This document shows, in pieces, positions 1-64,000 of a stretch of DNA of 64,000 nucleotides. Origin of the DNA: Burkholderiales bacterium (GTDB lineage: Bacteria; Pseudomonadota; Gammaproteobacteria; Burkholderiales; JACQAP01); the NCBI GenBank assembly GCA_036274775.1, contig DASUFB010000033.1, positions 16,426 to 80,425 of the forward strand. Direction: 5' to 3'. Numbering within the stretch: the stretch's first letter is position 1; every line of letters starts with the position of its first letter. A program made the translations under genes and the position numbers. Below the pieces are notes generated by a model, which was given only the letters and a program-made list of their open reading frames with translations, did no database searches and was not told the origin of the DNA.

Positions 1-1
1 C

Positions 2-439
2 TTCCCCGCGGCGGCGCTGGCGCGCATCGAGCAGGCCGTGACCCGCTCGGAATCCCGCCACGGCGGCCAGATCCGCTTTGCCGTCGAGCATGCGCTGGAT
101 ACGGGCGCGCTGCTGCGCGGCACGAGCGCGCGAGAACGCGCGCTGGAGGTGTTCTCGATGCTCAGGGTATGGGACACCGAGCACAACAACGGCGTGCTCA
201 TCTACCTGCTGCTCGCCGACCGCGACGTGGAGATCGTGGCCGACCGCGGCATCCACGCGCTGGCCGGCACGCAGGCCTGGGAGGCGATCTGCCGCGACAT
301 GGAGGTGCGCCTGCGCGAAGGCGGGTTCGAGCAGGCCGTGGTGGCGGGCATCGAGCGCGTGTCGGCGGAGCTGGAAGCGCGCTTCCCGCGCACGGCCGGC
401 GGCGCCAACGAGCTGCCCGACCGGCCCGCCGTGCTGTGA
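2..439 (+). CDS. TPM-domain (DUF477-like) protein, 5' end outside window
   Basis: ORF track 38..439. The same frame stays open back to nt 2 (FPAAALARIEQAV...), so the start lies upstream. The block VWDTEHNNGVLIYLLLADRDVEIVADRG is typical of TPM/YgcG-type domains. Confidence 0.6.
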   Translation, partial: FPAAALARIEQAVTRSESRHGGQIRFAVEHALDTGALLRGTSARERALEVFSMLRVWDTEHNNGVLIYLLLADRDVEIVADRGIHALAGTQAWEAICRDMEVRLREGGFEQAVVAGIERVSAELEARFPRTAGGANELPDRPAVL

Positions 440-443
440 GGCG

Positions 444-1676
444 CTAGGCCTTGTCCTGGTCGTGCCAGTGCTTGCGCGTGAGCAGCGCCATGGTCGCGGA
501 GATGAACAGGCCGAAGCAGCAGATGATCGCATTGATCGACATGTCGACCCTGATCATCAGCGCGTAGACGCCGAGCAGCACCAGGATGGACAGGTTCTCG
601 TTGAAGTTCTGCACGGCGATCGAATGCCCGGCGCCCATCAGCAGGTGGCCGCGGTGCTGCAGCAGCGCATTCATCGGCACCACGAAATAGCCGCCCATCG
701 CGCCGATCAGCACGAGCAGGCTGACGGCGACGCGCCAGTCGCGCACGAATACCATCAGGATGACGAGCACGCCCATGGCGATGCCCACAGGCAGCACCCG
801 CACGGAGCGCTTGAGCGTCACGTATTTCGCGGCGAGCACCGAGCCGATGGCGATGCCGACGGCGACCACCGCCGTGAGCTGCGTGGCCTTTTCCAGGCTG
901 AACTTCAGCGCCATCGAGGCCCAGGTCAGCACGATCAGGCGCAGCGTCGCGCCCGCGCCCCAGAACAGCGTGGTCACGGCGAGCGACACCTGGCCGAGCG
1001 GGTCGCGCCAGAGCAGGCGCAGGCTGTGCCAGAAGTCCTGCATGACGAACAGCGGGTTGCGTTTCTGCAGCTTGTGGTCGATCGCCACCCTGGGGATGTG
1101 CAGGTTGATCATCGCGGCCAGGAAATACAGCAGCAGGATGACGGTGATCGCGAGCTCGGGGGGCGTGTCGATGCCGGTCTCGATGAACGGCAGGTCGAGG
1201 CGGTCGAACGCGTACTCGGCGAACTCGTTGCTGACCATGAGGCCGCCGAGGATGGAGCCCAGGATGATGGCGGCGACCGTGAGGCCCTCCATCCAGCCGT
1301 TGGCAAGCACGAGCTTCTGGTGCGGCAGGTACTCGGTCAGGATGCCGTACTTTGCCGGCGAGTACATGGCCGCGCCGATGCCGACGAGCCCGTAGGCGAG
1401 CAGCGGATGCAGGCCGAGCAGCATGGCGAGGCAGCCCAGCAGCTTCACCGCGTTGGCCACGAACATCACGCGCCCCTTGGGCAGCGAGTCCGCGAACGGG
1501 CCAACGAAGGGCGCCAGCACGATGTAGGCGAACACGAAGAACTGCTGCAGCACCGGCGTCTGCCAGGCCTGCGCATGCAGGCTCGCGAGCAGCGCGATGG
1601 CGGCGAACAGCAGCGCGTTGTCAGCCAGTGCCGAGAAAAACTGCGCGGACAGGATGGTGTAGAACCCGCGATTCAT
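444..1676 (-). CDS. lplT: lysophospholipid transporter LplT (MFS)
   Basis: C-terminal 410 aa of the 941-aa track ORF, starting MNRGFYTILSAQFFSALADNALLFAAI (ATG at 1676). Multi-TM MFS pattern typical of LplT. The upstream part of the track ORF is antisense to alr/radA. Confidence 0.8.
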   Translation of the reverse strand: MNRGFYTILSAQFFSALADNALLFAAIALLASLHAQAWQTPVLQQFFVFAYIVLAPFVGPFADSLPKGRVMFVANAVKLLGCLAMLLGLHPLLAYGLVGIGAAMYSPAKYGILTEYLPHQKLVLANGWMEGLTVAAIILGSILGGLMVSNEFAEYAFDRLDLPFIETGIDTPPELAITVILLLYFLAAMINLHIPRVAIDHKLQKRNPLFVMQDFWHSLRLLWRDPLGQVSLAVTTLFWGAGATLRLIVLTWASMALKFSLEKATQLTAVVAVGIAIGSVLAAKYVTLKRSVRVLPVGIAMGVLVILMVFVRDWRVAVSLLVLIGAMGGYFVVPMNALLQHRGHLLMGAGHSIAVQNFNENLSILVLLGVYALMIRVDMSINAIICCFGLFISATMALLTRKHWHDQDKA

Positions 1677-1877
1677 GTCGTCGGGGCGCGCGAACGCACG
1701 GCGTCCGCATTGTCTTCGATTGAGGTCATGGCGTATTCGGCCGGCGGCTTTATACCACATCCCATGCGCGGGAAACGCGCTCTTGGAGGCAGATCCCGGC
1801 GCGCAGCGCGATGCCCCAGCGCATAGAATACGGCACCGCATCCCGATCCGGTTCCGGAGCCGGACAGCACACCATAC

Positions 1878-2948
1878 ATGGCCCGCCCGATACAGGCTAG
1901 CTTCAATCTCGCCGCGTTCGCGAACAACCTCGCCGTCGCGCGCAGGCATGCCGGCAGCGCCGCCGTGCTCGCGGTGATCAAGGCGGACGCGTACGGTCAC
2001 GGGCTGCTGCGGGCCGCGCGCGCGCTCGCCGGCGCCGACGGCTTCGCGCTGCTGGAGCTGGAAGCCGCAGTGCGGCTGCGCGAGGCGGGCTTTCGCCAGC
2101 GCATCCTGCTGCTGGAGGGGTTTTTCTCGCCGGCGGAGCTGCCCGAGGTGCTGCGCCATGAATTCACCGTAATGGTGCATTCCCGCGAGCAGCTGCGCAT
2201 GCTGGCCGTATTGCGCGGGCCGGGGAAGATCGACGTCTTCCTGAAGTTCAACACCGGCATGAACCGCCTGGGCTTCCCGTCCGCGGATGCCGCCGCGGTG
2301 ATCGCCGAAGCCTCCGGCATCGCCGCGGTCGGCAAGATCACTCTCGCCACGCATTTCGCCGACGCCGAGGGTCCGAACGGCGTCGACTGGCAGTTGCGCG
2401 AATTCGAGGCACGCGTGGCGCGCCCGGGCTACCAGCGTTCGCTCGCGAACTCCGCCGCCCTGCTGCAGTTTCCGCAGGTGCGCGGGGACTGGGTGCGACC
2501 CGGCCTGATGCTCTACGGCGCGAGCCCGCTGGACTTCGCGGGCGCGCGCAAGCTCGGACTGGAGCCCGTCATGACGTTGAGCAGCGAGATCATCGCCGTG
2601 CAGCACCTCCGGCGCGGCGACACGGTGGGCTACGGCAGCCTGTTCTGCGCGGATCGGGCGATGCGCATCGGCGTGGTCGCCTGCGGCTACGCCGACGGCT
2701 ATCCGCGCCACGCCACGACCGGCGTCCCGGTGCTGATCGACGGCGTGCGCGCGGCGATCGTCGGCCGGGTGTCGATGGACATGATGTGCGTGGACCTCTC
2801 GGGCGTGCCGGGCGCCGGCATCGGCAGCGGCGTTGTGCTCTGGGGCGACGGCCTGCCGATCGAGGAGGTCGCCGCGGCTTCGGGCACGGTGAGCTACGAG
2901 CTGATGTGCGCGCTGGCCCGGCGCGTGCCGAAGGTCGAGGCCGGCTGA
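1878..2948 (+). CDS. alr: alanine racemase
   Basis: 356 aa. PLP-lysine motif AVIKADAYGHG and C-terminal SYELMCALARRVP are characteristic of Alr. Confidence 0.92.
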   Translation: MARPIQASFNLAAFANNLAVARRHAGSAAVLAVIKADAYGHGLLRAARALAGADGFALLELEAAVRLREAGFRQRILLLEGFFSPAELPEVLRHEFTVMVHSREQLRMLAVLRGPGKIDVFLKFNTGMNRLGFPSADAAAVIAEASGIAAVGKITLATHFADAEGPNGVDWQLREFEARVARPGYQRSLANSAALLQFPQVRGDWVRPGLMLYGASPLDFAGARKLGLEPVMTLSSEIIAVQHLRRGDTVGYGSLFCADRAMRIGVVACGYADGYPRHATTGVPVLIDGVRAAIVGRVSMDMMCVDLSGVPGAGIGSGVVLWGDGLPIEEVAAASGTVSYELMCALARRVPKVEAG

Positions 2949-4306
2949 TGGCGCGCGCGAAAACCGTCTACGCCTGCACCGAATGCGGCGGCCAGACGCT
3001 GAAGTGGCAGGGGCAGTGCCCGCATTGCTCCGCGTGGAACACGCTGGTGGAGACCATCGCCGAGAAGCCCGGCGCATCGCGCTACCAGGCCGTGGCCGAA
3101 TCGAGCCGGCTGCAGAAGCTCGCGGAAGTCGAGGCGCGCGAGGAGCCGCGCAGGCCGACGGGCATCGACGAGCTCGACCGCGTGCTCGGCGGCGGGCTGG
3201 TGGCCGGTGCCGTGGTGCTGATCGGCGGCGATCCCGGCATCGGCAAGTCCACGCTGCTGCTGCAGGCACTGTCGGTCATGGGCGCCGGCTGCAAGGCGCT
3301 CTACGTGAGCGGCGAGGAGTCGGCGCAGCAGATCGCGCTGCGGGCGCGCAGGCTGGCCGTGGATGCGTCCGCGCTGGACCTGCTCGCCGAGATCAACCTC
3401 GAGAAGGTGCTCGCCGTGCTCGGCGCGCAGCGGCCCGACGTGGCCGTCATCGACTCGATCCAGACCCTGTACTCCGAGGCGCTGCAATCGGCGCCGGGCA
3501 GCGTGGCGCAGGTGCGCGAATGCGCCGCGCAGTTGACGCGCTTCGCCAAGTCGACGGGCTGCGCGCTGATGCTGGTCGGCCACGTCACCAAGGAGGGCGC
3601 GCTCGCCGGCCCGCGCGTGCTCGAGCACATGGTCGATGCCGTGCTCTATTTCGAGGGCGACACGCATTCGAGCTTCCGGCTCGTGCGGGCGATCAAGAAC
3701 CGCTTCGGCGCGGTCAACGAGCTCGGCGTCTTCGCCATGACCGAGCGCGGGCTGCGCGGCATCTCCAATCCGTCGGCGCTGTTCCTGTCGCAGCACGGTG
3801 CACAGGTGCCGGGCTCCTGCGTCATGGTGACCCAGGAAGGCAGCCGCCCGCTGCTCGTGGAAGTGCAGGCGCTGGTCGACGAGGCGCACGCACCCAATCC
3901 GCGGCGGCTGTCCGTCGGCCTCGAGCAGAACCGCCTCGCCATGCTGCTCGCCGTGCTGCACCGTCACGCGGGCATCGCGGCGTTCGACCAGGACGTGTTC
4001 GTGAATGCCGTGGGCGGCGTGAAGATAGACGAGCCGGCCGCCGACCTGCCGGTACTGCTGGCGATCGTGTCGTCGCTGCGCGCCAGACCGCTGCCGGAGA
4101 AGCTCGTCGCTTTCGGCGAAATCGGCCTGGCCGGCGAGGTGCGCCCGGTGCAGCGCGGCCAGGAAAGGCTGAAGGAGGCGGCCAAGCTCGGCTTCCGCAT
4201 GGCGATCATCCCGAAGGCCAACGCGCCCAGGGGCCGCATCGAGGGCCTGGAGGTGGTGGCGGTGGAACGGGTGGAGGAGGCGGTCAGAAAGGCCGTGAAT
4301 GCGTGA
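2948..4306 (+). CDS. radA: DNA repair protein RadA/Sms
   Basis: Starts MARAKTVYACTECGGQTLKWQGQCPHCSAWNT (zinc finger). Walker A GGDPGIGKST, KNRFG motif, Lon-like C-terminal domain. The ATG overlaps the alr stop (TGATG). The track ORF from 2786 is an upstream extension. Confidence 0.95.
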   Translation: MARAKTVYACTECGGQTLKWQGQCPHCSAWNTLVETIAEKPGASRYQAVAESSRLQKLAEVEAREEPRRPTGIDELDRVLGGGLVAGAVVLIGGDPGIGKSTLLLQALSVMGAGCKALYVSGEESAQQIALRARRLAVDASALDLLAEINLEKVLAVLGAQRPDVAVIDSIQTLYSEALQSAPGSVAQVRECAAQLTRFAKSTGCALMLVGHVTKEGALAGPRVLEHMVDAVLYFEGDTHSSFRLVRAIKNRFGAVNELGVFAMTERGLRGISNPSALFLSQHGAQVPGSCVMVTQEGSRPLLVEVQALVDEAHAPNPRRLSVGLEQNRLAMLLAVLHRHAGIAAFDQDVFVNAVGGVKIDEPAADLPVLLAIVSSLRARPLPEKLVAFGEIGLAGEVRPVQRGQERLKEAAKLGFRMAIIPKANAPRGRIEGLEVVAVERVEEAVRKAVNA

Positions 4307-4404
4307 ATATCGTGAATAACGTGAATGTCGATCTAGAGCTCTAGGCTTTCTGCGGCATTAGACGTATTCACGACATTTACGATATTCACGCATTCACGGC
4401 CTTT
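4288..4404. repeat. tandem-unit hairpin element, copy A1 (CGTGAATN units)
   Basis: aaaggccgtgaatgcgtgaatatcg (4288-4312) is the perfect reverse complement of 4380-4404. Further imperfect GTGAAT units extend the stem to about 43 bp. The loop contains the palindrome ctagagctctag. The radA stop (4304-4306) lies inside the left arm and the kinase stop (4404-4406) abuts the right arm. Confidence 0.9.
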
Positions 4405-5708
4405 CAATGCAGCGCGAACATCGTCAGCGCCGCGGCCGCGAGAACGGCGCTGCCGATCCAGATCAGCTTGAGGGGGGAGCCGGGAGAGCGCGCGAGCGCC
4501 GGGCCGCCCGCCGGCGCCGCCGGCTGCTGCCAGGTCGTGCTGCCGGAAAGCGTGGAGGCCGCGGCCGAGCGCTTGGCATCCGCCAGCGCCTTCAGGCGCG
4601 CGATCTTCTGTGTTTCCGAGAACTTGTCCAGTTCCTTCTCCATGCCGGTCAGCGCCGCGAGCCTCATGGTCGCATCGAAGGAGTCGAAGGCCTTCGACAG
4701 ACCCAGCGCCGGATTCGTCTGCTCGCTGGCGGAGTCCCGGGCGGGTGCGCCGTCGGGCGCCGTCCCCGCTTCGGCCATCTCCAGGATGCGCGCCTCCTTG
4801 TCCTCCTGGCGCGTCAGCAGCGCGGCGGGCTCGTTGCGCGCCGCTTCCCGGGCGGGCGGCGCGGCCGTCTCCACGGGCGGCGGAGACTCGCCGGCAAGCT
4901 CCGCGCGCGCGCGGCGCAGATCGCCGGCAAGGTCCCGCGCGTGCTGGTAGCGGTCATCGAGGTTCTTGGCGAGCGCCTTGGCGATGATGAAATTCAGGAC
5001 CTCTGGCAGGTCGGGGTTCAGCGTGCGCGGCGCCGGCGGATTGAAGTTCACGGTCTGGTACATGACGCCGTGGATGTTGTCCGCGACGAAGGGCGAGGTG
5101 CCGGTGAGCATCTCGTAGAGCACCACGCCCAGCGAGAAGATGTCCGAGCGCGCGTCCGCGCGTTTTCCCGAGACCTGCTCGGGCGACATGTACTTCGGCG
5201 AGCCGAGGATCATGCCGGTCATGGTCTTGATCTCGTTGTTGCGCATGCGCGCGATGCCGAAGTCGGTGATCTTCACCAGCCCGTCGTCGAGCACCATGAT
5301 GTTGGCGGGCTTGATGTCGCGATGGATGATCTGGCGGTCGTGCGCGAACTGCAGGCCCTCGGCCACCTGCGCACCGATGTCGAGCGCCTGGGGCACGCGG
5401 ATCGGCACGCGCGACTGCAGCATGCGCCGCAGCTCCTGGCCCTCGAGGAACTCCATGGCCATGTAGGCCACCTTATCGCTGCGGCCGATGTCGTAGATGG
5501 TGACGATGTTGCGGTGGGACAGCCCGCCGGCGGCCTTGGCTTCCTGGTAGAAGCGCGCCTCGTATTCCGCGAGTTCGTCCTTGGGCAACGTCAGGTTGAT
5601 GGTCTTGATGGCCACCACGCGGTCCAGGAGCGGGTCACGCGCCTTGTAGACCACGCCCATGGCGCCCTGCCCGAGCTCCGCGATGACCTCGTAGCGTCCC
5701 AGCATCAT
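4404..5708 (-). CDS. Hanks-type Ser/Thr protein kinase, C-terminal tail anchor
   Basis: GQGAMGVVYKA ... AIK, HRDIKPANIM, DFG, SPKYMSPE. Pro/Ala-rich linker and a terminal hydrophobic helix IWIGSAVLAAAALTMFALH. Start taken at MMLGRYEV (5708). The track start at 5777 would overlap the upstream gene by 52 nt. Confidence 0.85.
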   Translation of the reverse strand: MMLGRYEVIAELGQGAMGVVYKARDPLLDRVVAIKTINLTLPKDELAEYEARFYQEAKAAGGLSHRNIVTIYDIGRSDKVAYMAMEFLEGQELRRMLQSRVPIRVPQALDIGAQVAEGLQFAHDRQIIHRDIKPANIMVLDDGLVKITDFGIARMRNNEIKTMTGMILGSPKYMSPEQVSGKRADARSDIFSLGVVLYEMLTGTSPFVADNIHGVMYQTVNFNPPAPRTLNPDLPEVLNFIIAKALAKNLDDRYQHARDLAGDLRRARAELAGESPPPVETAAPPAREAARNEPAALLTRQEDKEARILEMAEAGTAPDGAPARDSASEQTNPALGLSKAFDSFDATMRLAALTGMEKELDKFSETQKIARLKALADAKRSAAASTLSGSTTWQQPAAPAGGPALARSPGSPLKLIWIGSAVLAAAALTMFALH

Positions 5709-5725
5709 GCCGGCGCCTGTGCCGT

Positions 5726-6127
5726 TCACGGCTGCTTCGCCTGTCTTGCCTTCACGCTCTTGAACACCGGACCCCACATGGGATGGCCGGCCTCGGCCGC
5801 GTCGAGCTCGAACTTCGGGTCGAGCTCGAGCGCGATGCCGAACTCTTCGCGGCAGGTCACGGGCTGGCTGGATACGCAGGCGATGAAGGCGAGGTACTTG
5901 TGGGCCTTGACGCGGTCGGGCCGGCTCAGGCCTTCCTCGAGCGCGAATTGCAGCCGCCGCCTGGCCACCTTGTAGTTGCCTTCCTCGTAGTTCCGCACGC
6001 CTTCCTCCAGATAGCTCGTGCCGGGATAGCGGGGCGCGCCGAAGTCCTTGAAGGGGCCGCTCTGGCAGCCGGCGGCGAGGACGGCGGCGAGGGCGAGCGC
6101 AGCGATACGGGCGTGGATGGTGGGCAT
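5726..6127 (-). CDS. small lipoprotein with a TPR-like helical repeat
   Basis: Signal peptide plus lipobox (LAAGC|QS). YEEGNYKVARRRLQFALE has a TPR-like pattern. Packed 4 nt after the cyclase gene and 17 nt before the kinase start. Confidence 0.65.
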   Translation of the reverse strand: MPTIHARIAALALAAVLAAGCQSGPFKDFGAPRYPGTSYLEEGVRNYEEGNYKVARRRLQFALEEGLSRPDRVKAHKYLAFIACVSSQPVTCREEFGIALELDPKFELDAAEAGHPMWGPVFKSVKARQAKQP

Positions 6128-6131
6128 CTGG

Positions 6132-7442
6132 CTAGTTGAACTTGTGCTTGATGCGGATCTTCTGGTCCGCCTTGACGTCGATCACCTGCGTGTAGACCGG
6201 GAAGTTGCCGTTGCGGATCTCTATCTTGCGCCTGCCCGGCGTGACCTCCACCTCGTTGACCGGCGGACTCACGCCGATGCGGTCGCCGTCGACGTAGACC
6301 TCCCCCCAGGGCGCCACGGCCAGCGTGACGAGCGCCGTGCCCGCCGGCACGGGCGGGGCGGCCTCGGGTGCCGCGGGCGCAGCGGCACGCGAGAAGAACG
6401 CGAAGGGCGACGGCTTGGCCTCTTTTTTCTTTTCCTCCGCACCCACGACCGGCGCGGCATCCTCGTGGGCGGCAATGGCCGGTTCCGGCGCCGCGGCCGG
6501 CATCCCCGCCTCCGTCCTGGAGCGGGCGGTGCGTGGCTTTTTCTCCTTCTCCGCGTGCCTGTGCGCCGCGGGCGGCGCGGCTGGCGCGGCTTCGGCCAGA
6601 CGGGCGGCGACTCGCGACTTCCCCGGCGTGCCGGCGGCGTCCGCGTCCGGCGCCGGCACGGCCGCGACCTCGCCGTGGCCGAGCAGGTTGACGATGACCG
6701 CCAGCACGAAGGCGCCGGCCGAGACCGTGGCGGTGCCGAAGGCGATGGTACGGTTGTTGAGCCAGGGCTCGATGCGCGCGAGCAGCGGCCGGCGGGGCGC
6801 GGTGGCGTTGGCGACGGTCGCCGTCGACGCCTGGCGCTTGCCCTCGCGGGACGAGTCGTACGCCCGCTCGGCGGGGGAGCGCACGCCGTTGGCCCGCGTG
6901 CCGCTGTAGCCCACGCTGTAGACCTCGTGCTCGCGCACGTGCTTGTCTGTGCGCGAACCCTCGTACTTGAACAGCTTGGAATAGCCCTCGGAAATATGCG
7001 AGACGACTTCGTAGTAGGAACGCGAGACCAGGATCTGGCCGGGCTGGGCGAAGCCCATCACGCGCTGCGCGACGTTGATGCCGTCGCCGATGATGTTGGG
7101 CTGGCTGTTCAGGTCGCGCACCAGGCGCACCGGCCCGAGGTTGATGCCCACGCGCGCCGGCAGCCTCGGCGGCTCGCCCTGCCTGGGCGCGAAGGCTTCG
7201 CGCAGGCTCATGGCCACGAACAGCGCGTCCTCGGGGTCGCCCAGGAAGTTGATCGCCACGCCGTCGCCGGTGTCCAGGATGATGCGGTCGTTCACCGCGA
7301 TGTCGTGGATCGCCTCGGCGATCAAGGCGTTGAAGCTGTCCTTGAGCTGGATCTGCTCCGACACCGGCTTCTTGGAATATTCCGCGATGTCCAGGAACAG
7401 CACGCTGCAGATGAACGTGCGGTTGGCCCGCTCGGGCATCAT
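6132..7442 (-). CDS. class III nucleotidyl-cyclase-homology domain / TM / PEGA-domain protein
   Basis: FLDIAEYS ... DTGDGVAINF ... IGDGINVAQRV matches cyclase-homology-domain (CHD) metal-Asp and Asn/Arg positions. One TM (FGTATVSAGAFVLAVIVNLLG), an Ala/Pro/Lys-rich linker, and a C-terminal PEGA-like beta domain (VAPWGEVYVDGDRIGVSP...IEIRNGNF). Start MMPERANR at 7442 is preceded by GGGAGGA. Confidence 0.75.
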   Translation of the reverse strand: MMPERANRTFICSVLFLDIAEYSKKPVSEQIQLKDSFNALIAEAIHDIAVNDRIILDTGDGVAINFLGDPEDALFVAMSLREAFAPRQGEPPRLPARVGINLGPVRLVRDLNSQPNIIGDGINVAQRVMGFAQPGQILVSRSYYEVVSHISEGYSKLFKYEGSRTDKHVREHEVYSVGYSGTRANGVRSPAERAYDSSREGKRQASTATVANATAPRRPLLARIEPWLNNRTIAFGTATVSAGAFVLAVIVNLLGHGEVAAVPAPDADAAGTPGKSRVAARLAEAAPAAPPAAHRHAEKEKKPRTARSRTEAGMPAAAPEPAIAAHEDAAPVVGAEEKKKEAKPSPFAFFSRAAAPAAPEAAPPVPAGTALVTLAVAPWGEVYVDGDRIGVSPPVNEVEVTPGRRKIEIRNGNFPVYTQVIDVKADQKIRIKHKFN

Positions 7443-7583
7443 GGCCGGGGTCCTCCCGTGACCGGCTGCGGGCTGGCGTGGCGCTTCGTGAATTCCTGGC
7501 GCGGCATCAGTCGGGATCCTGGGCTCGGCTGGGCTTTCGGGGGAGGGGAATCTTAGCACCAAACGCACCGGAATCCCTAGCGA

Positions 7584-7611
7584 AAAATATTAAATTTCCC
7601 CCTGCGGTCAA
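7584..7611 (-). promoter_or_regulatory. candidate sigma70 promoter of the cyclase-lipoprotein-kinase operon
   Basis: Minus-strand TTGACC (7611-7606), 16-nt spacer, TATTTT (7589-7584), in the only AT-rich patch of the divergent region. Confidence 0.35.
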
Positions 7612-7760
7612 ATGCTTTGACGGCATTCTTCCATGCATTTCGAGGTTTTGTGCGCCGTGCCGGACCGGTTCCGAACGATCCGATCCCGTATGATTTGCGG
7701 CGTCACGCGCGGCGACTCCCTGCCGTCCGCCATGCTTTTTCGGGATATTTCGGAGCCAAC

Positions 7761-9392
7761 TTGAAGTCCACGAGCCCCTACGACGCCGGCCTCGACCGCA
7801 ATCCGGCGAACTACGCGCCGCTGTCCCCGCTGTCCTTCCTGGCGCGTGCGGCCGAGGTCTTTCCCGAACGGCCGGCGATCATCCACGGCACCTACCGGGC
7901 CACGTGGGCCGAGACCTACCGGCGCTGCCGGCGGCTCGCCGGCGCATTGGCCCGTCGCGGCGTCGGGGCCGGCGATACGGTGGCCGTCCTGGCCCCCAAC
8001 ACGCCGGCCATGTACGAGGCGCATTTCGGCGTGCCCATGACGGGCGCGGTGCTCAACACGCTGAATACGCGGCTGGATGCCGACGCGATCGCCTTCATGC
8101 TCCGGCACGGCGAGGCCAGGGTGCTGCTGACCGACCGCGAGTTTTCGCCGACCATCTCGGCGGCGCTCGCGAAAGCCGCGCGGCCGATCCTGGTGGTGGA
8201 CATCGACGACCCGCTCGGTCCCGGGGGCGAGCCCCTGGGCGAGTGCGACTACGAGGCCTTCCTGGAGACCGGCGACCCGGATTTCGCCTGGGCCCTGCCG
8301 TCCGACGAGTGGAACGCCATCGCGCTGTCCTATACGTCCGGGACGACGGGCAATCCCAAGGGCGTGGTGACGCACCATCGGGGGGCCTACCTGAACGCGG
8401 TCGGCAACATCGTGACCTGGGCCATGCCGCATTTCCCGGTCTACCTGTGGACGCTGCCGATGTTCCACTGCAACGGCTGGTGCTTCCCCTGGACGCTGGC
8501 GGCGCTGGCAGGCACCAGCGTGTGCCTGCGCCGCGTCGAGGCCAGGGCCGTGTTCGATGCCATTCGCGAGCACCGCGTCACCCATTTCTGCGGCGCACCC
8601 GTGGTGCACAACGCGTTGATCAACGCGCCGGCCGAGCTGCGTGCCGGCATTTCGCACAAGGTGCACGCCATGATCGCCGGGGCTGCGCCTCCCCAGGCCG
8701 TCATCGAGGGTGCGGAGCGCATCGGCGTGGATCTCACGCACGTCTACGGTCTGACCGAGGTCTACGGCCCGGCGTCCGTCTGCGCGAAGCACCCGGAATG
8801 GGACCGGTTGCCGCCCGCCGAGCGTGCCGCGCTGAACGGCCGGCAGGGCGTGCGCTACGAGATGCAGGAAGCCATGGACGTGCTCGACCCGAAGACCATG
8901 CGGCCCGTGCCGCGCGACGGCCAGACCATGGGCGAGATTTTCTTCCGCGGCAACATCACCATGAAGGGCTACCTGAAGAACCCGCAGGCCACCGCCGAGG
9001 CCTTCGCGGGCGGCTGGTTCCATACCGGCGACCTCGCCGTGATCGACGCCGCCGGCTACGTGAAGATCCGCGACCGCTCCAAGGACATCATCATCTCCGG
9101 CGGCGAGAACGTCTCCACCATAGAGATCGAGGACGTACTGTACAGCCACCCCGGCATCCTCGAGGCGGCGGTGGTGGCGCGTCCCGACGAGAAGTGGGGC
9201 GAGACGCCGTGCGCCTTCGTCGCGCTCAAGCCGGGCGCGGAGCCGCTCACCGAGCAGGAGGTCATCGCCTGGTGCCGCGCGCGCCTCGCGCATTTCAAGT
9301 GCCCGCGCAAGGTCGTCTTCGGCCCGCTGCCGAAGACCTCGACCGGGAAAATCCAGAAGAACGTGCTGCGCGAGCGGGCAAAAGGTCCGTGA
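7761..9392 (+). CDS. acyl-CoA synthetase (AMP-forming, medium-chain type)
   Basis: AMP-binding motifs YTSGTTGNPKG, GYGLTE-like YGLTEVYG, TGD, ISGGENV. TTG start at 7761 with GGAG 5 nt upstream. The N-terminal 48 codons of the track ORF have no support. Confidence 0.85.
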   Translation: MKSTSPYDAGLDRNPANYAPLSPLSFLARAAEVFPERPAIIHGTYRATWAETYRRCRRLAGALARRGVGAGDTVAVLAPNTPAMYEAHFGVPMTGAVLNTLNTRLDADAIAFMLRHGEARVLLTDREFSPTISAALAKAARPILVVDIDDPLGPGGEPLGECDYEAFLETGDPDFAWALPSDEWNAIALSYTSGTTGNPKGVVTHHRGAYLNAVGNIVTWAMPHFPVYLWTLPMFHCNGWCFPWTLAALAGTSVCLRRVEARAVFDAIREHRVTHFCGAPVVHNALINAPAELRAGISHKVHAMIAGAAPPQAVIEGAERIGVDLTHVYGLTEVYGPASVCAKHPEWDRLPPAERAALNGRQGVRYEMQEAMDVLDPKTMRPVPRDGQTMGEIFFRGNITMKGYLKNPQATAEAFAGGWFHTGDLAVIDAAGYVKIRDRSKDIIISGGENVSTIEIEDVLYSHPGILEAAVVARPDEKWGETPCAFVALKPGAEPLTEQEVIAWCRARLAHFKCPRKVVFGPLPKTSTGKIQKNVLRERAKGP

Positions 9393-9514
9393 ATGTCGTG
9401 CCTGACTTCGCCGGGTACCGGGCTCTGCCCATCGATAACGTGAATATCGATCCTGGGATCGGGTGCTGTTCCGGCCTCACGTATTCACGACATTCACGAT
9501 ATTCACGGCTTTTG
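9380..9514. repeat. tandem-unit hairpin element, copy A2 (CGTGAATN units, rearranged)
   Basis: Left aaaaggtccgtgaatgtcgtg. Internal unit cgtgaatatcga (9439-9450). Right arm cacgtattcacgacattcacgatattcacggctttt. The acs stop TGA (9390-9392) is the TGA of the first GTGAAT unit. Confidence 0.8.
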
Positions 9515-9594
9515 CGGCCCTGCGGATGCGCTGCGGTAGAATTCGCCGTCCCAACTGTGCAGCCGGGGGTTCGTGAAATGCGGGGAGTGTCGAA

Positions 9595-10344
9595 ATGAAG
9601 GTGCTGGTCGCCGTGAAGCGGGTCGTGGACTTCAACGTCAAGGTGCGCGTCAAGCCGGACGGCTCGGGCGTGGAGACCGCGAACGTGAAGATGTCGATGA
9701 ATCCCTTCGACGAGATTGCGATGGAGGAGGCCATGCGCCTGAAGGAAGCGGGCGCGGCCACCGAGGTGGTGGCGGTGTCGGTCGGCACGGCGCAGTCGCA
9801 GGAGACGCTGCGCACGGCGCTGGCCATCGGTGCGGACCGCGCCATCCTGGTCGAGACCGCCGTGGAGACCCAGCCGCTCGCGGTGGCCAAGGTGCTCAAG
9901 GCCGTCGTCGCGAAGGAGCAGCCCGGCCTCGTGATCATGGGCAAGCAAGCCATCGACGACGACTCGAACCAGACCGGCCAGATGCTTGCGGCGTTGACGG
10001 GCTGGTCCCAGGCGACCTTCGCCTCGAAGCTCAAGGTGGGCGGCGCGGCGGCGGAAGTCACGCGCGAAGTCGACGGCGGCCTCGAGACGCTGTCCGTCAA
10101 GCTGCCGGCGGTGGTCACCACGGACCTGCGCCTGAACGAGCCGCGCTACGTGACGCTGCCAAACATCATGAAGGCGAAGAAGAAGCCGCTGGAGACCGTG
10201 ACGCCCGAGGCCCTCGGCGTGGACGTTTCGCCGCGGCTGAAGACGCTCAAGGTGCAGGAGCCGCCGAAGCGCAGCGCCGGCAAGATGGTCAAGAACGTGC
10301 AGGAGCTCGTCGAAAAGCTCAAAACCGAAGCGAAGGTCATCTGA
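9595..10344 (+). CDS. etfB: electron transfer flavoprotein beta subunit
   Basis: 249 aa. [12 protein letters not shown]...VRVK start typical of EtfB. GGGGAG Shine-Dalgarno. Confidence 0.95.
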
Positions 10345-11273
10345 TGGCTATCCTCGTCATTGCCGAGCACGACAACGCTTCGGTCAAGCCGGCCACGCTG
10401 CATGCGGTCAACGCTGCGGGCAGGATAGGCCGCGACATCGACATCCTGGTGGCGGGCCACCAGTGCGCGGGCGCCGCTGCGGCCGCCGCCGCCATCGCTG
10501 GCGTGAGGAAGGTCAGGGTGGCGGACGCGCCCCACTACGGCGAGGGCCTCGCCGAAAACCTGGCCGCGCTGGTCGTCGCGCTCGCGCGCGACTACAGCCA
10601 CGTGCTCGCGGCCTCGACCAGCTCGGGCAAGAACGTCATGCCGCGCGTGGCGGCGCTGCTCGACGTGGCCCAGGTCTCGGACATCGTCAAGGTGGAATCG
10701 CCGGACACCTTCGTGCGGCCGATCTATGCGGGCAACGCGCTCGCCACGGTGCAGTCGATCGACCCGATCAAGATCGTCACGGTGCGCACGACGGGCTTCG
10801 ACGCCGCGCCGGCGACCGGCGGCTCGGCCGCGACCGAGAACGTCGCGGCCGGCGCCGACAGCGGGCTTTCCTCGCTCGTGGGCCGCGAACTCACGAAATC
10901 GGCGCGCCCCGAGCTGACCTCGGCGCGCGTCATCGTGTCGGGCGGGCGCGGCATGGGCAGCGGCGAGAACTTCAGGATCCTCGAGGCGCTGGCCGACAAG
11001 CTCGGCGCCGCGGTGGGCGCGTCGCGCGCAGCGGTGGATTCCGGCTTCGTGCCGAACGACTACCAGGTCGGCCAGACCGGCAAGATCGTCGCCCCCGAGC
11101 TCTACATAGCCGTGGGCATCTCCGGTGCGATCCAGCACTTGGCGGGAATGAAGGACAGCAAGGTCATCGTCGCCATCAACAAGGACGCTGAAGCGCCTAT
11201 CTTCCAGGTCGCGGACTACGGGCTCGTCGCGGACCTGTTCCAGGCCGTGCCGGAGCTGACCTCGCAGCTTTGA
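10344..11273 (+). CDS. etfA: electron transfer flavoprotein alpha subunit
   Basis: [11 protein letters not shown]... start overlaps the etfB stop (TGATG). FAD-binding C-terminal block [19 protein letters not shown]. Confidence 0.95.
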
Positions 11274-11455
11274 AGGGCCTGAGCCACAGAGGACACAAAG
11301 AGCACAGAGAAAACCTGGAGAAGAGTCACAGGCGGAAGCATGCGGGCGGGCACGGCCCGATCGGGCAACGGGCTGCGACGGACAATCACCGGCCAAGAAC
11401 GAAATCCCATCTCCTGAATTTTCTCTGTGCTCTCCGTGTCCTCTGTGGCTGAAGA
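11271..11455. repeat. tandem-unit hairpin element, copy B (CACAGAG/ACAAAGAG units)
   Basis: 31-nt arms 11283-11313 (gccacagaggacacaaagagcacagagaaaa) and 11419-11449 (reverse complement, 2 mismatches). 105-nt centre. Begins at the etfA stop (TGAAGGGCC). Confidence 0.9.
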
Positions 11456-11507
11456 ATGAAACGATTGGTGCAGGGTTTCCGGGTTCGACGACCCTAAGGA
11501 GTCGCAA

Positions 11508-13301
11508 ATGTCCACTTACTCAGCCCCGATCCGCGACATGAAGTTCGTCGTCAAGGAACTGGTCGGGCTCGACGAGATCGCCGCGCTGCCGGGCTGCGAG
11601 GACCTCACGCCCGACGTCGTGGACGCCGTGCTCGAGGAAGCCGGCAAGTTCGCCACCGGCGTGCTGGACCCGCTGAACCGCGCCGGCGACGTGACCGGCG
11701 CGACGTGGAAGGACACCGCGGTGACCGCGGCACCGGGCTTCAAGGACGCCTTCAGGCAGTTCGCCGAGGGCGGATGGACCGGGCTCGCCTGCGATCCGGC
11801 ATACGGCGGACAGGGCCTGCCGCACATCCTCTCCGCCCAGACGTCGGAGATGTGGAACGCGGCCAACATGTCGTTCTGCCTGTGCCCGATGCTGACCGCG
11901 GGCGTGGTCGCGTCGCTGATGCGTCATGGCTCCGACCAGCAGAAGGACGCCTATCTGCCCAATCTCGTGTCGGGCAAGTGGACGGGTACGATGAATCTCA
12001 CGGAGCCGCAGGCGGGCTCCGACCTGTCCGCGGTGCGCACGCGCGCCGTGCCCGAGGGCGACCACTACCGCCTGCACGGCACCAAGATATTCATCACCTG
12101 GGGCGAGCACGACATGGCGGAGAACATCATCCACATGGTGCTCGCGCGCACGCCCGATGCGCCCGAGGGCGTCAAGGGCATCTCGCTGTTCCTGGTGCCC
12201 AAGTTCCTGGTCAACGCCGACGGCAGCCTCGGCAGGCGCAACGACGTGAAGTGCGTGTCCATCGAGCACAAGCTCGGCATCCACGGCAGCCCGACCTGCG
12301 TGATGGCCTACGGCGACGGCGGGGGCGCCATCGGCTACCTCGTCGGCGAGGAAAACCGCGGGCTGGAGTTCATGTTCACGATGATGAACTTCGCGCGCCT
12401 GGAAGTCGGCATCGAGGGCGTGGCCGTCGCCGAGCGCGCCTACCAGCATGCGCTCGAGTACGCGCGCAACCGCGTCCAGGGCAGGGAGATCGGCGTCAGG
12501 ACCGGCGAGCGGGTCACCATCATCCACCACCCGGACGTGCGGCGCATGCTCATGGGGATGAAGGCGCAGACCGAGGCCATGCGCGCGGTCGCGACGCTCG
12601 CCTCCGCGCACCTCGACAAGGCGCTGCTGCATCCCGACAAGGCCGAGCGCGCCAGGTCGCAGGCCATGTTCGACCTCCTCACTCCCGTGGTGAAAGGCTG
12701 GTGCACCGAGCAGTCCATCGAGATCGCCTCGACCGGCGTGCAGGTGCATGGCGGCATGGGCTTCGTCGAGGAGACCGGCGCCGCTCAATACCTGCGAGAT
12801 GCGCGCATCACCACCATCTACGAGGGCACCACCGGCATCCAGGCGAACGATCTCATCGGGCGCAAGGTCGCCTACGAGAAAGGCGCAACCATCAGGCTGC
12901 TGATCGAGGAGATGCGCGGGCTCGACGCCGGGCTCGGCAAGGCCGGACATCCCGGACTCGCGGTGATCCGTCGCGCGCTGGCCGACGGCGTGGCGGCGCT
13001 CGCCGAGGCGACCGACTGGCTGCTGGCGACCTACCCCGGCAACATGAAGGCGGCCTCCGCGGGCGCCGTCCCGTTCCTGAAGCTGTTCGGCACGGTGGCG
13101 GGCGGCTGGCAGATGGCGCGCGCCGCACTGATCGCCAAGGCGCGCCTGGACGAGAACACCGGGGACTATGACTTCTATCGCGCCAAGCTCGCCACCGCGC
13201 GCTATTTCGCCGAGCACGCGCTGCCGCTCGCTTCGGCCTACAAGCACGAGGTCGTGAACGGCTCCGGCAGCGTGCTGGCGCTGGAAGAAGCCCAGTTCTG
13301 A
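11508..13301 (+). CDS. acyl-CoA dehydrogenase (large ~600 aa type)
   Basis: 597 aa. ACAD N/M/C domains (TEPQAGSDL, HGGMGF) plus a C-terminal extension. AAGGAG Shine-Dalgarno. Confidence 0.9.
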   Translation: MSTYSAPIRDMKFVVKELVGLDEIAALPGCEDLTPDVVDAVLEEAGKFATGVLDPLNRAGDVTGATWKDTAVTAAPGFKDAFRQFAEGGWTGLACDPAYGGQGLPHILSAQTSEMWNAANMSFCLCPMLTAGVVASLMRHGSDQQKDAYLPNLVSGKWTGTMNLTEPQAGSDLSAVRTRAVPEGDHYRLHGTKIFITWGEHDMAENIIHMVLARTPDAPEGVKGISLFLVPKFLVNADGSLGRRNDVKCVSIEHKLGIHGSPTCVMAYGDGGGAIGYLVGEENRGLEFMFTMMNFARLEVGIEGVAVAERAYQHALEYARNRVQGREIGVRTGERVTIIHHPDVRRMLMGMKAQTEAMRAVATLASAHLDKALLHPDKAERARSQAMFDLLTPVVKGWCTEQSIEIASTGVQVHGGMGFVEETGAAQYLRDARITTIYEGTTGIQANDLIGRKVAYEKGATIRLLIEEMRGLDAGLGKAGHPGLAVIRRALADGVAALAEATDWLLATYPGNMKAASAGAVPFLKLFGTVAGGWQMARAALIAKARLDENTGDYDFYRAKLATARYFAEHALPLASAYKHEVVNGSGSVLALEEAQF

Positions 13302-13326
13302 GCCCCTGCGGCACGGCGGTCCATGC

Positions 13327-13352
13327 AAACGCGGCCACGGGCCGCGTTTTTT
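13327..13352 (+). terminator. Rho-independent terminator
   Basis: aaacgcggcc-acg-ggccgcgtt followed by tttttt, 26 nt after the acyl-CoA dehydrogenase stop. Confidence 0.8.
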
Positions 13353-13371
13353 CGGCTCCGAGCCGGAAGCA

Positions 13372-13418
13372 TTGACAAGACCAGTCCGGCCGACCATGAT
13401 TCAAACGTTTGTTTGAAT
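13372..13418 (+). promoter_or_regulatory. sigma70-like promoter overlapped by a PsrA-type (CAAAC-N4-GTTTG) TetR operator
   Basis: TTGACA (13372-13377), 17 nt, CATGAT (13395-13400). Palindrome ATTCAAAC-gttt-GTTTGAAT at 13399-13418, also containing the 10-bp palindrome CAAACGTTTG. Sits 41 nt upstream of the tetR start. Confidence 0.6.
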
Positions 13419-13458
13419 TGCGTGCCGGACCGCGTATCGTGCCGGCCACGGGTGCCAC

Positions 13459-14202
13459 ATGGCTGCATCGAAAACGGGACGCGCCGGAAACGGCAGGGCG
13501 CCGCGGCGCCACGCCGGCAGCGGTCGCACGGCCGATACCCGCGAGCGGCTGCTGGCTGCGGCCGAATCCCTGTTCATGGAGAAGGGCTACGCCGCGACGT
13601 CGCTGCGGGAGATCACTGCGCACGCCGGGGCCAACCTCGCCGCGGTCAATTACCACTTCGGCTCCAAGGAAGCACTGATCCGGGAGGTGTTCGAGCGCCG
13701 GCTCGGATCCCTGAATGCGCACAGGGTCGCCTGCCTCGACCGTCTCGAGGCGGCCGCGCAGGGCAAGCCGCTTGCCGTCGAGCAAATCCTCGAGGCGATC
13801 CTGGCGCCGCTGCTCGAGGCCGGCCAGGAGCCGCTGGCGCGAGGCGCCGACCTGCTGCGCCTGCTGGGGCGGGCGTTTTCCGAGCCCACCGGGGCGCTGA
13901 GCGGGATCCTGCCGGCGCAGTACCGGCAGGTCGTCATCCGCTTCAAGCAGGCGATGACGCGCGCGCTGCCGGAAGTCCCCGACCGGGAGCTGACCTGGCG
14001 CATGCACTTCATGTTCGGCACGCTGTCCTATGCCATGGCGGGCAACGACGCGCTGCACCTGATCGCTACCTGCAATCTCGACGGCGGCGACGATGCGGCG
14101 GCCATCGTGCGCCGGCTGATCCCGTTCCTCGCCGCGGGCCTGCGGGCACCGCTGCCGGCCGTACGAACCAGCGGCGCCCAGCCTGGCCTGAAGGCCGCGT
14201 GA
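13459..14202 (+). CDS. TetR/AcrR-family transcriptional regulator (fatty-acid degradation type)
   Basis: HTH block RERLLAAAESLFMEKGYAATSLREITAHAGANLAAVNYHFGSKEAL. First gene of the fadE operon. Confidence 0.88.
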   Translation: MAASKTGRAGNGRAPRRHAGSGRTADTRERLLAAAESLFMEKGYAATSLREITAHAGANLAAVNYHFGSKEALIREVFERRLGSLNAHRVACLDRLEAAAQGKPLAVEQILEAILAPLLEAGQEPLARGADLLRLLGRAFSEPTGALSGILPAQYRQVVIRFKQAMTRALPEVPDRELTWRMHFMFGTLSYAMAGNDALHLIATCNLDGGDDAAAIVRRLIPFLAAGLRAPLPAVRTSGAQPGLKAA

Positions 14203-14233
14203 GGCGCCGCGACGCACCGAAGAGGAGAGCCAC

Positions 14234-16729
14234 ATGAACACCATTGCCTGGTTGGCCGCAGCGGCAGCGCTGCTCTGGATGTTGGCCTACGCGCGTGCCG
14301 GCGCCGCGGCCTGGGCGGCGTGCGTCGCCGTCTTCCTCGGCGCGTTCACGCTGTGGTCGGGCGCCGGCGGCGCCGTGAAGGCGGCGCTGTGGACGGTGTT
14401 CCTGATCCTGGCCGCGCTGCTGATGGTGCCGCCGCTGCGGCGCGTGCTCGTCAGCGATCCGCTGTTCCAGTGGTTCCGCAAGGCGCTGCCCCAGGTGTCG
14501 CAGACCGAGCAGGAGGCACTGGACGCCGGCACGGTCTGGTGGGACGGCGAGCTGTTCAGCGGCCGGCCCGACTGGGGCAAGCTCTTCAGCACGCCCAGGC
14601 CGCGGCTCGCGCCGGACGAGCAGGCTTTCCTGGACGGCCCGGTCGAGGAGCTTTGCCGCCTGTGCGACGACTGGGAAATCTCCTACGAGCTGAATGACCT
14701 GCCGCCGCAGGTGTGGCAGTTCATCCGCGACCGCGGCTTCCTGGGCATGATCATCCCGCGCGAGTACGGCGGGCTCGGCTTCTCGGCGTATGCGCACTCG
14801 CAGGTCGTGCAAAAGCTCGCCACGCGCAACGCCACGGCCTGCGTGTCGGTCATGGTGCCCAATTCGCTCGGTCCCGCAGAGCTGCTGCTTCACTATGGCA
14901 CGCAGGCGCAGAAGAACCTCTATCTGCCGCGGCTGGCGAAGGGGCTGGAAATGCCGTGCTTCGCGCTGACCGGCCCGGAAGCCGGCTCGGATGCGGGTGC
15001 GATCCCGGATTTCGGCGTGGTCTGCAAGGGCCTGCACGAGGGCCGCGAGGTCACCGGCATCCGGCTGACCTGGGAGAAGCGCTACATCACGCTGGGCCCG
15101 GTGGCGACGCTGCTCGGGCTGGCGTTCAAGTTGCACGATCCCGACGGCCTGCTCGGCGGCACGGAAGACGTCGGCATCACGCTGGCGCTGATCCCGACCT
15201 CGCATCCCGGCGTGAACATCGGGCGCCGGCATTTCCCGCTGAACGCGTCGTTCATGAACGGCCCGAACTGGGGCAAGGACGTCTTCGTCCCGCTCGACTG
15301 GGTCATCGGCGGGCGCGATTACGTCGGGCAGGGCTGGCGCATGCTCATGGAATGCCTGGCGGCGGGGCGCTCGATCTCGCTGCCCTCGTCGAGCGCAGGT
15401 GCGGCCAAGCTCGCGTTGCGCACGACCAGTGCCTATTCGCGCGTGCGCAGCCAGTTCAAGATCGCCATCGGCAAGTTCGAGGGCGTCGAGGAGGCGCTCG
15501 CGCGCATGGCTGGCAACACCTATGCGATCGATGCGGCGCGCACCATGACGGCCGGCGCGGTCGACCTCGGCGAGAAGCCCTCCGTGATCTCGGCCATCGT
15601 CAAGTACCACTGCACCGAGCGCGGCCGCCAGGTCATCAACGACGCCATGGACATCCACGGCGGCAAGGGCATCTGCCTCGGGCCGAACAACTATCTCGGG
15701 CGCGCCTACCAGCAGGTGCCGATCGGCATCACGGTCGAGGGCGCGAACATCCTGACGCGCAGCATGATGATCTTCGGCCAGGGCGCGATCCGCTGCCATC
15801 CCTACGTGCTCGCGGAAATCGCCGCCACGCGCAATGCCGACGCCAGGCAGGGTGCCGAAGAGTTCGACGCGGCGTTCTGGGACCACGTGCGCTTCGTGCT
15901 GCGCAATGCCGCGCGCTCGCTGTGGCAGGGGCTCACCGGCGCGCGCCTCGTCGCGGCGCCCGGCGCGCCGGAGCTCAGGGGCTATGTGCGCCAGCTCACG
16001 CGGCTCGCCGCGGGGTTCGCCTTCACGGCTGACGTGGCGATGCTGTTCCTGGGCGGCGACCTGAAGCGTCGCGAGAAGCTTTCGGCGCGCCTGGGCGACA
16101 TCCTGAGCCAGCTCTACATCGCCTCCTCCGTGCTGAAGCGCTACGAGGACGACGGCCGCCCGTACGCGGACCTGCCGCTCGCGACCTGGGCGCTGGACGA
16201 CTGCCTGCTGCGCGTCCAGGAGGCCTTTTACGGCGTGTTCGGCAACTTCCCCTCGCGCGTGACCGGCATGCTGCTGCGCATGGCCGTGTTCCCGCTCGGA
16301 CGCGCGTTCGACGCGCCCGGCGACCGCACCGGCCGCGAGATCGCGAAGCTGCTGCTCGAATCCACGCCCACGCGCGAGCGTGTGGCGTCGAACGTGTTCG
16401 TGATGCGCAGCGAGCACGACCCGGTCGGGCGTCTGGAGCTCGCGATGCAGGTCGCGCCCGCCGGCGAGGCCATCGAGGCCAAGGTCCGCAGCGCAGCCCG
16501 TGCGGGCGCCATCGCCGGCCTGACCGAGGCGGCGCTCGTGGCTGCCGCCACGGACAGGGGCATCATCAGCGCCGCGGAGGCCGCGCAACTGCAGCAGTTC
16601 AGCGCGCTGCGCCGGCGCTGCATCATGGTCGACGATTTCCCGCATGACGTCGGGCGCCACCAGGTCGCGCGCGAGCCGGCGAGCGTCATGCCGCTGGGAG
16701 AGGCCGTCTCCCGGAAGAGCGCTGCATGA
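14234..16729 (+). CDS. fadE: acyl-CoA dehydrogenase FadE (membrane-associated, ~830 aa)
   Basis: 831 aa. N-terminal hydrophobic segments, then ACAD domains and a DUF1974-like C-terminus, as in E. coli FadE. Confidence 0.9.
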   Translation: MNTIAWLAAAAALLWMLAYARAGAAAWAACVAVFLGAFTLWSGAGGAVKAALWTVFLILAALLMVPPLRRVLVSDPLFQWFRKALPQVSQTEQEALDAGTVWWDGELFSGRPDWGKLFSTPRPRLAPDEQAFLDGPVEELCRLCDDWEISYELNDLPPQVWQFIRDRGFLGMIIPREYGGLGFSAYAHSQVVQKLATRNATACVSVMVPNSLGPAELLLHYGTQAQKNLYLPRLAKGLEMPCFALTGPEAGSDAGAIPDFGVVCKGLHEGREVTGIRLTWEKRYITLGPVATLLGLAFKLHDPDGLLGGTEDVGITLALIPTSHPGVNIGRRHFPLNASFMNGPNWGKDVFVPLDWVIGGRDYVGQGWRMLMECLAAGRSISLPSSSAGAAKLALRTTSAYSRVRSQFKIAIGKFEGVEEALARMAGNTYAIDAARTMTAGAVDLGEKPSVISAIVKYHCTERGRQVINDAMDIHGGKGICLGPNNYLGRAYQQVPIGITVEGANILTRSMMIFGQGAIRCHPYVLAEIAATRNADARQGAEEFDAAFWDHVRFVLRNAARSLWQGLTGARLVAAPGAPELRGYVRQLTRLAAGFAFTADVAMLFLGGDLKRREKLSARLGDILSQLYIASSVLKRYEDDGRPYADLPLATWALDDCLLRVQEAFYGVFGNFPSRVTGMLLRMAVFPLGRAFDAPGDRTGREIAKLLLESTPTRERVASNVFVMRSEHDPVGRLELAMQVAPAGEAIEAKVRSAARAGAIAGLTEAALVAAATDRGIISAAEAAQLQQFSALRRRCIMVDDFPHDVGRHQVAREPASVMPLGEAVSRKSAA

Positions 16730-17508
16730 GCGGCGTCGTGAAGGTCTCGGTCGCGGCGGGCGTGGCGACCATCGCCCTGAACCGCCCGCAGGTGCTCAAC
16801 GCGATGGACGGCGAGATGATGCGCGAGCTGCGGCCGGCCACGGAGAGGCTGGAGCGGGACGATTCGGTGCGCGCGGTGGTCATCCGCGGGGAAGGGGCCG
16901 CATTCATGGCCGGCGGCGACGTTGCCGTGTTTCACAGGCACCTTGCGGAGCTGCCCGAGAGCATCGTCATCTGGGGCCGCGAGATGCACGCCGCCTTCCT
17001 GGCGCTGCGGCGCATGGGCAAGCCGGTGCTCGCGAGCGTGCACGGCGCGGTGGCGGGGGCCGGATTCAGCCTCATGTGCGCCGCCGATCTCGCCGTCGCC
17101 GCGGCCGACACGCGCTTCACGCTCGCCTACGCGAACATCGGAGCGAGCCCGGACGGCGGCAGCACGTATTTCCTGCCGCGGCTGGTCGGCTACAAGAAGG
17201 CCATGGAGCTCATCATGCTGCCGGACCGGTTCGACGCCGAGACGGCGCGCCAGCAGGGGCTCGTGAACTGGGTCGTTCCCGCCGAGAGGCTCGCGGAGGA
17301 GACGGCCCGCATCGCGCAGCGTCTGGCTTCGGGTCCGACCGGCGCGTTCGCGGAGGCGAAGCGGCTCGTCAACGGATCGCTCGATGCCATGGAAGCGCAG
17401 ATGGAGGCCGAATTGCAGGCCTTTGCGCGCTGCGCGCGCAAGGCCGATCTCAAGGAGGGCGTGACCGCCTTCGTCGAGAAACGCAAACCTGCGTTCACGG
17501 GGGCCTGA
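16726..17508 (+). CDS. enoyl-CoA hydratase/isomerase family protein
   Basis: 260 aa crotonase fold (FMAGGDV ... GAVAGAGFSLMCAADL). Start overlaps the fadE stop (ATGA). Confidence 0.88.
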   Translation: MSGVVKVSVAAGVATIALNRPQVLNAMDGEMMRELRPATERLERDDSVRAVVIRGEGAAFMAGGDVAVFHRHLAELPESIVIWGREMHAAFLALRRMGKPVLASVHGAVAGAGFSLMCAADLAVAAADTRFTLAYANIGASPDGGSTYFLPRLVGYKKAMELIMLPDRFDAETARQQGLVNWVVPAERLAEETARIAQRLASGPTGAFAEAKRLVNGSLDAMEAQMEAELQAFARCARKADLKEGVTAFVEKRKPAFTGA

Positions 17509-17510
17509 GC

Positions 17511-18329
17511 GTGGCGACCCTGAAAGGCAAGACCGCATTCATCACCGGCGCTACGCGCGGCATCGGCCGCGAGATCGCGCTGCGCTTCGCGCGCGACGGT
17601 GCCAGCGTCGTGGTCACGGGCAAGACGGTCGAGGCGGGCGGCAAGCTGGCCGGCACCATCCATACCACGGCGGCGGAAGTGGAGCAGGCCGGCGGCCGGG
17701 CCCTGGCGTTGCAGCTCGACGTGCGTGACGAGGCGGCCGTGGCCGCCGCCGTGAAGGCCGCCGCGGAGCGCTTCGGCGGCATCGACATCCTGGTGAACAA
17801 CGCCAGCGCGCTGTCCACGACGGGCACCATGGCCACGCCCGCGAAGCGCTACGATCTCATGAACCAGATCAATGCGCGCGGCACCTTCGTCTGCTCGCAG
17901 GCCTGCATTCCCTGGCTCGAGAAGGCCGCCAATCCGCACATCCTGACGCTGTCGCCGCCGCTGAACCTGAACCCGAAATGGTTCAGGGACCACGTGGCCT
18001 ACACCATCGCGAAATACGGCATGAGCATGTGCACGCTGGGCATGTCGGCGGAGTTCGCCGATCGCGGCATCGCGGTGAATTCCCTGTGGCCCCGCACGAC
18101 GATCGCGACCGCCGCCGTCGAAGTCTTCTTCCCGCAGGCGCTCGCCGGCAGCCGCAAGCCGGCGATCATGGCCGACGCTGCGTATGCCATCGTCACGAAG
18201 GACAGCCGCAGGGTCACGGGACGCTTTTTCATCGACGAGGACCTGCTGCGCGAGGAAGGCGTCTCGGATTTCGCGCCCTATGCGCTCACGCCGGGAGCGA
18301 GGCTGTTCCAGGACATATTCCTCGACTGA
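17511..18329 (+). CDS. SDR-family oxidoreductase (HSDL2-like)
   Basis: GTG start 2 nt after the previous stop. TGATRGIG Rossmann motif, NNAS, YTIAK catalytic Tyr/Lys. Confidence 0.85.
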   Translation: MATLKGKTAFITGATRGIGREIALRFARDGASVVVTGKTVEAGGKLAGTIHTTAAEVEQAGGRALALQLDVRDEAAVAAAVKAAAERFGGIDILVNNASALSTTGTMATPAKRYDLMNQINARGTFVCSQACIPWLEKAANPHILTLSPPLNLNPKWFRDHVAYTIAKYGMSMCTLGMSAEFADRGIAVNSLWPRTTIATAAVEVFFPQALAGSRKPAIMADAAYAIVTKDSRRVTGRFFIDEDLLREEGVSDFAPYALTPGARLFQDIFLD

Positions 18330-18371
18330 CGCCTCGGGCGATGCCGAAAACGACAACGATGGGAGGGGGCA

Positions 18372-20174
18372 ATGGCAGGCAGGACTGACGGCATCGCGCC
18401 CGACGTCGCGAAGACCCTGGACGGGCTGTTCCGGGAGCGCGTGCGCCGCTCGCCGGAGCGGGTGGCCTACCGGAACTTCGACGAGCCGGGCGGCTGGAAG
18501 GACTACACCTGGGGTGATGTCGAGAAGCTGGTGGCGCGCTGGCAGGCCGCCCTCGAGTTGGAGGGGCTGCAGCCGGGCGACCGCGTGGCGATCATGCTGC
18601 GCAACTGCGTGAGCTGGATCGTGTTCGACCAGGCAGCCATGGGCCTGGGGCTCGTCACGGTGCCGCTGTATACCTCCGACCGTCCGGACAACATCGCCTA
18701 CATCCTGCAGGATTCGGGCGCGAAGCTGCTCGTGATCGAGAACGCCGGGCAGTGGGACGCGCTCGCCGACGTGCGGGCTCTGCTTGCCGGCGTGCAGCGT
18801 GCCGTCAGCATCGATGCCGCGGTGAAGGCGCCGTCGGACCCGCGTCTGAAATCCCTGAAGGACTGGCTGCCGGCGTCCGCGCCGGGCGTGAAGCACCTGG
18901 GCGAGGACGGCGGCAAGCTCGCGAGCATCATCTACACGTCGGGCACGACCGGAAAGCCCAAGGGGGTCATGCTGTCGCACACGAACATGCTGGAGAACGC
19001 GTGGGCGGCGCTGCAGTGCTTCGAGGTGACGACGGACGACCTGTTCCTGTCCTTCCTGCCGATGTCGCACACGCTGGAGCGCACCGCGGGCTACTACCTG
19101 ACCCTGATGGCGGGGGCCCAGGTCGCGTACGCGCGTTCGATCGCGCAGCTCGCCGAAGATTTGGTCGCGGTGCGTCCGACGCTCATGATTTCCGTTCCGC
19201 GCATCTACGAACGCGTGTATGGCAGCATCAAGACCAAGCTCGCCGAGGGTCCGGCGCTGCGCAGGCGCCTGTTCGAATTCGCGGTCGCAGTAGGCTGGGC
19301 GCGGTTCGAGCACGGCCAGGGGCGCGGGCCGTGGAAGCCCGCGTTCCTGCTGTGGCCGCTGCTGGAGCTGCTGGTTGCGCGCAAGGTCATGGTCCGGCTC
19401 GGCGGGCGGCTGCGCGCGGCCGTCAGCGGCGGCGCCGCGCTCGCGCCCGACATCGCGAAGCTGTTCGTGGGCCTCGGCTTGCCCATCCTGCAGGGCTACG
19501 GCCTCACCGAGACCAGCCCCGTGGTCAGCACCAATCGCATCGACGACAACGTCCCCGCCAGCATCGGCAAGCCCATTCCCGGCGTGCAGGTGAAGCTCGG
19601 CGACAGGGATGCGCTGCTGGTGAAGGGGCCGAATGTGATGCTCGGCTACTGGAACCTCCCGGACGCGACGAAGGCGATGTTCACCGCCGACGGCTGGCTC
19701 AACACCGGCGACACGGCGCGCATCGACGCCGAGGGCCGCCTCTACATCACCGGCCGGCTCAAGGAGATCATCGTCATGTCCAACGGCGAGAAAGTGCCGC
19801 CCGTGGACATGGAGGCTGCCGTCCTGCAGGACAATCTGTTCGAGCAGGCCATGGTCCTGGGCGAGGGCAGGCCCTACCTGGGAGCCTTCGTCGTCGTCAA
19901 CAGGGAGCAGTGGGCGAAGTTCGCCGCGCAGCACGGCCTGCCCGCGGACGTCGCAGCCATCCCGAAGAGCGAGGCTGCGCAGAAGGCCGTCCTTGATCGC
20001 GTGCAGAAGCAGATCCGGTCCTTTCCGGGCTACGCCAAGATCCACCGCGTGGCCGTGTGCCCGGAGCCATGGACCGTGGAGAACGGGCTGCTCACGCCGA
20101 CCATGAAGCTCAAGCGCGAGAAAGTCGTGGAATCCAACCGGAAGGCGTTCGAGGGCCTGTATGCCGGACACTGA
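18372..20174 (+). CDS. long-chain-fatty-acid--CoA ligase (FadD-like)
   Basis: 600 aa. YTSGTTGKPKGV, GYGLTETSP, TGD...GRLKE motifs. Confidence 0.88.
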   Translation: MAGRTDGIAPDVAKTLDGLFRERVRRSPERVAYRNFDEPGGWKDYTWGDVEKLVARWQAALELEGLQPGDRVAIMLRNCVSWIVFDQAAMGLGLVTVPLYTSDRPDNIAYILQDSGAKLLVIENAGQWDALADVRALLAGVQRAVSIDAAVKAPSDPRLKSLKDWLPASAPGVKHLGEDGGKLASIIYTSGTTGKPKGVMLSHTNMLENAWAALQCFEVTTDDLFLSFLPMSHTLERTAGYYLTLMAGAQVAYARSIAQLAEDLVAVRPTLMISVPRIYERVYGSIKTKLAEGPALRRRLFEFAVAVGWARFEHGQGRGPWKPAFLLWPLLELLVARKVMVRLGGRLRAAVSGGAALAPDIAKLFVGLGLPILQGYGLTETSPVVSTNRIDDNVPASIGKPIPGVQVKLGDRDALLVKGPNVMLGYWNLPDATKAMFTADGWLNTGDTARIDAEGRLYITGRLKEIIVMSNGEKVPPVDMEAAVLQDNLFEQAMVLGEGRPYLGAFVVVNREQWAKFAAQHGLPADVAAIPKSEAAQKAVLDRVQKQIRSFPGYAKIHRVAVCPEPWTVENGLLTPTMKLKREKVVESNRKAFEGLYAGH

Positions 20175-20589
20175 CGGCAAGTCGCGGGGCGCCGCCGGGG
20201 CCGCGGCCCTGCCTGCGGGCAGAGAGCCGACCCTGCGCGTGGTGCCCATGCCGTCCGACGCCAACTACACCGGCGACATCTTCGGCGGCTGGATCATGTC
20301 GCAGGTGGACATCGCCGGCAGTATCCCCGCCATCGAGCTCGCCAGAGGGCGGGTGGCGACCGTCGCCGTGAACTCCTTCGTGTTCAAGCAGCCGGTGCTG
20401 ATCGGCGACCTCGTCAGCTTCTATGCGACCGTCGTGCGCGTGGGGCGCACGTCGATCACCGTGGACGTCGAGGTCTATGCGCGGCGCCGCACGCTGCACG
20501 AGACGGTCAAGGTGACCGAGGCGACGCTGACTTACGTGGCCGTGGACGACGATCGTCGCCCGCGGCCGGTGAATCCGGAATCGGGCTGA
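20161..20589 (+). CDS. acyl-CoA thioesterase (YciA-like hotdog fold)
   Basis: MPSDANYTGDIFGGWIMSQVD matches the YciA signature. Overlaps the ligase gene by 14 nt. Confidence 0.85.
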   Translation: MPDTDGKSRGAAGAAALPAGREPTLRVVPMPSDANYTGDIFGGWIMSQVDIAGSIPAIELARGRVATVAVNSFVFKQPVLIGDLVSFYATVVRVGRTSITVDVEVYARRRTLHETVKVTEATLTYVAVDDDRRPRPVNPESG

Positions 20590-20641
20590 TCCGCATGCGG
20601 TTCGGCAGCTTGGCGGCTTCAACTTCAACCAGGAGGAGATC

Positions 20642-21943
20642 ATGCACAAGCAATTTCGCAGGAACCTGATGGCGATGGCGGTGGCGTCGGCACTGTGGGG
20701 GGCGTCCGGCATGGCTTCGGCCGCCGGCTTCGCATTGATCGAGCAGAGCGCCAGCGGCATGGGCAACGCGTTCGCCGGGGCCGCCGCGACGTCGGAGGAT
20801 GCGAGCGCGATGTGGTTCAACCCGGCGTCCATGTCCAAGCTCCAGGGGGGCATGCAGTTCACGGCGGGCGGCCACCTGATCGACCTGAGTGCCGAGTTCC
20901 ACAACAGCGGCGGGTCGTCCAATCCGGTCGCGCTCGGCAACCCCGGCGGCGGCAACGGCGGGGACGCCGGCGGCATGTCGCCGATCGGGAATTTCTATTT
21001 CGTCGCGCCCATCGGCGACCAGCTGCATTTCGGCGTGGGCGTGAACACGCCCTTCGGCCTGAAGACCGAGTACGACGACAACTGGATCGGCCGCTTCCAG
21101 GGCATCAAGTCGGACCTCGCCACGATCAACGTCAACCCCGCGATCTCCTTCAAGGTGAACGACACGTTTTCCGTGGGCGTCGGCCTGGATTACCAGTTCA
21201 TCGACGCCGAGCTGACCAATGCCATCGTCGCCGGGCCGGGCAACGAGGGGCGGGCCAAGCTGAAGGCGGACGACAGCGCCTGGGGATGGAACGCCGGTGT
21301 GCTGATCGAGCCGGTGAAAGGCACGCGCATCGGTGCGAGCTACCGCTCGAAGATCGACTACACCCTCGACGGCACGGCGTCGGCTACGAGCGCCTCGGGC
21401 GCGACGATCGCCGACAATCCCGTGCACGGCGACATCACGATGCCGGAGTCGTTCTCCATCAGCCTCGCGCAGGCGCTGGGTGAGAAATGGGAATTTCTGG
21501 CGGACGCGACCTTCACGAAATGGAGCGCGATCAACCGCGTCAACGTGCTCAATTCGAACACTGGCGCGACCGTCGACACGCTGGTGCTGGACTTCGACGA
21601 CAGCTGGCGCTATTCCGTGGGCGTCAACTACAAGCTCAACGACGGCTGGAAGCTCAGGGCCGGCGTGGCGCTCGACCAAACACCGGTCAAGGACGCCACG
21701 ACGCGCACGGTGCGCATGCCCGACAACGACCGCACGTGGGTCTCGTTTGGCGCCCAGGTCAAGATCAAGGAAACCGGGCGCCTGGACTTCGGCTATGCGC
21801 ATCTGTTCATCAAGGATGCCGACATCAACAATACGCGGGACCAGACCGGTTTCCCCATCCCCGGCGCGGCGACGTCGCATGTCGTGGGTACCTACGAGGG
21901 CTCGGTGAACATATTCAGCATGACCTACTCCATGGCGTTCTGA
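20642..21943 (+). CDS. fadL: outer-membrane long-chain fatty acid transporter (FadL/OmpP1/TodX family)
   Basis: Signal peptide. AAGFALIEQSASGMGNAFAG N-terminal hatch motif. Terminal ...YSMAF. Confidence 0.9.
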   Translation: MHKQFRRNLMAMAVASALWGASGMASAAGFALIEQSASGMGNAFAGAAATSEDASAMWFNPASMSKLQGGMQFTAGGHLIDLSAEFHNSGGSSNPVALGNPGGGNGGDAGGMSPIGNFYFVAPIGDQLHFGVGVNTPFGLKTEYDDNWIGRFQGIKSDLATINVNPAISFKVNDTFSVGVGLDYQFIDAELTNAIVAGPGNEGRAKLKADDSAWGWNAGVLIEPVKGTRIGASYRSKIDYTLDGTASATSASGATIADNPVHGDITMPESFSISLAQALGEKWEFLADATFTKWSAINRVNVLNSNTGATVDTLVLDFDDSWRYSVGVNYKLNDGWKLRAGVALDQTPVKDATTRTVRMPDNDRTWVSFGAQVKIKETGRLDFGYAHLFIKDADINNTRDQTGFPIPGAATSHVVGTYEGSVNIFSMTYSMAF

Positions 21944-22025
21944 CGCGAAGGGCGAGCGGCGGGGCCGCGGCCCCGCCGCCTTCCCTCAACCAGAGACCGT
22001 CCCAGGCTTCGTGAAGGAATCCCCC

Positions 22026-24512
22026 ATGGCAGAACAATCCCCTTTCATCGTTCGCAAGGTCGCCGTCCTCGGCGCCGGCGTCATGGGCGCGCAGATCGCC
22101 GCCCACCTCGTCAACGCCGGCGTGGAAGCGGTGCTGTTCGAGCTGCCGGCGAAGGAGGGCGATCCGAACGCGAACGTGCGCAAGGCGATCGACGGCCTGA
22201 AGAAGCTGGAGCCGAGCCCGCTCGCCACGCAGCCGAAGGCCGACTTCATCCAGCCCGCGAACTACGACGACGACCTCGGCCTGCTGAAGGACTGCGACGT
22301 CGTCATCGAGGCCATCTCCGAGCGCATGGACTGGAAGAAGGCCTTGTACGAGAAAGTGGCGCCGCACCTGGGCGGGGGCACCATATTCGCGAGCAACACC
22401 TCGGGGCTGTCCATCAACTCCCTGGCCGAGGCGATGCCGGCCCATGCAAGGGCGCGCTTCTGCGGCGTGCATTTCTTCAACCCGCCGCGCTACATGCATC
22501 TCGTGGAGCTGATCCCGGGGCGCTCGACCGATCCGGCCATCCTCGACCGGCTCGAGCAGTTCCTGGTCACCGCGCTGGGCAAGGGCGTGGTGCGCGCCAG
22601 GGACACGCCGAACTTCATCGCCAACCGCGTGGGCGTATTCTCCATCCTCGCGGCCTTCCACCATACGCGGCAGTTCGGGCTGGGCTTCGACGAGGTCGAT
22701 GCGCTGACCGGCTCGCTGATCGGCCGGCCCAAGAGCGCGACCTACCGCACCGCGGACGTGGTCGGCCTGGATACGCTGGCGCACGTGGTCAACACGATGA
22801 AGGACGCGCTGCCCGATGACCCGTGGCACAAGTACTACGAGGTGCCGGACTGGTTCCGGCGGTTGCTCGAGCAGCAGGCCTTCGGGCAGAAGTCCGGCCG
22901 CGGCGTCTACCAGAAGCACGGCAAGGACATCCTGGTCCTCGACCTGAAGGGCAACGGCTACCGGCCGTCGGCGGGCGAGGCGGACGCCTCGGTGGTCGAG
23001 ATCCTGAAGAACAGGAACGTCGCCGAGCGTTTCGCGCTACTGCGCGCATCCGCGCATCCGCAGGCGCAATTCATGTGGGCGGCGTTCCGCGACATGCTGC
23101 ACTACTGCGCCTGCCATCTCGAGGCCGTCGCCGACAATGCCCGCGACCTGGATTTCGCGGTCCGCTGGGGTTTCGGCTGGAACCAGGGGCCGTTCGAGAT
23201 CTGGCAGGCGGCGGGCTGGCAGCAGATGGCGAAATGGATCGCGGAGGACATCGCCGCGGGCAAGACCATGGCGTCCGTGCCCCTGCCGGGCTGGGCGACC
23301 GAGCCCGGCCGCGACGGCGTGCACGAGCCCGACGGATCGTGGAGTGCCGCGACCAGGAGCTACCAGCCGCGCTCGCGGCTCCCGGTCTACCGCCGCCAGC
23401 CCTTCCCGGACCGCCTGATCAGCGAGCCTGCCGTCTACGGCAGCACCGTCTTCGAGACCGACGCCGTGCGCATGTGGACCACCGGCGACGACATCGGCGT
23501 GGTCGGCTTCAAGTCCAAGATGCACGCGATCGGCGAGGACGTGCTGGACGGCGTCATGCAGGCGATCGACGAATCGGAGCGGCGCTTCAAGGGCATGATC
23601 ATCTGGCAGACCGAGCCGCCGTTCTCGGTGGGTGCCAACCTGTCGGGCGGGGGAAGCCGCAAGAGCGAGCAGAAGCCCTCGGCGTTCGCTTCGATGATGA
23701 AGAAGTTCAAGCGCGAGGCCGAGTCCGCGATCCTGAAGGCGGCCTTCAAGCTGAACGTCGCCGACTCGCTGATGGCCGGCCGGCTGGAGAAGGTCGAGCA
23801 GGTCGTCGAGCAGTTCCAGGCGACCTCGCAGGCGCTGCGTTACTGCATGGTCCCCACCATCGCGGCCGTTGATGGCATGGCGCTCGGCGGCGGCTGCGAG
23901 TTCACCATGCACTGCGACCGCGCAGTGGCCTCGCTGGAGAGCTACATCGGCCTGGTCGAGGCGGGGGTGGGCCTGTTGCCGGCGGGCGGCGGCTGCAAGG
24001 AATTCGCGATGCGCGCCAATGCCGACGCCAGGGGCGGGGATGCTTTCCCGTTCCTGAAGAATTATTTCCAGAACGTGGCCACGGCACAGATCGGCAAGAG
24101 CGCCGAGCATTCGCGCGAGCTGGGCTTCCTGCGGGCGTCCGACCGCATCGTCATGAACCGCTTCGAGCTGCTGTACGTGGCGAAGGCCGAGCTGAATGCC
24201 ATGGCCGACGCCGGCTACCGGCCGCCGCTGAGAGCCCGCGGCATTCCCGCGGCCGGCCGCAGCGCCATCGCCACCTTCAAGATGGCCATGGAGAACATGC
24301 TGGCCGGGCACTACATCTCCGAGCACGATTTCCTGATCGGCTCCAGGGTCGCCTACGTCATGTGCGGCGGCGACGTCGAGCCCGGCACGCCGGTCACCGA
24401 GGACTGGTACCTCGATCTCGAGCGCAGGTGCTTCATGGAGCTGATCGCGACGGAGAAAACACAAGCCCGGATCGAGCACATGCTCAAGACCGGTAAACCA
24501 CTAAGGAACTAG
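22026..24512 (+). CDS. fadB: bifunctional 3-hydroxyacyl-CoA dehydrogenase / enoyl-CoA hydratase
   Basis: VAVLGAGVMGAQIA NAD fold at the N-terminus and a crotonase domain at the C-terminus (AAVDGMALGGGCEF). ATG at 22026 preceded by GAAGGAA. Confidence 0.9.
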   Translation: MAEQSPFIVRKVAVLGAGVMGAQIAAHLVNAGVEAVLFELPAKEGDPNANVRKAIDGLKKLEPSPLATQPKADFIQPANYDDDLGLLKDCDVVIEAISERMDWKKALYEKVAPHLGGGTIFASNTSGLSINSLAEAMPAHARARFCGVHFFNPPRYMHLVELIPGRSTDPAILDRLEQFLVTALGKGVVRARDTPNFIANRVGVFSILAAFHHTRQFGLGFDEVDALTGSLIGRPKSATYRTADVVGLDTLAHVVNTMKDALPDDPWHKYYEVPDWFRRLLEQQAFGQKSGRGVYQKHGKDILVLDLKGNGYRPSAGEADASVVEILKNRNVAERFALLRASAHPQAQFMWAAFRDMLHYCACHLEAVADNARDLDFAVRWGFGWNQGPFEIWQAAGWQQMAKWIAEDIAAGKTMASVPLPGWATEPGRDGVHEPDGSWSAATRSYQPRSRLPVYRRQPFPDRLISEPAVYGSTVFETDAVRMWTTGDDIGVVGFKSKMHAIGEDVLDGVMQAIDESERRFKGMIIWQTEPPFSVGANLSGGGSRKSEQKPSAFASMMKKFKREAESAILKAAFKLNVADSLMAGRLEKVEQVVEQFQATSQALRYCMVPTIAAVDGMALGGGCEFTMHCDRAVASLESYIGLVEAGVGLLPAGGGCKEFAMRANADARGGDAFPFLKNYFQNVATAQIGKSAEHSRELGFLRASDRIVMNRFELLYVAKAELNAMADAGYRPPLRARGIPAAGRSAIATFKMAMENMLAGHYISEHDFLIGSRVAYVMCGGDVEPGTPVTEDWYLDLERRCFMELIATEKTQARIEHMLKTGKPLRN

Positions 24513-24524
24513 TGCCTACATCCC

Positions 24525-24698
24525 ATCACGAAGACACGAAGGACACGAAGGAACACGAAGAAAAGCAACAGAAGGTATCTGTGTGCCACGCCTTCAACAG
24601 GCCCCTCTTGCAGCGACGAAAATTTTGCCGACGAAATTGTTCCATGCTGCGCGTTTGCTCTTCTTCGTGCGTCTTCGTGTCCTTCGTGTCTTCGTGAT
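24525..24698. repeat. tandem-unit hairpin element, copy C (CACGAAGR units)
   Basis: atcacgaagacacgaaggacacgaag (24525-24550) is the perfect 26-bp reverse complement of 24673-24698. The arms continue imperfectly to about 40 nt. About 90-nt centre. Starts 12 nt after the fadB stop. Confidence 0.92.
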
Positions 24699-24728
24699 GA
24701 GAAGTAAATAGATTGAGAGGTGTAGATC

Positions 24729-25931
24729 ATGGCAAAGCAAATTCAAGACGCGTACATCGTGGCGGCCACACGGACACCGGTCGGCAAGGCACCGCGCGGC
24801 GTGCTGAGGCACGCGCGGCCGGACGACATGCTGGCGCACGTGCTGAAGCACGCGCTGGCGCAGGCGCCGGGGCTGGACCCGCACGCGATCGACGACGTCG
24901 TGGTCGGCTGCGCCATGCCGGAGGCGGAGCAGGGCATGAACGTCGCGCGCATCGGCTTGCTGCTGGCCGGATTCCCCAACAACGTCTCGGGCGTGACGCT
25001 GAACCGGTTCTGCTCCTCCGGGTTGCAGGCCGTGGCGACCGCGGCGGACCGCATCCGGCTGGGCGAGGCAGACGTCATGGTCGGCGCCGGCACGGAAAGC
25101 ATGAGCATGATCCCGATGGGCGGCAACAAGATCGTCGCCAATGAGCGCATCTTCGAGAAGGACGAGAACGTCGGCATCGCCTACGGCATGGGCATCACCG
25201 CGGAAAACGTCGCGGCGCAATGGAACGTCAGCCGCGAGGCCCAGGACCAGTTCGCCACCGAATCCCACGCCAAGGCCCTGGCCGCCATCGAGAAGGGCGA
25301 GTTCCGGCAGGAGATTTCGCCCTACACGCTGGACGAGCACGTGCCGGACTTCGCCAGCCACCAGGTCGTGACCCGCAGCAAGGTCGTCGACACCGATGAG
25401 GGCCCGCGCGCGGGCACGACGCCCGAGGTGCTGGCCAGGCTGCGGCCGGCGTTCGACGCGAAAGGCTCGGTGACGGCGGGCAACAGCTCGCAGACCTCCG
25501 ACGGCGCGGCCGCGATCGTCCTGATGAGCGAGGCCGCGCTGAAGCGCTATAACCTGCAGCCGCTCGGGCGCTTCCTGGGATTCGCGGTCGCCGGCGTGCC
25601 GCCGGAGATCATGGGCATCGGACCGAAGTTCGCGATCCCGAAAGTGCTCAGGCAGACCGGCCTGAAGCTGGAGGACATCGACTGGATCGAGCTCAACGAG
25701 GCCTTCGCGGCGCAGAGCCTCGCCGTGATCGGCGACCTCGGGCTCGACCGCAGCAGGATCAACCCGCTGGGCGGAGCCATCGCCCTGGGCCATCCGCTCG
25801 GGGCCACGGGTGCCATCCGCACGGCCACGCTCATGCACGGCCTGCGCCGGCGCCGCCAGAAGTACGGCATGGTCACGATGTGCATCGGCACCGGCATGGG
25901 GGCGGCGGGGATATTCGAGTCCCTGCAATGA
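24729..25931 (+). CDS. fadA: acetyl-CoA C-acyltransferase (3-ketoacyl-CoA thiolase)
   Basis: 400 aa. Active-site blocks LNRFCSSGLQAV, NEAFAAQ, GHPLGATG, CIGTGMG. Confidence 0.93.
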   Translation: MAKQIQDAYIVAATRTPVGKAPRGVLRHARPDDMLAHVLKHALAQAPGLDPHAIDDVVVGCAMPEAEQGMNVARIGLLLAGFPNNVSGVTLNRFCSSGLQAVATAADRIRLGEADVMVGAGTESMSMIPMGGNKIVANERIFEKDENVGIAYGMGITAENVAAQWNVSREAQDQFATESHAKALAAIEKGEFRQEISPYTLDEHVPDFASHQVVTRSKVVDTDEGPRAGTTPEVLARLRPAFDAKGSVTAGNSSQTSDGAAAIVLMSEAALKRYNLQPLGRFLGFAVAGVPPEIMGIGPKFAIPKVLRQTGLKLEDIDWIELNEAFAAQSLAVIGDLGLDRSRINPLGGAIALGHPLGATGAIRTATLMHGLRRRRQKYGMVTMCIGTGMGAAGIFESLQ

Positions 25932-26452
25932 GCCGCGAAGGCCCGTGGCGCGGCAGCCTGCCGCGGGAGTCGCTGCGCACGCGATTGCTGCGGCTGCGCT
26001 TCAATTTCTTTCCCGCGTTCCGGGGCACGGGCGCAAGGGTCATCCACATCTCCGAGGACAGGTGCATGCTGCGCATCAAGCTGCCGCTGAACCTGTGGAC
26101 CCGAAACATCCACGGCACGCTGTTCGGCGGCGCCATGTACGCGGCGACGGACCCTCTCTACGCCATCCTCGTGAAGATGGGGCTCGGGCCGGGCTACATC
26201 GTCTGGGACAAGGCCGGCGCGATCCGCTACAGGCGTCCGGGGCGCTCCACGCTCTACGCCGAATGCAGCGTGACCGAGGCGCAGATCGCGCGCCTGCGCA
26301 GGCGGCTGGAATGCGAGCCGTCGGTCGACGTGGAATACCGGATCGAGCTGGTGGACGCGCGCGGCGCGGTCCACGCCGTGGTCGACAAAACCATCTACGT
26401 GGCGAGGAAGGACGCCTACAAGGCGAAGGTCGCGGCGGCCGCGCTGGATTAG
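25928..26452 (+). CDS. DUF4442/YiiD_C-like hotdog thioesterase-fold protein
   Basis: MSREGPW... start overlaps the fadA stop (ATGA). NIHGTLFGGAMYAATDPLY block typical of PaaI/DUF4442 folds. Confidence 0.65.
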   Translation: MSREGPWRGSLPRESLRTRLLRLRFNFFPAFRGTGARVIHISEDRCMLRIKLPLNLWTRNIHGTLFGGAMYAATDPLYAILVKMGLGPGYIVWDKAGAIRYRRPGRSTLYAECSVTEAQIARLRRRLECEPSVDVEYRIELVDARGAVHAVVDKTIYVARKDAYKAKVAAAALD

Positions 26453-26495
26453 AATTCCGCCTGCATCCGCAACAATTACAAGGGAGCCGGTTCAC

Positions 26496-27635
26496 ATGTC
26501 CAGGATCGCCCGCGTCGAGGTCTTCCAGGTCGACCTCAAGCCGCACGTGCAGCGCGGCGACGCCATCCAGTCCTTCCACACGCAGGAAACGCCCATGGTC
26601 CGGCTGTTCACGGACGACGGCGCGGAGGGCACGGGCTACACCTACACCATCGGCACCGGCGGCTCGTCCGTCGTCGCCCTGATCCGCGACCACCTCGGGC
26701 CGCAACTGCTCGGGCGCGACCCCGCGATGATCGAGCAGATCTGGAAGGACCTGTTCTTCCACACCCACGCGACCGCGGTCGGCGCGATCACCAGCCTGGC
26801 GCTGTGCGCCATCGACACCGCGCTGTGGGACATGCGCGGGCGCAAGGCGGGGCTGCCGCTGCACGTCATGGCCGGCGGCGCGCAGAACCGGGTGCCGATC
26901 TACGACACGGAGGGCGGCTGGCTGCACTTCCCGGTCGGGCAGGTCATCGAGAACGCGCTGGCGAACAAGGCGCGCGGCTTCCGCGGCGTCAAGGTCAAGG
27001 TCGGCAAGCCGCACGTGAGCGAGGACGTCAAGCGCCTCGCGGCCGTGCGCAAGGCGATCGGCGACGAGATGGAGCTCATGGTCGACGCCAACCAGGGCTT
27101 CACCGTGTCCGAAAGCATCCGCCGCGCGCGCCATTTCGAGCAGTTCGACCTCGCGTGGTTCGAGGAGCCGATGCCGGCCGAGGACCTGAACGGCCACGTG
27201 CTGCTGCAGCAGTCGACCAGCCTGCCGGTGGCGGTCGGCGAGTCGATCTACTCGATCAGCCACATGCGCGAGTACATGCAGCGCGGCGCCTGCTCCATCA
27301 TCCAGACCGACGTGGCGCGCATCGGCGGCATCACGCCGTGGCTGAAGACCGCGCATGCGGCCGAGTCCTTCAACATGCCGATCTGCCCGCATTTCCTGAT
27401 GGAGCTGCACATCGGCCTGTGCGCAGCCGTGCCGAACTGCCCGTGGATCGAGAATATCCCGCAGCTGGGGGCGATCATGAAGAACGAGATGAGGATAGAG
27501 AAGGGGTACGCCTATCCCTACGAGACGCCCGGGCTGGGCATCGAGTGGAACTGGAAGGCGATCGAGCGCCTGCGCACGGCGGCGCCGGCGGTGCTGCAGG
27601 CGGCCTCCGGCGCGGCGAAGAAGAGGGCGAAATGA
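26496..27635 (+). CDS. enolase-superfamily enzyme (mandelate racemase/muconate lactonizing family)
   Basis: 379 aa. ALCAIDTALWDMRGR, KVKVG, DANQGF, FEEP, GES motifs mark the metal ligands and catalytic residues of the MR subgroup. Confidence 0.8.
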   Translation: MSRIARVEVFQVDLKPHVQRGDAIQSFHTQETPMVRLFTDDGAEGTGYTYTIGTGGSSVVALIRDHLGPQLLGRDPAMIEQIWKDLFFHTHATAVGAITSLALCAIDTALWDMRGRKAGLPLHVMAGGAQNRVPIYDTEGGWLHFPVGQVIENALANKARGFRGVKVKVGKPHVSEDVKRLAAVRKAIGDEMELMVDANQGFTVSESIRRARHFEQFDLAWFEEPMPAEDLNGHVLLQQSTSLPVAVGESIYSISHMREYMQRGACSIIQTDVARIGGITPWLKTAHAAESFNMPICPHFLMELHIGLCAAVPNCPWIENIPQLGAIMKNEMRIEKGYAYPYETPGLGIEWNWKAIERLRTAAPAVLQAASGAAKKRAK

Positions 27636-28075
27636 CCCTGCGCGCGGCGTTCCTCGCGGTGCTGTCGCTGCTCGCGCTGCAGGCGACGGCGGCGAACGAC
27701 ACGCCGGCCGGAACGTGGCGGACCATCGACGACAAGACGAAGCAGGAGCGCTCGATCATCCGCATCACGGAACAGGGCGGCGAGCTCAAGGGCGTGGTCG
27801 AGAAGATCTTCGACCAGCCAGGCGACGATCCCGCACACCTGTGCAAGGCATGCAAGGACGAGCGCAAGGACAAGCCCATCGTCGGCATGACCATCCTCTG
27901 GGGCCTCAAGAAGGACGGCGATGCCTGGACCGGGGGCGAGATCCTCGATCCCAAGAACGGCAAGACCTACCGCTGCAAGCTGACCCTGTCCGCCGACGGC
28001 AGGAGCCTCGACGTGCGCGGCTTCATCGGCATCTCGCTCATCGGCCGCACGCAGACCTGGCTGAGGCAGGAGTAG
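27632..28075 (+). CDS. DUF2147-domain periplasmic protein
   Basis: Signal peptide. GTWRTIDDKT...GEILDPKNGKTYRCKL...L.VRGF pattern of DUF2147. Start overlaps the previous stop (ATGA). Confidence 0.75.
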   Translation: MTLRAAFLAVLSLLALQATAANDTPAGTWRTIDDKTKQERSIIRITEQGGELKGVVEKIFDQPGDDPAHLCKACKDERKDKPIVGMTILWGLKKDGDAWTGGEILDPKNGKTYRCKLTLSADGRSLDVRGFIGISLIGRTQTWLRQE

Positions 28076-28079
28076 GCGG

Positions 28080-29288
28080 GTGATGGCTTCCGGGGCCGGC
28101 CACGGCATCCTGCGTGCACGCGACGGCCAAGAGGCGCGCGTCACCAGCGCCGAGCTGTTCTTCGACCTGATCTATGCGTTCGCCGTCACGCAGCTTTCGC
28201 ACCACCTGCTGCACGACCTGACCCTGGCGGGCGCGCTGCAGACGCTCGTCCTCTGGATGGCGGTCTGGCTGGGCTGGCAGTACACCTGCTGGGTGACCAA
28301 CTGGTTCGATCCCGACGCCATGCCCATCCGCGTGATGCTGCTGGCCGTCATGCTCGTCGGGCTGCTGATGTCGTCGGCGCTGCCCGAAGCTTTCGAAGAA
28401 CGCGGCCTGGTGTTCGCGTGCTGCTATGCCGGCATCCAGGTCGGGCGCACCCTCTACGTGCTGCTGGCGCTGGGCGGCTCGCACGCACTGACGCGCAACT
28501 TCCAGCGTATCTTCGGCTGGCTGCTGATCTCCGCGGCGTTCTGGATCTCGGGCGGCCTGCAGCACGGGGAGGCGCGCCTCGCGCTGTGGGTGATCGCCGT
28601 GCTGTGCGAGTACCTGTCGCCGATGATCGGCTTCCGCCTGCCGGGGCTGGGCGCGTCGAAGAGCTCCGACTGGACCATAGAAGGCGGCCATCTGGCCGAA
28701 CGCAACCAGCTCTTCGTGATGGTGGCGCTGGGCGAATCCATCCTCGTGACCGGCGCCACGATCGCCGGAACGGGGCATTGGGAGGCCCCGATCCTCGTCG
28801 CGTTCGTGGTGGCGTTCCTGGGCAGCGTGGCGATGTGGTGGATGTATTTCGACACCAGCAGCGAGGCCGGCACGCACGCGATCACGCGCTCGGACGATCC
28901 CGGGCTCATCGGCTCCTGGTTCCACTACGTGCATGCCGTCATCATCGCGGGCATCATCGTCTCGGCCGTGGCCGACGAGCTCTACCTGGCGCATCCCGAC
29001 GGGCACATGGAGATGAAACATGTCGCGGCGCTGGTCGGCGGCCCGGCGCTGTACGTGCTGGGCAACGCGATCTACAAGCGCATCGTGTACGGGCGCCTGC
29101 CGCTGTCGCACCTGGCCGGGCTCGCGTTGCTCGCAGCGCTCGTGCCGCTCGCCTGGACGACCGATCTGCTGATGGTCGGCGGGCTGTCGACGCTGGTCAT
29201 GCTGGTCGTGGCGACATGGGAGGCGCTGTCGCGGCGCTCGATCGCGCGAGGAAAAGGGGCCGAGGATCGAGGGCCGGGGGCCGAGTGA
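28080..29288 (+). CDS. low-temperature-requirement LtrA-family membrane protein
   Basis: ELFFDLIYAFAVTQLSH motif and about 10 TM helices. The C-terminal tail ARGKGAEDRGPGAE is encoded by the repeat arm listed next. Confidence 0.8.
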   Translation: MMASGAGHGILRARDGQEARVTSAELFFDLIYAFAVTQLSHHLLHDLTLAGALQTLVLWMAVWLGWQYTCWVTNWFDPDAMPIRVMLLAVMLVGLLMSSALPEAFEERGLVFACCYAGIQVGRTLYVLLALGGSHALTRNFQRIFGWLLISAAFWISGGLQHGEARLALWVIAVLCEYLSPMIGFRLPGLGASKSSDWTIEGGHLAERNQLFVMVALGESILVTGATIAGTGHWEAPILVAFVVAFLGSVAMWWMYFDTSSEAGTHAITRSDDPGLIGSWFHYVHAVIIAGIIVSAVADELYLAHPDGHMEMKHVAALVGGPALYVLGNAIYKRIVYGRLPLSHLAGLALLAALVPLAWTTDLLMVGGLSTLVMLVVATWEALSRRSIARGKGAEDRGPGAE

Positions 29289-29332
29289 GCTTGCCCTTGA
29301 TCACCTAACTCCTCACCCCTCGCTCCTCGCGC
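29244..29332. repeat. degenerate tandem-unit hairpin element, copy E (GCGAGGR units)
   Basis: gcgcgagga (29244-29252) pairs perfectly with tcctcgcgc (29324-29332). Inner GAGG-type units pair imperfectly with ctcctcacccctcgc. The left arm lies inside the last codons of ltrA. The ETF-QO stop is 6 nt beyond the right arm. Confidence 0.4.
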
Positions 29333-29337
29333 GTCAC

Positions 29338-30981
29338 CTACATGTTCGGATAATTCGGCCCGCCGCCGCCTTCGGGTGCGACCCAGACGATGTTCTGCGT
29401 CGGGTCCTTGATGTCGCAGGTCTTGCAGTGCACGCAGTTCTGCGCATTGATCTGCAGCCGCGGACCCCTGTCGTCCCTGACGATCTCGTAGACGCCCGCC
29501 GGGCAGTAGCGCTGCTCGGGCGCGTCGTAGAGCGCGAGGTTGACGTCGATGGGCACCGACGGGTCCTTGAGCGTCAGATGCACCGGCTGATCTTCGCTGT
29601 GGTTCGTGTTGGAGATGAACACCGACGACAGCCGGTCGAAGGTGATCACGCCGTCCGGCTTGGGATAGACGATGGGCTCGACCTCGGTCTTCTTCTTCAG
29701 CGTTTCGTTGTCGGCGTGGCCGTGGCGCAGCGTCCACGGCGCCCTGCCGCCGAACAGGATCTGGTCGACGCCCACCATGGCGGTGCCCAGGCAGAGGCCC
29801 TTCGACATCCAGGGCTTGAAGTTGCGTGCGCGGTAAAGCTCCTCGTGCAGCCAGCTCGCGCGGAAGGCGTCGGGATAGGCGGCCAGCTCGTCGGCGCTGC
29901 GCCCGGCGGCCAGCGCATCGAGCGCGGCCTCGGCGGCGAGCATGCCGGACTTGATCGCGGCATGGCTGCCCTTGATGCGCGAGGCGTTCAGGAAGCCGGC
30001 GTCGTCGCCGACCAGCGCGCCGCCGGGGAACACCAGCTTCGGCAGCGCCTGCAGGCCGCCGGCCGCGATCGCGCGCGCGCCGTAGGCCACACGCTTGCCG
30101 CCCTCGAGAAAGGACCGGATCGCGGGATGGGTCTTGTAGCGCTGGAATTCCTCGTAGGGGTTGAGATAGGGATTCGTGTAGCCCAGCCCGACGACGAAGC
30201 CGATGCAGACCTGGTTGTCCTCCATGTGATACAGGAAGGAGCCGCCGTAGGTGCCGGCGTCCAGCGGCCAGCCCGCCGTGTGGATGACGAGCCCGCTCCG
30301 GTGCTTCTCGGGGCCGATCTGCCACAGCTCCTTGAGGCCGATGCCGTAGACCTGCGGATCGCGGCCCTGCGCGAGGCCGAATCTCGCCGTGAGCTGGCGG
30401 CCGAGCTGGCCGCGGCAGCCTTCGGCGAAGAACGTGTACTTCGCGCGCAGCTCCATCCCGGGCTGGTAGTTCGGGCCGGGTTGCCCGTCGCGCCCCACGC
30501 CCATGTCACCGGTGGCCACGCCGGCCACTGCGCCGCCGTCGCCGTAGAGCACTTCCGCCGCGGCGAACCCCGGGAAGATCTCGACGCCGAGCGCTTCGGC
30601 CTGCTGCGCGAGCCAGCGACAGACGTTGCCGAGGCTGACGACGTAGTTGCCGTGGTTCCGGAAACAGGACGGCAGCAGCAAGTTCGGCACCTTGAAGGCG
30701 CTGCGTTCGCCCAGGAACAGGAAGCGGTCCTCGGTGACCGGTGCGTTGAGCGGCGCATCCATGGCCTGCCAGTCGGGAAACAGCTCGGCGAGCGCGCGCG
30801 GGTCCATGACCGCGCCGGACAGGATGTGCGCGCCGACCTCGGAACCCTTCTCGAGCACGCAGACCGAGACTTCCGCGCCGCGCTCGGCAGCGAGCTGCTT
30901 CAGCCGGATCGCGCCCGCGAGGCCGGCCGGGCCGGCGCCCACGACCACCACGTCGTATTCCATCGATTCGCGTTCGGCCAA
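29338..30981 (-). CDS. electron transfer flavoprotein-ubiquinone oxidoreductase
   Basis: 547 aa. YDVVVVGAGPAGL FAD fold. C-terminal 4Fe-4S motif CVHCKTCDIKDP. Confidence 0.95.
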   Translation of the reverse strand: MAERESMEYDVVVVGAGPAGLAGAIRLKQLAAERGAEVSVCVLEKGSEVGAHILSGAVMDPRALAELFPDWQAMDAPLNAPVTEDRFLFLGERSAFKVPNLLLPSCFRNHGNYVVSLGNVCRWLAQQAEALGVEIFPGFAAAEVLYGDGGAVAGVATGDMGVGRDGQPGPNYQPGMELRAKYTFFAEGCRGQLGRQLTARFGLAQGRDPQVYGIGLKELWQIGPEKHRSGLVIHTAGWPLDAGTYGGSFLYHMEDNQVCIGFVVGLGYTNPYLNPYEEFQRYKTHPAIRSFLEGGKRVAYGARAIAAGGLQALPKLVFPGGALVGDDAGFLNASRIKGSHAAIKSGMLAAEAALDALAAGRSADELAAYPDAFRASWLHEELYRARNFKPWMSKGLCLGTAMVGVDQILFGGRAPWTLRHGHADNETLKKKTEVEPIVYPKPDGVITFDRLSSVFISNTNHSEDQPVHLTLKDPSVPIDVNLALYDAPEQRYCPAGVYEIVRDDRGPRLQINAQNCVHCKTCDIKDPTQNIVWVAPEGGGGPNYPNM

Positions 30982-31055
30982 GACGATCTCCTCGGTGCGG
31001 GTGGCGCGCGAACCCTCTGCTAGAATTCCTCGCCGCCGGAATTGTCCTGCGGCGA

Positions 31056-31502
31056 ATGATAAACGCTTTCACGCGCCGACAGATCATGATGAAAAAGGAA
31101 GAAGGCCGGCTGGTGCGCACGGACCGCGTCCCGATGCGCTGGGGCGAGATGGACGCGCTCGGCCACATGAACAACGTGTCCTACTTCCGGTTCTTCGAGC
31201 AGGCGCGCATCTCCTGGTTCGATTCGCTGCGCATCGACTACCGCCCCGGCTCGGAAGGTCCGATCCTCGGCACGCTGAGCTGCAAATACGTCAAGCCCGC
31301 GGTCTATCCCGCCGACATCGAGGTGACGACCTACGTGGGCAAACCCGGGCGCAGCAGCTTCATGATGTTCCATGAAATGTCCCGTGCGGGAGATCCGGGC
31401 GAGCTGTTCGCCGAGGCCTGGGCCGTGATGGTCTGGATCGACCTCGCCGAGGGCAAGCCGCGCCCGATCCCCGATTTCCTGCGCAGGGAGTTGTCCGCCT
31501 AG
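31056..31502 (+). CDS. acyl-CoA thioesterase (YbgC/4HBT family)
   Basis: RWGEMDALGHMNNVSYFRFFEQAR signature. The start could instead be the ATG at 31086 (MMKKEEG). No clear Shine-Dalgarno for either. Confidence 0.75.
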   Translation: MINAFTRRQIMMKKEEGRLVRTDRVPMRWGEMDALGHMNNVSYFRFFEQARISWFDSLRIDYRPGSEGPILGTLSCKYVKPAVYPADIEVTTYVGKPGRSSFMMFHEMSRAGDPGELFAEAWAVMVWIDLAEGKPRPIPDFLRRELSA

Positions 31503-32245
31503 CACTCGAGGACCGTGCCGCTCACGCCGCGGCTGTCCGGCCCCATGAGGTACAGGTAGGCGGGCATCAGCTCCGCCGGCTGGCGTCGCGCGGAGGCCAG
31601 TTCGCCGGGGTGCGTCTTGGCGCGAGAAGGCGAAGCCACCGGCCCGGGCACGATCGCGTTGGCGCGCAGGTTCGGCCTGTCGCGCCACTCTGCAGCCTGG
31701 ATCTTCATGAGTGCTTCGATGCCGGCCTTGGCGACGGCATAGCCGCCCCAGAACGCCGCCGGCGCGTGGCCGTGCGTTTCCGAGGTAAACACCACCGAGG
31801 CATCGGGCGATGCGGCGAGCAGCCGCAGGCAGGCCTGCGTGAGCGCGAAGGGCGCGACCAGGTTGACGCGCAGCAGCCGGCTCCATTCTTCGGCGCTTTG
31901 CTGCTCCAGCGGCGAGAGCTTCTCCAGGTGTGCGGCGTTGTGCAGGATGCCGTCGAGGCGCCCGAGCTGTGATCCGATCGCATGGGCGAGCCCGTCATAG
32001 TCGCGCGTCGTGGCCTTGTCGAGGTCCAGCGGGATGGCCGCCGGCTGCGCACGGCCCGCGCTCTCGATCTCGTCGTAGACCTGCTCCAGCGCGGCGACGT
32101 CGCGCCCGTGCAGCACCACGGTGGCACCGTGCGCGGCGAAGGCCAGCGCGGCCGCGCGCCCCAGGCCGCGCGTCGCGCCCGTGACGAGGATGATCCTGTC
32201 CTCGAGCAGGCCGGCGGCGGGCCGGTAGTTTTTCAGGTCAGGCAT
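31499..32245 (-). CDS. YciK-like SDR oxidoreductase
   Basis: VTGATRGLGRA, NAA...L, YAVAK. The start codon lies 8 nt inside the end of hpnE. Confidence 0.8.
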   Translation of the reverse strand: MPDLKNYRPAAGLLEDRIILVTGATRGLGRAAALAFAAHGATVVLHGRDVAALEQVYDEIESAGRAQPAAIPLDLDKATTRDYDGLAHAIGSQLGRLDGILHNAAHLEKLSPLEQQSAEEWSRLLRVNLVAPFALTQACLRLLAASPDASVVFTSETHGHAPAAFWGGYAVAKAGIEALMKIQAAEWRDRPNLRANAIVPGPVASPSRAKTHPGELASARRQPAELMPAYLYLMGPDSRGVSGTVLEC

Positions 32246-33524
32246 GCTGCATCACCAGGCTGGCTGCACGCACGCCGCTGCGCACGGCGGACTCGATGGT
32301 GGCCGGATAGTCCGAGGCAGTATAGTCGCCGGCGAGGTAAAGGCCCGCAACGGAGGTTTCGTTCCCGGGACGCTGCAGGCCGGGCGTGCAGGCGAAGGTC
32401 GCGCGCTTTTCCGCGATCACCTGCTGCCAGAGCGGCTCCCCCAGGCCGGCGAAACGCTGCGCGAGCTCGGCGTGGACCGCGCGCGCCAGCTCGTCGCGCG
32501 GCAGATCCTGATGAGCGCCGGCCGCGGAGATGACCACGCCGACGAACCCGTGCTGGCCGCACAGCCGGCCGCGATCGAACAGCCATTGCGAGTAGCGCGC
32601 CTCGATTCCGCCCATCGCGAACGGCAGGCGTACGTGCTTTGCGTATTGCAGGTAGACCGAGTAGATCGGCTGGTAGCGGAAGGCTTCGACCATGGCGGCG
32701 GTGGCGCCGAGCTCGGGAAAGGCCGCGAGCAGCGCGCCCACGCGGTGCGGAGACAGCGCCAGGACGACGTGCGAAAAACGCCCGCCGGCGAGCTCGAACC
32801 CGTCCTCGTCCCGGCGAATGGTATCGACCGTGGCCCCGCATTCCACCTTGCCGCCGCGCTCCTCGACGTAGCGCGCGGCGCGCTCGGGAAACAAGGCCGA
32901 GAAATCCACGGCCGGCAGCAGCAGGTCGCTGTCGGCACGGCGGCCGTCGAGGCTGTCGCGCAGCACGTTCAGGAAAACCTGTGCGGAAGCCTGGTCGGGC
33001 GGGGTGTTCAGCGCGGACACGCACAGCGGCAGCCACAGGAAACGCGACACGCGCGCCGGCTGGCTTTTCCGCCGCAGCAATTCGGCGACGGTGATGTCGG
33101 AAGCGAGCCTGAACCCCGCCAGCCGCGCCCATGCCATGAAGCGCGCCGCCGCGAGGCGCTCGCGGGGCGAGAGGCCGCGCGCGCCCAGCAGGGCGGCGAG
33201 CAGGTGCAGCGGCGCCGGCAGCCGCGGCGTGCGCAGCGCGAAGTCGGGATGGATGGCGAGCGCGAGCGGCCGGCGCAGCAGCGGCGGCGGGTCGTCCGGA
33301 CGGCTCACCAGCGCGACGAGGCGCAGGGTCTCCCGGTAGGCACCGAGCAGGATGTGCAGGCCGTTGTCGATGGCGTGCCCGTCGGTCTCGACGCGCCGCG
33401 CGCGCCCCCCGAGCACGCGGCCGGACTCGAAGACGCGGACCGGAACGCCGTGGCTCGACAGTTCGGCTGCCGCTGCCATGCCGGCGTAGCCGCCGCCCAC
33501 GATGGCTGCGCGGATTCCCGTCAC
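32238..33524 (-). CDS. hpnE: hydroxysqualene dehydroxylase (FAD-dependent desaturase HpnE)
   Basis: GTG start VTGIRAAIVGGGYAGMAAA overlaps the hpnD stop (GTGA). Amine-oxidase fold through ...YLAGDYT...PATIESAVRSG. Confidence 0.85.
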   Translation of the reverse strand: MTGIRAAIVGGGYAGMAAAAELSSHGVPVRVFESGRVLGGRARRVETDGHAIDNGLHILLGAYRETLRLVALVSRPDDPPPLLRRPLALAIHPDFALRTPRLPAPLHLLAALLGARGLSPRERLAAARFMAWARLAGFRLASDITVAELLRRKSQPARVSRFLWLPLCVSALNTPPDQASAQVFLNVLRDSLDGRRADSDLLLPAVDFSALFPERAARYVEERGGKVECGATVDTIRRDEDGFELAGGRFSHVVLALSPHRVGALLAAFPELGATAAMVEAFRYQPIYSVYLQYAKHVRLPFAMGGIEARYSQWLFDRGRLCGQHGFVGVVISAAGAHQDLPRDELARAVHAELAQRFAGLGEPLWQQVIAEKRATFACTPGLQRPGNETSVAGLYLAGDYTASDYPATIESAVRSGVRAASLVMQHA

Positions 33525-34354
33525 GCGGTCAGCCACGTGCGCCAGGCGATCCACAGCTTGCGGATGGGGGTCAGCGAGGTGCGCTGGTCGAGGACGCGGC
33601 AGCCGCCGTCGCGGATCTCCTCCAGCAGCGTGCGATAGATCGCGGCCATGACCAGGCCGGGGCGCTGCGCCTTGCGGTCCTGCGGCGGCAGGCTGGCGAA
33701 AGCCCGCTCGTAATACTCCAGTGCGCGCTCGATCTGGAAGGCGACGAGGCGGCGCACGTCCGGGCCGTCGCGCAGGTGGATGATGTCGGTCGCCGTCACG
33801 CCGAAGCGTTCCAGCTCGTCGAGCGGCAGGTAGACGCGCCCGCGGCGCGCGTCCTCGCCGACGTCGCGGATGATGTTGGTGAGCTGGAAGGCGGTGCCGA
33901 GGTTCTCGGCGTACTCCAGCGTGGCGGGGGCCGTGTAGCCGAAGATGCGCGCGGCCATCAGGCCGACGACGCCCGCGACGCGGTGGCAGTAGTCCTGCAG
34001 GGTCGTGAAATCGGGGTAGCGGTTGTAGCGCAGGTCCATTTCCATGCCGTCCATGACGTCGTGGAAGTGCTCCTGCGCGAGCCCGAAGGTCCGCACGACC
34101 GGGATCAGCGCCTGCGCGACCGGGTGTTGCGCGGCGCCGGCGAAGCTGCCGGCGATCTCCTTGCGCCACCACGCGAGCTTGGTGCGCGCCACGTCCGCGT
34201 CGGCGCATTCGTCGACGACGTCGTCGACCTCGCGACAGAAGGCGTAGAGCGCGGTGATGGCGCGCCGCCGCTCGGGCGGCAGGAACAGGAAGCTGTAGTA
34301 GAAGCTCGAACCGCTTTTCGCGGCCCTGTCCTGGCAGTATTCGTCGGGTGTCAT
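33521..34354 (-). CDS. hpnD: presqualene diphosphate synthase HpnD
   Basis: SGSSFYYSFLFLP..RRRAITALYAFCREVDDVVD and NIIRDVGED Asp-rich motifs. The rest of the 626-aa track ORF is spurious. Confidence 0.88.
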   Translation of the reverse strand: MTPDEYCQDRAAKSGSSFYYSFLFLPPERRRAITALYAFCREVDDVVDECADADVARTKLAWWRKEIAGSFAGAAQHPVAQALIPVVRTFGLAQEHFHDVMDGMEMDLRYNRYPDFTTLQDYCHRVAGVVGLMAARIFGYTAPATLEYAENLGTAFQLTNIIRDVGEDARRGRVYLPLDELERFGVTATDIIHLRDGPDVRRLVAFQIERALEYYERAFASLPPQDRKAQRPGLVMAAIYRTLLEEIRDGGCRVLDQRTSLTPIRKLWIAWRTWLTA

Positions 34355-35166
34355 GGGTAGGCGGCCACCGCGCGGCAGAGCATGAGCGCCCAGTCCGGGG
34401 CGCGCAGCACCGGTCGGTGGCGGAAGACGTCGCCGCCGTGCCTGTCGATCTTGTCGAGGATGCGGCTGCCGCCCATCACGATCATGCGCAGTTCGAGTCC
34501 GATGCGACCGGGAAGGGTGCGGCCGAGCGGTGCGCCGGCAAGCAGCATGCGCCGCGCGCGCGCGACCTGGAACGCCATGAGCTCGCGCCAGCGCCCTCCC
34601 GTGTCGCGCCGCGCGATCTGAGCTTCCGTCACCCCGTATTCTGCCATCTCGTCGGCGGGCAGATAGATGCGGTCCTTGCGGTAGTCGATCTCCACGTCCT
34701 GCCAGAAATTGATCAACTGCAGCGCCGAGCAGATGGCGTCCGATTGCGCCAGGCTGCGCTCGTCGGTGGCGCGATAGAGGTGCAGCAGGAGGCGTCCCAC
34801 GGGGTTCGCGGAGCGCCGGCAATAGTCCATGACCTGCGTGAAATCCGCGTAGCGCTTCGTGGTCACGTCCTGCGAAAACGCCGAGAGCAGGTCCCGGAAC
34901 AGCTGCACCGGCAGCCCGTGCTCGGCGACCACGCCCGCGAGCTCCGCGAACAGCGGTGGCTGCGGCTGCCGGCCGGCCTCGATGAGGTCGAGCTGCGCGC
35001 CGAAGGCGCCGAGGCGCGCGAGGCGCCCGGCGTCCGGCACGTCGCCCTCGTCGGCGAAATCGTCGGCCTGGCGCGCGAACGCATAGATCAGTTCCACCGG
35101 CCGGCGCAGCCGCGCGGGCAGCAGCACGGAGGCGACGGGGAAGTTCTCGTAGTGGTTCACCGCCAT
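34351..35166 (-). CDS. hpnC: hydroxysqualene synthase HpnC
   Basis: MAVNHYENFPVAS...YAFARQADDFADE ... NFWQDVEIDY. The stop overlaps the hpnD start (ATGA). Confidence 0.88.
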   Translation of the reverse strand: MAVNHYENFPVASVLLPARLRRPVELIYAFARQADDFADEGDVPDAGRLARLGAFGAQLDLIEAGRQPQPPLFAELAGVVAEHGLPVQLFRDLLSAFSQDVTTKRYADFTQVMDYCRRSANPVGRLLLHLYRATDERSLAQSDAICSALQLINFWQDVEIDYRKDRIYLPADEMAEYGVTEAQIARRDTGGRWRELMAFQVARARRMLLAGAPLGRTLPGRIGLELRMIVMGGSRILDKIDRHGGDVFRHRPVLRAPDWALMLCRAVAAYP

Positions 35167-35233
35167 CGTATTTTCGCCAGATGGGACAGGAAGTTGGGCC
35201 CGGCTGCACGCCCGGCGCGAGGGTGCTCGCCGG

Positions 35234-35262
35234 GTGACGGCGGGGGGGCATTATATTAGAAT
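35234..35262 (+). promoter_or_regulatory. candidate promoter of tRNA-Leu
   Basis: GTGACG, 17 nt, TAGAAT (35257-35262), ending 9 nt before the mature tRNA 5' end. Confidence 0.35.
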
Positions 35263-35271
35263 GGCTCAGGC

Positions 35272-35356
35272 GCGAGAGTGGCGGAATTGGTAGACGCACC
35301 AGATTTAGGTTCTGGCGCCGAAAGGCGTGAGAGTTCGAGTCTCTCCTTTCGCACCA
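35272..35356 (+). tRNA. tRNA-Leu (anticodon TAG)
   Basis: Hand-folded cloverleaf. Acceptor GCGAGAG/CTTTCGC (one G-U), anticodon arm CCAGA-TTTAGGT-TCTGG, long variable arm, T-arm GAGAG-TTCGAGT-CTCTC, encoded CCA. Confidence 0.92.
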
Positions 35357-35418
35357 GCGCCGCCCGAGCACGCACGCACCCGCGGCGCGCGCCGCGATCA
35401 ACCGGAAGAACGGAATAG

Positions 35419-36726
35419 ATGCAAGCCAACCTGGAAACCCTGAGCTCGCTGGAGCGCCGACTGTCGGTTACCCTGCCCACCGACAAGGTCAATACCGAGA
35501 TCGAAAACCGCCTCAAGCGCCTGGCCCGCACCGTGAAGCTGCACGGCTTCCGCCCCGGCAAGGTGCCGATGAAGATCGTCGAGCAGCAGTTCGGCGGCCA
35601 GGTGCGCCAGGAAGTCCTCGGCGACGCCGTGCAGCAGAGCTTCGGCGAGGCGGTCAAGGAGAAGAACCTGCGCGTGGCGGGCTATCCGCGCATCGAGGTC
35701 AAGCCCGGCGCCACGCCCGCCGACCCCTTCGAATACATCGCGACCTTCGAGGTCTATCCGGAGTTCTCCGTGGGCGAACTCGGGCAGGCCAGGATCGAGC
35801 GCCCGGTGGTCGTCATCGGCGACGCCGAGGTGGACCGCACCGTCGACATCCTGCGCAAGCAGCGCACGCACTACCACGCCGTGGAGCGCGCGGCCCAGTC
35901 CGGCGACCAGGTGCTGCTCGACTACCGCGGCACCATGGGCGGCGAGGCCTTCGAAGGTGGCACCGGCGCGGACCAGAGCGTGCTGCTCGGCGGCGGCCAG
36001 CTGCTCGCCGATTTCGAGAAGAACGTGGTCGGCATGAAGGCCGGCGAGAGCAAGGCCTTCGACATGCGCTTCCCGGACGATTACCACGGCAAGGAAGTCG
36101 CCGGCAAGGACGCGCGCTTCGAGGTCACGGTGAAGCAGGTCCAGGAGCCGCACGTGCCCGAGGCGGACGAGGCGTTCGCGAAGTCCCTCGGCATCGCCGA
36201 CGGCGACCTCGACAAGATGCGCGCCGACGTGAAGGCCAACCTCGAGCGTGAGGTCAAGCGCCGCGCCGACGCCCGCGTCAAGGATCAGGTCATGAAGTCG
36301 CTGCTGGACGCGACCAGGGTCGAGGTGCCGCGCGCGCTGGTCGAGATGGAGATCGAGCGGCTCATGCACAACATGCGCCACGATCTCGAGAGCCGCGGCC
36401 TGAAGGCCGACAAGGTGCCGATGCCCAGGGAGGCCTTCGAACCCGAGGCGGTGCGCCGCGTCACCCTCGGGCTGATCCTGGCCGAGACGGTCAGGCTGAA
36501 CGGGCTCGAGGCCAGGCCGGAGCAGATCAAGGCCGTCGTCCAGCAGTATGCGCAGAGCTACGAAAAGCCCGAGGAGGTCGTGCGCTGGTACTACCAGCAG
36601 CCCGAGCGGCTGGGCGAGGTGGAATCGATCGTGCTCGAGGACAACGTCGTGCAGTGGGCGCTGTCCAAGGCCGGGGTCGAGGACAGGACGGTCGCCTTCG
36701 AGGAACTCATGGGGAACCCGCAATGA
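35419..36726 (+). CDS. tig: trigger factor
   Basis: 435 aa. [17 protein letters not shown] start and GFRPGKVP motif. Confidence 0.95.
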
Positions 36727-37370
36727 TGACGCTGCATGATCGTGTTTTCCCCGAGCCGCAGGGGCTCGGGCTGGTGCCGATGGTCATCGAGCAGAGCGGC
36801 CGCGGCGAGCGCGCCTACGACATCTACTCGCGGCTGCTGAAGGAGCGCGTGGTCTTCCTGGTCGGGCCGGTCAACGAGCTGACCGCGAACCTCATCGTCG
36901 CACAGCTGCTGTTCCTGGAATCCGAGAATCCGGAGAAGGACATCTCGTTCTACATCAACTCCCCGGGCGGGTCGGTCTCGGCCGGGCTCGCCATCTACGA
37001 CACCATGCAGTTCATCAAGCCGGACGTGAGCACGCTGTGCATCGGCCAGGCGGCCAGCATGGGTGCGTTCCTGCTGGCGGCGGGGGCGAAGGGCAAGCGT
37101 TTTGCGCTGCCGAACTCGCGGGTCATGATCCACCAGCCCATGGGCGGCTTCCAGGGCCAGGCCTCCGACATCGAGATCCACGCCAAGGAGATCCTGTATC
37201 TGCGCCAGCGGCTGAACGAGCTCATGGCCAAGCACACCGGGCAGAAGGTCGAGACCATCGAGCGCGACACGGACCGCGACAATTTCCTCAGCGCCGAAGA
37301 GTCGGTAAAGTACGGCCTGGTGGACAGGGTGCTGGTGAGCCGCACCGAGGCTGCCGCGGCGGCGGCCTGA
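36723..37370 (+). CDS. clpP: ATP-dependent Clp protease proteolytic subunit
   Basis: MMTLHD...[22 protein letters not shown]. Catalytic GQAASMG and IHQP. Overlaps the tig stop. Confidence 0.95.
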
Positions 37371-37409
37371 CGGCGGCCGGCGCGCGCAAGGATTGATCGA
37401 AAGGGAGAT

Positions 37410-38675
37410 ATGTCCGAGAAACCTGGTGGCGAGAAGCTCCTGTACTGCTCCTTCTGCGGCAAGAGCCAGCACGAGGTGCGCAAGCTGATCGCCGGCCCGT
37501 CGGTCTTCATCTGCGATGAATGCATCGAGCTGTGCAACGACATCATCCGCGAGGAAAGCCACGCCGAGACCACGGGCAAGGGCGTCAAGTCCGACCTGCC
37601 CGTGCCGCACGAGATCCGCGACAGCCTCGACCAGTACGTGATCGGCCAGGATATCGCGAAAAAGATCCTCTCGGTCGCGGTCTACAACCATTACAAGCGC
37701 ATCAAGACGGTCCCGAAGAAGGACGACGTCGAGCTCGCCAAGAGCAACATCCTGCTGATCGGACCCACCGGCTCGGGCAAGACCCTGCTCGCGCAGACGC
37801 TCGCGCGCCTGCTGAACGTGCCCTTCGTCATGGCCGACGCCACGACGCTCACCGAGGCCGGCTACGTCGGCGAGGATGTCGAGAACATCATCCAGAAGCT
37901 GCTGCAGAAATGCGACTACGACGTCGAGAAGGCGCAGCGCGGCATCGTCTACATCGACGAGATCGACAAGATCTCGCGCAAGTCCGACAACCCCTCCATC
38001 ACGCGCGACGTGTCGGGGGAGGGCGTGCAGCAGGCCCTGCTCAAGCTGATCGAGGGCACGGTCGCGTCGGTGCCCCCGCAGGGCGGCCGCAAGCATCCCA
38101 ACCAGGAATTCGTGCAGGTCGACACGACCAACATCCTGTTCATCTGCGGCGGCGCTTTCGACGGGCTCGACCGCATCATCCGCGCGCGCTCGGACAAGGG
38201 CGGCATCGGTTTCGGCGCGGAGGTCAAGAGCAAGGACAACCGCAAGGACATCGGCGAGGTGCTGCGCGGCGTGGAGCCCGAGGACCTCATCAAGTACGGC
38301 CTGATCCCCGAGTTCGTGGGCCGGCTGCCGGTCGTGGCCACGCTGGACGAGCTCGACGAGGCGGCGTTGATCCAGATCCTGACCGAACCGAAGAACGCGC
38401 TGCTCAAGCAGTACCAGCGCATGTTCAGCATGGAGGGCGTGGAGCTCGAGGTTCGCAGCGATGCGCTCAAGGCGGTGGCCATGAAGGCGCTCGCCAGGCG
38501 CACCGGCGCGCGCGGCCTGCGCTCCATCCTGGAACACGTATTGCTGGACATCATGTACGACCTGCCTTCCCTGAACAACGTGGAGAAGGTGGTCGTGGAC
38601 GAGGGCATGATCAAGGGCGATGCGCAGCCCATCCTGCTCTATTCCGAGCAGCCGAAAGTTGCCGGATCTGCTTGA
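37410..38675 (+). CDS. clpX: ATP-dependent Clp protease ATP-binding subunit ClpX
   Basis: Zinc-finger CSFCGK...ICDEC. Walker [12 protein letters not shown]-like loop. Confidence 0.96.
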
Positions 38676-38752
38676 AGGACGGCGGGTTTCCGTTTCCCCC
38701 GCGGGCATCCGTCCGCAAGCGGTCGACACGACAGGCGGGATGGGCGCCGCGA

Positions 38753-38780
38753 TTGACATTCGCCGGCGCGCACCCACCTA
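38753..38780 (+). promoter_or_regulatory. candidate sigma32 (heat-shock) promoter of lon
   Basis: aTTGACAt (38753-38758), 14-nt spacer, CCCACCTA (38773-38780), resembling CTTGAAA-N13-15-CCCCATNT. About 30 nt upstream of the lon ATG. Confidence 0.4.
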
Positions 38781-38810
38781 AGACCTATCGATGCCATCTT
38801 TGGATGAAAA

Positions 38811-41222
<2,412 letters not shown>

Positions 41223-41241
41223 CGGCGCATGCCTCGAACGG

Positions 41242-41272
41242 ACGGGAATGCCACGCGCATTCCCGTTTTTTT
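41242..41272 (+). terminator. Rho-independent terminator after lon
   Basis: acgggaatgc-cacgc-gcattcccgt followed by tttttt. Confidence 0.85.
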
Positions 41273-41302
41273 GCGCGCAGCGGGCACGAAGGGCGCCGCG
41301 GC

Positions 41303-41332
41303 TTGACACGCCGAAATTCGCCTTGTTATAAA
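41303..41332 (+). promoter_or_regulatory. sigma70 promoter of hupB
   Basis: TTGACA (41303-41308), 18 nt, TATAAA (41327-41332). Confidence 0.6.
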
Positions 41333-41460
41333 GCACGTCCGGTGCGCAACCCATGACCACCGCCCGCGAGGACATCGCGAAAAGCGGCCCGCCGAGGCCG
41401 GACGCACAAGCCTTTCCGGCCGCACCGACACAATCGAAAGACGACGAAAGGGGAGTTTCC

Positions 41461-41733
41461 GTGAACAAATTCGAACTCATCGAGGCGATCGCAAAGTCTG
41501 CGGACATCTCCAAGGCAGCCGCCACCCGCGCGCTCGATGGCGCGGTGGCCGCGATCCAGGGCTCGCTGAAGAAGGGCTCGATGGTGACGCTGGTGGGCTT
41601 CGGCACGTTCTATGTAGGCAAGCGCGCGGCGCGCAGCGGCCGCAACCCCCGCACCGGCGCGGCGATCAAGATCAAGGCTGCAAAGGTGCCCAAGTTCCGT
41701 GCTGGAAAAGCCCTCAAGGATGCAGTAAACTAG
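41461..41733 (+). CDS. hupB: DNA-binding protein HU-beta
   Basis: GTG start [12 protein letters not shown]... preceded by AAAGGGGA. 90 aa with GFGTF...RNPRTG arm. The longer track ORF is an N-terminal extension. Confidence 0.92.
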
Positions 41734-41811
41734 CGCGCTTTCGTCAGGCCGCAGCAACCGGTTGCAGCGCGGGCCGGCAGCACGCAACCGACGCCGGGCC
41801 GCGATGGCGCC

Positions 41812-41887
41812 GGGTGCTTAGCTCAGCTGGTAGAGCGTCGCCCTTACAAGGCGAATGTCGGGGGTTCGAGCCCCTCAGCACCCACCA
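41812..41887 (+). tRNA. tRNA-Val (anticodon TAC)
   Basis: GGGTGCTTAGCTCAGCTGGTAGAGC...CCTTACAAGG...GGTTCGAGCCCC...CACCCACCA. 76 nt cloverleaf. Confidence 0.93.
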
Positions 41888-41915
41888 GCGATACTGACGG
41901 GCGAGCAGAAAAGCG

Positions 41916-41992
41916 GGAGTGGTAGTTCAGTTGGTTAGAATACCGGCCTGTCACGCCGGGGGTCGCGGGTTCGAGTCCCGTCCACTCCGCCA
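41916..41992 (+). tRNA. tRNA-Asp (anticodon GTC)
   Basis: GGAGTGGTAGTTCAGTTGGTTAGAATACCGGCCTGTCACGCCGG...GGTTCGAGTCCCGTCCACTCCGCCA. 77 nt. Confidence 0.93.
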
Positions 41993-42024
41993 GTACTCGA
42001 GGAAGTTCGTGGCATGAAGAGCTG

Positions 42025-42054
42025 AAGGCGAACGCAGGTTCGCCTTTTTCGTTT
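42025..42054 (+). terminator. Rho-independent terminator after the tRNA pair
   Basis: aaggcgaac-gcag-gttcgcctt followed by tttcgttt. Confidence 0.8.
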
Positions 42055-42136
42055 GCAGCGCCGCCAGCCGCCGCCGCGGCGGCCCCGCGTTCGGGCATAC
42101 TCTCGGCTGCGCAGGACCCAGGATCCGGAAGAAGCC

Positions 42137-44041
42137 ATGTACGATTTCGTCTACAAGCACAAGCGCTGGCTGCAGATCGCGCTGCTGGTGCTCATCGTTC
42201 CGCCGTTCGCCCTGTTCGGCATCGATTTCTATTTCCGCAACACGGACGCCGGCGGCGGCGTCGCCAAGGTCGGCGATTCGCGCATCTCCGAAGCCGAGTA
42301 CTCGCAGGCGCTGCGTCAGGCCCAGGACAGGATGCGCGAGATGATGCGCGACAATCCGAACCCGGCCATGCTCAACAGCCCGCAGCTTCGGGAGTCGGTG
42401 CTGAACGATCTCATCGAGCGCCGCCTCACGCTGGCGCGCGCCATGGGCAGCGGCATGACGGTTTCCGATGCCGAGTTGCAGAAGATGATCGCCGGCGTGG
42501 CGGCCTTTCACGACGACTCCGGCAAGTTCTCGCGCGAGCGCTACCACCAGCTCCTGCAGGGACAGGGCATGACGCCGGCAGCCTTCGAGAACCAGGCCCG
42601 CAGCAACATCCTGCTCGACCAGGTGCAGGGCATCTACGCAGGCGCCGCCTTCGCGCCCGACTCGGTTGCCGACCGTCTGATCCGGATCCGCGGGCAGGAA
42701 CGGGAAGTGAGCCAGGCGGTATTCAGCCCGGCCGACTACCGCAAGCAGGCCGCCGTGTCCGATGCCGATGCGCAGAAATACTACACGGAGCACAAGAACG
42801 AGTTCCTCGTGCCCGAGCGCGTGCGCGCGGAGTTCGTCGTGCTGTCGCTCGAGGCGTTCCAGCGCAACGTCGCGGTGAGCGACGAGGAGATAAGGAAGGT
42901 CTACGAGGAGAACCTGAGCCGCTACCAGACCGGGGAGGAGCGCCGTGCGAGCCACATCCTGATCGCGGTGGCGGCCTCCGCCACGCCGGCCGAGAGGGCC
43001 GCGGCCAAGGCGCAGGCCGAAGACATCCTCAAGCAGGTCCGGGCGAACCCCAGGAAATTCGGCGAGCTGGCGGCGAAGTTCTCCAAGGACCCCGGCTCGG
43101 CGGAGAAGGGCGGCGACCTCGGCTTCTTCGCGCGCGGCCTCATGGTGAAGCCCTTCGACGACGCCGCGTTCTCCATGAAGGTCGGAGACATCGCCGGGCC
43201 GGTCGAGACGCAGTACGGCTACCACATCATCCGGCTCGACGCGATCAAGCCCACGCAGACCACGCCGCTGGAAGCGGTGCGCGCGCAGATCGTCGAGGAA
43301 ATCCGCAAGCCCAAGGTCTCCAAGGCGTTCGCGGAGGCTGCCGACACCTTCAACAACACGGTCTACGAGCAGTTCGACAGCCTGCAGCCGGTGGCCGACG
43401 CGCTGAAGCTCACCGTGCAGAAAAGCGACTGGGTGAGCCGCACCGGCGGCGCCCAGAACCCGCTGCTCAACAACGACAAGCTGCTCGCGGCGCTGTTCTC
43501 GGACGAGGTCCTGAAGAGCAGGCACAACACCTCGGCCATCGAGGTGCAGCCGAACATGCTGGTGGCGGCGCGCGTGATCGAGCACAAGGACGCCGAAAGC
43601 CTGCCCTTCGAGCAGGTGCGCAAGGACATCGTGCAGCACCTCACCGACCGCGCGGCCGTCGCGCTGGCGGAAAAGGGGGGGCGCGCGGTCCTGGAGAAGC
43701 TCTCCAGGGGCGAGGCGGTGGCCGAGAAATGGTCGCCGCCGCAGACGGTGACGCTGCAGAAGCGACAGGGCCTGCATCCCGAGGCGGCGCAGTCGGTGTT
43801 CGGCGCCGATACCTCGAAGCTTCCCGCCTACGTGGGCGTTGCGGTCGCCGACGGCCGCTACGTGATCTACCGGATCAGCAAGGTCAGGGACGTGACGGAG
43901 GTCAGCGCCGACCAGCGCAAGGCGCTGGCGAAGCAGCTCGCGCAGATGCTCGGCCAGGAGCAGTACATCGCCTACCTCGCCACGCTGCGGGAGCGCGCCG
44001 ACGTCAAGATCGACAGGAAGAAGCTGGATCAGGGATCCTGA
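42137..44041 (+). CDS. ppiD: periplasmic chaperone / peptidyl-prolyl isomerase PpiD
   Basis: MYDFVYKHKRWLQIALLVLIVPPFALFG N-terminal anchor. Parvulin block GDLGFFARGLMVKPFDDAAF...GYHII. Confidence 0.9.
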   Translation: MYDFVYKHKRWLQIALLVLIVPPFALFGIDFYFRNTDAGGGVAKVGDSRISEAEYSQALRQAQDRMREMMRDNPNPAMLNSPQLRESVLNDLIERRLTLARAMGSGMTVSDAELQKMIAGVAAFHDDSGKFSRERYHQLLQGQGMTPAAFENQARSNILLDQVQGIYAGAAFAPDSVADRLIRIRGQEREVSQAVFSPADYRKQAAVSDADAQKYYTEHKNEFLVPERVRAEFVVLSLEAFQRNVAVSDEEIRKVYEENLSRYQTGEERRASHILIAVAASATPAERAAAKAQAEDILKQVRANPRKFGELAAKFSKDPGSAEKGGDLGFFARGLMVKPFDDAAFSMKVGDIAGPVETQYGYHIIRLDAIKPTQTTPLEAVRAQIVEEIRKPKVSKAFAEAADTFNNTVYEQFDSLQPVADALKLTVQKSDWVSRTGGAQNPLLNNDKLLAALFSDEVLKSRHNTSAIEVQPNMLVAARVIEHKDAESLPFEQVRKDIVQHLTDRAAVALAEKGGRAVLEKLSRGEAVAEKWSPPQTVTLQKRQGLHPEAAQSVFGADTSKLPAYVGVAVADGRYVIYRISKVRDVTEVSADQRKALAKQLAQMLGQEQYIAYLATLRERADVKIDRKKLDQGS

Positions 44042-44219
44042 AGGCCGTGAATGCGTGAATATCGTGAATGTCGTGAATACGTGAAAATACCGGCCAGAGA
44101 TTTCAGTGCAGGCTGAAGTCCGGCGGGCGGAAGCCCGATCAACGCTACGCCGGAGCTGATGTCGATGCGGAGCCCTGGGCTTCTGCGATATTCACGGTAT
44201 TCACGGTATTCACGGCTTC
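44040..44219. repeat. tandem-unit hairpin element, copy A3 (CGTGAATN units)
   Basis: Left arm has 5 units (gtgaatg/gtgaata/gtgaatg/gtgaata/gtgaaaa, 44040-44091). Right arm has 3 units (atattcacggtattcacggtattcacggcttc, 44185-44219). 93-nt centre. Bounded by the ppiD stop and the fabI stop. Confidence 0.88.
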
Positions 44220-45004
44220 TATTCGATCTGCCCCACCGCCGCGGTGTTGAACCCGGCATCCACGTAGGTGATCTCGCCGGTGATGCCGCTCGCGAGGTCG
44301 CTGCACAGGAATGCGGCGGCGTTGCCGACCTCGTCGATGGTGACGTTGCGGCGCAGCGGCGATTGCTTTTCGGCGAAGGCCAGCAGCTTGCCGAAGCTGC
44401 CGATCCCGGCGGCGGCAAGCGTCTTGATCGGGCCGGCCGAAACCGCGTTCACGCGGATGCCTTTCGGCCCGAGGCTTTGCGCCATGTAGCGCACGTTCGC
44501 CTCCAGGCTGGCCTTGGCGAGCCCCATGACGTTGTAGCTCGGGAAGGAGCGCTCCGCGCCGAGATAGGTCAGGGTCAGCAGGGCTGCCTTGCGTCCCTGC
44601 ATCATGGGCAGGCCGGCCTTGGCGAGCGCCGCGAAGCTGTAGGAGCTCACGTCGTGGGCGATGCGGAAAGCCTCCCGGCTGACCGAATCGAGGTAATCGC
44701 CGGCGAGCGCCTCGCGCGGTGCGAAAGCGATCGAATGGATGATCCCGTCGAGGCCGTCCCAGCTGCCGCCGAGCGCTGCGAACAGGGCGTCGATCTCCGT
44801 GTCGCTGGACACGTCGCAGGGCAGGACCAGGTTGCTGCCGAACTCCGCGGCAAGCTCCACCACGCGATCCTTGACGCGTTCGCCCTGGTAGCTGAAGGCA
44901 AGGCGCGCTCCCTCCCGGTGCATGGCCCTGGCGATGCCGTAGGCGATCGAGCGGTTGCTCAGCAGCCCGGTGATCAGGATGTTCTTGTTCTGCAGAAACG
45001 CCAT
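44219..45004 (-). CDS. fabI: enoyl-[acyl-carrier-protein] reductase (NADH) FabI
   Basis: 261 aa. [13 protein letters not shown]...SIAYGIA and Y...K catalytic pattern. Confidence 0.95.
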
Positions 45005-45134
45005 GCTTTGGTTCCCCCTCGTAGGCCCAACGCATTATAGCGAAACCCTCCTGCGCGTCGCTGCCGTGCAGCAAGCGAAAAAGCCGGGCCGGCGCCGTTA
45101 ACCGGCGAAGGGTATTCCGCTACACTCTGCCGCG

Positions 45135-47288
45135 ATGAGAAGCCTGGTCGCAATCGTGGCGCTCGTGCTGGGAGGCTGCAGCGGGCCCTGGAACAATCCC
45201 TATCCCGCGGGCGAGTCCGGCAAGAACATCCTGTATTCGTCGTTTCCCGAGCGTCCCAAGCACCTGGATCCGGTGCAGTCCTACGCGGAGAACGAGGCGG
45301 TATTCACGGCGCAGATCTACATGCCGCCGCTGCAGTACCACTACCTCAAGCGGCCCTACGAGCTCACCACGCTGGCGGCAACCGAGGTGCCCAGCCCGAC
45401 CTACCTCGATGCGGCCGGGCACCGGTTGCCCGACACGGCGCCGGGCGACAAGGTCGCCTTCAGCGAATACGAGATCCGCATCCGCCCCGGCATCCTGTAC
45501 CAGCCGCATCCGGCGCTCGCGAAGGACGAGGCCGGGCATTATCGCTACCACAACCTGCGCAGGGAAGACCTCAAGGGCGTCTACGAGCTGCGGGATTTCA
45601 AGTACACGGGCACGCGCGAGCTCACGGCCGACGACTATGCGTTCCAGATCCGGCGGCTCGCGCATCCCAGGCTGCATTCGCCGATCTTCGGGCTGATCAG
45701 CGAGTACATCGTCGGCCTGAAGGACTACGCCGCGAAGCTGCAGCAGGCCGCGAAGACGCTGCCGCCGGACGGCTATCTGGACCTCATGCAGTTTCCGCTG
45801 GAGGGCGTGCAGGTCGTCGACAGCCACACCTACCGCATCCGGCTCAAGGGCAAGTATCCGCAGTTCGTCTACTGGCTGGCGATGCCGTTCTTCGCTCCGG
45901 TGCCCTGGGAGGCGGAGAAGTTCTACTCGCAGCCCGGCATGACCGAAGGCAAGAACCTTTCGCTCGACTGGTATCCCATCGGCACGGGTGCGTACATGCT
46001 CACGGTGAACGATCCGAACCGCATCATGGTCATGGAGCGCAACCCGAACTTCGCCGGCGAGCCGTACCCGTCGGAAGGCGAGGCCGGAGACAGGGAAGCC
46101 GGCCTGCTCGACGACGCCGGCAAGATGATGCCCTTCGTCGACAAGGCCGTGTTCAGCCTGGAGAAGGAAAGCATCCCGTACTGGAACAAGTTTCTGCAGG
46201 GCTATTACGACGCCTCCGGCATCGCCTCGGACAACTTCGACCAGACCATCCAGATCGGGTCGGGGGGGGAGGTGATGCTGGCCGACGCGATGCAGGAGCA
46301 GGGCATCCGCCTGCAGACCTCGGTGGCGACCTCGGTCATGTACATGGGCTTCAACATGCTCGATCCCGTGGTGGGCGGGGACTCGGAGCGCGCGCGCAAG
46401 CTGCGCCAGGCCATCTCCATCGCCATCGATCAGGAGGAGTTCATCTCGATCTTCGCCAACGGCCGGGGCATCGCGGGACAGGGGCCGATTCCGCCGGGCA
46501 TCTTCGGCTACCGCGATGGCAGGGAAGGCATGAATTCGTACGTCTACGACTGGGTCGACGGCAGGCCGCAGCGCAAGTCAAACGAATACGCGAAAAAGCT
46601 GCTGGCCGAGGCGGGCTACCCCGACGGCATCGACAAGGCCACGGGCAAGCCCCTGGTGGTCTACTTCGATACGACGCTGGCCGGTGTCGGCGGCAAGTCC
46701 CGCATCGACTGGCTGACGCGGGAATTCCAGAAAATCGACCTGCAGCTCGTCGTGCGCAACAGCGACTTCAACCGCTTCCAGGACAAGATCCGCAAGGGCA
46801 CGGCGCAACTGTTCTTCTTCGGCTGGAACGCGGACTACCCGGACCCAGAGAACTTCCTGTTCCTGCTTTACGGTCCGCAAGCGCGCACGAAAGGCGGAGA
46901 GAACGCGGCCAACTACCAGAACGCGGAATACGACCGCCTGTTCGAGCGCGTGCAGGTCATGGCAAACGGCCCCGAGCGCCAGGGGGTCATCGACCGCATG
47001 GTCGAGATCCTGCGCCGGGACGCGCCCTGGGTGTACATGCTCTATCCCAAGGACTACACGCTGGCGCACGCCTGGGTGCACAACCGCAAGCCCAACAAGA
47101 TGGCCAACAACGGGTTGAAGTACCAGCGCATAGATCCGGCGCTGCGCGAGCGCATGCGCGCGCAGTGGAACCGCCCCGTGCTCTGGCCGATCGCGGCGCT
47201 CGCCGCGCTGCTCGGCCTCGCGCTGGCGCCGGCCGTGAGGTCCTACCGCCGGCGCGAGCGCTCGCGCGGCAGGCTGCAGGCGGCATGA
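45135..47288 (+). CDS. ABC transporter substrate-binding protein (family 5, YejA-like), lipoprotein with an extra C-terminal TM helix
   Basis: Lipobox LVLGGC|SG. SBP_bac_5-type body. C-terminal VLWPIAALAALLGLALAPAV followed by RSYRRRERSRGR. Confidence 0.8.
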   Translation: MRSLVAIVALVLGGCSGPWNNPYPAGESGKNILYSSFPERPKHLDPVQSYAENEAVFTAQIYMPPLQYHYLKRPYELTTLAATEVPSPTYLDAAGHRLPDTAPGDKVAFSEYEIRIRPGILYQPHPALAKDEAGHYRYHNLRREDLKGVYELRDFKYTGTRELTADDYAFQIRRLAHPRLHSPIFGLISEYIVGLKDYAAKLQQAAKTLPPDGYLDLMQFPLEGVQVVDSHTYRIRLKGKYPQFVYWLAMPFFAPVPWEAEKFYSQPGMTEGKNLSLDWYPIGTGAYMLTVNDPNRIMVMERNPNFAGEPYPSEGEAGDREAGLLDDAGKMMPFVDKAVFSLEKESIPYWNKFLQGYYDASGIASDNFDQTIQIGSGGEVMLADAMQEQGIRLQTSVATSVMYMGFNMLDPVVGGDSERARKLRQAISIAIDQEEFISIFANGRGIAGQGPIPPGIFGYRDGREGMNSYVYDWVDGRPQRKSNEYAKKLLAEAGYPDGIDKATGKPLVVYFDTTLAGVGGKSRIDWLTREFQKIDLQLVVRNSDFNRFQDKIRKGTAQLFFFGWNADYPDPENFLFLLYGPQARTKGGENAANYQNAEYDRLFERVQVMANGPERQGVIDRMVEILRRDAPWVYMLYPKDYTLAHAWVHNRKPNKMANNGLKYQRIDPALRERMRAQWNRPVLWPIAALAALLGLALAPAVRSYRRRERSRGRLQAA

Positions 47289-47298
47289 GGACCGATCC

Positions 47299-48276
47299 GT
47301 GACCGCCTACCTGCTGCGCCGCGTGCTCTACGCCGTGCCCATCCTCGTCGGCGTGAACGTGCTGACCTTCCTGCTTTTCTTCGTGGTCAACTCGCCGGAC
47401 GACATGGCGCGCATGCAGCTCGGGCAGAAGCGCGTGAGCGACGAGGCCGTGCTGAGGTGGAAGCAGGAGCGCGGCTACGACAAGCCGGCCTTCTTCAACG
47501 CCGACGCGCGGGGCGCCGGCAAGCTGACCGACACCATATTCTTCGAGAAGTCGGTCCCGCTGTTCTGGTTCGACTTCGGCCACGCCGAGGACGGCCGCGA
47601 CATCGCGCACGAGATCTCGAGGCGCATGATGCCGAGCCTCGCCATCGCGCTGCCGGTGTTCGTCGTGGGGTTGCTGACCTTCATCACCTTCGCGCTGCTG
47701 ATGGCCTTCTTCCGCGCGACCTACGTGGATCTGGTGGGCGTGCTGCTGTGCATCGTGGCGATGTCGATCTCGGGCCTGTTCTACATCATCGGCGGGCAGT
47801 ACCTCGTGGCCAAGCTGTGGAGCCTCGTGCCGATCTCGGGCTACGCCACGGGACTGGGTGCGTGGAGGTTCCTGGTGCTGCCGGTGATCATCGGCATCGT
47901 CGGCGGCGTGGGCGCGAGCGCGCGCTGGTACCGGACCATATTCCTCGAGGAAATCAACCGCGACTACGTGCGCACCGCGCGCGCGAAGGGCCTGTCGGAA
48001 TGGCGCGTGATGTTCCGGCACGTGCTGCAGAACGCCATGATTCCCATCCTGACCGGCGCCGTCGTCGCCCTCCCGCTGCTGTTCCTCGGCAGCCTGATCA
48101 CCGAATCCTTCTTCGCGATCCCGGGACTGGGCAGCTACACGATCGACGCGATCTCGAGCCAGGACTTCATGGTGGTGCGCGCCATGGTCTTCCTCGGCGC
48201 CGTGCTCTACATCGTCGGCCTGGTGCTGACCGACATTTCGTACACGCTCGCGGACCCGCGCATCCGGCTGCAATGA
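47299..48276 (+). CDS. ABC transporter permease (DppB/YejB-like)
   Basis: GTG start VTAYLLRRVLYAVPILVGVNVLTF. EAA-type loop DYVRTARAKGLSE. Confidence 0.88.
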   Translation: MTAYLLRRVLYAVPILVGVNVLTFLLFFVVNSPDDMARMQLGQKRVSDEAVLRWKQERGYDKPAFFNADARGAGKLTDTIFFEKSVPLFWFDFGHAEDGRDIAHEISRRMMPSLAIALPVFVVGLLTFITFALLMAFFRATYVDLVGVLLCIVAMSISGLFYIIGGQYLVAKLWSLVPISGYATGLGAWRFLVLPVIIGIVGGVGASARWYRTIFLEEINRDYVRTARAKGLSEWRVMFRHVLQNAMIPILTGAVVALPLLFLGSLITESFFAIPGLGSYTIDAISSQDFMVVRAMVFLGAVLYIVGLVLTDISYTLADPRIRLQ

Positions 48277-49739
48277 TGAACGCCTTCATGCCCGTCGTGC
48301 TGACCACCGATGCGCTGATCTTCGTGCTCATCGCAGTGGTGGCCGCATCGGCCTGGCACATCGGCCGGCACGAGCACCTGCTCGCGCCCTGGCGCAGGGT
48401 CGCGCACAGCCGCGGCGGCATGGTTGCGGCAGTGATCCTGGCCGTCTTCGTCGTTGTCGGCCTGCTCGATTCGCTGCACTTCCGGCCGCGCCTGCCGGGC
48501 GAGGCGGGCGGCAAGGTCAACTACGCAGTGGACGTGGCTTCGGTGCTCGACGTGATCGCGGCACCGCTGCGCGACAGGCGCGAAAAGACCTATTCGGCGC
48601 CGCTGGCCGCGCACCTGCTCTCCAAGGAGACGGTGACGATGCCCGACGGCACGGAAGCCCGGGTATTTCCGCGCCTGATGTACGGCGGCTCCCACCTGAA
48701 GGATCCGGAGAGCGAGCGCGGCCCCGACATCGCGAAGCGGCTCGTCGCCGGGGTCGCCGTGGCGGCGCTCACGTGGAACGCGCTGCTGCTCGTCGCGGTC
48801 CTGTGGCTGTCGCAGCGGCACGGGCACAAGGTCAGGCGGACGTGGTCCGCGATCTGGCGTGGGGAGACCGCCGTGCCGTGGCGCGAGATGCTGGTCACGG
48901 CCGGCCTGCTGTGCCTGGTGATCGCGCCCATGCTGGTGCTGGCCGCGAAGTACCACGTGCTGGGCACCGACAAGGTCGGCCAGGACGTGTTCTACCTGAC
49001 GCTCAAGAGCATCCGCACCGGGCTGGTCATCGGCACGCTGACCACGCTGGTCATGCTGCCGTTCGCGCTGCTGTTCGGCATCCTGGCCGGCTACCTGCGC
49101 GGCTGGGTCGACGACGTCATCCAGTACGTGTACACCACGCTCAACTCCATTCCCGGCGTGCTGCTGATCGCGGCCTCCGTGCTGATCCTGCAGGGCGTCA
49201 TCGACCGCCACCAGGAATGGTTCCAGACCTCGAGCGAGCGCGCCGACGCGCGCCTGTTCCTGCTGTGCATGATCCTCGGCGTCACGAGCTGGACCGGGCT
49301 GTGCCGGCTGCTGCGCGGGGAGTCGCTCAAGCTGCGCGAGCTCGACTACATCCAGGCCGCGCGCGCCTTCGGCGTGTCCGACGCGAGGATCGTCGCCCGC
49401 CACATCCTGCCCAACGTCATGCACATCGTGCTCATCGCCATCGTCATGGACTTCAGCGGGCTGATCCTGGCCGAGGCGGTGCTGTCCTACGTCGGCGTTG
49501 GCGTCGATCCCTCGATGAACAGCTTCGGCACCATGATCAACGCCGCGCGCATGGAGATGGCGCGCGATCCCATGGTCTGGTGGTCGCTCGCGTCGGCCTT
49601 CGCGTTCATGCTGCTGCTGGTGCTGTCGGCCAACCTGTTCGCGGACGCCGTGCGCGATGCCTTCGATCCGCGCATCCGCGGCCGGGTGGCGACGCCGGGC
49701 TTCCTGTCCAAGTACCTGCCGGCTTTCCCGAGACGCTGA
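48273..49739 (+). CDS. ABC transporter permease (DppC/YejE-like) with a long N-terminal extension
   Basis: MMNAFMPVV start overlaps the previous stop. About 190 extra N-terminal residues precede the conserved permease core (LDYIQAARAFGVSDARI). Confidence 0.85.
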   Translation: MMNAFMPVVLTTDALIFVLIAVVAASAWHIGRHEHLLAPWRRVAHSRGGMVAAVILAVFVVVGLLDSLHFRPRLPGEAGGKVNYAVDVASVLDVIAAPLRDRREKTYSAPLAAHLLSKETVTMPDGTEARVFPRLMYGGSHLKDPESERGPDIAKRLVAGVAVAALTWNALLLVAVLWLSQRHGHKVRRTWSAIWRGETAVPWREMLVTAGLLCLVIAPMLVLAAKYHVLGTDKVGQDVFYLTLKSIRTGLVIGTLTTLVMLPFALLFGILAGYLRGWVDDVIQYVYTTLNSIPGVLLIAASVLILQGVIDRHQEWFQTSSERADARLFLLCMILGVTSWTGLCRLLRGESLKLRELDYIQAARAFGVSDARIVARHILPNVMHIVLIAIVMDFSGLILAEAVLSYVGVGVDPSMNSFGTMINAARMEMARDPMVWWSLASAFAFMLLLVLSANLFADAVRDAFDPRIRGRVATPGFLSKYLPAFPRR

Positions 49740-49744
49740 CGGCC

Positions 49745-51601
49745 ATGTCATCCCCCGTCCTGCAGGTCGACGGCCTGCGCACCTGGCTCACGGGCAGCGA
49801 AGGCCTCGTGCGCGCAGTCGACGGGGTGTCCTTCAGCGTCGCGCGCGGCGAGACCTTCGCCCTGCTGGGCGAGTCGGGCTGCGGCAAGTCCATGACGGCC
49901 CTGTCGATCGCGCGCCTGCTGCCGGACACCGGGCACATCGTCTCGGGGACGGTGCGTCTCGACGGCGAGGATCTGCTGCAGTTGCCGGAGGCGGCCATGC
50001 GCGACGTGCGCGGCAGCCGCATCGGCATGATCTTCCAGGAGCCCGGAACCAGCCTGAACCCGGTCATGACGGTGGGTGCGCAGATCGCCGAGGTGATCGA
50101 GCGTCATACGACCTTGCGCCGCGGCGACGCGCGGACGCGCACGCTCGATCTGCTCGAGGCGGTCGGCCTGCCGGACCCGAAGAGCCGCGTGGGGGAATAT
50201 CCGTTTCAGCTCTCCGGCGGCATGAAGCAGCGCGTCATGATCGCCATCGCGCTCGCCTGCGAGCCGCGCCTGCTGATCGCCGACGAGCCCACTACCGCGC
50301 TGGACGTGACCATCCAGGCCCAGGTCCTGTCGCTGCTGCGGCGCCTGCAGCAGAAGATGGGCATGTCGATTCTGCTCATCACGCACGACCTCGGCGTGGT
50401 CGCCGAAATGGCCCATCACGTCGCCGTGATGTACGCGGGCGAGATCGTGGAATCGGCGTCGAGGGAGGCCTTCTTCCGCAATCCGGCGCATCCCTACTCG
50501 CGCAAGCTGTTCGCCTCGCTGCCCGACCGCCAGGCCGGGGACCGCATGCTCGCCGTGATCGGCGGCCGTGTGCCGTCGCTCGCGACCGAATTCGCGGGCT
50601 GCCGCTTTGCCGACCGCTGCGACTACGCCTGGTCGCTCTGCCGCGAGGCGGCGCCGGGATGGAGCGAGGCGGAGCCCGCGCACGGCGTGCGCTGCCACCT
50701 GTTCGGCGGGTCGCCCGAAGCACTGGCCAGCGAAGTCAGGCTGCCGGCCGGGGAGGCCGGTGCGCCGGCCGCGTGCGCGCCGGCGCACCCGGAGGCTGAC
50801 CGGCCCCTGCTGAGCGTCCGCGACCTCAAGGTCCATTTCCCCGTCCGCCAGGGCGTGTTCAAGCGCGTGGTCGGCCACGTGAAAGCCGTGGACGGCGTGT
50901 CGCTTACCTTGCGCGCCGGGCGCACGCTCGCGCTGGTGGGCGAGTCCGGCTCCGGCAAGACCACCGTGGGCAAGGGCATCATGAAGCTGCTGCCGCTGGC
51001 CGGCGGCAGCGTGAGCTTCGAGGGCGTGGACCTCGCGTCGCTGTCCGGCGCGGCGCTGCGGCAGCACCGGTGCGACTACCAGATGATCTTCCAGGATCCG
51101 TACGGCTCGCTCAACCCGCGCATGCGCGTGACCGACATCGTCGAGGAAGGCATGCTGGCGCTGGGCATAGGCGGCGACGCCAGGTCGCGCGCGGCGCGGG
51201 TGGAGGCGCTGCTCGCCCAGGTGGGCCTCGGCGCCGAGATGAAATACCGCTATCCGCACGAGTTCTCCGGCGGGCAGCGCCAGCGCATCGCGATCGCGCG
51301 CGCGCTGGCGGTCGAGCCGAAGCTCATCGTCTGCGACGAGCCCACCAGCGCCCTGGACGTATCGGTGCAGGCGCAGATCCTGAACCTGCTGCGTGAGCTG
51401 CAGGGCCGGCTTTGCATCGCCTACCTGTTCATCACGCACAACATGTCCGTGGTGGAGTACCTCGCCGACGAGGTCGCAGTCATGTACCTCGGCAGGGTCG
51501 TCGAGCAGGGCAGCGCGCAGGAGGTGCTGCGGCGGCCGCAGCACGATTACACGAAGACGCTGCTTGCTGCCGTGCCGCGCGTGGGTGCGGCACGGAGCTG
51601 A
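49745..51601 (+). CDS. ABC transporter ATP-binding protein, duplicated ATPase (YejF-like)
   Basis: Two Walker A sites ([16 protein letters not shown]) and two LSGG signatures in a single 618-aa chain. Confidence 0.9.
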
Positions 51602-51622
51602 GCGCGGCGGTACGCCGCGCTT

Positions 51623-53089
51623 TCAGCGCGTGGCAGTGCGCCGGGGGTTGCTGTAGATGACCAGCCGCTGCCCGACGCGCAGGCGGTTCCCCCGCAGGTG
51701 GTTCCACTCCTTCAGTGCCGCGACCGTCACGTGGTGGCGCAACGCGATCAGGTAGAGGCTGTCGCCGCTGCGTACGCGGTAGCTGACGCGGCTGCCGAAG
51801 TAGTCCTCCGGCGCCTGGAATTCCTTGTTCTTCCACGTCTCGTCCAGGTTCGAGGCATTGTCGTCCTCGCTCATCGGTACGAGCAGCGAGCGGCCGGGCC
51901 GCACCGGGATGTGCCGGTTCAGGCCGTTGATCTCGCGCAGGCGCGCCACCGTGAGGCCGAATTTCGCCGCGACGGCGTCCAGCGACTCCTTGTTCTTCAG
52001 CGTGTAGATCTGCCAGGACACCAGCGGCTTGTCGTATTCCTTGAGGTTCGTCGTGAAAACCGCGGCCTTCTCCACGGGCAGCAGCAGCGTGCCGCCGTCG
52101 TCCGACATGATGACGGGGCGCGTGTGGCCGGGATTCAGCGAGCGCAGGTCGTCGACCGACATTTCCGCGAGTCGCGCCGCCACCTCCATGTCGATGTGCG
52201 CCGGCATCGACACCTTGGTGAAGTAGGGCTGGTTCGGAATGTCCTCCAGCGGGAAGCTCAGCAGTTGCGGCTTGGTGATGATGTTGCGGATGGCCTGCAG
52301 CTTAGGCAGGTAGTTGCGCGTCTCGCGCGGCATCTTCAGGTGCATGTAGTCCGTGGGCTTGTGCCTGGCGCGGTTCTTCGCGATCGCGCGGTTCACGCCG
52401 TTTTCGCCCCAGTTGTAGGCCGCCAGCGCGAGCTGCCAGTCGCCGAACTCGTCGTGCAGCTTGGCCAGGTAGTCCAGCGCCGCGTGCGTGGCCGCGAGCA
52501 CGTCGCGACGGCCGTCGTACCACCAGTTCTGCTGCAGGCCGTACTTTTTGCCGGTCGAGGGCATGAACTGCCAGATGCCCACGGCGCGCGCGCGCGAGTA
52601 CGCGGCCGGGTTGTAGGCGCTCTCGATCATGGGCAGCAGGGCAACCTCCATGGGCATGCCGCGCTTGTCGACCTCCTCGACGATGTAATAGAGGTACAGC
52701 CGGCTGCGTTCCAGCATGCGCTGGAAATAATCCGGGTGGTTCAGGAACCAGGCTTCATGGCGCGCCACGAGCTGCGTATCGATCTCGGGCAGCGCGTAGC
52801 CGCTGCGGATGCGCTGCCAGAGGCTGGCGGGCGCCGGCGCGAGCGTCGCGGCGGCAGGCGGCGGTGGCGCTTCCATCGCCGGTGCTTCCGGCGGCACGGG
52901 CAGGGCATCGTCCGATGTTGCCGAGGCGCTGGCCGGCGCGGGCTGGGCCGCGGCCGGCGATGCGGGGGGAGCCAGGAACGGCGACCACGAGATGGCGAGG
53001 GCATTCCCCGTGGCAGCGTCGTCTGCGGTGGACGGAGCGGGGAGCATGCTCCAGAAGCCCAATCCGAGAACCGCAAGTAATTTCTTCAT
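51623..53089 (-). CDS. mltD: membrane-bound lytic murein transglycosylase D (SLT domain + LysM repeats)
   Basis: ALLPMIESAYNPAAYSRARAVGIWQFM catalytic block. Two C-terminal LysM repeats. ATG at 53089 (MKKLLAVLGLG) preferred over the track's TTG at 53101. Confidence 0.88.
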   Translation of the reverse strand: MKKLLAVLGLGFWSMLPAPSTADDAATGNALAISWSPFLAPPASPAAAQPAPASASATSDDALPVPPEAPAMEAPPPPAAATLAPAPASLWQRIRSGYALPEIDTQLVARHEAWFLNHPDYFQRMLERSRLYLYYIVEEVDKRGMPMEVALLPMIESAYNPAAYSRARAVGIWQFMPSTGKKYGLQQNWWYDGRRDVLAATHAALDYLAKLHDEFGDWQLALAAYNWGENGVNRAIAKNRARHKPTDYMHLKMPRETRNYLPKLQAIRNIITKPQLLSFPLEDIPNQPYFTKVSMPAHIDMEVAARLAEMSVDDLRSLNPGHTRPVIMSDDGGTLLLPVEKAAVFTTNLKEYDKPLVSWQIYTLKNKESLDAVAAKFGLTVARLREINGLNRHIPVRPGRSLLVPMSEDDNASNLDETWKNKEFQAPEDYFGSRVSYRVRSGDSLYLIALRHHVTVAALKEWNHLRGNRLRVGQRLVIYSNPRRTATR

Positions 53090-53120
53090 TATATGCTGCA
53101 AGATATTGATATTTGCGACT

Positions 53121-53148
53121 ATCTTAACAGGGAATACGTTTCAGTCAA
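53121..53148 (-). promoter_or_regulatory. candidate sigma70 promoter of mltD
   Basis: Minus-strand TTGACT (53148-53143), 16 nt, TAAGAT (53126-53121), in an AT-rich spacer. Confidence 0.45.
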
Positions 53149-53193
53149 GCCTCGTCGCCGCGGCGCTCGGCCGAGCCGCGCCGGAGGGGCGGA

Positions 53194-53964
53194 TCAAAAG
53201 CCGTCCTTCCACCTGCGCAGCGCGGCGAATACCTCGGCGGACGAAGTCAGCGCCCGGCCGGCGTGGCGGCTCGCCGACGAGACGACCGCAGCGGCATCGG
53301 CGCGCAGGAAGGGATTGGCGGCCAGCTCGGATGCCATCGTGGACGGCAGCGACGGCCTGCCGGCTGCGAGCGCAGCGCGCGCCGCCGCTTCGCGCCGCTC
53401 GACGGCGGGGTTGCCCGGATCGGCGGCGCGCGCGAAGCGCAGGTTGGACAGGGTATATTCGTGCGCGCAATACACCAGCGTGTCCCCGGGAAGCGCGGCG
53501 AGCTTGGCGAGCGAGGCATGCATCTGCGCGGCCGTGCCTTCGAACAGCCTGCCGCACCCGCAGGAAAAAAGCGTGTCGCCGCAGAACAGCACGCCCCCGC
53601 CATGGTAGGCGATGTGCCCGGCGGTATGTCCCGGCACGTCCAGCACCCGCAGGTGCATCGACACACCGGGCACGTCCACGACGTCGCCCTCGGCGAGCCT
53701 GTGCGTGATGCCGGGGATTTCCTCCCGCGCCGGGCCGAAGACCGGTACGCTATACTCCGAAGCCAGGCGCGTGACGCCGCCGACATGGTCGCCGTGGTGA
53801 TGCGTGACGAGGATGGCCGCGAGCCGCAGGCCTTCTCCGGCAAGGTAATTCAGCACCGGGCCGGCATCGCCCGGATCCACCACCGCGGCCGTCGTGCCGC
53901 GGCGCAGGCACCAGATATAGTTGTCCTGGAACGCGCGGATGGGAACGACAGTCGTTACGTCCAT
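53194..53964 (-). CDS. gloB: hydroxyacylglutathione hydrolase (glyoxalase II)
   Basis: 256 aa. AFQDNYIW, THHHGDHVGG metallo-beta-lactamase motif. Confidence 0.93.
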   Translation of the reverse strand: MDVTTVVPIRAFQDNYIWCLRRGTTAAVVDPGDAGPVLNYLAGEGLRLAAILVTHHHGDHVGGVTRLASEYSVPVFGPAREEIPGITHRLAEGDVVDVPGVSMHLRVLDVPGHTAGHIAYHGGGVLFCGDTLFSCGCGRLFEGTAAQMHASLAKLAALPGDTLVYCAHEYTLSNLRFARAADPGNPAVERREAAARAALAAGRPSLPSTMASELAANPFLRADAAAVVSSASRHAGRALTSSAEVFAALRRWKDGF

Positions 53965-53992
53965 GGCGGTATCTTTTAGATTGCCCTATTGA

Positions 53993-54766
53993 ATGTCAAT
54001 CCACGACGGACCTGCCAGCCTGTCCGAATGGTTCAGCACGACGCTGGGCGCGCGGCAGCTCGAGGCCGAGCTCGACTACTTCGACCGCGAGCTCGCGGAC
54101 GTGTTCGGGTTCAACGCCATGCAGATCGGGCTGCCCGAGCACCCCTACCTGCGCAGCAACCGCATCGCGTTCCGCTGCGTGGTCGGGACCGAAGGCGCGG
54201 TGGGCCTGCGGTCCGATGCGTGCGCGCTGCCGCTGCAGGCCGCGTCCATCGACCTCATGGCGCTGCCGCACACGCTGGAGTTCAGCAGCAACCCGCACCA
54301 GGTGTTGCGCGAGGTCTCGCGCGTGCTCGTGCCCGAGGGGCATGTCGTGCTGTCGGGCTTCAATCCCTGGAGCCTGTGGGGCGTGCGGCGCCTGCTGGCG
54401 CGGGAACCGCGCACCTTCCCGTGGTGCGGGCAGTTCATCAGCCTGCCGCGCATCAAGGACTGGATGGCGCTGCTCGGCTTCGAGCTCGCCGGCGGTCGCA
54501 TGGGCAGCTACGCGCCGCCGCTGTCCAGCGAGAAATGGTCGCATCGCTGCCGGTTCATGGAATCCGCGGGCGACCGCTGGTGGCCCTTCGCCGGGGGCGT
54601 CTATTACCTGCACGGCGTCAAGCGCGTGGCCGGCATGCGGCTCATCACGCCGCGCTGGAAGGCCGCCCCGGTCAAGAAGAAGGCGCTCGCGCCGGTGCCG
54701 CACAAAGCCAACGGCCGCGACGACGCCATGGCTGCGAGGACGAGTCATGCCGGGGACGGGCGGTGA
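53993..54766 (+). CDS. class I SAM-dependent methyltransferase (conserved gloB/rnhA neighbour)
   Basis: 257 aa. Conserved position between divergent gloB and rnh[14 protein letters not shown]...[21 protein letters not shown] block. Confidence 0.7.
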
Positions 54767-55206
54767 GCGAGGTCGTCGAGGTGTACACCGACGGGGCCTG
54801 CAAGGGCAACCCGGGGCCCGGGGGATGGGGCGTGTGGATGAAGTGGGGCGGCCACGAGAAGGTGCTCTGCGGCGGCGAGGCGGCGACGACCAACAACCGC
54901 ATGGAGATGACGGCGGTCATCGAGGCCCTGGCTGCGCTGAAGCGCAACTGCCGCGTGCGGCTGCACACGGATTCCAGGTACGTGCATGACGGCATCTCGA
55001 GCTGGATCCATTCCTGGAAGAAGCGCGGCTGGCTCACCGCGGACAGGAAGCCGGTGAAGAACGCCGACCTGTGGCGGCGCCTGGACGAGCTCGTGCAGGC
55101 CCACGACGTCGAATGGGTCTGGGTCAGGGGCCACGCCGGCGATCCCGGCAACGAGAAGGCGGACGAGCTGGCCAATCGCGGCGTTGAGATCGCTCTGGCG
55201 AGATGA
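54763..55206 (+). CDS. rnhA: ribonuclease HI
   Basis: GTG start overlapping the previous stop (GTGA). [25 protein letters not shown]-like [20 protein letters not shown]. Confidence 0.93.
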
Positions 55207-55386
55207 ATCCAAAGGTGAAAGGGTGAAAGGGTGAAAGGTGGAAAGGGAAAAGGTGAAAGGTGAAAGGTGGAAAGGGAAAAGGTGAAAGGTGAAAGGTGAA
55301 AGGTGAAAGCAAAGGCAAAGACGGGCTGCGACGGGGGTTTGTTCCCGCGATTTTCTTTTCTTTCGGCTTTGAACTTTCCCCTTTGA
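55207..55386. repeat. tandem-unit hairpin element, copy D (GGTGAAAG units, strongly asymmetric)
   Basis: Left arm 55211-55320 has about 15 units (9x GTGAAAG, 2x GTGGAAAG, 2x GGAAAAG, plus variants), including an exact 29-nt duplication (55231-55259 = 55260-55288). Right arm 55351-55386 is a degenerate complement (ttttcttttctttcggctttgaactttcccctttg). Confidence 0.85.
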
Positions 55387-55399
55387 GCTCGCTTCGCTG

Positions 55400-56107
55400 A
55401 TGCGTCAAATCATTCTGGACACCGAAACCACCGGCCTCGACCCCGCGCTCGGCCACCGCATCATCGAGGTGGCGGCCGTGGAAATCGTCAACCGGCGCTT
55501 CACCGACCGGCATTTCCACCGCTACGTGAATCCGGAGCGCGACATCGACGCCGGGGCTCTGGAAGTGCACGGGCTCACCGTCGAGTTCCTGGCCGACAAG
55601 CCCCGGTTCCGGGACGTGTCGAAGGACCTGCTGGAATTCATCGAGGGCGCGGAGCTCGTCATCCACAACGCGCCGTTCGACGTGGCCTTCCTCGACCACG
55701 AGCTCGCGCTGCTCGGCGTGGAGCCGCTCTCGACCTGGTGCCCGCACGTGACCGACACGCTGAAGATGGCGAAGGGCCTGCACCCCGGCAAGCGCAACTC
55801 GCTGGATGCGCTGTGCGAGCGCTACCAGATCGACAATTCCGCGCGCTCGCTGCACGGCGCCCTGCTGGATGCGCGCCTGCTGGCCGAGGTCTACCTGTCG
55901 ATGACGCGCGGCCAGGACAGCCTGCTCATGGACATCGGCGATGCGCAGGCCGCGGACGCGGACGGGGGGCCGCCGATCGCAGGCGTGGAGCTCGTCGTGC
56001 TGCGGGCTACCGGGGAGGAACTCGCCGCGCACGAGCGCCAGCTCGACGACATCGACAAGGCCGTCAAGGGACAGTCGTTGTGGCGGCGGCTGGAGGCCGC
56101 CGGCTGA
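55400..56107 (+). CDS. dnaQ: DNA polymerase III epsilon subunit (3'-5' exonuclease)
   Basis: MRQIILDTETTGL (Exo I), HNAPFDVAFL (Exo II), HGALLDARLLAEVY (Exo III). Confidence 0.95.
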   Translation: MRQIILDTETTGLDPALGHRIIEVAAVEIVNRRFTDRHFHRYVNPERDIDAGALEVHGLTVEFLADKPRFRDVSKDLLEFIEGAELVIHNAPFDVAFLDHELALLGVEPLSTWCPHVTDTLKMAKGLHPGKRNSLDALCERYQIDNSARSLHGALLDARLLAEVYLSMTRGQDSLLMDIGDAQAADADGGPPIAGVELVVLRATGEELAAHERQLDDIDKAVKGQSLWRRLEAAG

Positions 56108-56129
56108 TCGCGCGCCTGCCGCGGCGTGG

Positions 56130-56795
56130 TTACCTGGACGGCAGCTCGATGGTGACGTTGCAGGACACGCAGACGCGCGGACGCTTGCCCCGGTAGGCGT
56201 GCACGTAGTGGTACAGCCAGCCCGGAAAAACGAACAGCCGGCCGGTGCGCGGCTGGGCCAGGAAGGTCGTGCCGAACAGGTCGAGCCCGGGCATGGGGCG
56301 GCCGCCGTGCCGCGGGTCGATGAGGGCGAGCAGCCCGGAATCGGGGTGCGCGGCCTGGTCGGCATCCCCGGCGTCGGTGTAGTACACCGTCGACCAGTGC
56401 GCATCGGCGTGGTCATGCGGGATCGTGTAGTCGCCGTCGCGCATGACCATGGCCCAGGCCTGCGCGCCCATGCGCAGCCCGGTCATGCTCTGGCCCACCT
56501 CCCGGGCGAGCACCTCGACGGTCTCGCCCACGCGCTGCACGATCTGCTGGACGAGCTTGCGGAAAAGCGGGTCGGGCCGCAGCGCCAGGTTCGAGGGGGA
56601 GTGCCAGCCGCCGGCGTTGCTCTTGGCCTCCGAGGCCACGGTCGCCGATTCCGCGACGAGGCGCTCGGTGACGTGGCGGTTGATCTCGTCCATGCCGGGC
56701 AGGTCGTACATGGACAGCGGCGTGGAGAAGAGAGGCAGGTGCGCCTGCTGCTGGCCGGCCGCGGCTGCCGCAGGAGGGGGGTGCAGTTCGTTCAT
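56130..56795 (-). CDS. putative 2OG-Fe(II) oxygenase family protein (TIGR02466-like)
   Basis: Start MNELH at 56795. IPHDHADAHWSTVYY ... FVFPGWLYHYVHAY fits the HxD...H facial triad pattern. The track ORF has a 62-codon upstream extension. Confidence 0.6.
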   Translation of the reverse strand: MNELHPPPAAAAAGQQQAHLPLFSTPLSMYDLPGMDEINRHVTERLVAESATVASEAKSNAGGWHSPSNLALRPDPLFRKLVQQIVQRVGETVEVLAREVGQSMTGLRMGAQAWAMVMRDGDYTIPHDHADAHWSTVYYTDAGDADQAAHPDSGLLALIDPRHGGRPMPGLDLFGTTFLAQPRTGRLFVFPGWLYHYVHAYRGKRPRVCVSCNVTIELPSR

Positions 56796-57032
56796 CGTCG
56801 TTGCGTCGCCAGTCGCCTTGTCGCCATGAGACAGCGCCGGATTTGCCGGCCGCGCTCGCGTCCGTTTTTCTTGCCCAACCCTAAGGGCGGACGGCGGAAA
56901 AGGCTTGAACGAAATTGCGCGCTTCGGGATGACAGCGGCGCTTTCGCATCGTGCAATGCGTGCGCCGCATGCCGGCAGCAAAACTCGGATTGCTTGCGGA
57001 TTCGTAAGGAAAACGCCGCTGCGGGCGCCGGA

Positions 57033-57107
57033 TGGTGGGTGGTACAGGGATCGAACCTGTGGCCCCTGCCGTGTGAAGGCAGTGCTCTACCGCTGAGCTA
57101 ACCACCC
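57033..57107 (-). tRNA. tRNA-Val (anticodon CAC)
   Basis: Minus-strand GGGTGGTTAGCTCAGCGGTAGAGCACTGCCTTCACACGGCAGGGGCCACAGGTTCGATCCCTGTACCACCCACCA. 75 nt cloverleaf. Confidence 0.9.
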
Positions 57108-57123
57108 CCGCGAAAGAGGCGGC

Positions 57124-57153
57124 ATTTAACCATGGCAGCCGGTCCAGGGTCAA
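57124..57153 (-). promoter_or_regulatory. candidate promoter of tRNA-Val(CAC)
   Basis: Minus-strand TTGACC (57153-57148), 18 nt, TTAAAT (57129-57124), then a GC-rich discriminator before the tRNA 5' end. Confidence 0.45.
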
Positions 57154-57252
57154 TTTACCCGAACCGGAAGTCCTTGATTCCAGGGCCGGCGGACGCCGGA
57201 GGCCATCGCGTACAATGGCGCCCTTCGCGCTTTTTCCACTACCGGTTTCCAG

Positions 57253-58653
57253 ATGGTCCGCACCCGTTTCGCTCCCAGCCCGACCGGCTACCTGCACATC
57301 GGCGGCGCCCGCACGGCGCTGTTTTCCTGGGCGTACGCCCGCAAGACCGGCGGCAAGTTCATCCTGCGCATCGAGGACACCGACGTCGAGCGCTCGACCG
57401 AGGCCTCCACGCGCGCCATCCTCGAGGCGATGGACTGGCTGGGCCTGGACTACGACGAAGGCCCGTTCTTCCAGATGAAGCGGCTCGCACGCTACCGCGA
57501 GGTCGCGAAGCGGCTGCTCGACGCGGGTCGTGCCTACTACTGCTACGCGGGCAAGGAAGAGCTCGACGCCATGCGCGAGGAGCAGCGCGCCAGGGGGCTC
57601 AAGCCGCGCTACGACGGCCGCTGGCGCCCGGAAAACGCCAAAGGCAGGACGCCGCCGGCGGGCGTGACGCCGGTGTTGCGCTTCCGCAATCCCGATGACG
57701 GCGACGTTACCTGGGACGACCTGGTCAAGGGGCCGATCAGCATTTCCAACCGCGAGCTCGACGACCTCGTGATTATGCGCGGCGACGACGTGCCGACCTA
57801 CAACTTCGGCGTCGTGGTGGACGACTGGGACATGGGCATGACCCACGTCATCCGCGGCGACGACCACGTCAACAACACGCCGCGGCAGATCAACATCTTC
57901 AACGCGCTCGGCGCGCCGCTGCCGCGCTTCGGCCACATCCCGATGATCCTCGGTGCCGACGGCGAGCGCCTGTCGAAGCGCCACGGCGCCGTCAGTGTCA
58001 TGCAGTACCCGGAGGAGGGCTACTTGCCGGAGGCGCTGCTCAACTACCTCGCGCGCCTGGGCTGGGGTCACGGCGACGCCGAGATGTTCTCCCGGGAGCA
58101 GTTCGTCGAGTGGTTCTCGCTGGAGGCGGTCAGCCGCTCGCCGGCGAAATTCGACCCGGAGAAGCTGAAGTGGCTCAACGCCCAGTACATCAAGCAGGCC
58201 GGCGACGCGCGGCTCGCCGCGCTCGTCACGCCCTTCCTGAAGGCGGACGGCTGCGATCCCGTGAACGGTCCCGACCTCGCTGCGGTGTGCGCGCTGCTCA
58301 AGGACAGGGTCAGCACCATCGAGGAGCTGGCCGATGCGGCGGTGTATTTCTACCGTCCACTGCATCCATCGGACGAACTGCGCGCGCAGCACTACACGGC
58401 CGAGGTGCTGCCCGCGGTGAACGCGCTGCGGGAAAGGCTCGCGGGCATCGAATGGAATCGCGCGGCGCTCGCGGCCGCGATCAAGGACGTCATCACGGCG
58501 CACAAGCTCAAGATGCCGAAGCTGGCGATGCCGCTGCGCGTCATGCTGACCGGCACGCCGCAGACCCCGTCGATCGATGCCGTGCTGGAGCTGATCGGGC
58601 GCGATGAGGTGCTGCGGCGCATGGACGCCGAGCTCCCGAGGTATCCGGGCTAG
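57253..58653 (+). CDS. gltX: glutamate--tRNA ligase
   Basis: [19 protein letters not shown] (HIGH) and LSKRHG (KMSKS-like). Confidence 0.96.
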
Positions 58654-58755
58654 CGCCGGAACCTTCCTTCCCCACACGGGCGGCAGCGGGCGCGGTATGC
58701 TGCACGCGAGCCGCGCGAAAGCCGCGGCCCGAAAACTTCAGCCGGGAGGACGCCC

Positions 58756-59883
58756 ATGCTGCTCCGGATGGCCTTGTGGTTTTGCGCATCGCTCGCCTGC
58801 GTGACGGGCGCCCTCGCCGCGGAGCCGATCCGCATCGGCGTGGTCAGCACGCTGACGGGGCCCTATGCCGAGTGGGGCACTTTCGAGGTCAACGGCCTGA
58901 ATCTCGCGCTCGAGGATATCCGCAAGGCCGGCGGCATCCTCGGTCATCCGGTCGAGCTGCAGATCGAGGACAACGCCAGCACGAATCCCGGCACGGTGCT
59001 GTCGTTCACCAAGCTGTTCGCAGACCCCTCGATCAAGGGCATCATCGGGCCGATCGCGAGCACACAGGTGCAGGCGGCCTCGCCTGCGATCGCGCGCGCC
59101 GGCGTGCCGACGATGATAGGCGGCACGGATCCGAGCCTCACGCACATCGACAACAAGTGGGTGTTCCGCGCGCGGCCCAACGACCTGTATTCCTCCAGGG
59201 TCATCGCCGATTTCGGCGTGAACACGCTGAAGCTGAAGAAATGGGCCATCGTGCACGCCACGGATGCCTTCGGCAACGGCGGCGCCAAGGCGCTCACCGA
59301 GGAGCTGCGCAGGCTCGGCGTCACGCCGCTGCTCGACCAGGGTTACACCAGCAACTCGCAGGACTTCGCGCCGGTCGTGCTCGCCGTCAAGAAATCCGGC
59401 GCGGAAGTGCTCGGCACCTACATGACGGTGCCGGCCGACCAGGGTATCTTCGCCAAGCAGCTGCGCCAGCTCGGCGTGAACATCCAGTGGATAGGCTCGC
59501 CCACCACGGCCACCGTCACCACGCGCCAGCTCGCCGGCGAGGCGCTGTACGGCAGCTACGCGGTGGCCGACTTCAACGCCGAGGCCAACGACGCCGCGCG
59601 CACCTACACGAAGCGCTATTTCGAGCGCTACGGCATCTACCCGGACAACTTCTCGACCTGGGCCTACGACGCGCTGCACATCCTCGCGGCCGCCATGAAC
59701 AACGCGAAGAGCACCGAGCCCGAGGCCGTGCGCCAGGCCATCCTCGCGATCAAGGGCTACAAGGGCCTGGAAGGCACCTACGATTTCGACGCCAGGGGCG
59801 ACGGCCTGCACGGCTACAACGTGGTCAAGAACGAAGGCGGCAAGGTGGTGTTCGTGAAGCGGGTGGATTTCCCCCCGGACTGA
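58756..59883 (+). CDS. ABC transporter substrate-binding protein (LivK/branched-chain amino acid type)
   Basis: Signal peptide. IRIGVVSTLTGPYAEWG and periplasmic-binding-protein type I pattern. No cognate permease genes adjacent. Confidence 0.8.
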   Translation: MLLRMALWFCASLACVTGALAAEPIRIGVVSTLTGPYAEWGTFEVNGLNLALEDIRKAGGILGHPVELQIEDNASTNPGTVLSFTKLFADPSIKGIIGPIASTQVQAASPAIARAGVPTMIGGTDPSLTHIDNKWVFRARPNDLYSSRVIADFGVNTLKLKKWAIVHATDAFGNGGAKALTEELRRLGVTPLLDQGYTSNSQDFAPVVLAVKKSGAEVLGTYMTVPADQGIFAKQLRQLGVNIQWIGSPTTATVTTRQLAGEALYGSYAVADFNAEANDAARTYTKRYFERYGIYPDNFSTWAYDALHILAAAMNNAKSTEPEAVRQAILAIKGYKGLEGTYDFDARGDGLHGYNVVKNEGGKVVFVKRVDFPPD

Positions 59884-59981
59884 GTTGCCCGGGCACTTGC
59901 CCGTCCGGCCGAAACCCCGTAATCTGCGCCGGCGTCGTCAAGAGCGCCGGACCAGGACCAACCAAGAAAAACAAGCGCGTC

Positions 59982-60010
59982 AAGCCCGCATCCGCGGGCT
60001 TTTTCTTTTC
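59982..60010 (+). terminator. Rho-independent terminator
   Basis: aagcccgc-atcc-gcgggctt followed by tttcttttc. Confidence 0.75.
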
Positions 60011-60083
60011 CGGGGCAGGTATCGCGCGCACGGATTGCGATGGCGAATCCTCCCGCGGGATCACGCGCGGCTCGGCCCGTCCC

Positions 60084-61082
60084 TCAGAAGCTCACCGCCA
60101 GCCCGACAGACCAGCCTTCCACGTTGTCCCCGAACTTGTACCGCACGAGCAGCCGGGTGCGCGTGACGATCATGTCGTACTTGCCGGAATCCAGCTCGAG
60201 GCCGGCGCCGACCGAGGTCAGCCAGTCGAAGCCCAGGGCGCCGCGCAGGTCTCCGAAAAACTGCGTGTGCGCGAATTCCAGGACGTAGCGCAGCGGCCGC
60301 TCCAGCAGGTCGATCCCGGTCGGCGCGCGCCAGCGCGCCCATGCCGCGGCGCTGCGGGCGTCGGCCTGGCCGCTGACGGCATCCGAGGTGTCGCCGAAGC
60401 TGTGCAGGGAGATGTCGGTATAGCGCAGCTCCAGGTCGATCTCGCCCTCGGGCCGGTAATGCTCGTAGTCGAGCATGAGCGAGCCGCCCACGCCGACGGC
60501 GTCGAGCTGGCCGTTGTCCAGGAAGTCGATGTCCCGGTTCGTCCGCCTCTCCACGACGTCCGTGGCGATCGACAGGTCGCTTTCCACGTGCCCCAGCGAG
60601 AAGTTGAACATGGGGCGCAGCACCCATTCCCCGGCGATGCGGAAATCCCAGCCGATACCCGCCGTGCCCGACACGCTGTTCCATTTGGCGGGGAAGGCCC
60701 GCTCGTCGGCGCCGTTGGACGCGACGAAGGTCGGATCGTAGCGGGCGTACGCCGCGGTCCCCTCGAGATAGAGCGGGAGGTCGCGGCTGATCGTGAACCC
60801 GCCGCCGAGGGAGGTCATGCTCAGCCCCGGGTTGTCCGTCGTTCCGTCCGTGATGGCGAGCGAGCCGGTGGTGACGTCCGGCGTGAGCATGTATCCCATC
60901 AGCGCCAGCACGCCGTTGGCACGCTTCTGCAGGTTGCCGCCTTCGATGACGGTGGTCTGCGCAAAGGCCGCCGGGACGCAGAAGAGCAGGGCGAGCAGCA
61001 GGGTGCGGGCGCGGCCCGATCCGGAGGCACGGCTTGCCTGGCCCGCATCTATGCGATCGGAATGTGGTAAGCGCGATTTCAT
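60084..61082 (-). CDS. outer-membrane beta-barrel protein (autotransporter-type barrel, no passenger)
   Basis: Start MKSRLPH at 61082. Signal peptide ...CVPAAFA|QT. Alternating beta-strand pattern. Terminal ...WSVGLAVSF aromatic residue. Confidence 0.65.
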   Translation of the reverse strand: MKSRLPHSDRIDAGQASRASGSGRARTLLLALLFCVPAAFAQTTVIEGGNLQKRANGVLALMGYMLTPDVTTGSLAITDGTTDNPGLSMTSLGGGFTISRDLPLYLEGTAAYARYDPTFVASNGADERAFPAKWNSVSGTAGIGWDFRIAGEWVLRPMFNFSLGHVESDLSIATDVVERRTNRDIDFLDNGQLDAVGVGGSLMLDYEHYRPEGEIDLELRYTDISLHSFGDTSDAVSGQADARSAAAWARWRAPTGIDLLERPLRYVLEFAHTQFFGDLRGALGFDWLTSVGAGLELDSGKYDMIVTRTRLLVRYKFGDNVEGWSVGLAVSF

Positions 61083-61195
61083 GAGAAGGACAATGATCGC
61101 ACCAAATGGCGGGGCGACATCTTGAAACGCAATTGATCCAGTCAAACCGAGTGCGACTGTGATGGGGAGAGAAGACGCCTGAAGGCGGCGCTGTT

Positions 61196-61366
61196 TGTCC
61201 CACGGGGATTGTTCGCGGCTCGCGTTGCATCCGCGACCCGCGAATCCCTCGCAAGCGGCAAGCCGCGCGAGGGACCGCCGTCCTGTGAAGAGGACGGCGT
61301 CCAACCGGACATTCACTGGATGTCCGGTTGTCGAACCCTTCGGGTTCGTCCCCCGTGGGAAAGCCA
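61196..61366. other. densely structured intergenic segment (candidate ncRNA or tRNA-Glu-derived element)
   Basis: Closing helix cccacgggga (61199-61208) / tcccccgtggg (61349-61359) encloses five consecutive hairpins. They are 61212-61244, 61246-61273, 61276-61299 (9 bp), 61302-61330 (11 bp perfect) and 61332-61348 (7 bp). Confidence 0.45.
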
Positions 61367-61411
61367 AAATAAAAACGCCACCCCAAATCGAGGTGGCGTT
61401 TTTATTTTGGC
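61363..61411. terminator. bidirectional terminator; 20-bp perfect palindrome that includes the GCCA end of tRNA-Glu
   Basis: gccaaaataaaaacgccacc (61363-61382) / ggtggcgtttttattttggc (61392-61411). An A-run and a T-run flank the GC core cgccacc/ggtggcg. Confidence 0.8.
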
Positions 61412-61483
61412 GTCCCCACGGGGATTCGAACCCCGGTTACCGCCGTGAAAGGGCAGTGTCCTAGGCCTCTAGACGATAGGGAC
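61408..61483 (-). tRNA. tRNA-Glu (anticodon TTC)
   Basis: Minus-strand GTCCCTATCGTCTAGAGGCCTAGGACACTGCCCTTTCACGGCGGTAACCGGGGTTCGAATCCCCGTGGGGACGCCA. 76 nt. Confidence 0.93.
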
Positions 61484-61507
61484 TTCAACCGGCCTGCTGT
61501 CACTTCG

Positions 61508-61583
<76 letters not shown>

Positions 61584-61596
61584 ACGAAAGGGGCGC

Positions 61597-61625
61597 ATTA
61601 TACGGACGGGAAATCGGGCTGTAAA
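61597..61625 (-). promoter_or_regulatory. sigma70 promoter of the tRNA-Ala/tRNA-Glu operon
   Basis: Minus-strand TTTACA (61625-61620), 17 nt, TATAAT (61602-61597), GC-rich discriminator gcgcccc, A/T-rich upstream tract. Confidence 0.7.
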
Positions 61626-61697
61626 GAATGAAAAATCAGGCGGATATTCCGTCGTTTGTGAGGGCTCCGCGGGCTTGGAGCGGCCCTGGCTGCAGGG

Positions 61698-62219
61698 TCA
61701 CGGAAGCGCCGGCACCTCCGTCCATCGGGGCCGTGGCATCGTCGTGCGCAAGCGCGCCTGCATGACCGCCTCCGGCCGCTGCGCTTCCGGCAGCCGCGCC
61801 GGATCCAGCTCCCTGCGGCGATTGGCTACTGCGAAGAAGCGCTGCGGATCGGTTTCGAGCAACAGCTTTTGCGCGAGCATCAGGTCCGCTACGGGAAGCG
61901 TCGCCGCCGGGCCGGCGCAGTAGGATTCGCCCGACCCGGCGTCGAGAACGTTGAACGACGAAAACGGCAGAACGCAGAATCGCCTGGCTTGTGGCGTTTC
62001 CACCCAGAAATAGCTGTGCGCGCCGAAGCTGGCCCGCTGCGCCGGGCTCAGCACGCTCTCGAGCAGCGCAAGCGCGCGCCGTTCCGGCGGGCTCGACGGC
62101 GTGAGGCGGAAATCCCCGCGTTCGCTGCCGTCTTCGCCGGGCACGCCGGAAGCGCGATGGCGGAGCAGGGCCCGCAGCAGGCCCGCTGCCCGTTGCTCCA
62201 GCAGTCCGAGCATCGGCAT
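61698..62219 (-). CDS. hypothetical protein (173 aa), last gene of the crcB operon
   Basis: GC3-rich ORF starting 9 nt after the preceding stop. I recognise no family signature. Confidence 0.5.
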   Translation of the reverse strand: MPMLGLLEQRAAGLLRALLRHRASGVPGEDGSERGDFRLTPSSPPERRALALLESVLSPAQRASFGAHSYFWVETPQARRFCVLPFSSFNVLDAGSGESYCAGPAATLPVADLMLAQKLLLETDPQRFFAVANRRRELDPARLPEAQRPEAVMQARLRTTMPRPRWTEVPALP

Positions 62220-62228
62220 CGCGGCCGC

Positions 62229-62456
62229 TCAGCCGCCGACGATGCGCGGGACGATGACCGTCTCCTCCTCCAGGGCCCAGAAATCCGTGACCTTTTCATC
62301 CGGGCGGCCGTGCTCGCGGCGGATCTTGAACGCCGTGGCTCCGGCGGCCAGCCGCGCATCGAAGAGCGCGCGTGCGGCCGCGCGGGCCTCCGGCGTGCTG
62401 TCGTCGAAGGAAATGCTGGTGTCGCCGGATGAGTCCAGAACGCGCAACGTTTTCAT
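62229..62456 (-). CDS. small hypothetical protein (75 aa)
   Basis: High-GC3 codon usage. AGGGGA Shine-Dalgarno 7 nt upstream. Ends ...VIVPRIVGG. No family recognised. Confidence 0.55.
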   Translation of the reverse strand: MKTLRVLDSSGDTSISFDDSTPEARAAARALFDARLAAGATAFKIRREHGRPDEKVTDFWALEEETVIVPRIVGG

Positions 62457-62513
62457 GACGTTTCCCCTGTCGCGAAAGTGTTCGTGCCTGTGCTTCCCGC
62501 GGCCGGCCCGCGG

Positions 62514-62828
62514 TCAGCCTCCGACCACGCCGTATTCCACCGGCGTCTTCATGTAGAAGAGGTTTGCCTTTTCCCTATCCAGCCGCTCGAACAGCGCGGC
62601 CGCCTGCTGTTGCGTCATCGCCATGACCACCTCCATGGGCTGGTCCGCGAGCTCGAAGAAATGCACCGAATGGAGCCTGCCGGCGCGCCCGTAGCCTTCC
62701 GCGGCTGCCACGACCGTGCTGCCCTGGATGCCGAGCTCCCGGGCGAGCGCGACCAGCCAGTCGTGCATCGGCTGATGGCCGTGCCTGCGGTCCTGCTGCG
62801 TCAGAAACGTGACCTGGTAGCCTTGCAT
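62514..62828 (-). CDS. DUF190 (PII-like) protein, typical crcB partner
   Basis: 104 aa. GYGRAGRLHS...ELADQPMEVV pattern of DUF190. The ATG is 1 nt after the crcB stop, with GGAGG supplied by crcB's last codons. Confidence 0.75.
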   Translation of the reverse strand: MQGYQVTFLTQQDRRHGHQPMHDWLVALARELGIQGSTVVAAAEGYGRAGRLHSVHFFELADQPMEVVMAMTQQQAAALFERLDREKANLFYMKTPVEYGVVGG

Positions 62829-62829
62829 G

Positions 62830-63225
62830 TCAACCTCCGGGTAGTGTCGTGCGGATCAATGCGACCGTGCCGACGCCCAGCAGGGTCATGGCGACGCTGC
62901 TCGCGACGTGGGTGGCGACGAGGGCGATGCCCCATGCGACGCGTCCCGCCAGCAGGTGGTCGACCACCTCGGCGGAAAACGTCGAGAACGTGGTGAGCCC
63001 GCCGAGGAAGCCGGTGATGGCGAACAGCCGCCATTCGGGAGGCAGCGTCGGATGCTGCGCGAAGAACGCCACGGCCACGCCTATCAGGTAGCCGCCGATG
63101 ACGTTGGAGAGCAGGGTGCCGAGCGGCAGGGCGGGATAGACCGCGTTGAACCGGAGCGAGAGGGCCCAGCGCAGCAGCGCACCGAGCGCGGCGCCGAGAC
63201 TGATCGAGACAACGGAGAAAACCAT
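62830..63225 (-). CDS. crcB: fluoride channel CrcB/FluC
   Basis: Start [20 protein letters not shown] at 63225. [15 protein letters not shown] and [12 protein letters not shown] signature motifs. AAGGA Shine-Dalgarno. Confidence 0.92.
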
Positions 63226-63296
63226 GCGTCTGTCCTTTTCATCGAGGACCCGGATCAGACGCAATGAAGCCTACGCGTCCGCTTGCGGGACTGTCC

Positions 63297-63354
63297 GTAG
63301 GCATCATCAGCCGCCAATGGATCGGGCGGCGGTTAAAGGAGGAATGCCATCTCC
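63297..63354 (-). ncRNA. fluoride riboswitch (crcB RNA motif)
   Basis: Minus-strand GGAGATGGCATTCCTCCTTTAACCGCCGCCCGATCCATTGGCGGCTGATGATGCCTAC. P1 GGAG/CTCC, P3 GCCGCC/GGCGGC, pseudoknot GGCAT/ATGCC. Conserved AACCGCC and CUGAUGAUGCCUAC blocks. Confidence 0.9.
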
Positions 63355-63386
63355 GTGGCCGGACTATACCACTTTGCCGGAAGGCA

Positions 63387-64000
63387 TCAACGGCTTCCCG
63401 GCGCGCGATCGACCGGGGGCAGCGCGAAAACCGTCAGGTTGCCGCCGACATTGTAGTACTGGGAAAGTCCCGCGTAGTCGCCGGACGCCTGCGAGCCGCC
63501 GCCGTCCCTCGCGCCTTTGCGGATCGCGTTGGTCGGCCAGCCGCCGATGCCGGAATAGACGCCGATGTACTGTTTGCCGCCGTACATGTACGTGAACACG
63601 TTGCCGACGATGCCCGACGGGGTCTTGACTTTCCAGAGCTCCCGCCGGAGGTCGCGGGCATCGACGCATTTCAGGTAGCCGTCGAGCGTGCCGTAGCAGG
63701 CGATGCCGCCCGCGGTCACGAGCACGCCGCTCCAGACGGGGAATTTCTCCGGCCTGGACTGCACTATCCTGCCGGCGGCGGCGTCCCAGGTGATGAAGCT
63801 GCCCATGGGGGCACCGGGCGCGGGGAACATGGAGAGTTTCGCGCCGAGATAGGGCATGCCCGGCACGTAGTCGACGTGGAAGGGCTCGAAGTCCATGCAC
63901 AGGTGGGCCGTGGGCACGTAGAACAGGCCGTTCAGGGGATTGAAGGCGGCAGGCTGCTGGTTTTTCGTTCCCAGGGCCGCGGGACAGATGCCCTTCGTCA
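63387..64000 (-). CDS. PQQ-dependent alcohol (methanol/ethanol family) dehydrogenase, C-terminal part only
   Basis: The frame is open to the window edge (the track shows only the piece from an internal Met). Beta-propeller repeats ...GVLVTAGGIACYGTLDGYLKCVDARD...GGKQYIGVYSGIGGWP. Confidence 0.8.
   Translation of the reverse strand, partial: TKGICPAALGTKNQQPAAFNPLNGLFYVPTAHLCMDFEPFHVDYVPGMPYLGAKLSMFPAPGAPMGSFITWDAAAGRIVQSRPEKFPVWSGVLVTAGGIACYGTLDGYLKCVDARDLRRELWKVKTPSGIVGNVFTYMYGGKQYIGVYSGIGGWPTNAIRKGARDGGGSQASGDYAGLSQYYNVGGNLTVFALPPVDRAPGSR

What the first reader, a model, noticed from the sequence alone, without database searches (positions are those of the whole stretch)
11342..11382. Conserved central core shared by elements with unrelated arms
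Copies with different arm units still share centre sequence. cgggctgcgacgg is identical over 13 nt in copy B (11369-11381) and copy D (55322-55334). Copy B 11342-11382 is gcgggcgggcacggcccgatcgggcaacgggctgcgacgga. It aligns with copy A3 44122-44154, ggcgggcggaagcccgatcaacgctacgccgga, with only small indels. Copy C has caacaggcccctcttgcagcgacgaaaa, and copy A2 has gcccatcgataacg. This points to a common ancestral core (roughly GCCCGATC..AACG..GCTGCGACGG). The arms have been re-homogenised independently around it. The core is in the same orientation on the + strand wherever it is recognisable. It could be a protein-binding or processing site, or the loop of a functional RNA.
Basis: seen in the sequence. 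Interest (0 to 1): 0.62.

Follow-up and report, generated by a model that had tools for sequence, protein, structure and literature searches.

The report
No shared core; one nested repeat
The hairpin elements in this window do not share an ancestral central core: one centre (A3) holds a copy of a separate small folded repeat found about 30 times in the genome, a second (B) may hold a decayed copy, and the other matches are isolated.

Summary
All quoted strings are present at the stated coordinates. The shared block between B and D is actually 14 nt (ACGGGCTGCGACGG).

The family does not share a core.
- About 80 paired hairpin elements in this genome show no common central motif above shuffled or genomic background.
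- The 13-mer occurs only three times in the genome: in B, in D and inside a gene.
- At the same gene junctions in sister species, arms and flanks are about 90% identical while the centres are unrelated. The centre is the variable part.

- The centre of A3 (44096-44162) is a copy of a distinct structured intergenic repeat, here called R1.
- Its consensus is GTTTCAGTGCAGGCTAAC-variable hairpin-GTTATGCCGGAACTAAAAC.
- R1 has 31-33 copies in this genome and is present in every same-genus genome searched.
- It has compensatory base-pair changes and no Rfam match.
- It sits in 8 of about 30 GTGAAT-array loci, always in the same orientation.

B's centre resembles A3's R1 copy more than chance predicts (p about 5e-4), but it fails the family profile, so it may be a decayed copy. 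A1, A2, C and D show no R1 match; D's only link is the 14-mer shared with B. The strain-level test could not be run.

The parts
11282..11313 (+). Element B, left arm (tandem CACAGAG-type units). It starts 9 nt after the etfA stop codon.
   Evidence: 32-nt inverted repeat, 94% complementary to 11419-11450. The whole element folds at -87.2 kcal/mol, z = -6.0.
11314..11418 (+). Element B, centre (105 nt). It has no detectable copy elsewhere in this genome or the genus.
   Evidence: No significant match in 37 genus genomes beyond itself. No non-self hit at E<1e-3. No Rfam family or terminator. The sub-stretch 11330-11395 folds no better than shuffles, z = +0.46.
11322..11382 (+). Stretch of B that aligns, with indels, to the R1 copy of A3. 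It is a possible decayed R1 and contains the finding's interval 11342-11382.
   Evidence: Gapped local score 43 against a genomic null of 23.6 +/- 4.2, p about 5e-4. Score 35 against another R1 copy (C34:43010), p about 8e-4, in the same register. No hit with the R1 covariance model or HMM, even in a targeted search.
11368..11381 (+). 14-nt block ACGGGCTGCGACGG, identical to 55321-55334 in D.
   Evidence: The 13-mer core has only 3 occurrences in the genome.
11419..11450 (+). Element B, right arm.
44046..44085 (+). Element A3, left arm (CGTGAAT-type units). It starts at the ppiD stop codon and ends in GTGAAAA.
   Evidence: Tandem array of period 9 with 4.7 copies; sequence.
44096..44162 (+). 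Copy of the R1 structured repeat inside the centre of A3.
   Evidence: cmsearch with model R1 gives 48.4 bits, E = 4e-10. It is the only hit below E = 6 in the whole window with filters off. nhmmer gives E = 7e-16.
44189..44215 (+). Element A3, right arm (TATTCACGG x3).
   Evidence: The whole element folds at -91.1 kcal/mol, z = -7.6.
55211..55309 (+). Element D, long AAAGGTG array after the rnhA stop. The right arm is degenerate.
   Evidence: Period 7, 13.6 copies. The element as a whole does not fold into a hairpin, z = -0.2.
55321..55334 (+). 14-nt block in D identical to B. It overlaps by 3 nt the 5' side of a terminator-like hairpin at 55332-55347, which is followed by a T-rich tail.
   Evidence: No R1 hit in this region at E<=10 in the whole-window search. 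None of six sister species read at this junction has the block.
4287..4405 (+). Element A1 (GTGAAT arms, 39-nt centre). It has no R1 and no core match.
9429..9507 (+). Element A2: right-arm array (ATTCACGAC units, 9483-9507) preceded by a decayed left part. Its 'gcccatcgataacg' runs into arm-unit sequence (ATAACGTGAATATCG), not R1.
24517..24706 (+). Element C (CACGAAG arms). Its centre has no R1 and no significant match to the other centres.

Best explanation
The interval 11342-11382 is the GC-rich top of one long gene-end hairpin, element B. Its arms are tandem CACAGAG-type units.

Across the family, the arms are what is kept and the centre is a variable filler. No ancestral core is common to the elements.

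1. **A separate nested repeat (shown).** The centre of A3 carries a copy of R1, a distinct small structured intergenic repeat. R1 is an imperfect hairpin of 50-70 nt: GTTTCAGTGCAGGCTAAC, a tip of variable length, then GTTATGCCGGAACTAAAAC. It is dispersed through this genome and genus. It sits preferentially, and always in one orientation, inside GTGAAT-type arrays after the words GTGAAAA.
2. **A possible decayed copy (inferred).** B's centre is most likely a decayed, indel-ridden remnant of the same R1 sub-lineage.

The 14-nt identity between B and D, and the fragments quoted for C and A2, are isolated matches with no wider support.

How R1 works is inferred, not shown. Three features point to a site recognised as a folded single strand: conserved unpaired flanks, a stem kept by compensatory changes, and strict orientation. 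It could spread or recombine like REP or IS200/IS605-end-type hairpins, or act within the 3' untranslated RNA of the upstream gene.
For: **Element catalogue.** About 80 paired elements in five arm classes.

**No shared central motif.**. 57 of 74 centres are unique.

**Whole-element copies.** Paralogous copies share arms and centre together, and the homology ends at the outer arm ends.

**Orthologous junctions.**
- G002 and G011 share flanks and CGCAAAG arms, but the centre is unalignable.
- G012 and G013 keep one element. Centre identity is 149/156, left arm 32/33, flanks 30/33 and 45/49, so the centre is not specially conserved.
- G016, G010 and G009 have empty sites.
- At the rnhA-dnaQ junction the units and centres differ in every species.

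**Arms across phyla.** The arm 19-mer CACCACAGAGGCACAGAGG recurs in 120 or more contigs from many phyla, with unrelated centres of 2-315 nt.

**R1 as a real family.**
- 33 nhmmer hits and 31 cmsearch hits in this genome, and 1-40 hits in every same-genus genome searched.
- 13 predicted pairs, 5 of them with compensatory changes.
- All copies but one are intergenic.
- 8 of about 30 GTGAAT loci carry R1 against 0.08 expected, all in the same orientation. The same association holds in G004, G005 and G046.
- A3's copy scores 48.4 bits.

**B against A3's R1 copy.** p about 5e-4; against a second copy p about 8e-4, in the same register.
Against: - B is not detected by the R1 covariance model. The best targeted hit is 1.2 bits, E = 1.3.
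- B is not detected by family HMMs either. It scores -1.5 bits against a sub-family HMM built without A3.
- B shows no similarity to six other R1 copies, p 0.05-0.45. The two copies it resembles are the most GC-rich ones, so shared GC-rich composition could inflate the score.
- The B/D 14-mer has an in-window shuffle probability of only 0.2-0.6%. It remains formally unexplained.
- No strain-level data were available.
- Nothing here shows whether R1 acts as DNA or RNA, or what moves it.
Confidence: 0.55

Rival explanations
1. Only A3 contains R1. The B/A3 alignment and the B/D 14-mer are both chance matches between GC-rich, hairpin-prone sequences, and B's centre is unrelated filler.
For: - B gets no hit from the R1 covariance model or HMMs, even in a 131-nt targeted search.
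- B resembles only the two most GC-rich R1 copies.
- Genome-wide, shared blocks of 13-15 nt between some pair of centres are expected in shuffles.
Against: - B scores 43 against a genomic null of 23.6 +/- 4.2, 10 points above the next best loop.
- Alignments to A3, C34:43010 and the G004 copy all fall in the same R1 register.
- After correction for 30 in-window comparisons, p is still about 0.015.
Confidence: 0.33
2. All the hairpin elements descend from one element with a functional central core (about GCCCGATC..AACG..GCTGCGACGG), and the arms were later re-homogenised independently at each locus.
For: - There are in-window similarities among B, A3 and D in one orientation.
- Cross-class centre pairs scoring 24 or more are about twice the shuffled expectation, 11 against 5.9.
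Against: - The composite motif occurs only in B.
- There is no enrichment of its parts over the genome rate.
- Centres at orthologous sites are unrelated while arms and flanks are conserved.
- B and D centres have no homologue in 36 genus genomes.
- Elements with the same arms in other phyla have centres of 2-315 nt with nothing in common.
- Part of the cross-class excess consists of purine-run matches next to the arms.
Confidence: 0.04
3. R1 is the seed of at least the GTGAAT-class elements. Arrays are built or expanded around an inserted R1, which later decays or is lost, so a 'core' is ancestral for that class only.
For: - R1 is tied to GTGAAT arrays in a fixed orientation and with a fixed left junction, GTGAAAA, in several species.
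- B may show a decayed R1 in another arm class.
Against: - About 22 of 30 GTGAAT loci have no R1.
- About 20 of 33 R1 copies lie away from any array.
- R1 usually sits at the outer edge of the left arm, not in the centre.
- At the ppiD site, relatives have a plain terminator, or elements of other arm classes without R1.
Confidence: 0.08

Closest known systems
Paired (convergent) heptamer repeat arrays at gene ends, GGGAATC in Xanthomonas and GGGGA(C/T)T in Nostoc (Rehm et al. 2015, PLoS One, PMC4692102)
   Same: - Short tandem units of 7-9 nt sit in two arrays of opposite orientation.
- They lie within about 50 bp of stop codons.
- They are present at the same gene junctions in related species, with changing unit numbers (paper read; here).
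   Different: - That paper describes one G-rich, quadruplex-forming unit per genome and says nothing about the sequence between the arrays.
- This genome holds five or more unit classes without G-tracts (CACAGAG, CACGAAG, CGTGAAT and others).
- The question here is the centre, which proves to be variable.
REP/BIME-type interspersed extragenic palindromes, and non-autonomous derivatives of IS200/IS605 ends (PATEs). This comparison rests on my own knowledge of those families.
   Same: R1 is a short, intergenic, multi-copy imperfect hairpin. It has conserved unpaired flanks, a strict orientation at its insertion context, frequent tandem copies, and presence/absence differences between species.
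   Different: - R1 has no GTAG head.
- Its hairpin tip varies from about 7 to 40 nt.
- Y1-transposase ORFs are missing from five genus genomes that still carry R1.
- No R1 copy flanks the two Y1 ORFs of this genome.
Integron attC recombination sites. This comparison rests on my own knowledge of that family.
   Same: - R1 is a folded site with two conserved box pairs around a tip of variable length, plus a bulged base.
- Its inner boxes GGCTAAC / GTTATGC match RYYYAAC / GTTRRRY at 6 of 7 positions each (read from alignment A3).
   Different: - The attC-like boxes are the inner pair, not the outer pair.
- The outer boxes run GTTT...AAAC, the reverse of attC.
- Copies are solitary or in tandems of 55-145 nt without cassettes.
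- No integrase search was made.
Intrinsic (Rho-independent) terminators
   Same: - The elements occupy the position where sister species have a plain GC hairpin plus T-run, at the ppiD junction.
- D's centre holds a terminator-like hairpin.
   Different: B's centre has no terminator-like site. The 30-60 bp arms and roughly 100-nt centres are far larger than a terminator.

Membership tests
Gene-end paired tandem-unit arrays (Rehm et al. 2015 type) | Two arrays of 7-9-nt tandem units in convergent (inverted) orientation | tested here: met
   Inverted repeats I1-I3 and arrays of period 7-9 at A1, B, C, A3 and D. About 80 such pairs genome-wide.
Gene-end paired tandem-unit arrays (Rehm et al. 2015 type) | Position within about 50 bp of a stop codon | tested here: met
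   B starts 9 nt after the etfA TGA, A3 at the ppiD TGA, and D just after the rnhA TGA, all read directly.
Gene-end paired tandem-unit arrays (Rehm et al. 2015 type) | G-rich unit able to form a quadruplex (GGGAATC / GGGGAYT) | tested here: not met
   The units here are CACAGAGG, CACGAAGA, CGTGAATAT and AAAGGTG, with no runs of three G per unit.
   The composite motif occurs only in B.
   G002/G011 centres are unalignable while arms and flanks are about 90% identical. In G012/G013 the centre is 95.5% identical, the left arm 97% and the flanks 91-92%. A strain-level test was not possible.
R1 structured repeat (defined here) | Match to covariance model R1 (conserved 5' GTTTCAGTGCAGGCTAAC, a stem with compensatory changes, 3' GTTATGCCGGAACTAAAAC) | tested here: met
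   For A3 (44096-44162): 48.4 bits, E = 4e-10. A3 was one of the 17 sequences used to build the model, but nhmmer from three other copies alone would still place it (A3 was among four there).
R1 structured repeat (defined here) | The same test applied to B, D, C, A1 and A2 | tested here: not met
   No hit at E<=10 over the window with filters off. B in a targeted search: best 1.2 bits. Among the window's other centres the HMM gives only two chance-level partial hits in A2 (0.8 and -1.4 bits). B shows only pairwise similarity to two copies.
REP elements mobilised by RAYT | Conserved GTAG head, and a Y1 (RAYT) gene flanked by the repeats and co-occurring with them | tested here: not met
   There is no GTAG in the R1 consensus. 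Y1_Tnp ORFs are absent from G003, G004, G010, G012 and G014, which all have R1. No R1 lies next to the two Y1 ORFs of G000.
Integron attC sites | Outer boxes RYYYAAC ... GTTRRRY, cassette spacing, integrase nearby | tested here: not met
   The attC-like boxes are the inner pair, and the outer pair has the opposite polarity. Copies are solitary or in short tandems in intergenic DNA. No integrase search was made.
Any Rfam 15 family | Score at or above the gathering threshold | tested here: not met
   No hit on any element in the window. Permissive scans of B and A3 give only chance-level miRNA-hairpin hits.

The most novel reading that the evidence does not exclude
R1 is a mobile or recombining module recognised as a folded single strand. 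It targets tandem GTGAAT-type arrays in one orientation, at the GTGAAAA junction. Its insertions, tandem duplications and decay are one source of the otherwise unexplained variable centres of gene-end hairpin elements. B would then be a decayed example in a second arm class. Two so far undescribed repeat systems would be linked mechanistically.
Probability: 0.12. Interest if true: 0.65.

Novelty: new member of a known kind. Interest (0 to 1): 0.33.

Why it matters
- **What the result changes.** It removes a tempting but wrong reading of these elements, that a functional core sits inside interchangeable arms. The evidence points the other way: arms and position are kept, and centres are replaceable.
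- **Where to look for function.** The search should move to the tandem-unit arms, whose exact sequence recurs across phyla.
- **A second repeat family.** R1 is a structured repeat absent from Rfam and from the literature I could search. Its strict, orientation-specific association with one arm class is a concrete handle on how such intergenic repeats spread.
- **Limits.** For general biology the result is modest. The 'core' as proposed is not a feature of the family.

Tried and rejected
**Motif tests**
- Longest common substrings between 72 centres against dinucleotide shuffles showed no excess.
- Smith-Waterman all-against-all comparison, with arm units masked, showed an excess. It comes from same-class paralogues and from purine runs next to the arms.
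- Presence of 6- to 8-mers against shuffles found only arm-proximal words enriched. GCGACGG and CCGATC were nominally high but not above the genome rate or multiple testing.

**Homologue searches for the centres**
- BLAST of B, A3 and D centres against 37 genus genomes gave nothing for B or D.
- The R1 model over the window, and in a targeted search of B, hit only A3.
- An HMM of the R1 sub-family built without A3 scored B at -1.5 bits.

**Known families and signals**
- Rfam at gathering and permissive thresholds gave nothing.
- A terminator scan of B found none.
- B's centre alone has no special fold, z = +0.46.
- A literature search for the exact arm and R1 sequences found no relevant paper.

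**Closer relatives and reads**
- A metagenome scan with EtfA for close strains found nothing above 78% amino-acid identity. Of those 80 loci, only one had any hairpin after etfA.

**Mobilising enzyme**
- A Y1-transposase profile showed no co-occurrence with R1.

**Alternative origins of the centre**
- Inversion of the centre between G002 and G011 is rejected. The reverse-complement score is 18.
- The centre as the original spacer at etfA-acd is rejected. The empty sites of G016, G010 and G009 do not resemble B.

Full report
**What is at the site**

The window lies in a 2.83-Mb, 67.6% GC draft genome of 55 contigs, about 77% complete.

The interval 11342-11382 is the top of a long hairpin, element B.
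- Its 32-nt arms (11282-11313 and 11419-11450) are tandem CACAGAG-type units, 94% complementary.
- The element begins 9 nt after the etfA stop and ends 58 nt before the next gene.
- As RNA it folds at -87.2 kcal/mol, z = -6.0.

The window holds further elements of the same build with other units:
- A1, at 4287-4405;
- A2, a partial copy near 9430-9507;
- C, at 24517-24706;
- A3, at 44046-44215;
- D, at 55211-55390.

Genome-wide I catalogued about 80 paired copies in five arm classes: CACRRAG 54, GTGAAT 14, GAAAG 6, CGCAAAG 5 and GTGACGAG 2. Loops are typically about 100-110 nt.

**Check of the observation**

Every quoted string is present at the stated coordinates. The B/D identity is 14 nt, ACGGGCTGCGACGG, at 11368-11381 and 55321-55334.

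*B/D block.*
- Within the six loops of the window, a block of 13 nt or more arises in 0.6% of dinucleotide shuffles, and 14 nt or more in 0.2%.
- Among 72 centres genome-wide, shuffled sets already give longest blocks of 11-15 nt.
- Pairs sharing 10 nt or more number 18 observed against 17.5 shuffled.
- The 13-mer occurs three times in the genome: B, D and a coding region at C29:67193.

*B/A3 alignment.*
- It scores 25 under strict scoring, p = 0.004 for that pair.

*Proposed composite core.*
- The two halves, CCGATC and GCGACGG, co-occur only in B.
- GCGACGG occurs 8 times in the loops against 4.9 expected from its genome frequency. CCGATC occurs 20 times against 9.9, partly through paralogous pairs and its own palindromy.
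- The words that are clearly over-represented in loops (GCAAGAA, CAAGAAGA, GGGAATGA) lie next to the arms. They are the imperfect inward continuation of the stem.

**Which part of an element is conserved**

*Paralogues within the genome.*
- Clear paralogues exist, for example C16:18207/C21:9513, C14:56625/C9:59893 and C22:47480/C22:53163.
- In each pair the arm class is the same, the homology runs through arms and centre together, and it stops at the outer ends of the arms.
- 57 of 74 centres have no second copy in the genome.

*The etfA-acd junction in sister species.*
- G002 and G011 share flanks and CGCAAAG arms at about 90% identity. Their centres of about 100 nt are unalignable in either orientation, scores 15 and 18.
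- G012 and G013 keep one CACGGAG-armed element. Centre identity is 149/156, left arm 32/33, flanks 30/33 and 45/49, plus one 9-nt unit gained or lost in the right arm. The centre is therefore no better kept than its surroundings.
- G004 has CACAGAG arms and yet another centre.
- G001 keeps only half an element.
- G016, G010 and G009 have short plain spacers.

*The rnhA-dnaQ junction.*
- Five of the six species read carry heptamer arms with a different unit: GAGGGAT, GGGGATT-type, GTGATTG or GAGGACT. G010 has none.
- Their centres are unrelated, and none contains the 14-mer.
- G012 and G002 share arm class and right flank there but not the centre.

*Wider searches.*
- B's and D's centres have no homologue in 36 further genomes of the genus.
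- The exact arm 19-mer CACCACAGAGGCACAGAGG is found in 120 or more contigs from many phyla. About 4 would be expected by chance in 596 Gb.
- In 67 of these loci a paired arm is present, and the centres are 2-315 nt long with nothing in common.

The arms and the position are what persists. The centre is replaceable.

**The real part: a nested repeat**

The same BLAST showed that A3's centre has weak paralogues. Following these with nhmmer revealed a family that I call R1.

*Sequence and structure.*
- It has a conserved 5' part, GAGTTTCAGTGCAGGCTAAC.
- A hairpin tip follows, of variable sequence and length (about 7-40 nt).
- It has a conserved 3' part, GTTATGCCGGAACTAAAAC.
- An alignment of 17 copies gives a consensus hairpin of 13 pairs, 5 of them with compensatory changes.

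*Distribution.*
- A covariance model finds 31 copies in this genome.
- It finds 1-40 copies in every same-genus genome searched, and copies in five other families of the order.
- nhmmer finds 33 copies, all but one outside high-GC3 reading frames.
- In the window the model hits only 44096-44162, inside A3, at 48.4 bits and E = 4e-10, with filters off.
- Rfam has nothing like it, and the sequence is in no paper I could search.
- R1 includes the tandem copies at C49:38600-38706. Their GGCTAACCTG is the reverse complement of the CAGGTTAGCC motif in earlier notes e1-2360542 and e1-2360543, so R1 is very probably the same family.

*Association with GTGAAT arrays.*
- 8 of about 30 GTGAAT loci carry R1, against 0.08 expected.
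- It is always on the strand that reads GTGAAT and always follows GTGAAAA.
- Copies in G004, G005 and G046 show the same context.

At the ppiD junction most sister species have an ordinary terminator hairpin where this genome has A3. G011, G012 and G013 have elements of other arm classes without R1. R1 is therefore not ancestral to that site.

**Is B a decayed R1?**

*For.*
- With gap-tolerant scoring, B's stretch 11322-11382 aligns to A3's R1 copy with score 43.
- Random genomic 105-mers give 23.6 +/- 4.2, p about 5e-4. The next best loop scores 33.
- B also scores 35 against a second copy, C34:43010, p about 8e-4.
- The alignments to A3, to that copy and to the G004 copy fall in the same R1 register.

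*Against.*
- B gets nothing from the covariance model: best 1.2 bits in a targeted search.
- B gets nothing from the family HMM.
- It scores -1.5 bits against a sub-family HMM built without A3.
- It is not similar to six other copies.

I rate descent from R1 as somewhat more likely than chance, but not established.

**The other copies**

- D shares only the 14-mer with B. In D the block abuts a terminator-like hairpin at 55332-55347.
- C and A1 show nothing in any test.
- A2's 'gcccatcgataacg' runs straight into arm-unit sequence.

**Mechanism**

*Shown.*
- There is no family-wide core.
- The centre is the variable part.
- A3 holds a copy of a separate, structured, orientation-specific repeat.

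*Inferred.*
- Centres turn over by exchange between the near-identical arms of different copies, or by insertion and decay of small repeats such as R1.
- R1 is recognised as a folded single strand, of DNA (REP- or IS200-end-like) or of the upstream gene's 3' RNA.
- Y1-transposase ORFs exist in this genome but are absent from five genus genomes that still carry R1. This argues against a simple RAYT-type partnership.

**Limits**

- The metagenome scan returned nothing closer than 78% EtfA identity.
- The genome is an incomplete draft, so copy counts are lower bounds.

Noticed in passing
window 11285-11303 and about 50 other sites in the genome; loci L107-L226: The exact arm sequence CACCACAGAGGCACAGAGG occurs in at least 120 contigs of species-representative genomes from many phyla, including Planctomycetota, Acidobacteriota, Gemmatimonadota, Chloroflexota, Bacteroidota and cyanobacteria. 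About 4 would be expected by chance. Its usual terminus is TTCACCAC, and 67 of 120 loci have a paired inverted arm. All listed records are MAGs.
   Followed up: partly
window 44096-44162; genome C9:86276-86404, C34:17765/43010/115285, C29:183121-183274, C39:10894, C55:51252: The R1 structured repeat sits inside GTGAAT-type arrays at 8 of about 30 loci. It is always on the GTGAAT-sense strand after GTGAAAA, and often in 2-3 tandem copies. The same context is seen in three sister species.
   Followed up: yes
window 44042-44215 compared with L228-L240: Most sister species have a plain terminator hairpin with a T-run (for example AAAGGCCCGCATGC..GCATGCGGGCCTTTT in G010) between ppiD and the convergent gene, where this genome has element A3. 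Next to the right arm, CTTCT occurs on both sides of the ATTCACGG array (GGGCTTCTgcgatattcacgg...cacggCTTCTATTCGATCT). This could be a short duplication made when the array arose.
   Followed up: no
L003 (G021) 1350-1480, minus strand: At the etfA-acd junction of G021, an element with CACGGAG outer arms encloses a second pair of arrays. The left array is CACGAAG units and the right is CTTTGCG units, which are not complementary classes. This is a nested or chimeric element.
   Followed up: no
genome C22:47480-47648 and C22:53163-53319: Two paralogous hairpin elements with about 85% similar centres lie in opposite orientation 5.6 kb apart on one contig. I did not examine what lies between them.
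   Followed up: no
genome C50:30433-30759 and C50:30841-30872: One of the two Y1-transposase-like ORFs of the genome lies about 80 nt from a 10-nt tandem array (CACCATTCAA x3.2).
   Followed up: no
genome C21:30467-30733, C21:35914, C21:52802, C54:73457, C1:19692: One centre sequence of about 110 nt recurs at five or more loci at 75-85% identity. It is a small sub-family of whole-element copies.
   Followed up: no

What the first reader, a model, noticed from the sequence alone, without database searches (positions are those of the whole stretch)
24525..24698. Seven gene-end hairpin elements whose arms are tandem 7-9 nt units, each copy with its own unit flavour
Seven sites share one architecture: 4288-4404, 9380-9514, 11271-11455, 24525-24698, 29244-29332, 44040-44219 and 55207-55386. 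The left arm is 2-15 tandem copies of a short unit. A variable centre of about 30-105 nt follows. The right arm is the reverse complement of the same units. Arm pairing is perfect over 25 bp (4288-4312 / 4380-4404) and 26 bp (24525-24550 / 24673-24698). It is 31 bp with 2 mismatches at 11283-11313 / 11419-11449. The unit differs between copies: CGTGAATN at three loci, CACGAAGR, CACAGAG/ACAAAGAG, GGTGAAAG and GCGAGGR. All fit a loose RYGAAN/RYGAGG theme, and both arms of a given copy always carry the same flavour. So the hairpin is preserved while the sequence drifts, by concerted or compensatory change. Every copy starts inside a stop codon or within 12 nt of one, both between convergent genes and inside operons (etfA|acdh, fadB|fadA, rnhA|dnaQ). 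I do not recognise this as REP/BIME, ERIC, Correia, attC or CRISPR. The closest analogue I know is the eukaryotic foldback transposon, whose inverted termini are also built from tandem short repeats.
Basis: seen in the sequence. Interest (0 to 1): 0.78.

Follow-up and report, generated by a model that had tools for sequence, protein, structure and literature searches.

The report
Gene-end hairpins with tandem-repeat arms
The seven sites are real copies of a widespread, barely described class of small DNA palindromes whose two arms are short arrays of 7- or 9-base units, sitting just after stop codons; a one-flavour version was reported in Xanthomonas in 2015, and what makes or uses them is still unknown.

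Summary
All seven sites are inverted repeats whose arms are tandem 7-9 nt units. Four are very strong (fold z -6 to -14). Three are degenerate (sites 2, 5 and 7).

They are not private to this window. The source is an uncultured soil Burkholderiales MAG. Related MAGs carry about 90 further copies in a few conserved families: TGAAAGGCC+(CGTGAATRY)n, TCAC/GAAC+(CRCRRAGR)3+AAAA, AAAGGTG and GRCCGAG.

- The same strand version of the unit is always the 5' arm (61 of 61 array pairs).
- Stop codons lie a median 7.5 nt before the arm.
- Divergent spacers are avoided.
- There are no target-site duplications, shared centres or nearby transposases.

Each copy's A/G pattern and 8/9-nt unit lengths are mirrored on its two arms (0.88 vs 0.49 identity; 0 of 20000 permutations). 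G.U mismatches are no commoner than A.C, so pairing looks maintained on DNA rather than selected on the sense mRNA. Arms are far more conserved than synonymous sites. Centres decay or are swapped.

The closest published analogue is the Xanthomonas GGGAATC inverted heptamer pairs (Rehm 2015). This is not REP, MITE, attC, CRISPR or an intrinsic terminator.

Verdict: a real feature, a new multi-flavour variant of a poorly known kind. The mechanism is inferred only.

The parts
4287..4326 (.). Site 1 left arm: GAAAGGCC + 4 CGTGAATN(N) units. The radA stop (4304-4306) is the TGA of the second unit.
   Evidence: I2, 40 nt, 93%; z -14
4327..4365 (.). Site 1 centre (39 nt)
4366..4405 (.). Site 1 right arm (ATTCACG units + GGCCTTTC). 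The TCA at 4404-4406 is the stop of the convergent Ser/Thr kinase gene.
9380..9400 (.). Site 2 left arm: AAAAGGTC + 2 CGTGAAT-type units. The acyl-CoA synthetase stop (9390-9392) lies inside the first unit. A further stray unit lies at about 9439-9452.
   Evidence: (z -4.2)
9480..9514 (.). Site 2 right arm (3 ATTCACGNN units + GGCTTTTG), upstream of etfB
11282..11313 (.). Site 3 left arm (CACAGAGGA / CACAAAGAG / CACAGAGAAAA), 8 nt after the etfA stop
   Evidence: I3, 32 nt, 94%; z -6.4
11419..11450 (.). Site 3 right arm, 57 nt before the acyl-CoA dehydrogenase start
24517..24568 (.). Site 4 left arm: TCACGAAGA CACGAAGGA CACGAAGGAA CACGAAGAAAAGCAA, starting 4 nt after the fadB stop (24510-24512)
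   Evidence: I1, 52 nt, 88%; z -10.7
24569..24654 (.). Site 4 centre (86 nt). No detectable similarity to the centres of the orthologous elements in relatives.
24655..24706 (.). Site 4 right arm (CTTCGTG units), ending 22 nt before the fadA start (24729)
29243..29285 (.). Site 5 left arm (GCGAGGA / GGCCGAG 7-nt units). It encodes the last 12 residues of LtrA (stop at 29286-29288).
   Evidence: (I13)
29304..29333 (.). Site 5 right arm (CTCCTCA / CCCCTCG / CTCCTCG), 4 nt from the stop of the convergent ETF-QO gene (29338)
44040..44088 (.). Site 6 left arm: GAAGGCC + 5 CGTGAAT-type units. The ppiD stop is at 44039-44041.
   Evidence: (z -7.3)
44186..44219 (.). Site 6 right arm (3 x TATTCACGG + CTTC), abutting the stop of convergent fabI (44219)
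55211..55309 (.). Site 7 left array: 13.6 x AAAGGTG, starting 4 nt after the rnhA stop (55204-55206)
55343..55386 (.). Site 7 decayed right arm (CTTT-periodic, complement of AAAGnnn), 13 nt before the dnaQ start
   Evidence: z -2.2

Best explanation
The sites are copies of a dispersed family of small non-coding DNA palindromes.

Anatomy. Each copy has a conserved outer terminus and then 2-14 tandem units of 9 or 7 nt. A centre of 8-250 nt follows that is free to vary. The mirror-image arm closes the element.

Shown:
- The elements fall into a few conserved sequence families shared by many loci and genomes of an uncultured soil Burkholderiales clade.
- The same architecture, with other units, occurs in other lineages. 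These include the GGGAATC type described in Xanthomonas.
- The same strand version of the unit is always the 5' arm.
- The elements lie in co-directional or convergent spacers, starting at or just after the stop codon.
- The two arms of a copy mirror each other's private variants.

Inferred mechanism:
- The element is kept as a palindrome at the DNA level. Slippage changes the number or length of units. Intrastrand template switching (quasipalindrome correction) or gene conversion then copies each change onto the other arm.
- Material is sometimes imported from other copies, which swaps centres or arm types.
- Copies persist only where they are tolerated: in transcribed gene-end spacers, and with the G-rich version transcribed first. 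With that order, a C-rich, Rho-attracting tract is never exposed before the hairpin closes.

Inferred consequence:
- In mRNA the element forms a 25-60 bp stem that begins 0-12 nt after the stop codon.
- It should therefore act like a REP element. It would block 3' exonucleases, hinder the terminating ribosome or offer an RNase III site, and so uncouple neighbouring cistrons.
- It is not a classical terminator.
For: Reality and family:
- Searches confirm the seven sites.
- About 90 tandem-arm hairpins were found in many flavours.
- Element GC is 0.43-0.60 against 0.61-0.69 for the genomes.

Polarity:
- 61 of 61 inverted array pairs defined by Tandem Repeats Finder (TRF) have the G-rich version on the left. 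Five more were ambiguous and none was reversed.
- The left arm has G>C in 84 of 90 elements. The purine fraction falls from 0.63 to 0.36 across the centre.

Position:
- 39 elements lie in co-directional spacers, 12 in convergent and 3 in divergent ones. The stop codon lies a median 7.5 nt before the arm.
- In the CGTGAAT family, 32 of 54 incoming stops occupy the TGA slot of unit -1, 0 or +1.

Mirrored private variants:
- Arm identity is 0.88 within elements against 0.49 between elements, with 0 of 20000 permutations reaching it.
- L123 vs L172 show 3 double changes in 32 pairs.
- The window and L203 differ by a paired 1-nt indel.

DNA level rather than sense RNA:
- 41 G.U vs 51 A.C mismatches in 50 gene-oriented elements. 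This rejects a 2:1 G.U excess at p = 2e-5.

Constraint on arms, not centres:
- L123 vs L172: arms about 85% identical while 4-fold sites differ at 51% and the centre is unalignable.
- L149 vs L206: the GAACCACGGAGGACACGG terminus is 18/18 identical at 4-fold divergence 0.51.

Exchange of parts:
- L172 and L206 have centres 74% identical but different arm types. L172 and L207 have near-identical arms but unrelated centres.
- L206 and L002 differ by only 0.11 at 4-fold sites, yet the whole element differs. Coding identity falls towards the spacer.

Published parallel: PMC4692102.
Against: - No transcript, protein or DNA-structure data exist for these organisms. Every functional step is inference.
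- Strong conservation of the unit sequence (only A/G positions vary) is not explained by self-correction alone. It points to an unidentified trans-acting factor or to selection on sequence.
- Most CRCRRAG elements have exactly three units. That is not what free slippage predicts.
- The Rho explanation of the polarity is untested.
- Equal G.U and A.C counts rest on 92 mismatches in ungapped arm alignments.
- In several operons the right arm ends 3-10 nt before a start codon that has no Shine-Dalgarno sequence. This hints at a translational role that the model does not cover.
Confidence: 0.45

Rival explanations
1. RNA-level cis-regulatory hairpin. Selection acts on the transcript to keep a long stem right after the stop codon. 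The stem could serve as an mRNA stabiliser, an RNase III processing site, a device coupling translation of adjacent genes, or an attenuator. The tandem units would be incidental.
For: - Arms and their pairing are conserved while centres decay.
- The stem starts 0-12 nt after the stop and ends 3-40 nt before the next start.
- The fadB|fadA spacer carries such a hairpin, with quite different units, in about 19 of 33 metagenome lineages with a spacer of at least 60 nt. It does so also in the window and six further relatives.
- Only transition-type (A/G) variation occurs in the units, as in RNA helices.
Against: - There is no G.U excess over A.C in the sense orientation (41:51).
- The same elements serve convergent gene pairs (12 of 54) as well as operon junctions.
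- It does not explain the tandem units, the conserved unit sequences shared by unrelated loci, the absolute polarity, or the wholesale replacement of the element between strains about 95% identical.
- In other lineages the same spacer is filled by REP-like palindromes or is only 1-30 nt long.
Confidence: 0.2
2. Non-autonomous mobile element (MITE or foldback type). The tandem units would be repeated binding sites for a transposase encoded elsewhere. The flavours would be subfamilies.
For: - The same arm consensus, including irregular unit lengths, occurs at non-orthologous loci and in different genomes. Compare window 4288 with 44040. Compare the window fadB|fadA element with L027 2479-2672. 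TCACCACAGAGGCACAGAGGA occurs in L002, L027, L109 and L121.
- Presence/absence differs between relatives. L002 2637-2784 is filled, against a 2-4 nt spacer in L001 and the window. The L004 fadB|fadA spacer is 36 nt.
- Element GC is lower than genome GC.
- The termini are the best conserved part.
Against: - No target-site duplication beyond chance.
- Centres of 85 copies share nothing apart from leftover units.
- No recurrent transposase-like gene lies within 4 kb of 118 loci.
- There are no paired copies on viral contigs and no plasmid match.
- Many flavours coexist in one 64-kb window.
- The G-rich-first polarity is common to unrelated flavours. Independent terminal inverted-repeat families would not be expected to share it.
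Confidence: 0.17
3. Pure mutational by-product. Ordinary gene-end hairpins or simple repeats grow by replication slippage and palindrome correction, with no function and no trans-acting factor.
For: - Unit number is variable (2-14).
- Paired indels occur.
- Mismatches are strand-symmetric.
- The interior is decayed, with a purine gradient.
- Heptamer slippage has been proposed for bacteria (quoted in PMC4692102 and PMC4679880).
Against: - Arms are much more conserved than 4-fold sites.
- The same families occur in many genomes.
- The polarity is absolute.
- Units are almost only 9 or 7 nt.
- The CRCRRAG family has a fixed three-unit layout.
Confidence: 0.1
4. G-quadruplex-forming repeats, as proposed for the Xanthomonas and Nostoc GGGNATC arrays, or ordinary intrinsic terminators.
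For: - Some relatives' fadB|fadA elements are of the GGGAATC, GGGATTC or GGGAACG type.
- CGTGAAT elements end in GGCCTTTC, a short T run.
Against: - The window's units (CGTGAAT, CACGAAG, CACAGAG, AAAGGTG) have no runs of three G, so they cannot form G4.
- None of the seven elements is called by the terminator scan, and terminator-like sites are not enriched.
- The stems are 25-52 bp and AT-rich, and most lack a U tract.
Confidence: 0.04

Closest known systems
GGGAATC / GGGGA(C/T)T heptameric repeat arrays of Xanthomonas and Nostoc (Rehm et al. 2015, PLoS One, PMC4692102)
   Same: - Tandem 7-nt units in intergenic DNA.
- In Xanthomonas, 70-75 cases per genome of two arrays in convergent orientation, with the G-rich strand on + at the left and on - at the right.
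- Arrays lie on average 28 nt from the ORF on their 5' side, typically 0-50 nt after the stop codon, some overlapping it.
- Rare between divergent genes.
- Length and sequence vary between Xcc and Xac at the same gene pair.
- Transcribed, with no link to IS elements.
- GGGAATC-type hairpins occupy the very same fadB|fadA spacer in some metagenome lineages.
   Different: - That paper treats one flavour and reads it as a G-quadruplex motif.
- Here most units are 9 nt and cannot form G4.
- Several flavours coexist in one genome.
- The fixed polarity across flavours, the mirrored private variants, the DNA-level mismatch symmetry and the exchange of arms and centres were not described there.
REP / BIME / REPIN elements with RAYT transposases
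   Same: - Small extragenic palindromic repeats at gene 3' ends and inside operons, hundreds per genome, forming hairpins in mRNA.
- REPINs are two inverted repeats around a variable spacer.
- From memory: REPs stabilise upstream mRNA, and REPs within 15 nt of a stop codon stall ribosomes (Liang, Rudd and Deutscher 2015).
   Different: - A REP unit is itself a 20-40 nt imperfect palindrome with a GT(A/G)G or CGTC head (PMC2817692; PMC3733652, abstract).
- Here the arms are direct arrays of 7-9 nt units with no self-complementarity and no such head.
- The Xanthomonas REP (GTAGGAGCGCGCTCGCGCGCGA) is a different sequence from its heptamer arrays.
- No RAYT gene was seen.
Cyanobacterial STRR heptanucleotide repeats and TAACTGA repeats of Beggiatoaceae
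   Same: - Tandem heptamers concentrated in intergenic DNA, of unknown origin and function (PMC4679880).
- From memory: STRR arrays lengthen both strands of helix P12 of RNase P RNA in heterocystous cyanobacteria (Vioque 1997; title seen, paper not held). That would be a tandem-unit helix.
- Heptamer-arm hairpins with the same polarity were seen in a Chroococcidiopsis locus (L048).
   Different: - TAACTGA sets are direct repeats upstream of start codons, with only one inverted case out of 170.
- STRR arrays are mostly described as solo arrays.
- The unit sequences are different.
Eukaryotic foldback transposons / bacterial MITEs
   Same: Long inverted termini built from short tandem repeats around a variable middle. 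Non-coding.
   Different: - No target-site duplications, no shared internal sequence and no associated transposase.
- Placed in register with stop codons.

Membership tests
Xanthomonas/Nostoc-type heptamer array pairs (Rehm 2015) | Tandem short units in two arrays of convergent orientation on opposite strands | tested here: met
   61 inverted pairs, all with the G-rich version on the left.
Xanthomonas/Nostoc-type heptamer array pairs (Rehm 2015) | [quoted passage not shown] | tested here: met
   median 7.5 nt; 39 co-directional, 12 convergent, 3 divergent. Also.
Xanthomonas/Nostoc-type heptamer array pairs (Rehm 2015) | Unit GGGNATC with at least 4 G-tracts, able to form a G-quadruplex | tested here: not met
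   The window's units CGTGAAT, CACGAAG, CACAGAG, AAAGGTG and GCGAGGA lack G3 tracts, and most are 9 nt.
REP/BIME/REPIN | Repeat unit is a 20-40 nt imperfect palindrome with a GT(A/G)G or CGTC head | tested here: not met
   The arms are direct arrays of 7-9 nt units with no such head. REP consensus sequences were read in PMC2817692.
REP/BIME/REPIN | Cognate RAYT (Y1 transposase) gene in the genome, flanked by the repeats | not testable with these tools
   Only 8-kb pieces of MAGs were available. No recurrent transposase-like family was found within 4 kb of 118 loci.
MITE / foldback transposon | Terminal inverted repeats | tested here: met
MITE / foldback transposon | Target-site duplication flanking the element | tested here: not met
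   direct flanking repeats of 2-6 nt are no more frequent than in permuted flanks (78 elements).
MITE / foldback transposon | Copies share internal sequence derived from a parent element | tested here: not met
   centres of 85 copies share only leftover units. The sole full match is one locus seen in two samples.
Intrinsic (Rho-independent) terminator | Short GC-rich stem, 3-8 nt loop, run of T | tested here: not met
   none of the seven elements is called, and terminator-like sites are not above shuffle expectation.
Any Rfam family | Match at the gathering score | tested here: not met
   only tRNAs and a fluoride riboswitch; only sub-threshold miRNA-precursor look-alikes.
CRISPR array / integron attC | Direct repeats separated by unique spacers, or cassette-borne attC with an integrase context | tested here: not met
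   The units are contiguous and inverted between arms. The hosts are housekeeping operons: radA, etfBA-acdh, fadBA, rnhA-dnaQ.

The most novel reading that the evidence does not exclude
A dedicated, still unknown machinery recognises or writes the units. One possibility is a sequence-specific nuclease or recombinase. Another is templated addition of unit arrays to both 3' ends of a break at a gene end, followed by joining with filler DNA.

That would explain several things at once:
- the absolute 5'-arm polarity across flavours;
- the discrete, conserved unit families;
- the units of exactly 9 or 7 nt;
- the lack of target-site duplications;
- the unrelated centres;
- the register with stop codons.
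Probability: 0.12. Interest if true: 0.9.

Novelty: new variant of a known kind. Interest (0 to 1): 0.62.

Why it matters
Short tandem heptamer repeats have been noticed in bacteria since 1990. Their abundance in Xanthomonas, Burkholderia and cyanobacteria has been remarked on several times, with no accepted origin or function.

This clade gives a much richer view of the same phenomenon:
- Many unit sequences share one architecture.
- Most of them cannot form G-quadruplexes, which removes the only functional idea published so far.
- Strand polarity is absolute.
- Arms keep each other's private variants.
- Arm sequence is conserved over distances at which synonymous sites are saturated.
- Whole elements are replaced between near-identical strains.

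Extrapolating from 7 copies in 64 kb gives some hundreds per genome. They sit inside core operons such as fadBA, etfBA and rnhA-dnaQ. They are therefore likely to matter for operon expression, for genome stability at palindromes, and for the assembly and annotation of soil MAGs. Some supply stop codons or C-terminal tails.

The contrasts found here turn a vague curiosity into testable questions:
- Is pairing kept on DNA or on RNA?
- Is the polarity a Rho filter?
- Is there a trans-acting factor?

Tried and rejected
- Exact look-up of the window's FadA found no contig. The source was identified instead from a 100% identical protein named 'Burkholderiales bacterium'.
- Rfam at gathering and at permissive thresholds: nothing relevant.
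- Plasmid BLAST with site 1: no match.
- Viral contig scan: 17 stretches, none with the +/- paired arrangement.
- All-against-all BLAST of centres: only leftover units.
- Clustering of neighbouring ORFs to find an associated transposase: only housekeeping families. The largest cluster (ABC-F ATPase) proved not to be an orthologous series next to elements.
- Target-site duplication test: negative.
- Terminator scan: negative.
- The idea that the right flank (AATTTGAAYTGGAG) belongs to the element was dropped. It is conserved only among orthologous fadA leaders.
- The idea that units arose locally from the Shine-Dalgarno region (L004 GCGAAGGAGG vs the window's CACGAAGGA) was dropped. The same arm occurs at a non-orthologous locus in L027.
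- My first, GC3-based gene caller picked up antisense ORFs and missed genes. Flank-wise frame calls and Pfam replaced it.
- 4-fold-site figures involving L203 and L205 against the other loci are invalid because of a 1-codon indel.
- The Vioque 1997 paper on STRR in RNase P RNA is not held.
- Further literature searches found no description of multi-flavour tandem-arm hairpins.
Full report
**1. Is it there?**

Yes. Reading the seven sites shows in each a left run of short tandem units, a non-repetitive middle, and a right run of the reverse-complement units.

The inverted-repeat scan ranks three of them as the longest inverted repeats in the window:
- 24517-24568 / 24655-24706: 52 nt, 88%
- 4287-4326 / 4366-4405: 40 nt, 93%
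- 11282-11313 / 11419-11450: 32 nt, 94%

Predicted folds are far more stable than shuffles for sites 1, 4, 6 and 3 (z -14.0, -10.7, -7.3, -6.4). They are only modestly more stable for sites 2, 5 and 7 (z -4.2, -4.1, -2.2), which are degenerate copies.

Chance does not produce this:
- The pattern CGTGAAT-N1-2-CGTGAAT-N1-2-CGTGAAT occurs 6 times against 0.00 expected.
- Inverted repeats with arms of at least 24 nt number 5 against 0.15 in dinucleotide shuffles.

The window has 67.6% G+C and the elements 44-58%, apart from site 5 at 69%.

**2. Gene context**

Pfam confirms the flanking genes (fadA; ETF-QO by synteny with the 547-aa product of L001):

| Site | Flanking genes | Arrangement |
|---|---|---|
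| 1 | radA / Ser-Thr kinase | convergent |
| 2 | acyl-CoA synthetase / etfB | co-directional |
| 3 | etfA / acyl-CoA dehydrogenase | co-directional |
| 4 | fadB / fadA | co-directional |
| 5 | ltrA / ETF-QO | convergent |
| 6 | ppiD / fabI | convergent |
| 7 | rnhA / dnaQ | co-directional |

The stop-codon claim holds at every site. In two cases the stop is the TGA inside a CGTGAAT unit. At site 5 the left arm encodes the last 12 residues of LtrA, where the nearest relative has a different tail.

**3. It is a family, not a local oddity**

The window's FadA is 100% identical to a protein of a MAG labelled Burkholderiales bacterium.

Most were uncultured soil Burkholderiales/Betaproteobacteria MAGs, often with a + match and a - match 50-200 nt apart.

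My own scan of those loci for inverted repeats with periodic arms found about 90 elements with the same architecture, in many unit families:
- CGTGAATRY and CGTGACTRY
- CACAGAGGA, CACGGAGGA, CACGAAGGA, CGCAAAGGA, CGCAGAGGA
- AAAGGTG
- GGCCGAG / GTACGAG
- GGACTGAG
- GCACTAG / GCGCGAG
- GTGAGGA

Units are 9 nt (50 elements) or 7 nt (20), and almost never 8 (2).

The families have conserved termini and layouts:
- TGAAAGGCC + n x CGTGAATRY ... mirror ... GGCCTTTCA
- TCAC or GAAC + three CRCRRAGR units + AAAA

The same arm occurs at non-orthologous loci. For example, the window's fadB|fadA left arm is nearly the same as L027 2479-2672, which lies between other genes. Window sites 1 and 6 share the identical 26-nt start, including an irregular 8-nt first unit.

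So the flavours are subfamilies, not private drift.

**4. Polarity**

In every family the same strand version of the unit forms the 5' arm.
- Among inverted array pairs defined independently with TRF, 61 have the G-rich version on the left, 5 are ambiguous and none is reversed.
- G exceeds C in the left arm in 84 of 90 elements. The exceptions are CGTGACTGC and CGCAAAG variants that keep their parent family's orientation.
- The purine fraction falls smoothly from 0.63 to 0.36 across the centre, as if the interior were old, decayed arm.
- The same polarity is seen in heptamer-arm hairpins from a Chroococcidiopsis and an Anaerolineae locus that the scan picked up by chance.

**5. Position**

Flank-wise frame calls gave 39 elements between co-directional genes, 12 between convergent genes and 3 between divergent genes.
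- The incoming gene's stop lies a median 7.5 nt before the detected arm edge.
- The next start codon lies typically 2-43 nt after the other edge.
- In the CGTGAAT family the stop is in register with the units. In 32 of 54 cases it occupies the TGA slot of unit -1, 0 or +1, with TAA or TAG substituting in the terminal pseudo-unit.
- In several operons the right arm ends 3-10 nt before a start codon that has no Shine-Dalgarno sequence.

**6. What it is not**

- No Rfam family matches at gathering or permissive thresholds.
- The elements are not called as intrinsic terminators, and terminator-like sites are not enriched in the window.
- The arms are not REP units. REPs are short palindromes with a GT(A/G)G head, and the Xanthomonas REP differs in sequence from the Xanthomonas heptamer arrays.
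- No target-site duplication beyond chance.
- No shared centres among 85 copies.
- No recurrent transposase-like neighbour.
- No paired copies on viral contigs and no plasmid match.

**7. Evolution at one orthologous site**

The fadB|fadA spacer could be followed through many relatives.

Occupancy:
- It is empty (1-36 nt) in some lineages.
- It holds REP-like palindromes in a few.
- It holds a tandem-arm hairpin in about 19 of 33 metagenome lineages with a spacer of at least 60 nt. It does so also in the window and six further relatives.
- The units are as different as CACGAAGGA, CACGGAGGA, CGCAGAGGA, GTGAGGA, GAGGATT, GCACAAG and GGGAATC / GGGATTC / GGGAACG.
- In each case the left arm starts 0-4 nt after the fadB stop.

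Four findings stand out.

*(a) Arms are constrained and centres are not.*
- L123 and L172 differ at 51% of 4-fold sites in fadA. Their arms are nevertheless about 85% identical, while the centre is unalignable.
- L149 and L206 share an 18/18 identical terminus at similar divergence.

*(b) Changes are paired.*
- L123 vs L172 have 3 double changes among 32 pairs.
- The window and L203 differ by a 1-nt insertion present in both arms.
- Across 13 CRCRRAG elements, positions not used for detection are 88% identical between the two arms of an element. Between arms of different elements the figure is 49%, and 0 of 20000 permutations reach the observed value.

*(c) Arms and centres have separate histories.*
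- L172 and L206 have centres 74% identical (E = 2e-16) but different arm types.
- L172 and L207 have near-identical arms and unrelated centres.

*(d) Turnover is fast.*
- L206 and L002 differ at only 11% of 4-fold sites, and L203 and L205 at 25%. Yet arm type and centre both differ, and coding identity falls towards the spacer.
- A second presence/absence case is L002 2637-2784, which is filled where L001 and the window have a 2-4 nt spacer.

**8. DNA or RNA?**

If the stem were kept by selection on the sense transcript, G.U mismatches should outnumber A.C.

In 50 elements oriented by their genes I count 41 G.U and 51 A.C. This is compatible with 1:1 and rejects a 2:1 excess at p = 2e-5.

Together with the paired indels, this favours copying between the arms on DNA. 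Precedents are template switching at quasipalindromes and gene conversion. These are established in E. coli and cited here from memory.

Copying alone does not explain why the unit sequence itself is conserved with only A/G positions varying. It also does not explain why the polarity is absolute. Those two points remain unexplained.

A possible reason for the polarity is that a C-rich arm transcribed first would sit unpaired behind the released ribosome and attract Rho. This is untested.

**9. Known relatives**

Rehm et al. 2015 (PMC4692102) described GGGAATC arrays in Xanthomonas:
- about 185 arrays per genome;
- 70-75 cases of two arrays in convergent orientation;
- on average 28 nt from the 5' neighbouring ORF, and within 50 nt after stop codons;
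- rare between divergent genes;
- transcribed;
- variable between Xcc and Xac at the same gene pair;
- function unknown, interpreted as G-quadruplex motifs.

That is the same architecture and placement. GGGAATC-type hairpins also occur at the same fadB|fadA spacer in some metagenome lineages here.

The present family differs:
- The units are mostly 9 nt.
- They cannot form G4.
- Several flavours coexist in one genome.

Polarity across flavours, mirrored private variants, mismatch symmetry and exchange of parts are not in that paper.

Other heptamer repeats (TAACTGA in Beggiatoaceae, STRR in cyanobacteria) are mostly direct, solo arrays.

In what it probably does in mRNA, the element most resembles REP sequences, but it fails the REP membership test.

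**10. Verdict**

It is partly wrong about private drifting flavours and about the foldback transposon being the closest analogue.

I rate it a new multi-flavour variant of a poorly known kind of prokaryotic repeat. Interest is 0.62. The description is solid. The mechanism (DNA-level self-correction plus a tolerance filter, with REP-like consequences in mRNA) is held at about 0.45.

Noticed in passing
L001 9640-9805: The last 39 nt of fadB are duplicated (the second copy has a 1-nt deletion) around an 89-nt insert, immediately upstream of the hairpin element. It looks like a repair or insertion scar.
   Followed up: partly
window 61351-61423: A palindrome with 32-nt arms (94%) and a 9-nt loop, with A and T runs on both sides. 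It resembles a bidirectional terminator and overlaps the end of a tRNA gene (61411-61483, minus strand). It has no tandem units.
   Followed up: no
window 63291-63363 (-): Fluoride riboswitch (Rfam RF01734, 55 bits) upstream of a small minus-strand ORF.
   Followed up: no
window 29243-29288: The C-terminal 12 residues of LtrA (GKGAEDRGPGAE) are encoded by the left-arm units. The nearest relative (L001) ends differently (RRRAHA) and has a decayed left arm.
   Followed up: partly
L015 ~1530-1540; L046 5343-5352 and 6451-6457; L088 3228-3235; L092 ~2531-2540; L116 ~6340-6345: In several operons the right arm ends 3-10 nt before a credible start codon (for example MKIYMIGAGAMGG and MIPELGHFAL) with no Shine-Dalgarno sequence between them.
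   Followed up: partly
L206 vs L002; L203 vs L205 (fadB 3' end, spacer, fadA 5' end): Between strains 92-100% identical in the flanking genes, the whole element differs. Coding identity drops to 0.80-0.85 in the 60 nt next to the spacer.
   Followed up: partly
L142, L150, L154, L162, L174 (fadB|fadA spacer): The same spacer is filled by REP-like palindromes (GTCATCCCGGCGAAGGCCGGGATC...) in other lineages, so the site is permissive for more than one class of palindromic repeat.
   Followed up: no
L048 2775-2889; L070 2296-2415 and 4862-4927: Heptamer-arm hairpins with the same purine-first polarity occur in a Chroococcidiopsis and an Anaerolineae locus, outside the Proteobacteria.
   Followed up: no
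window 55332-55347: The centre of site 7 holds a small GC hairpin followed by a T run (terminator-like) just before the decayed right arm.
   Followed up: no
L027 2479-2672, 3501-3653, 4521-4685: Three consecutive operon junctions about 1 kb apart each carry a CRCRRAG-type element with a different A/G pattern.
   Followed up: partly
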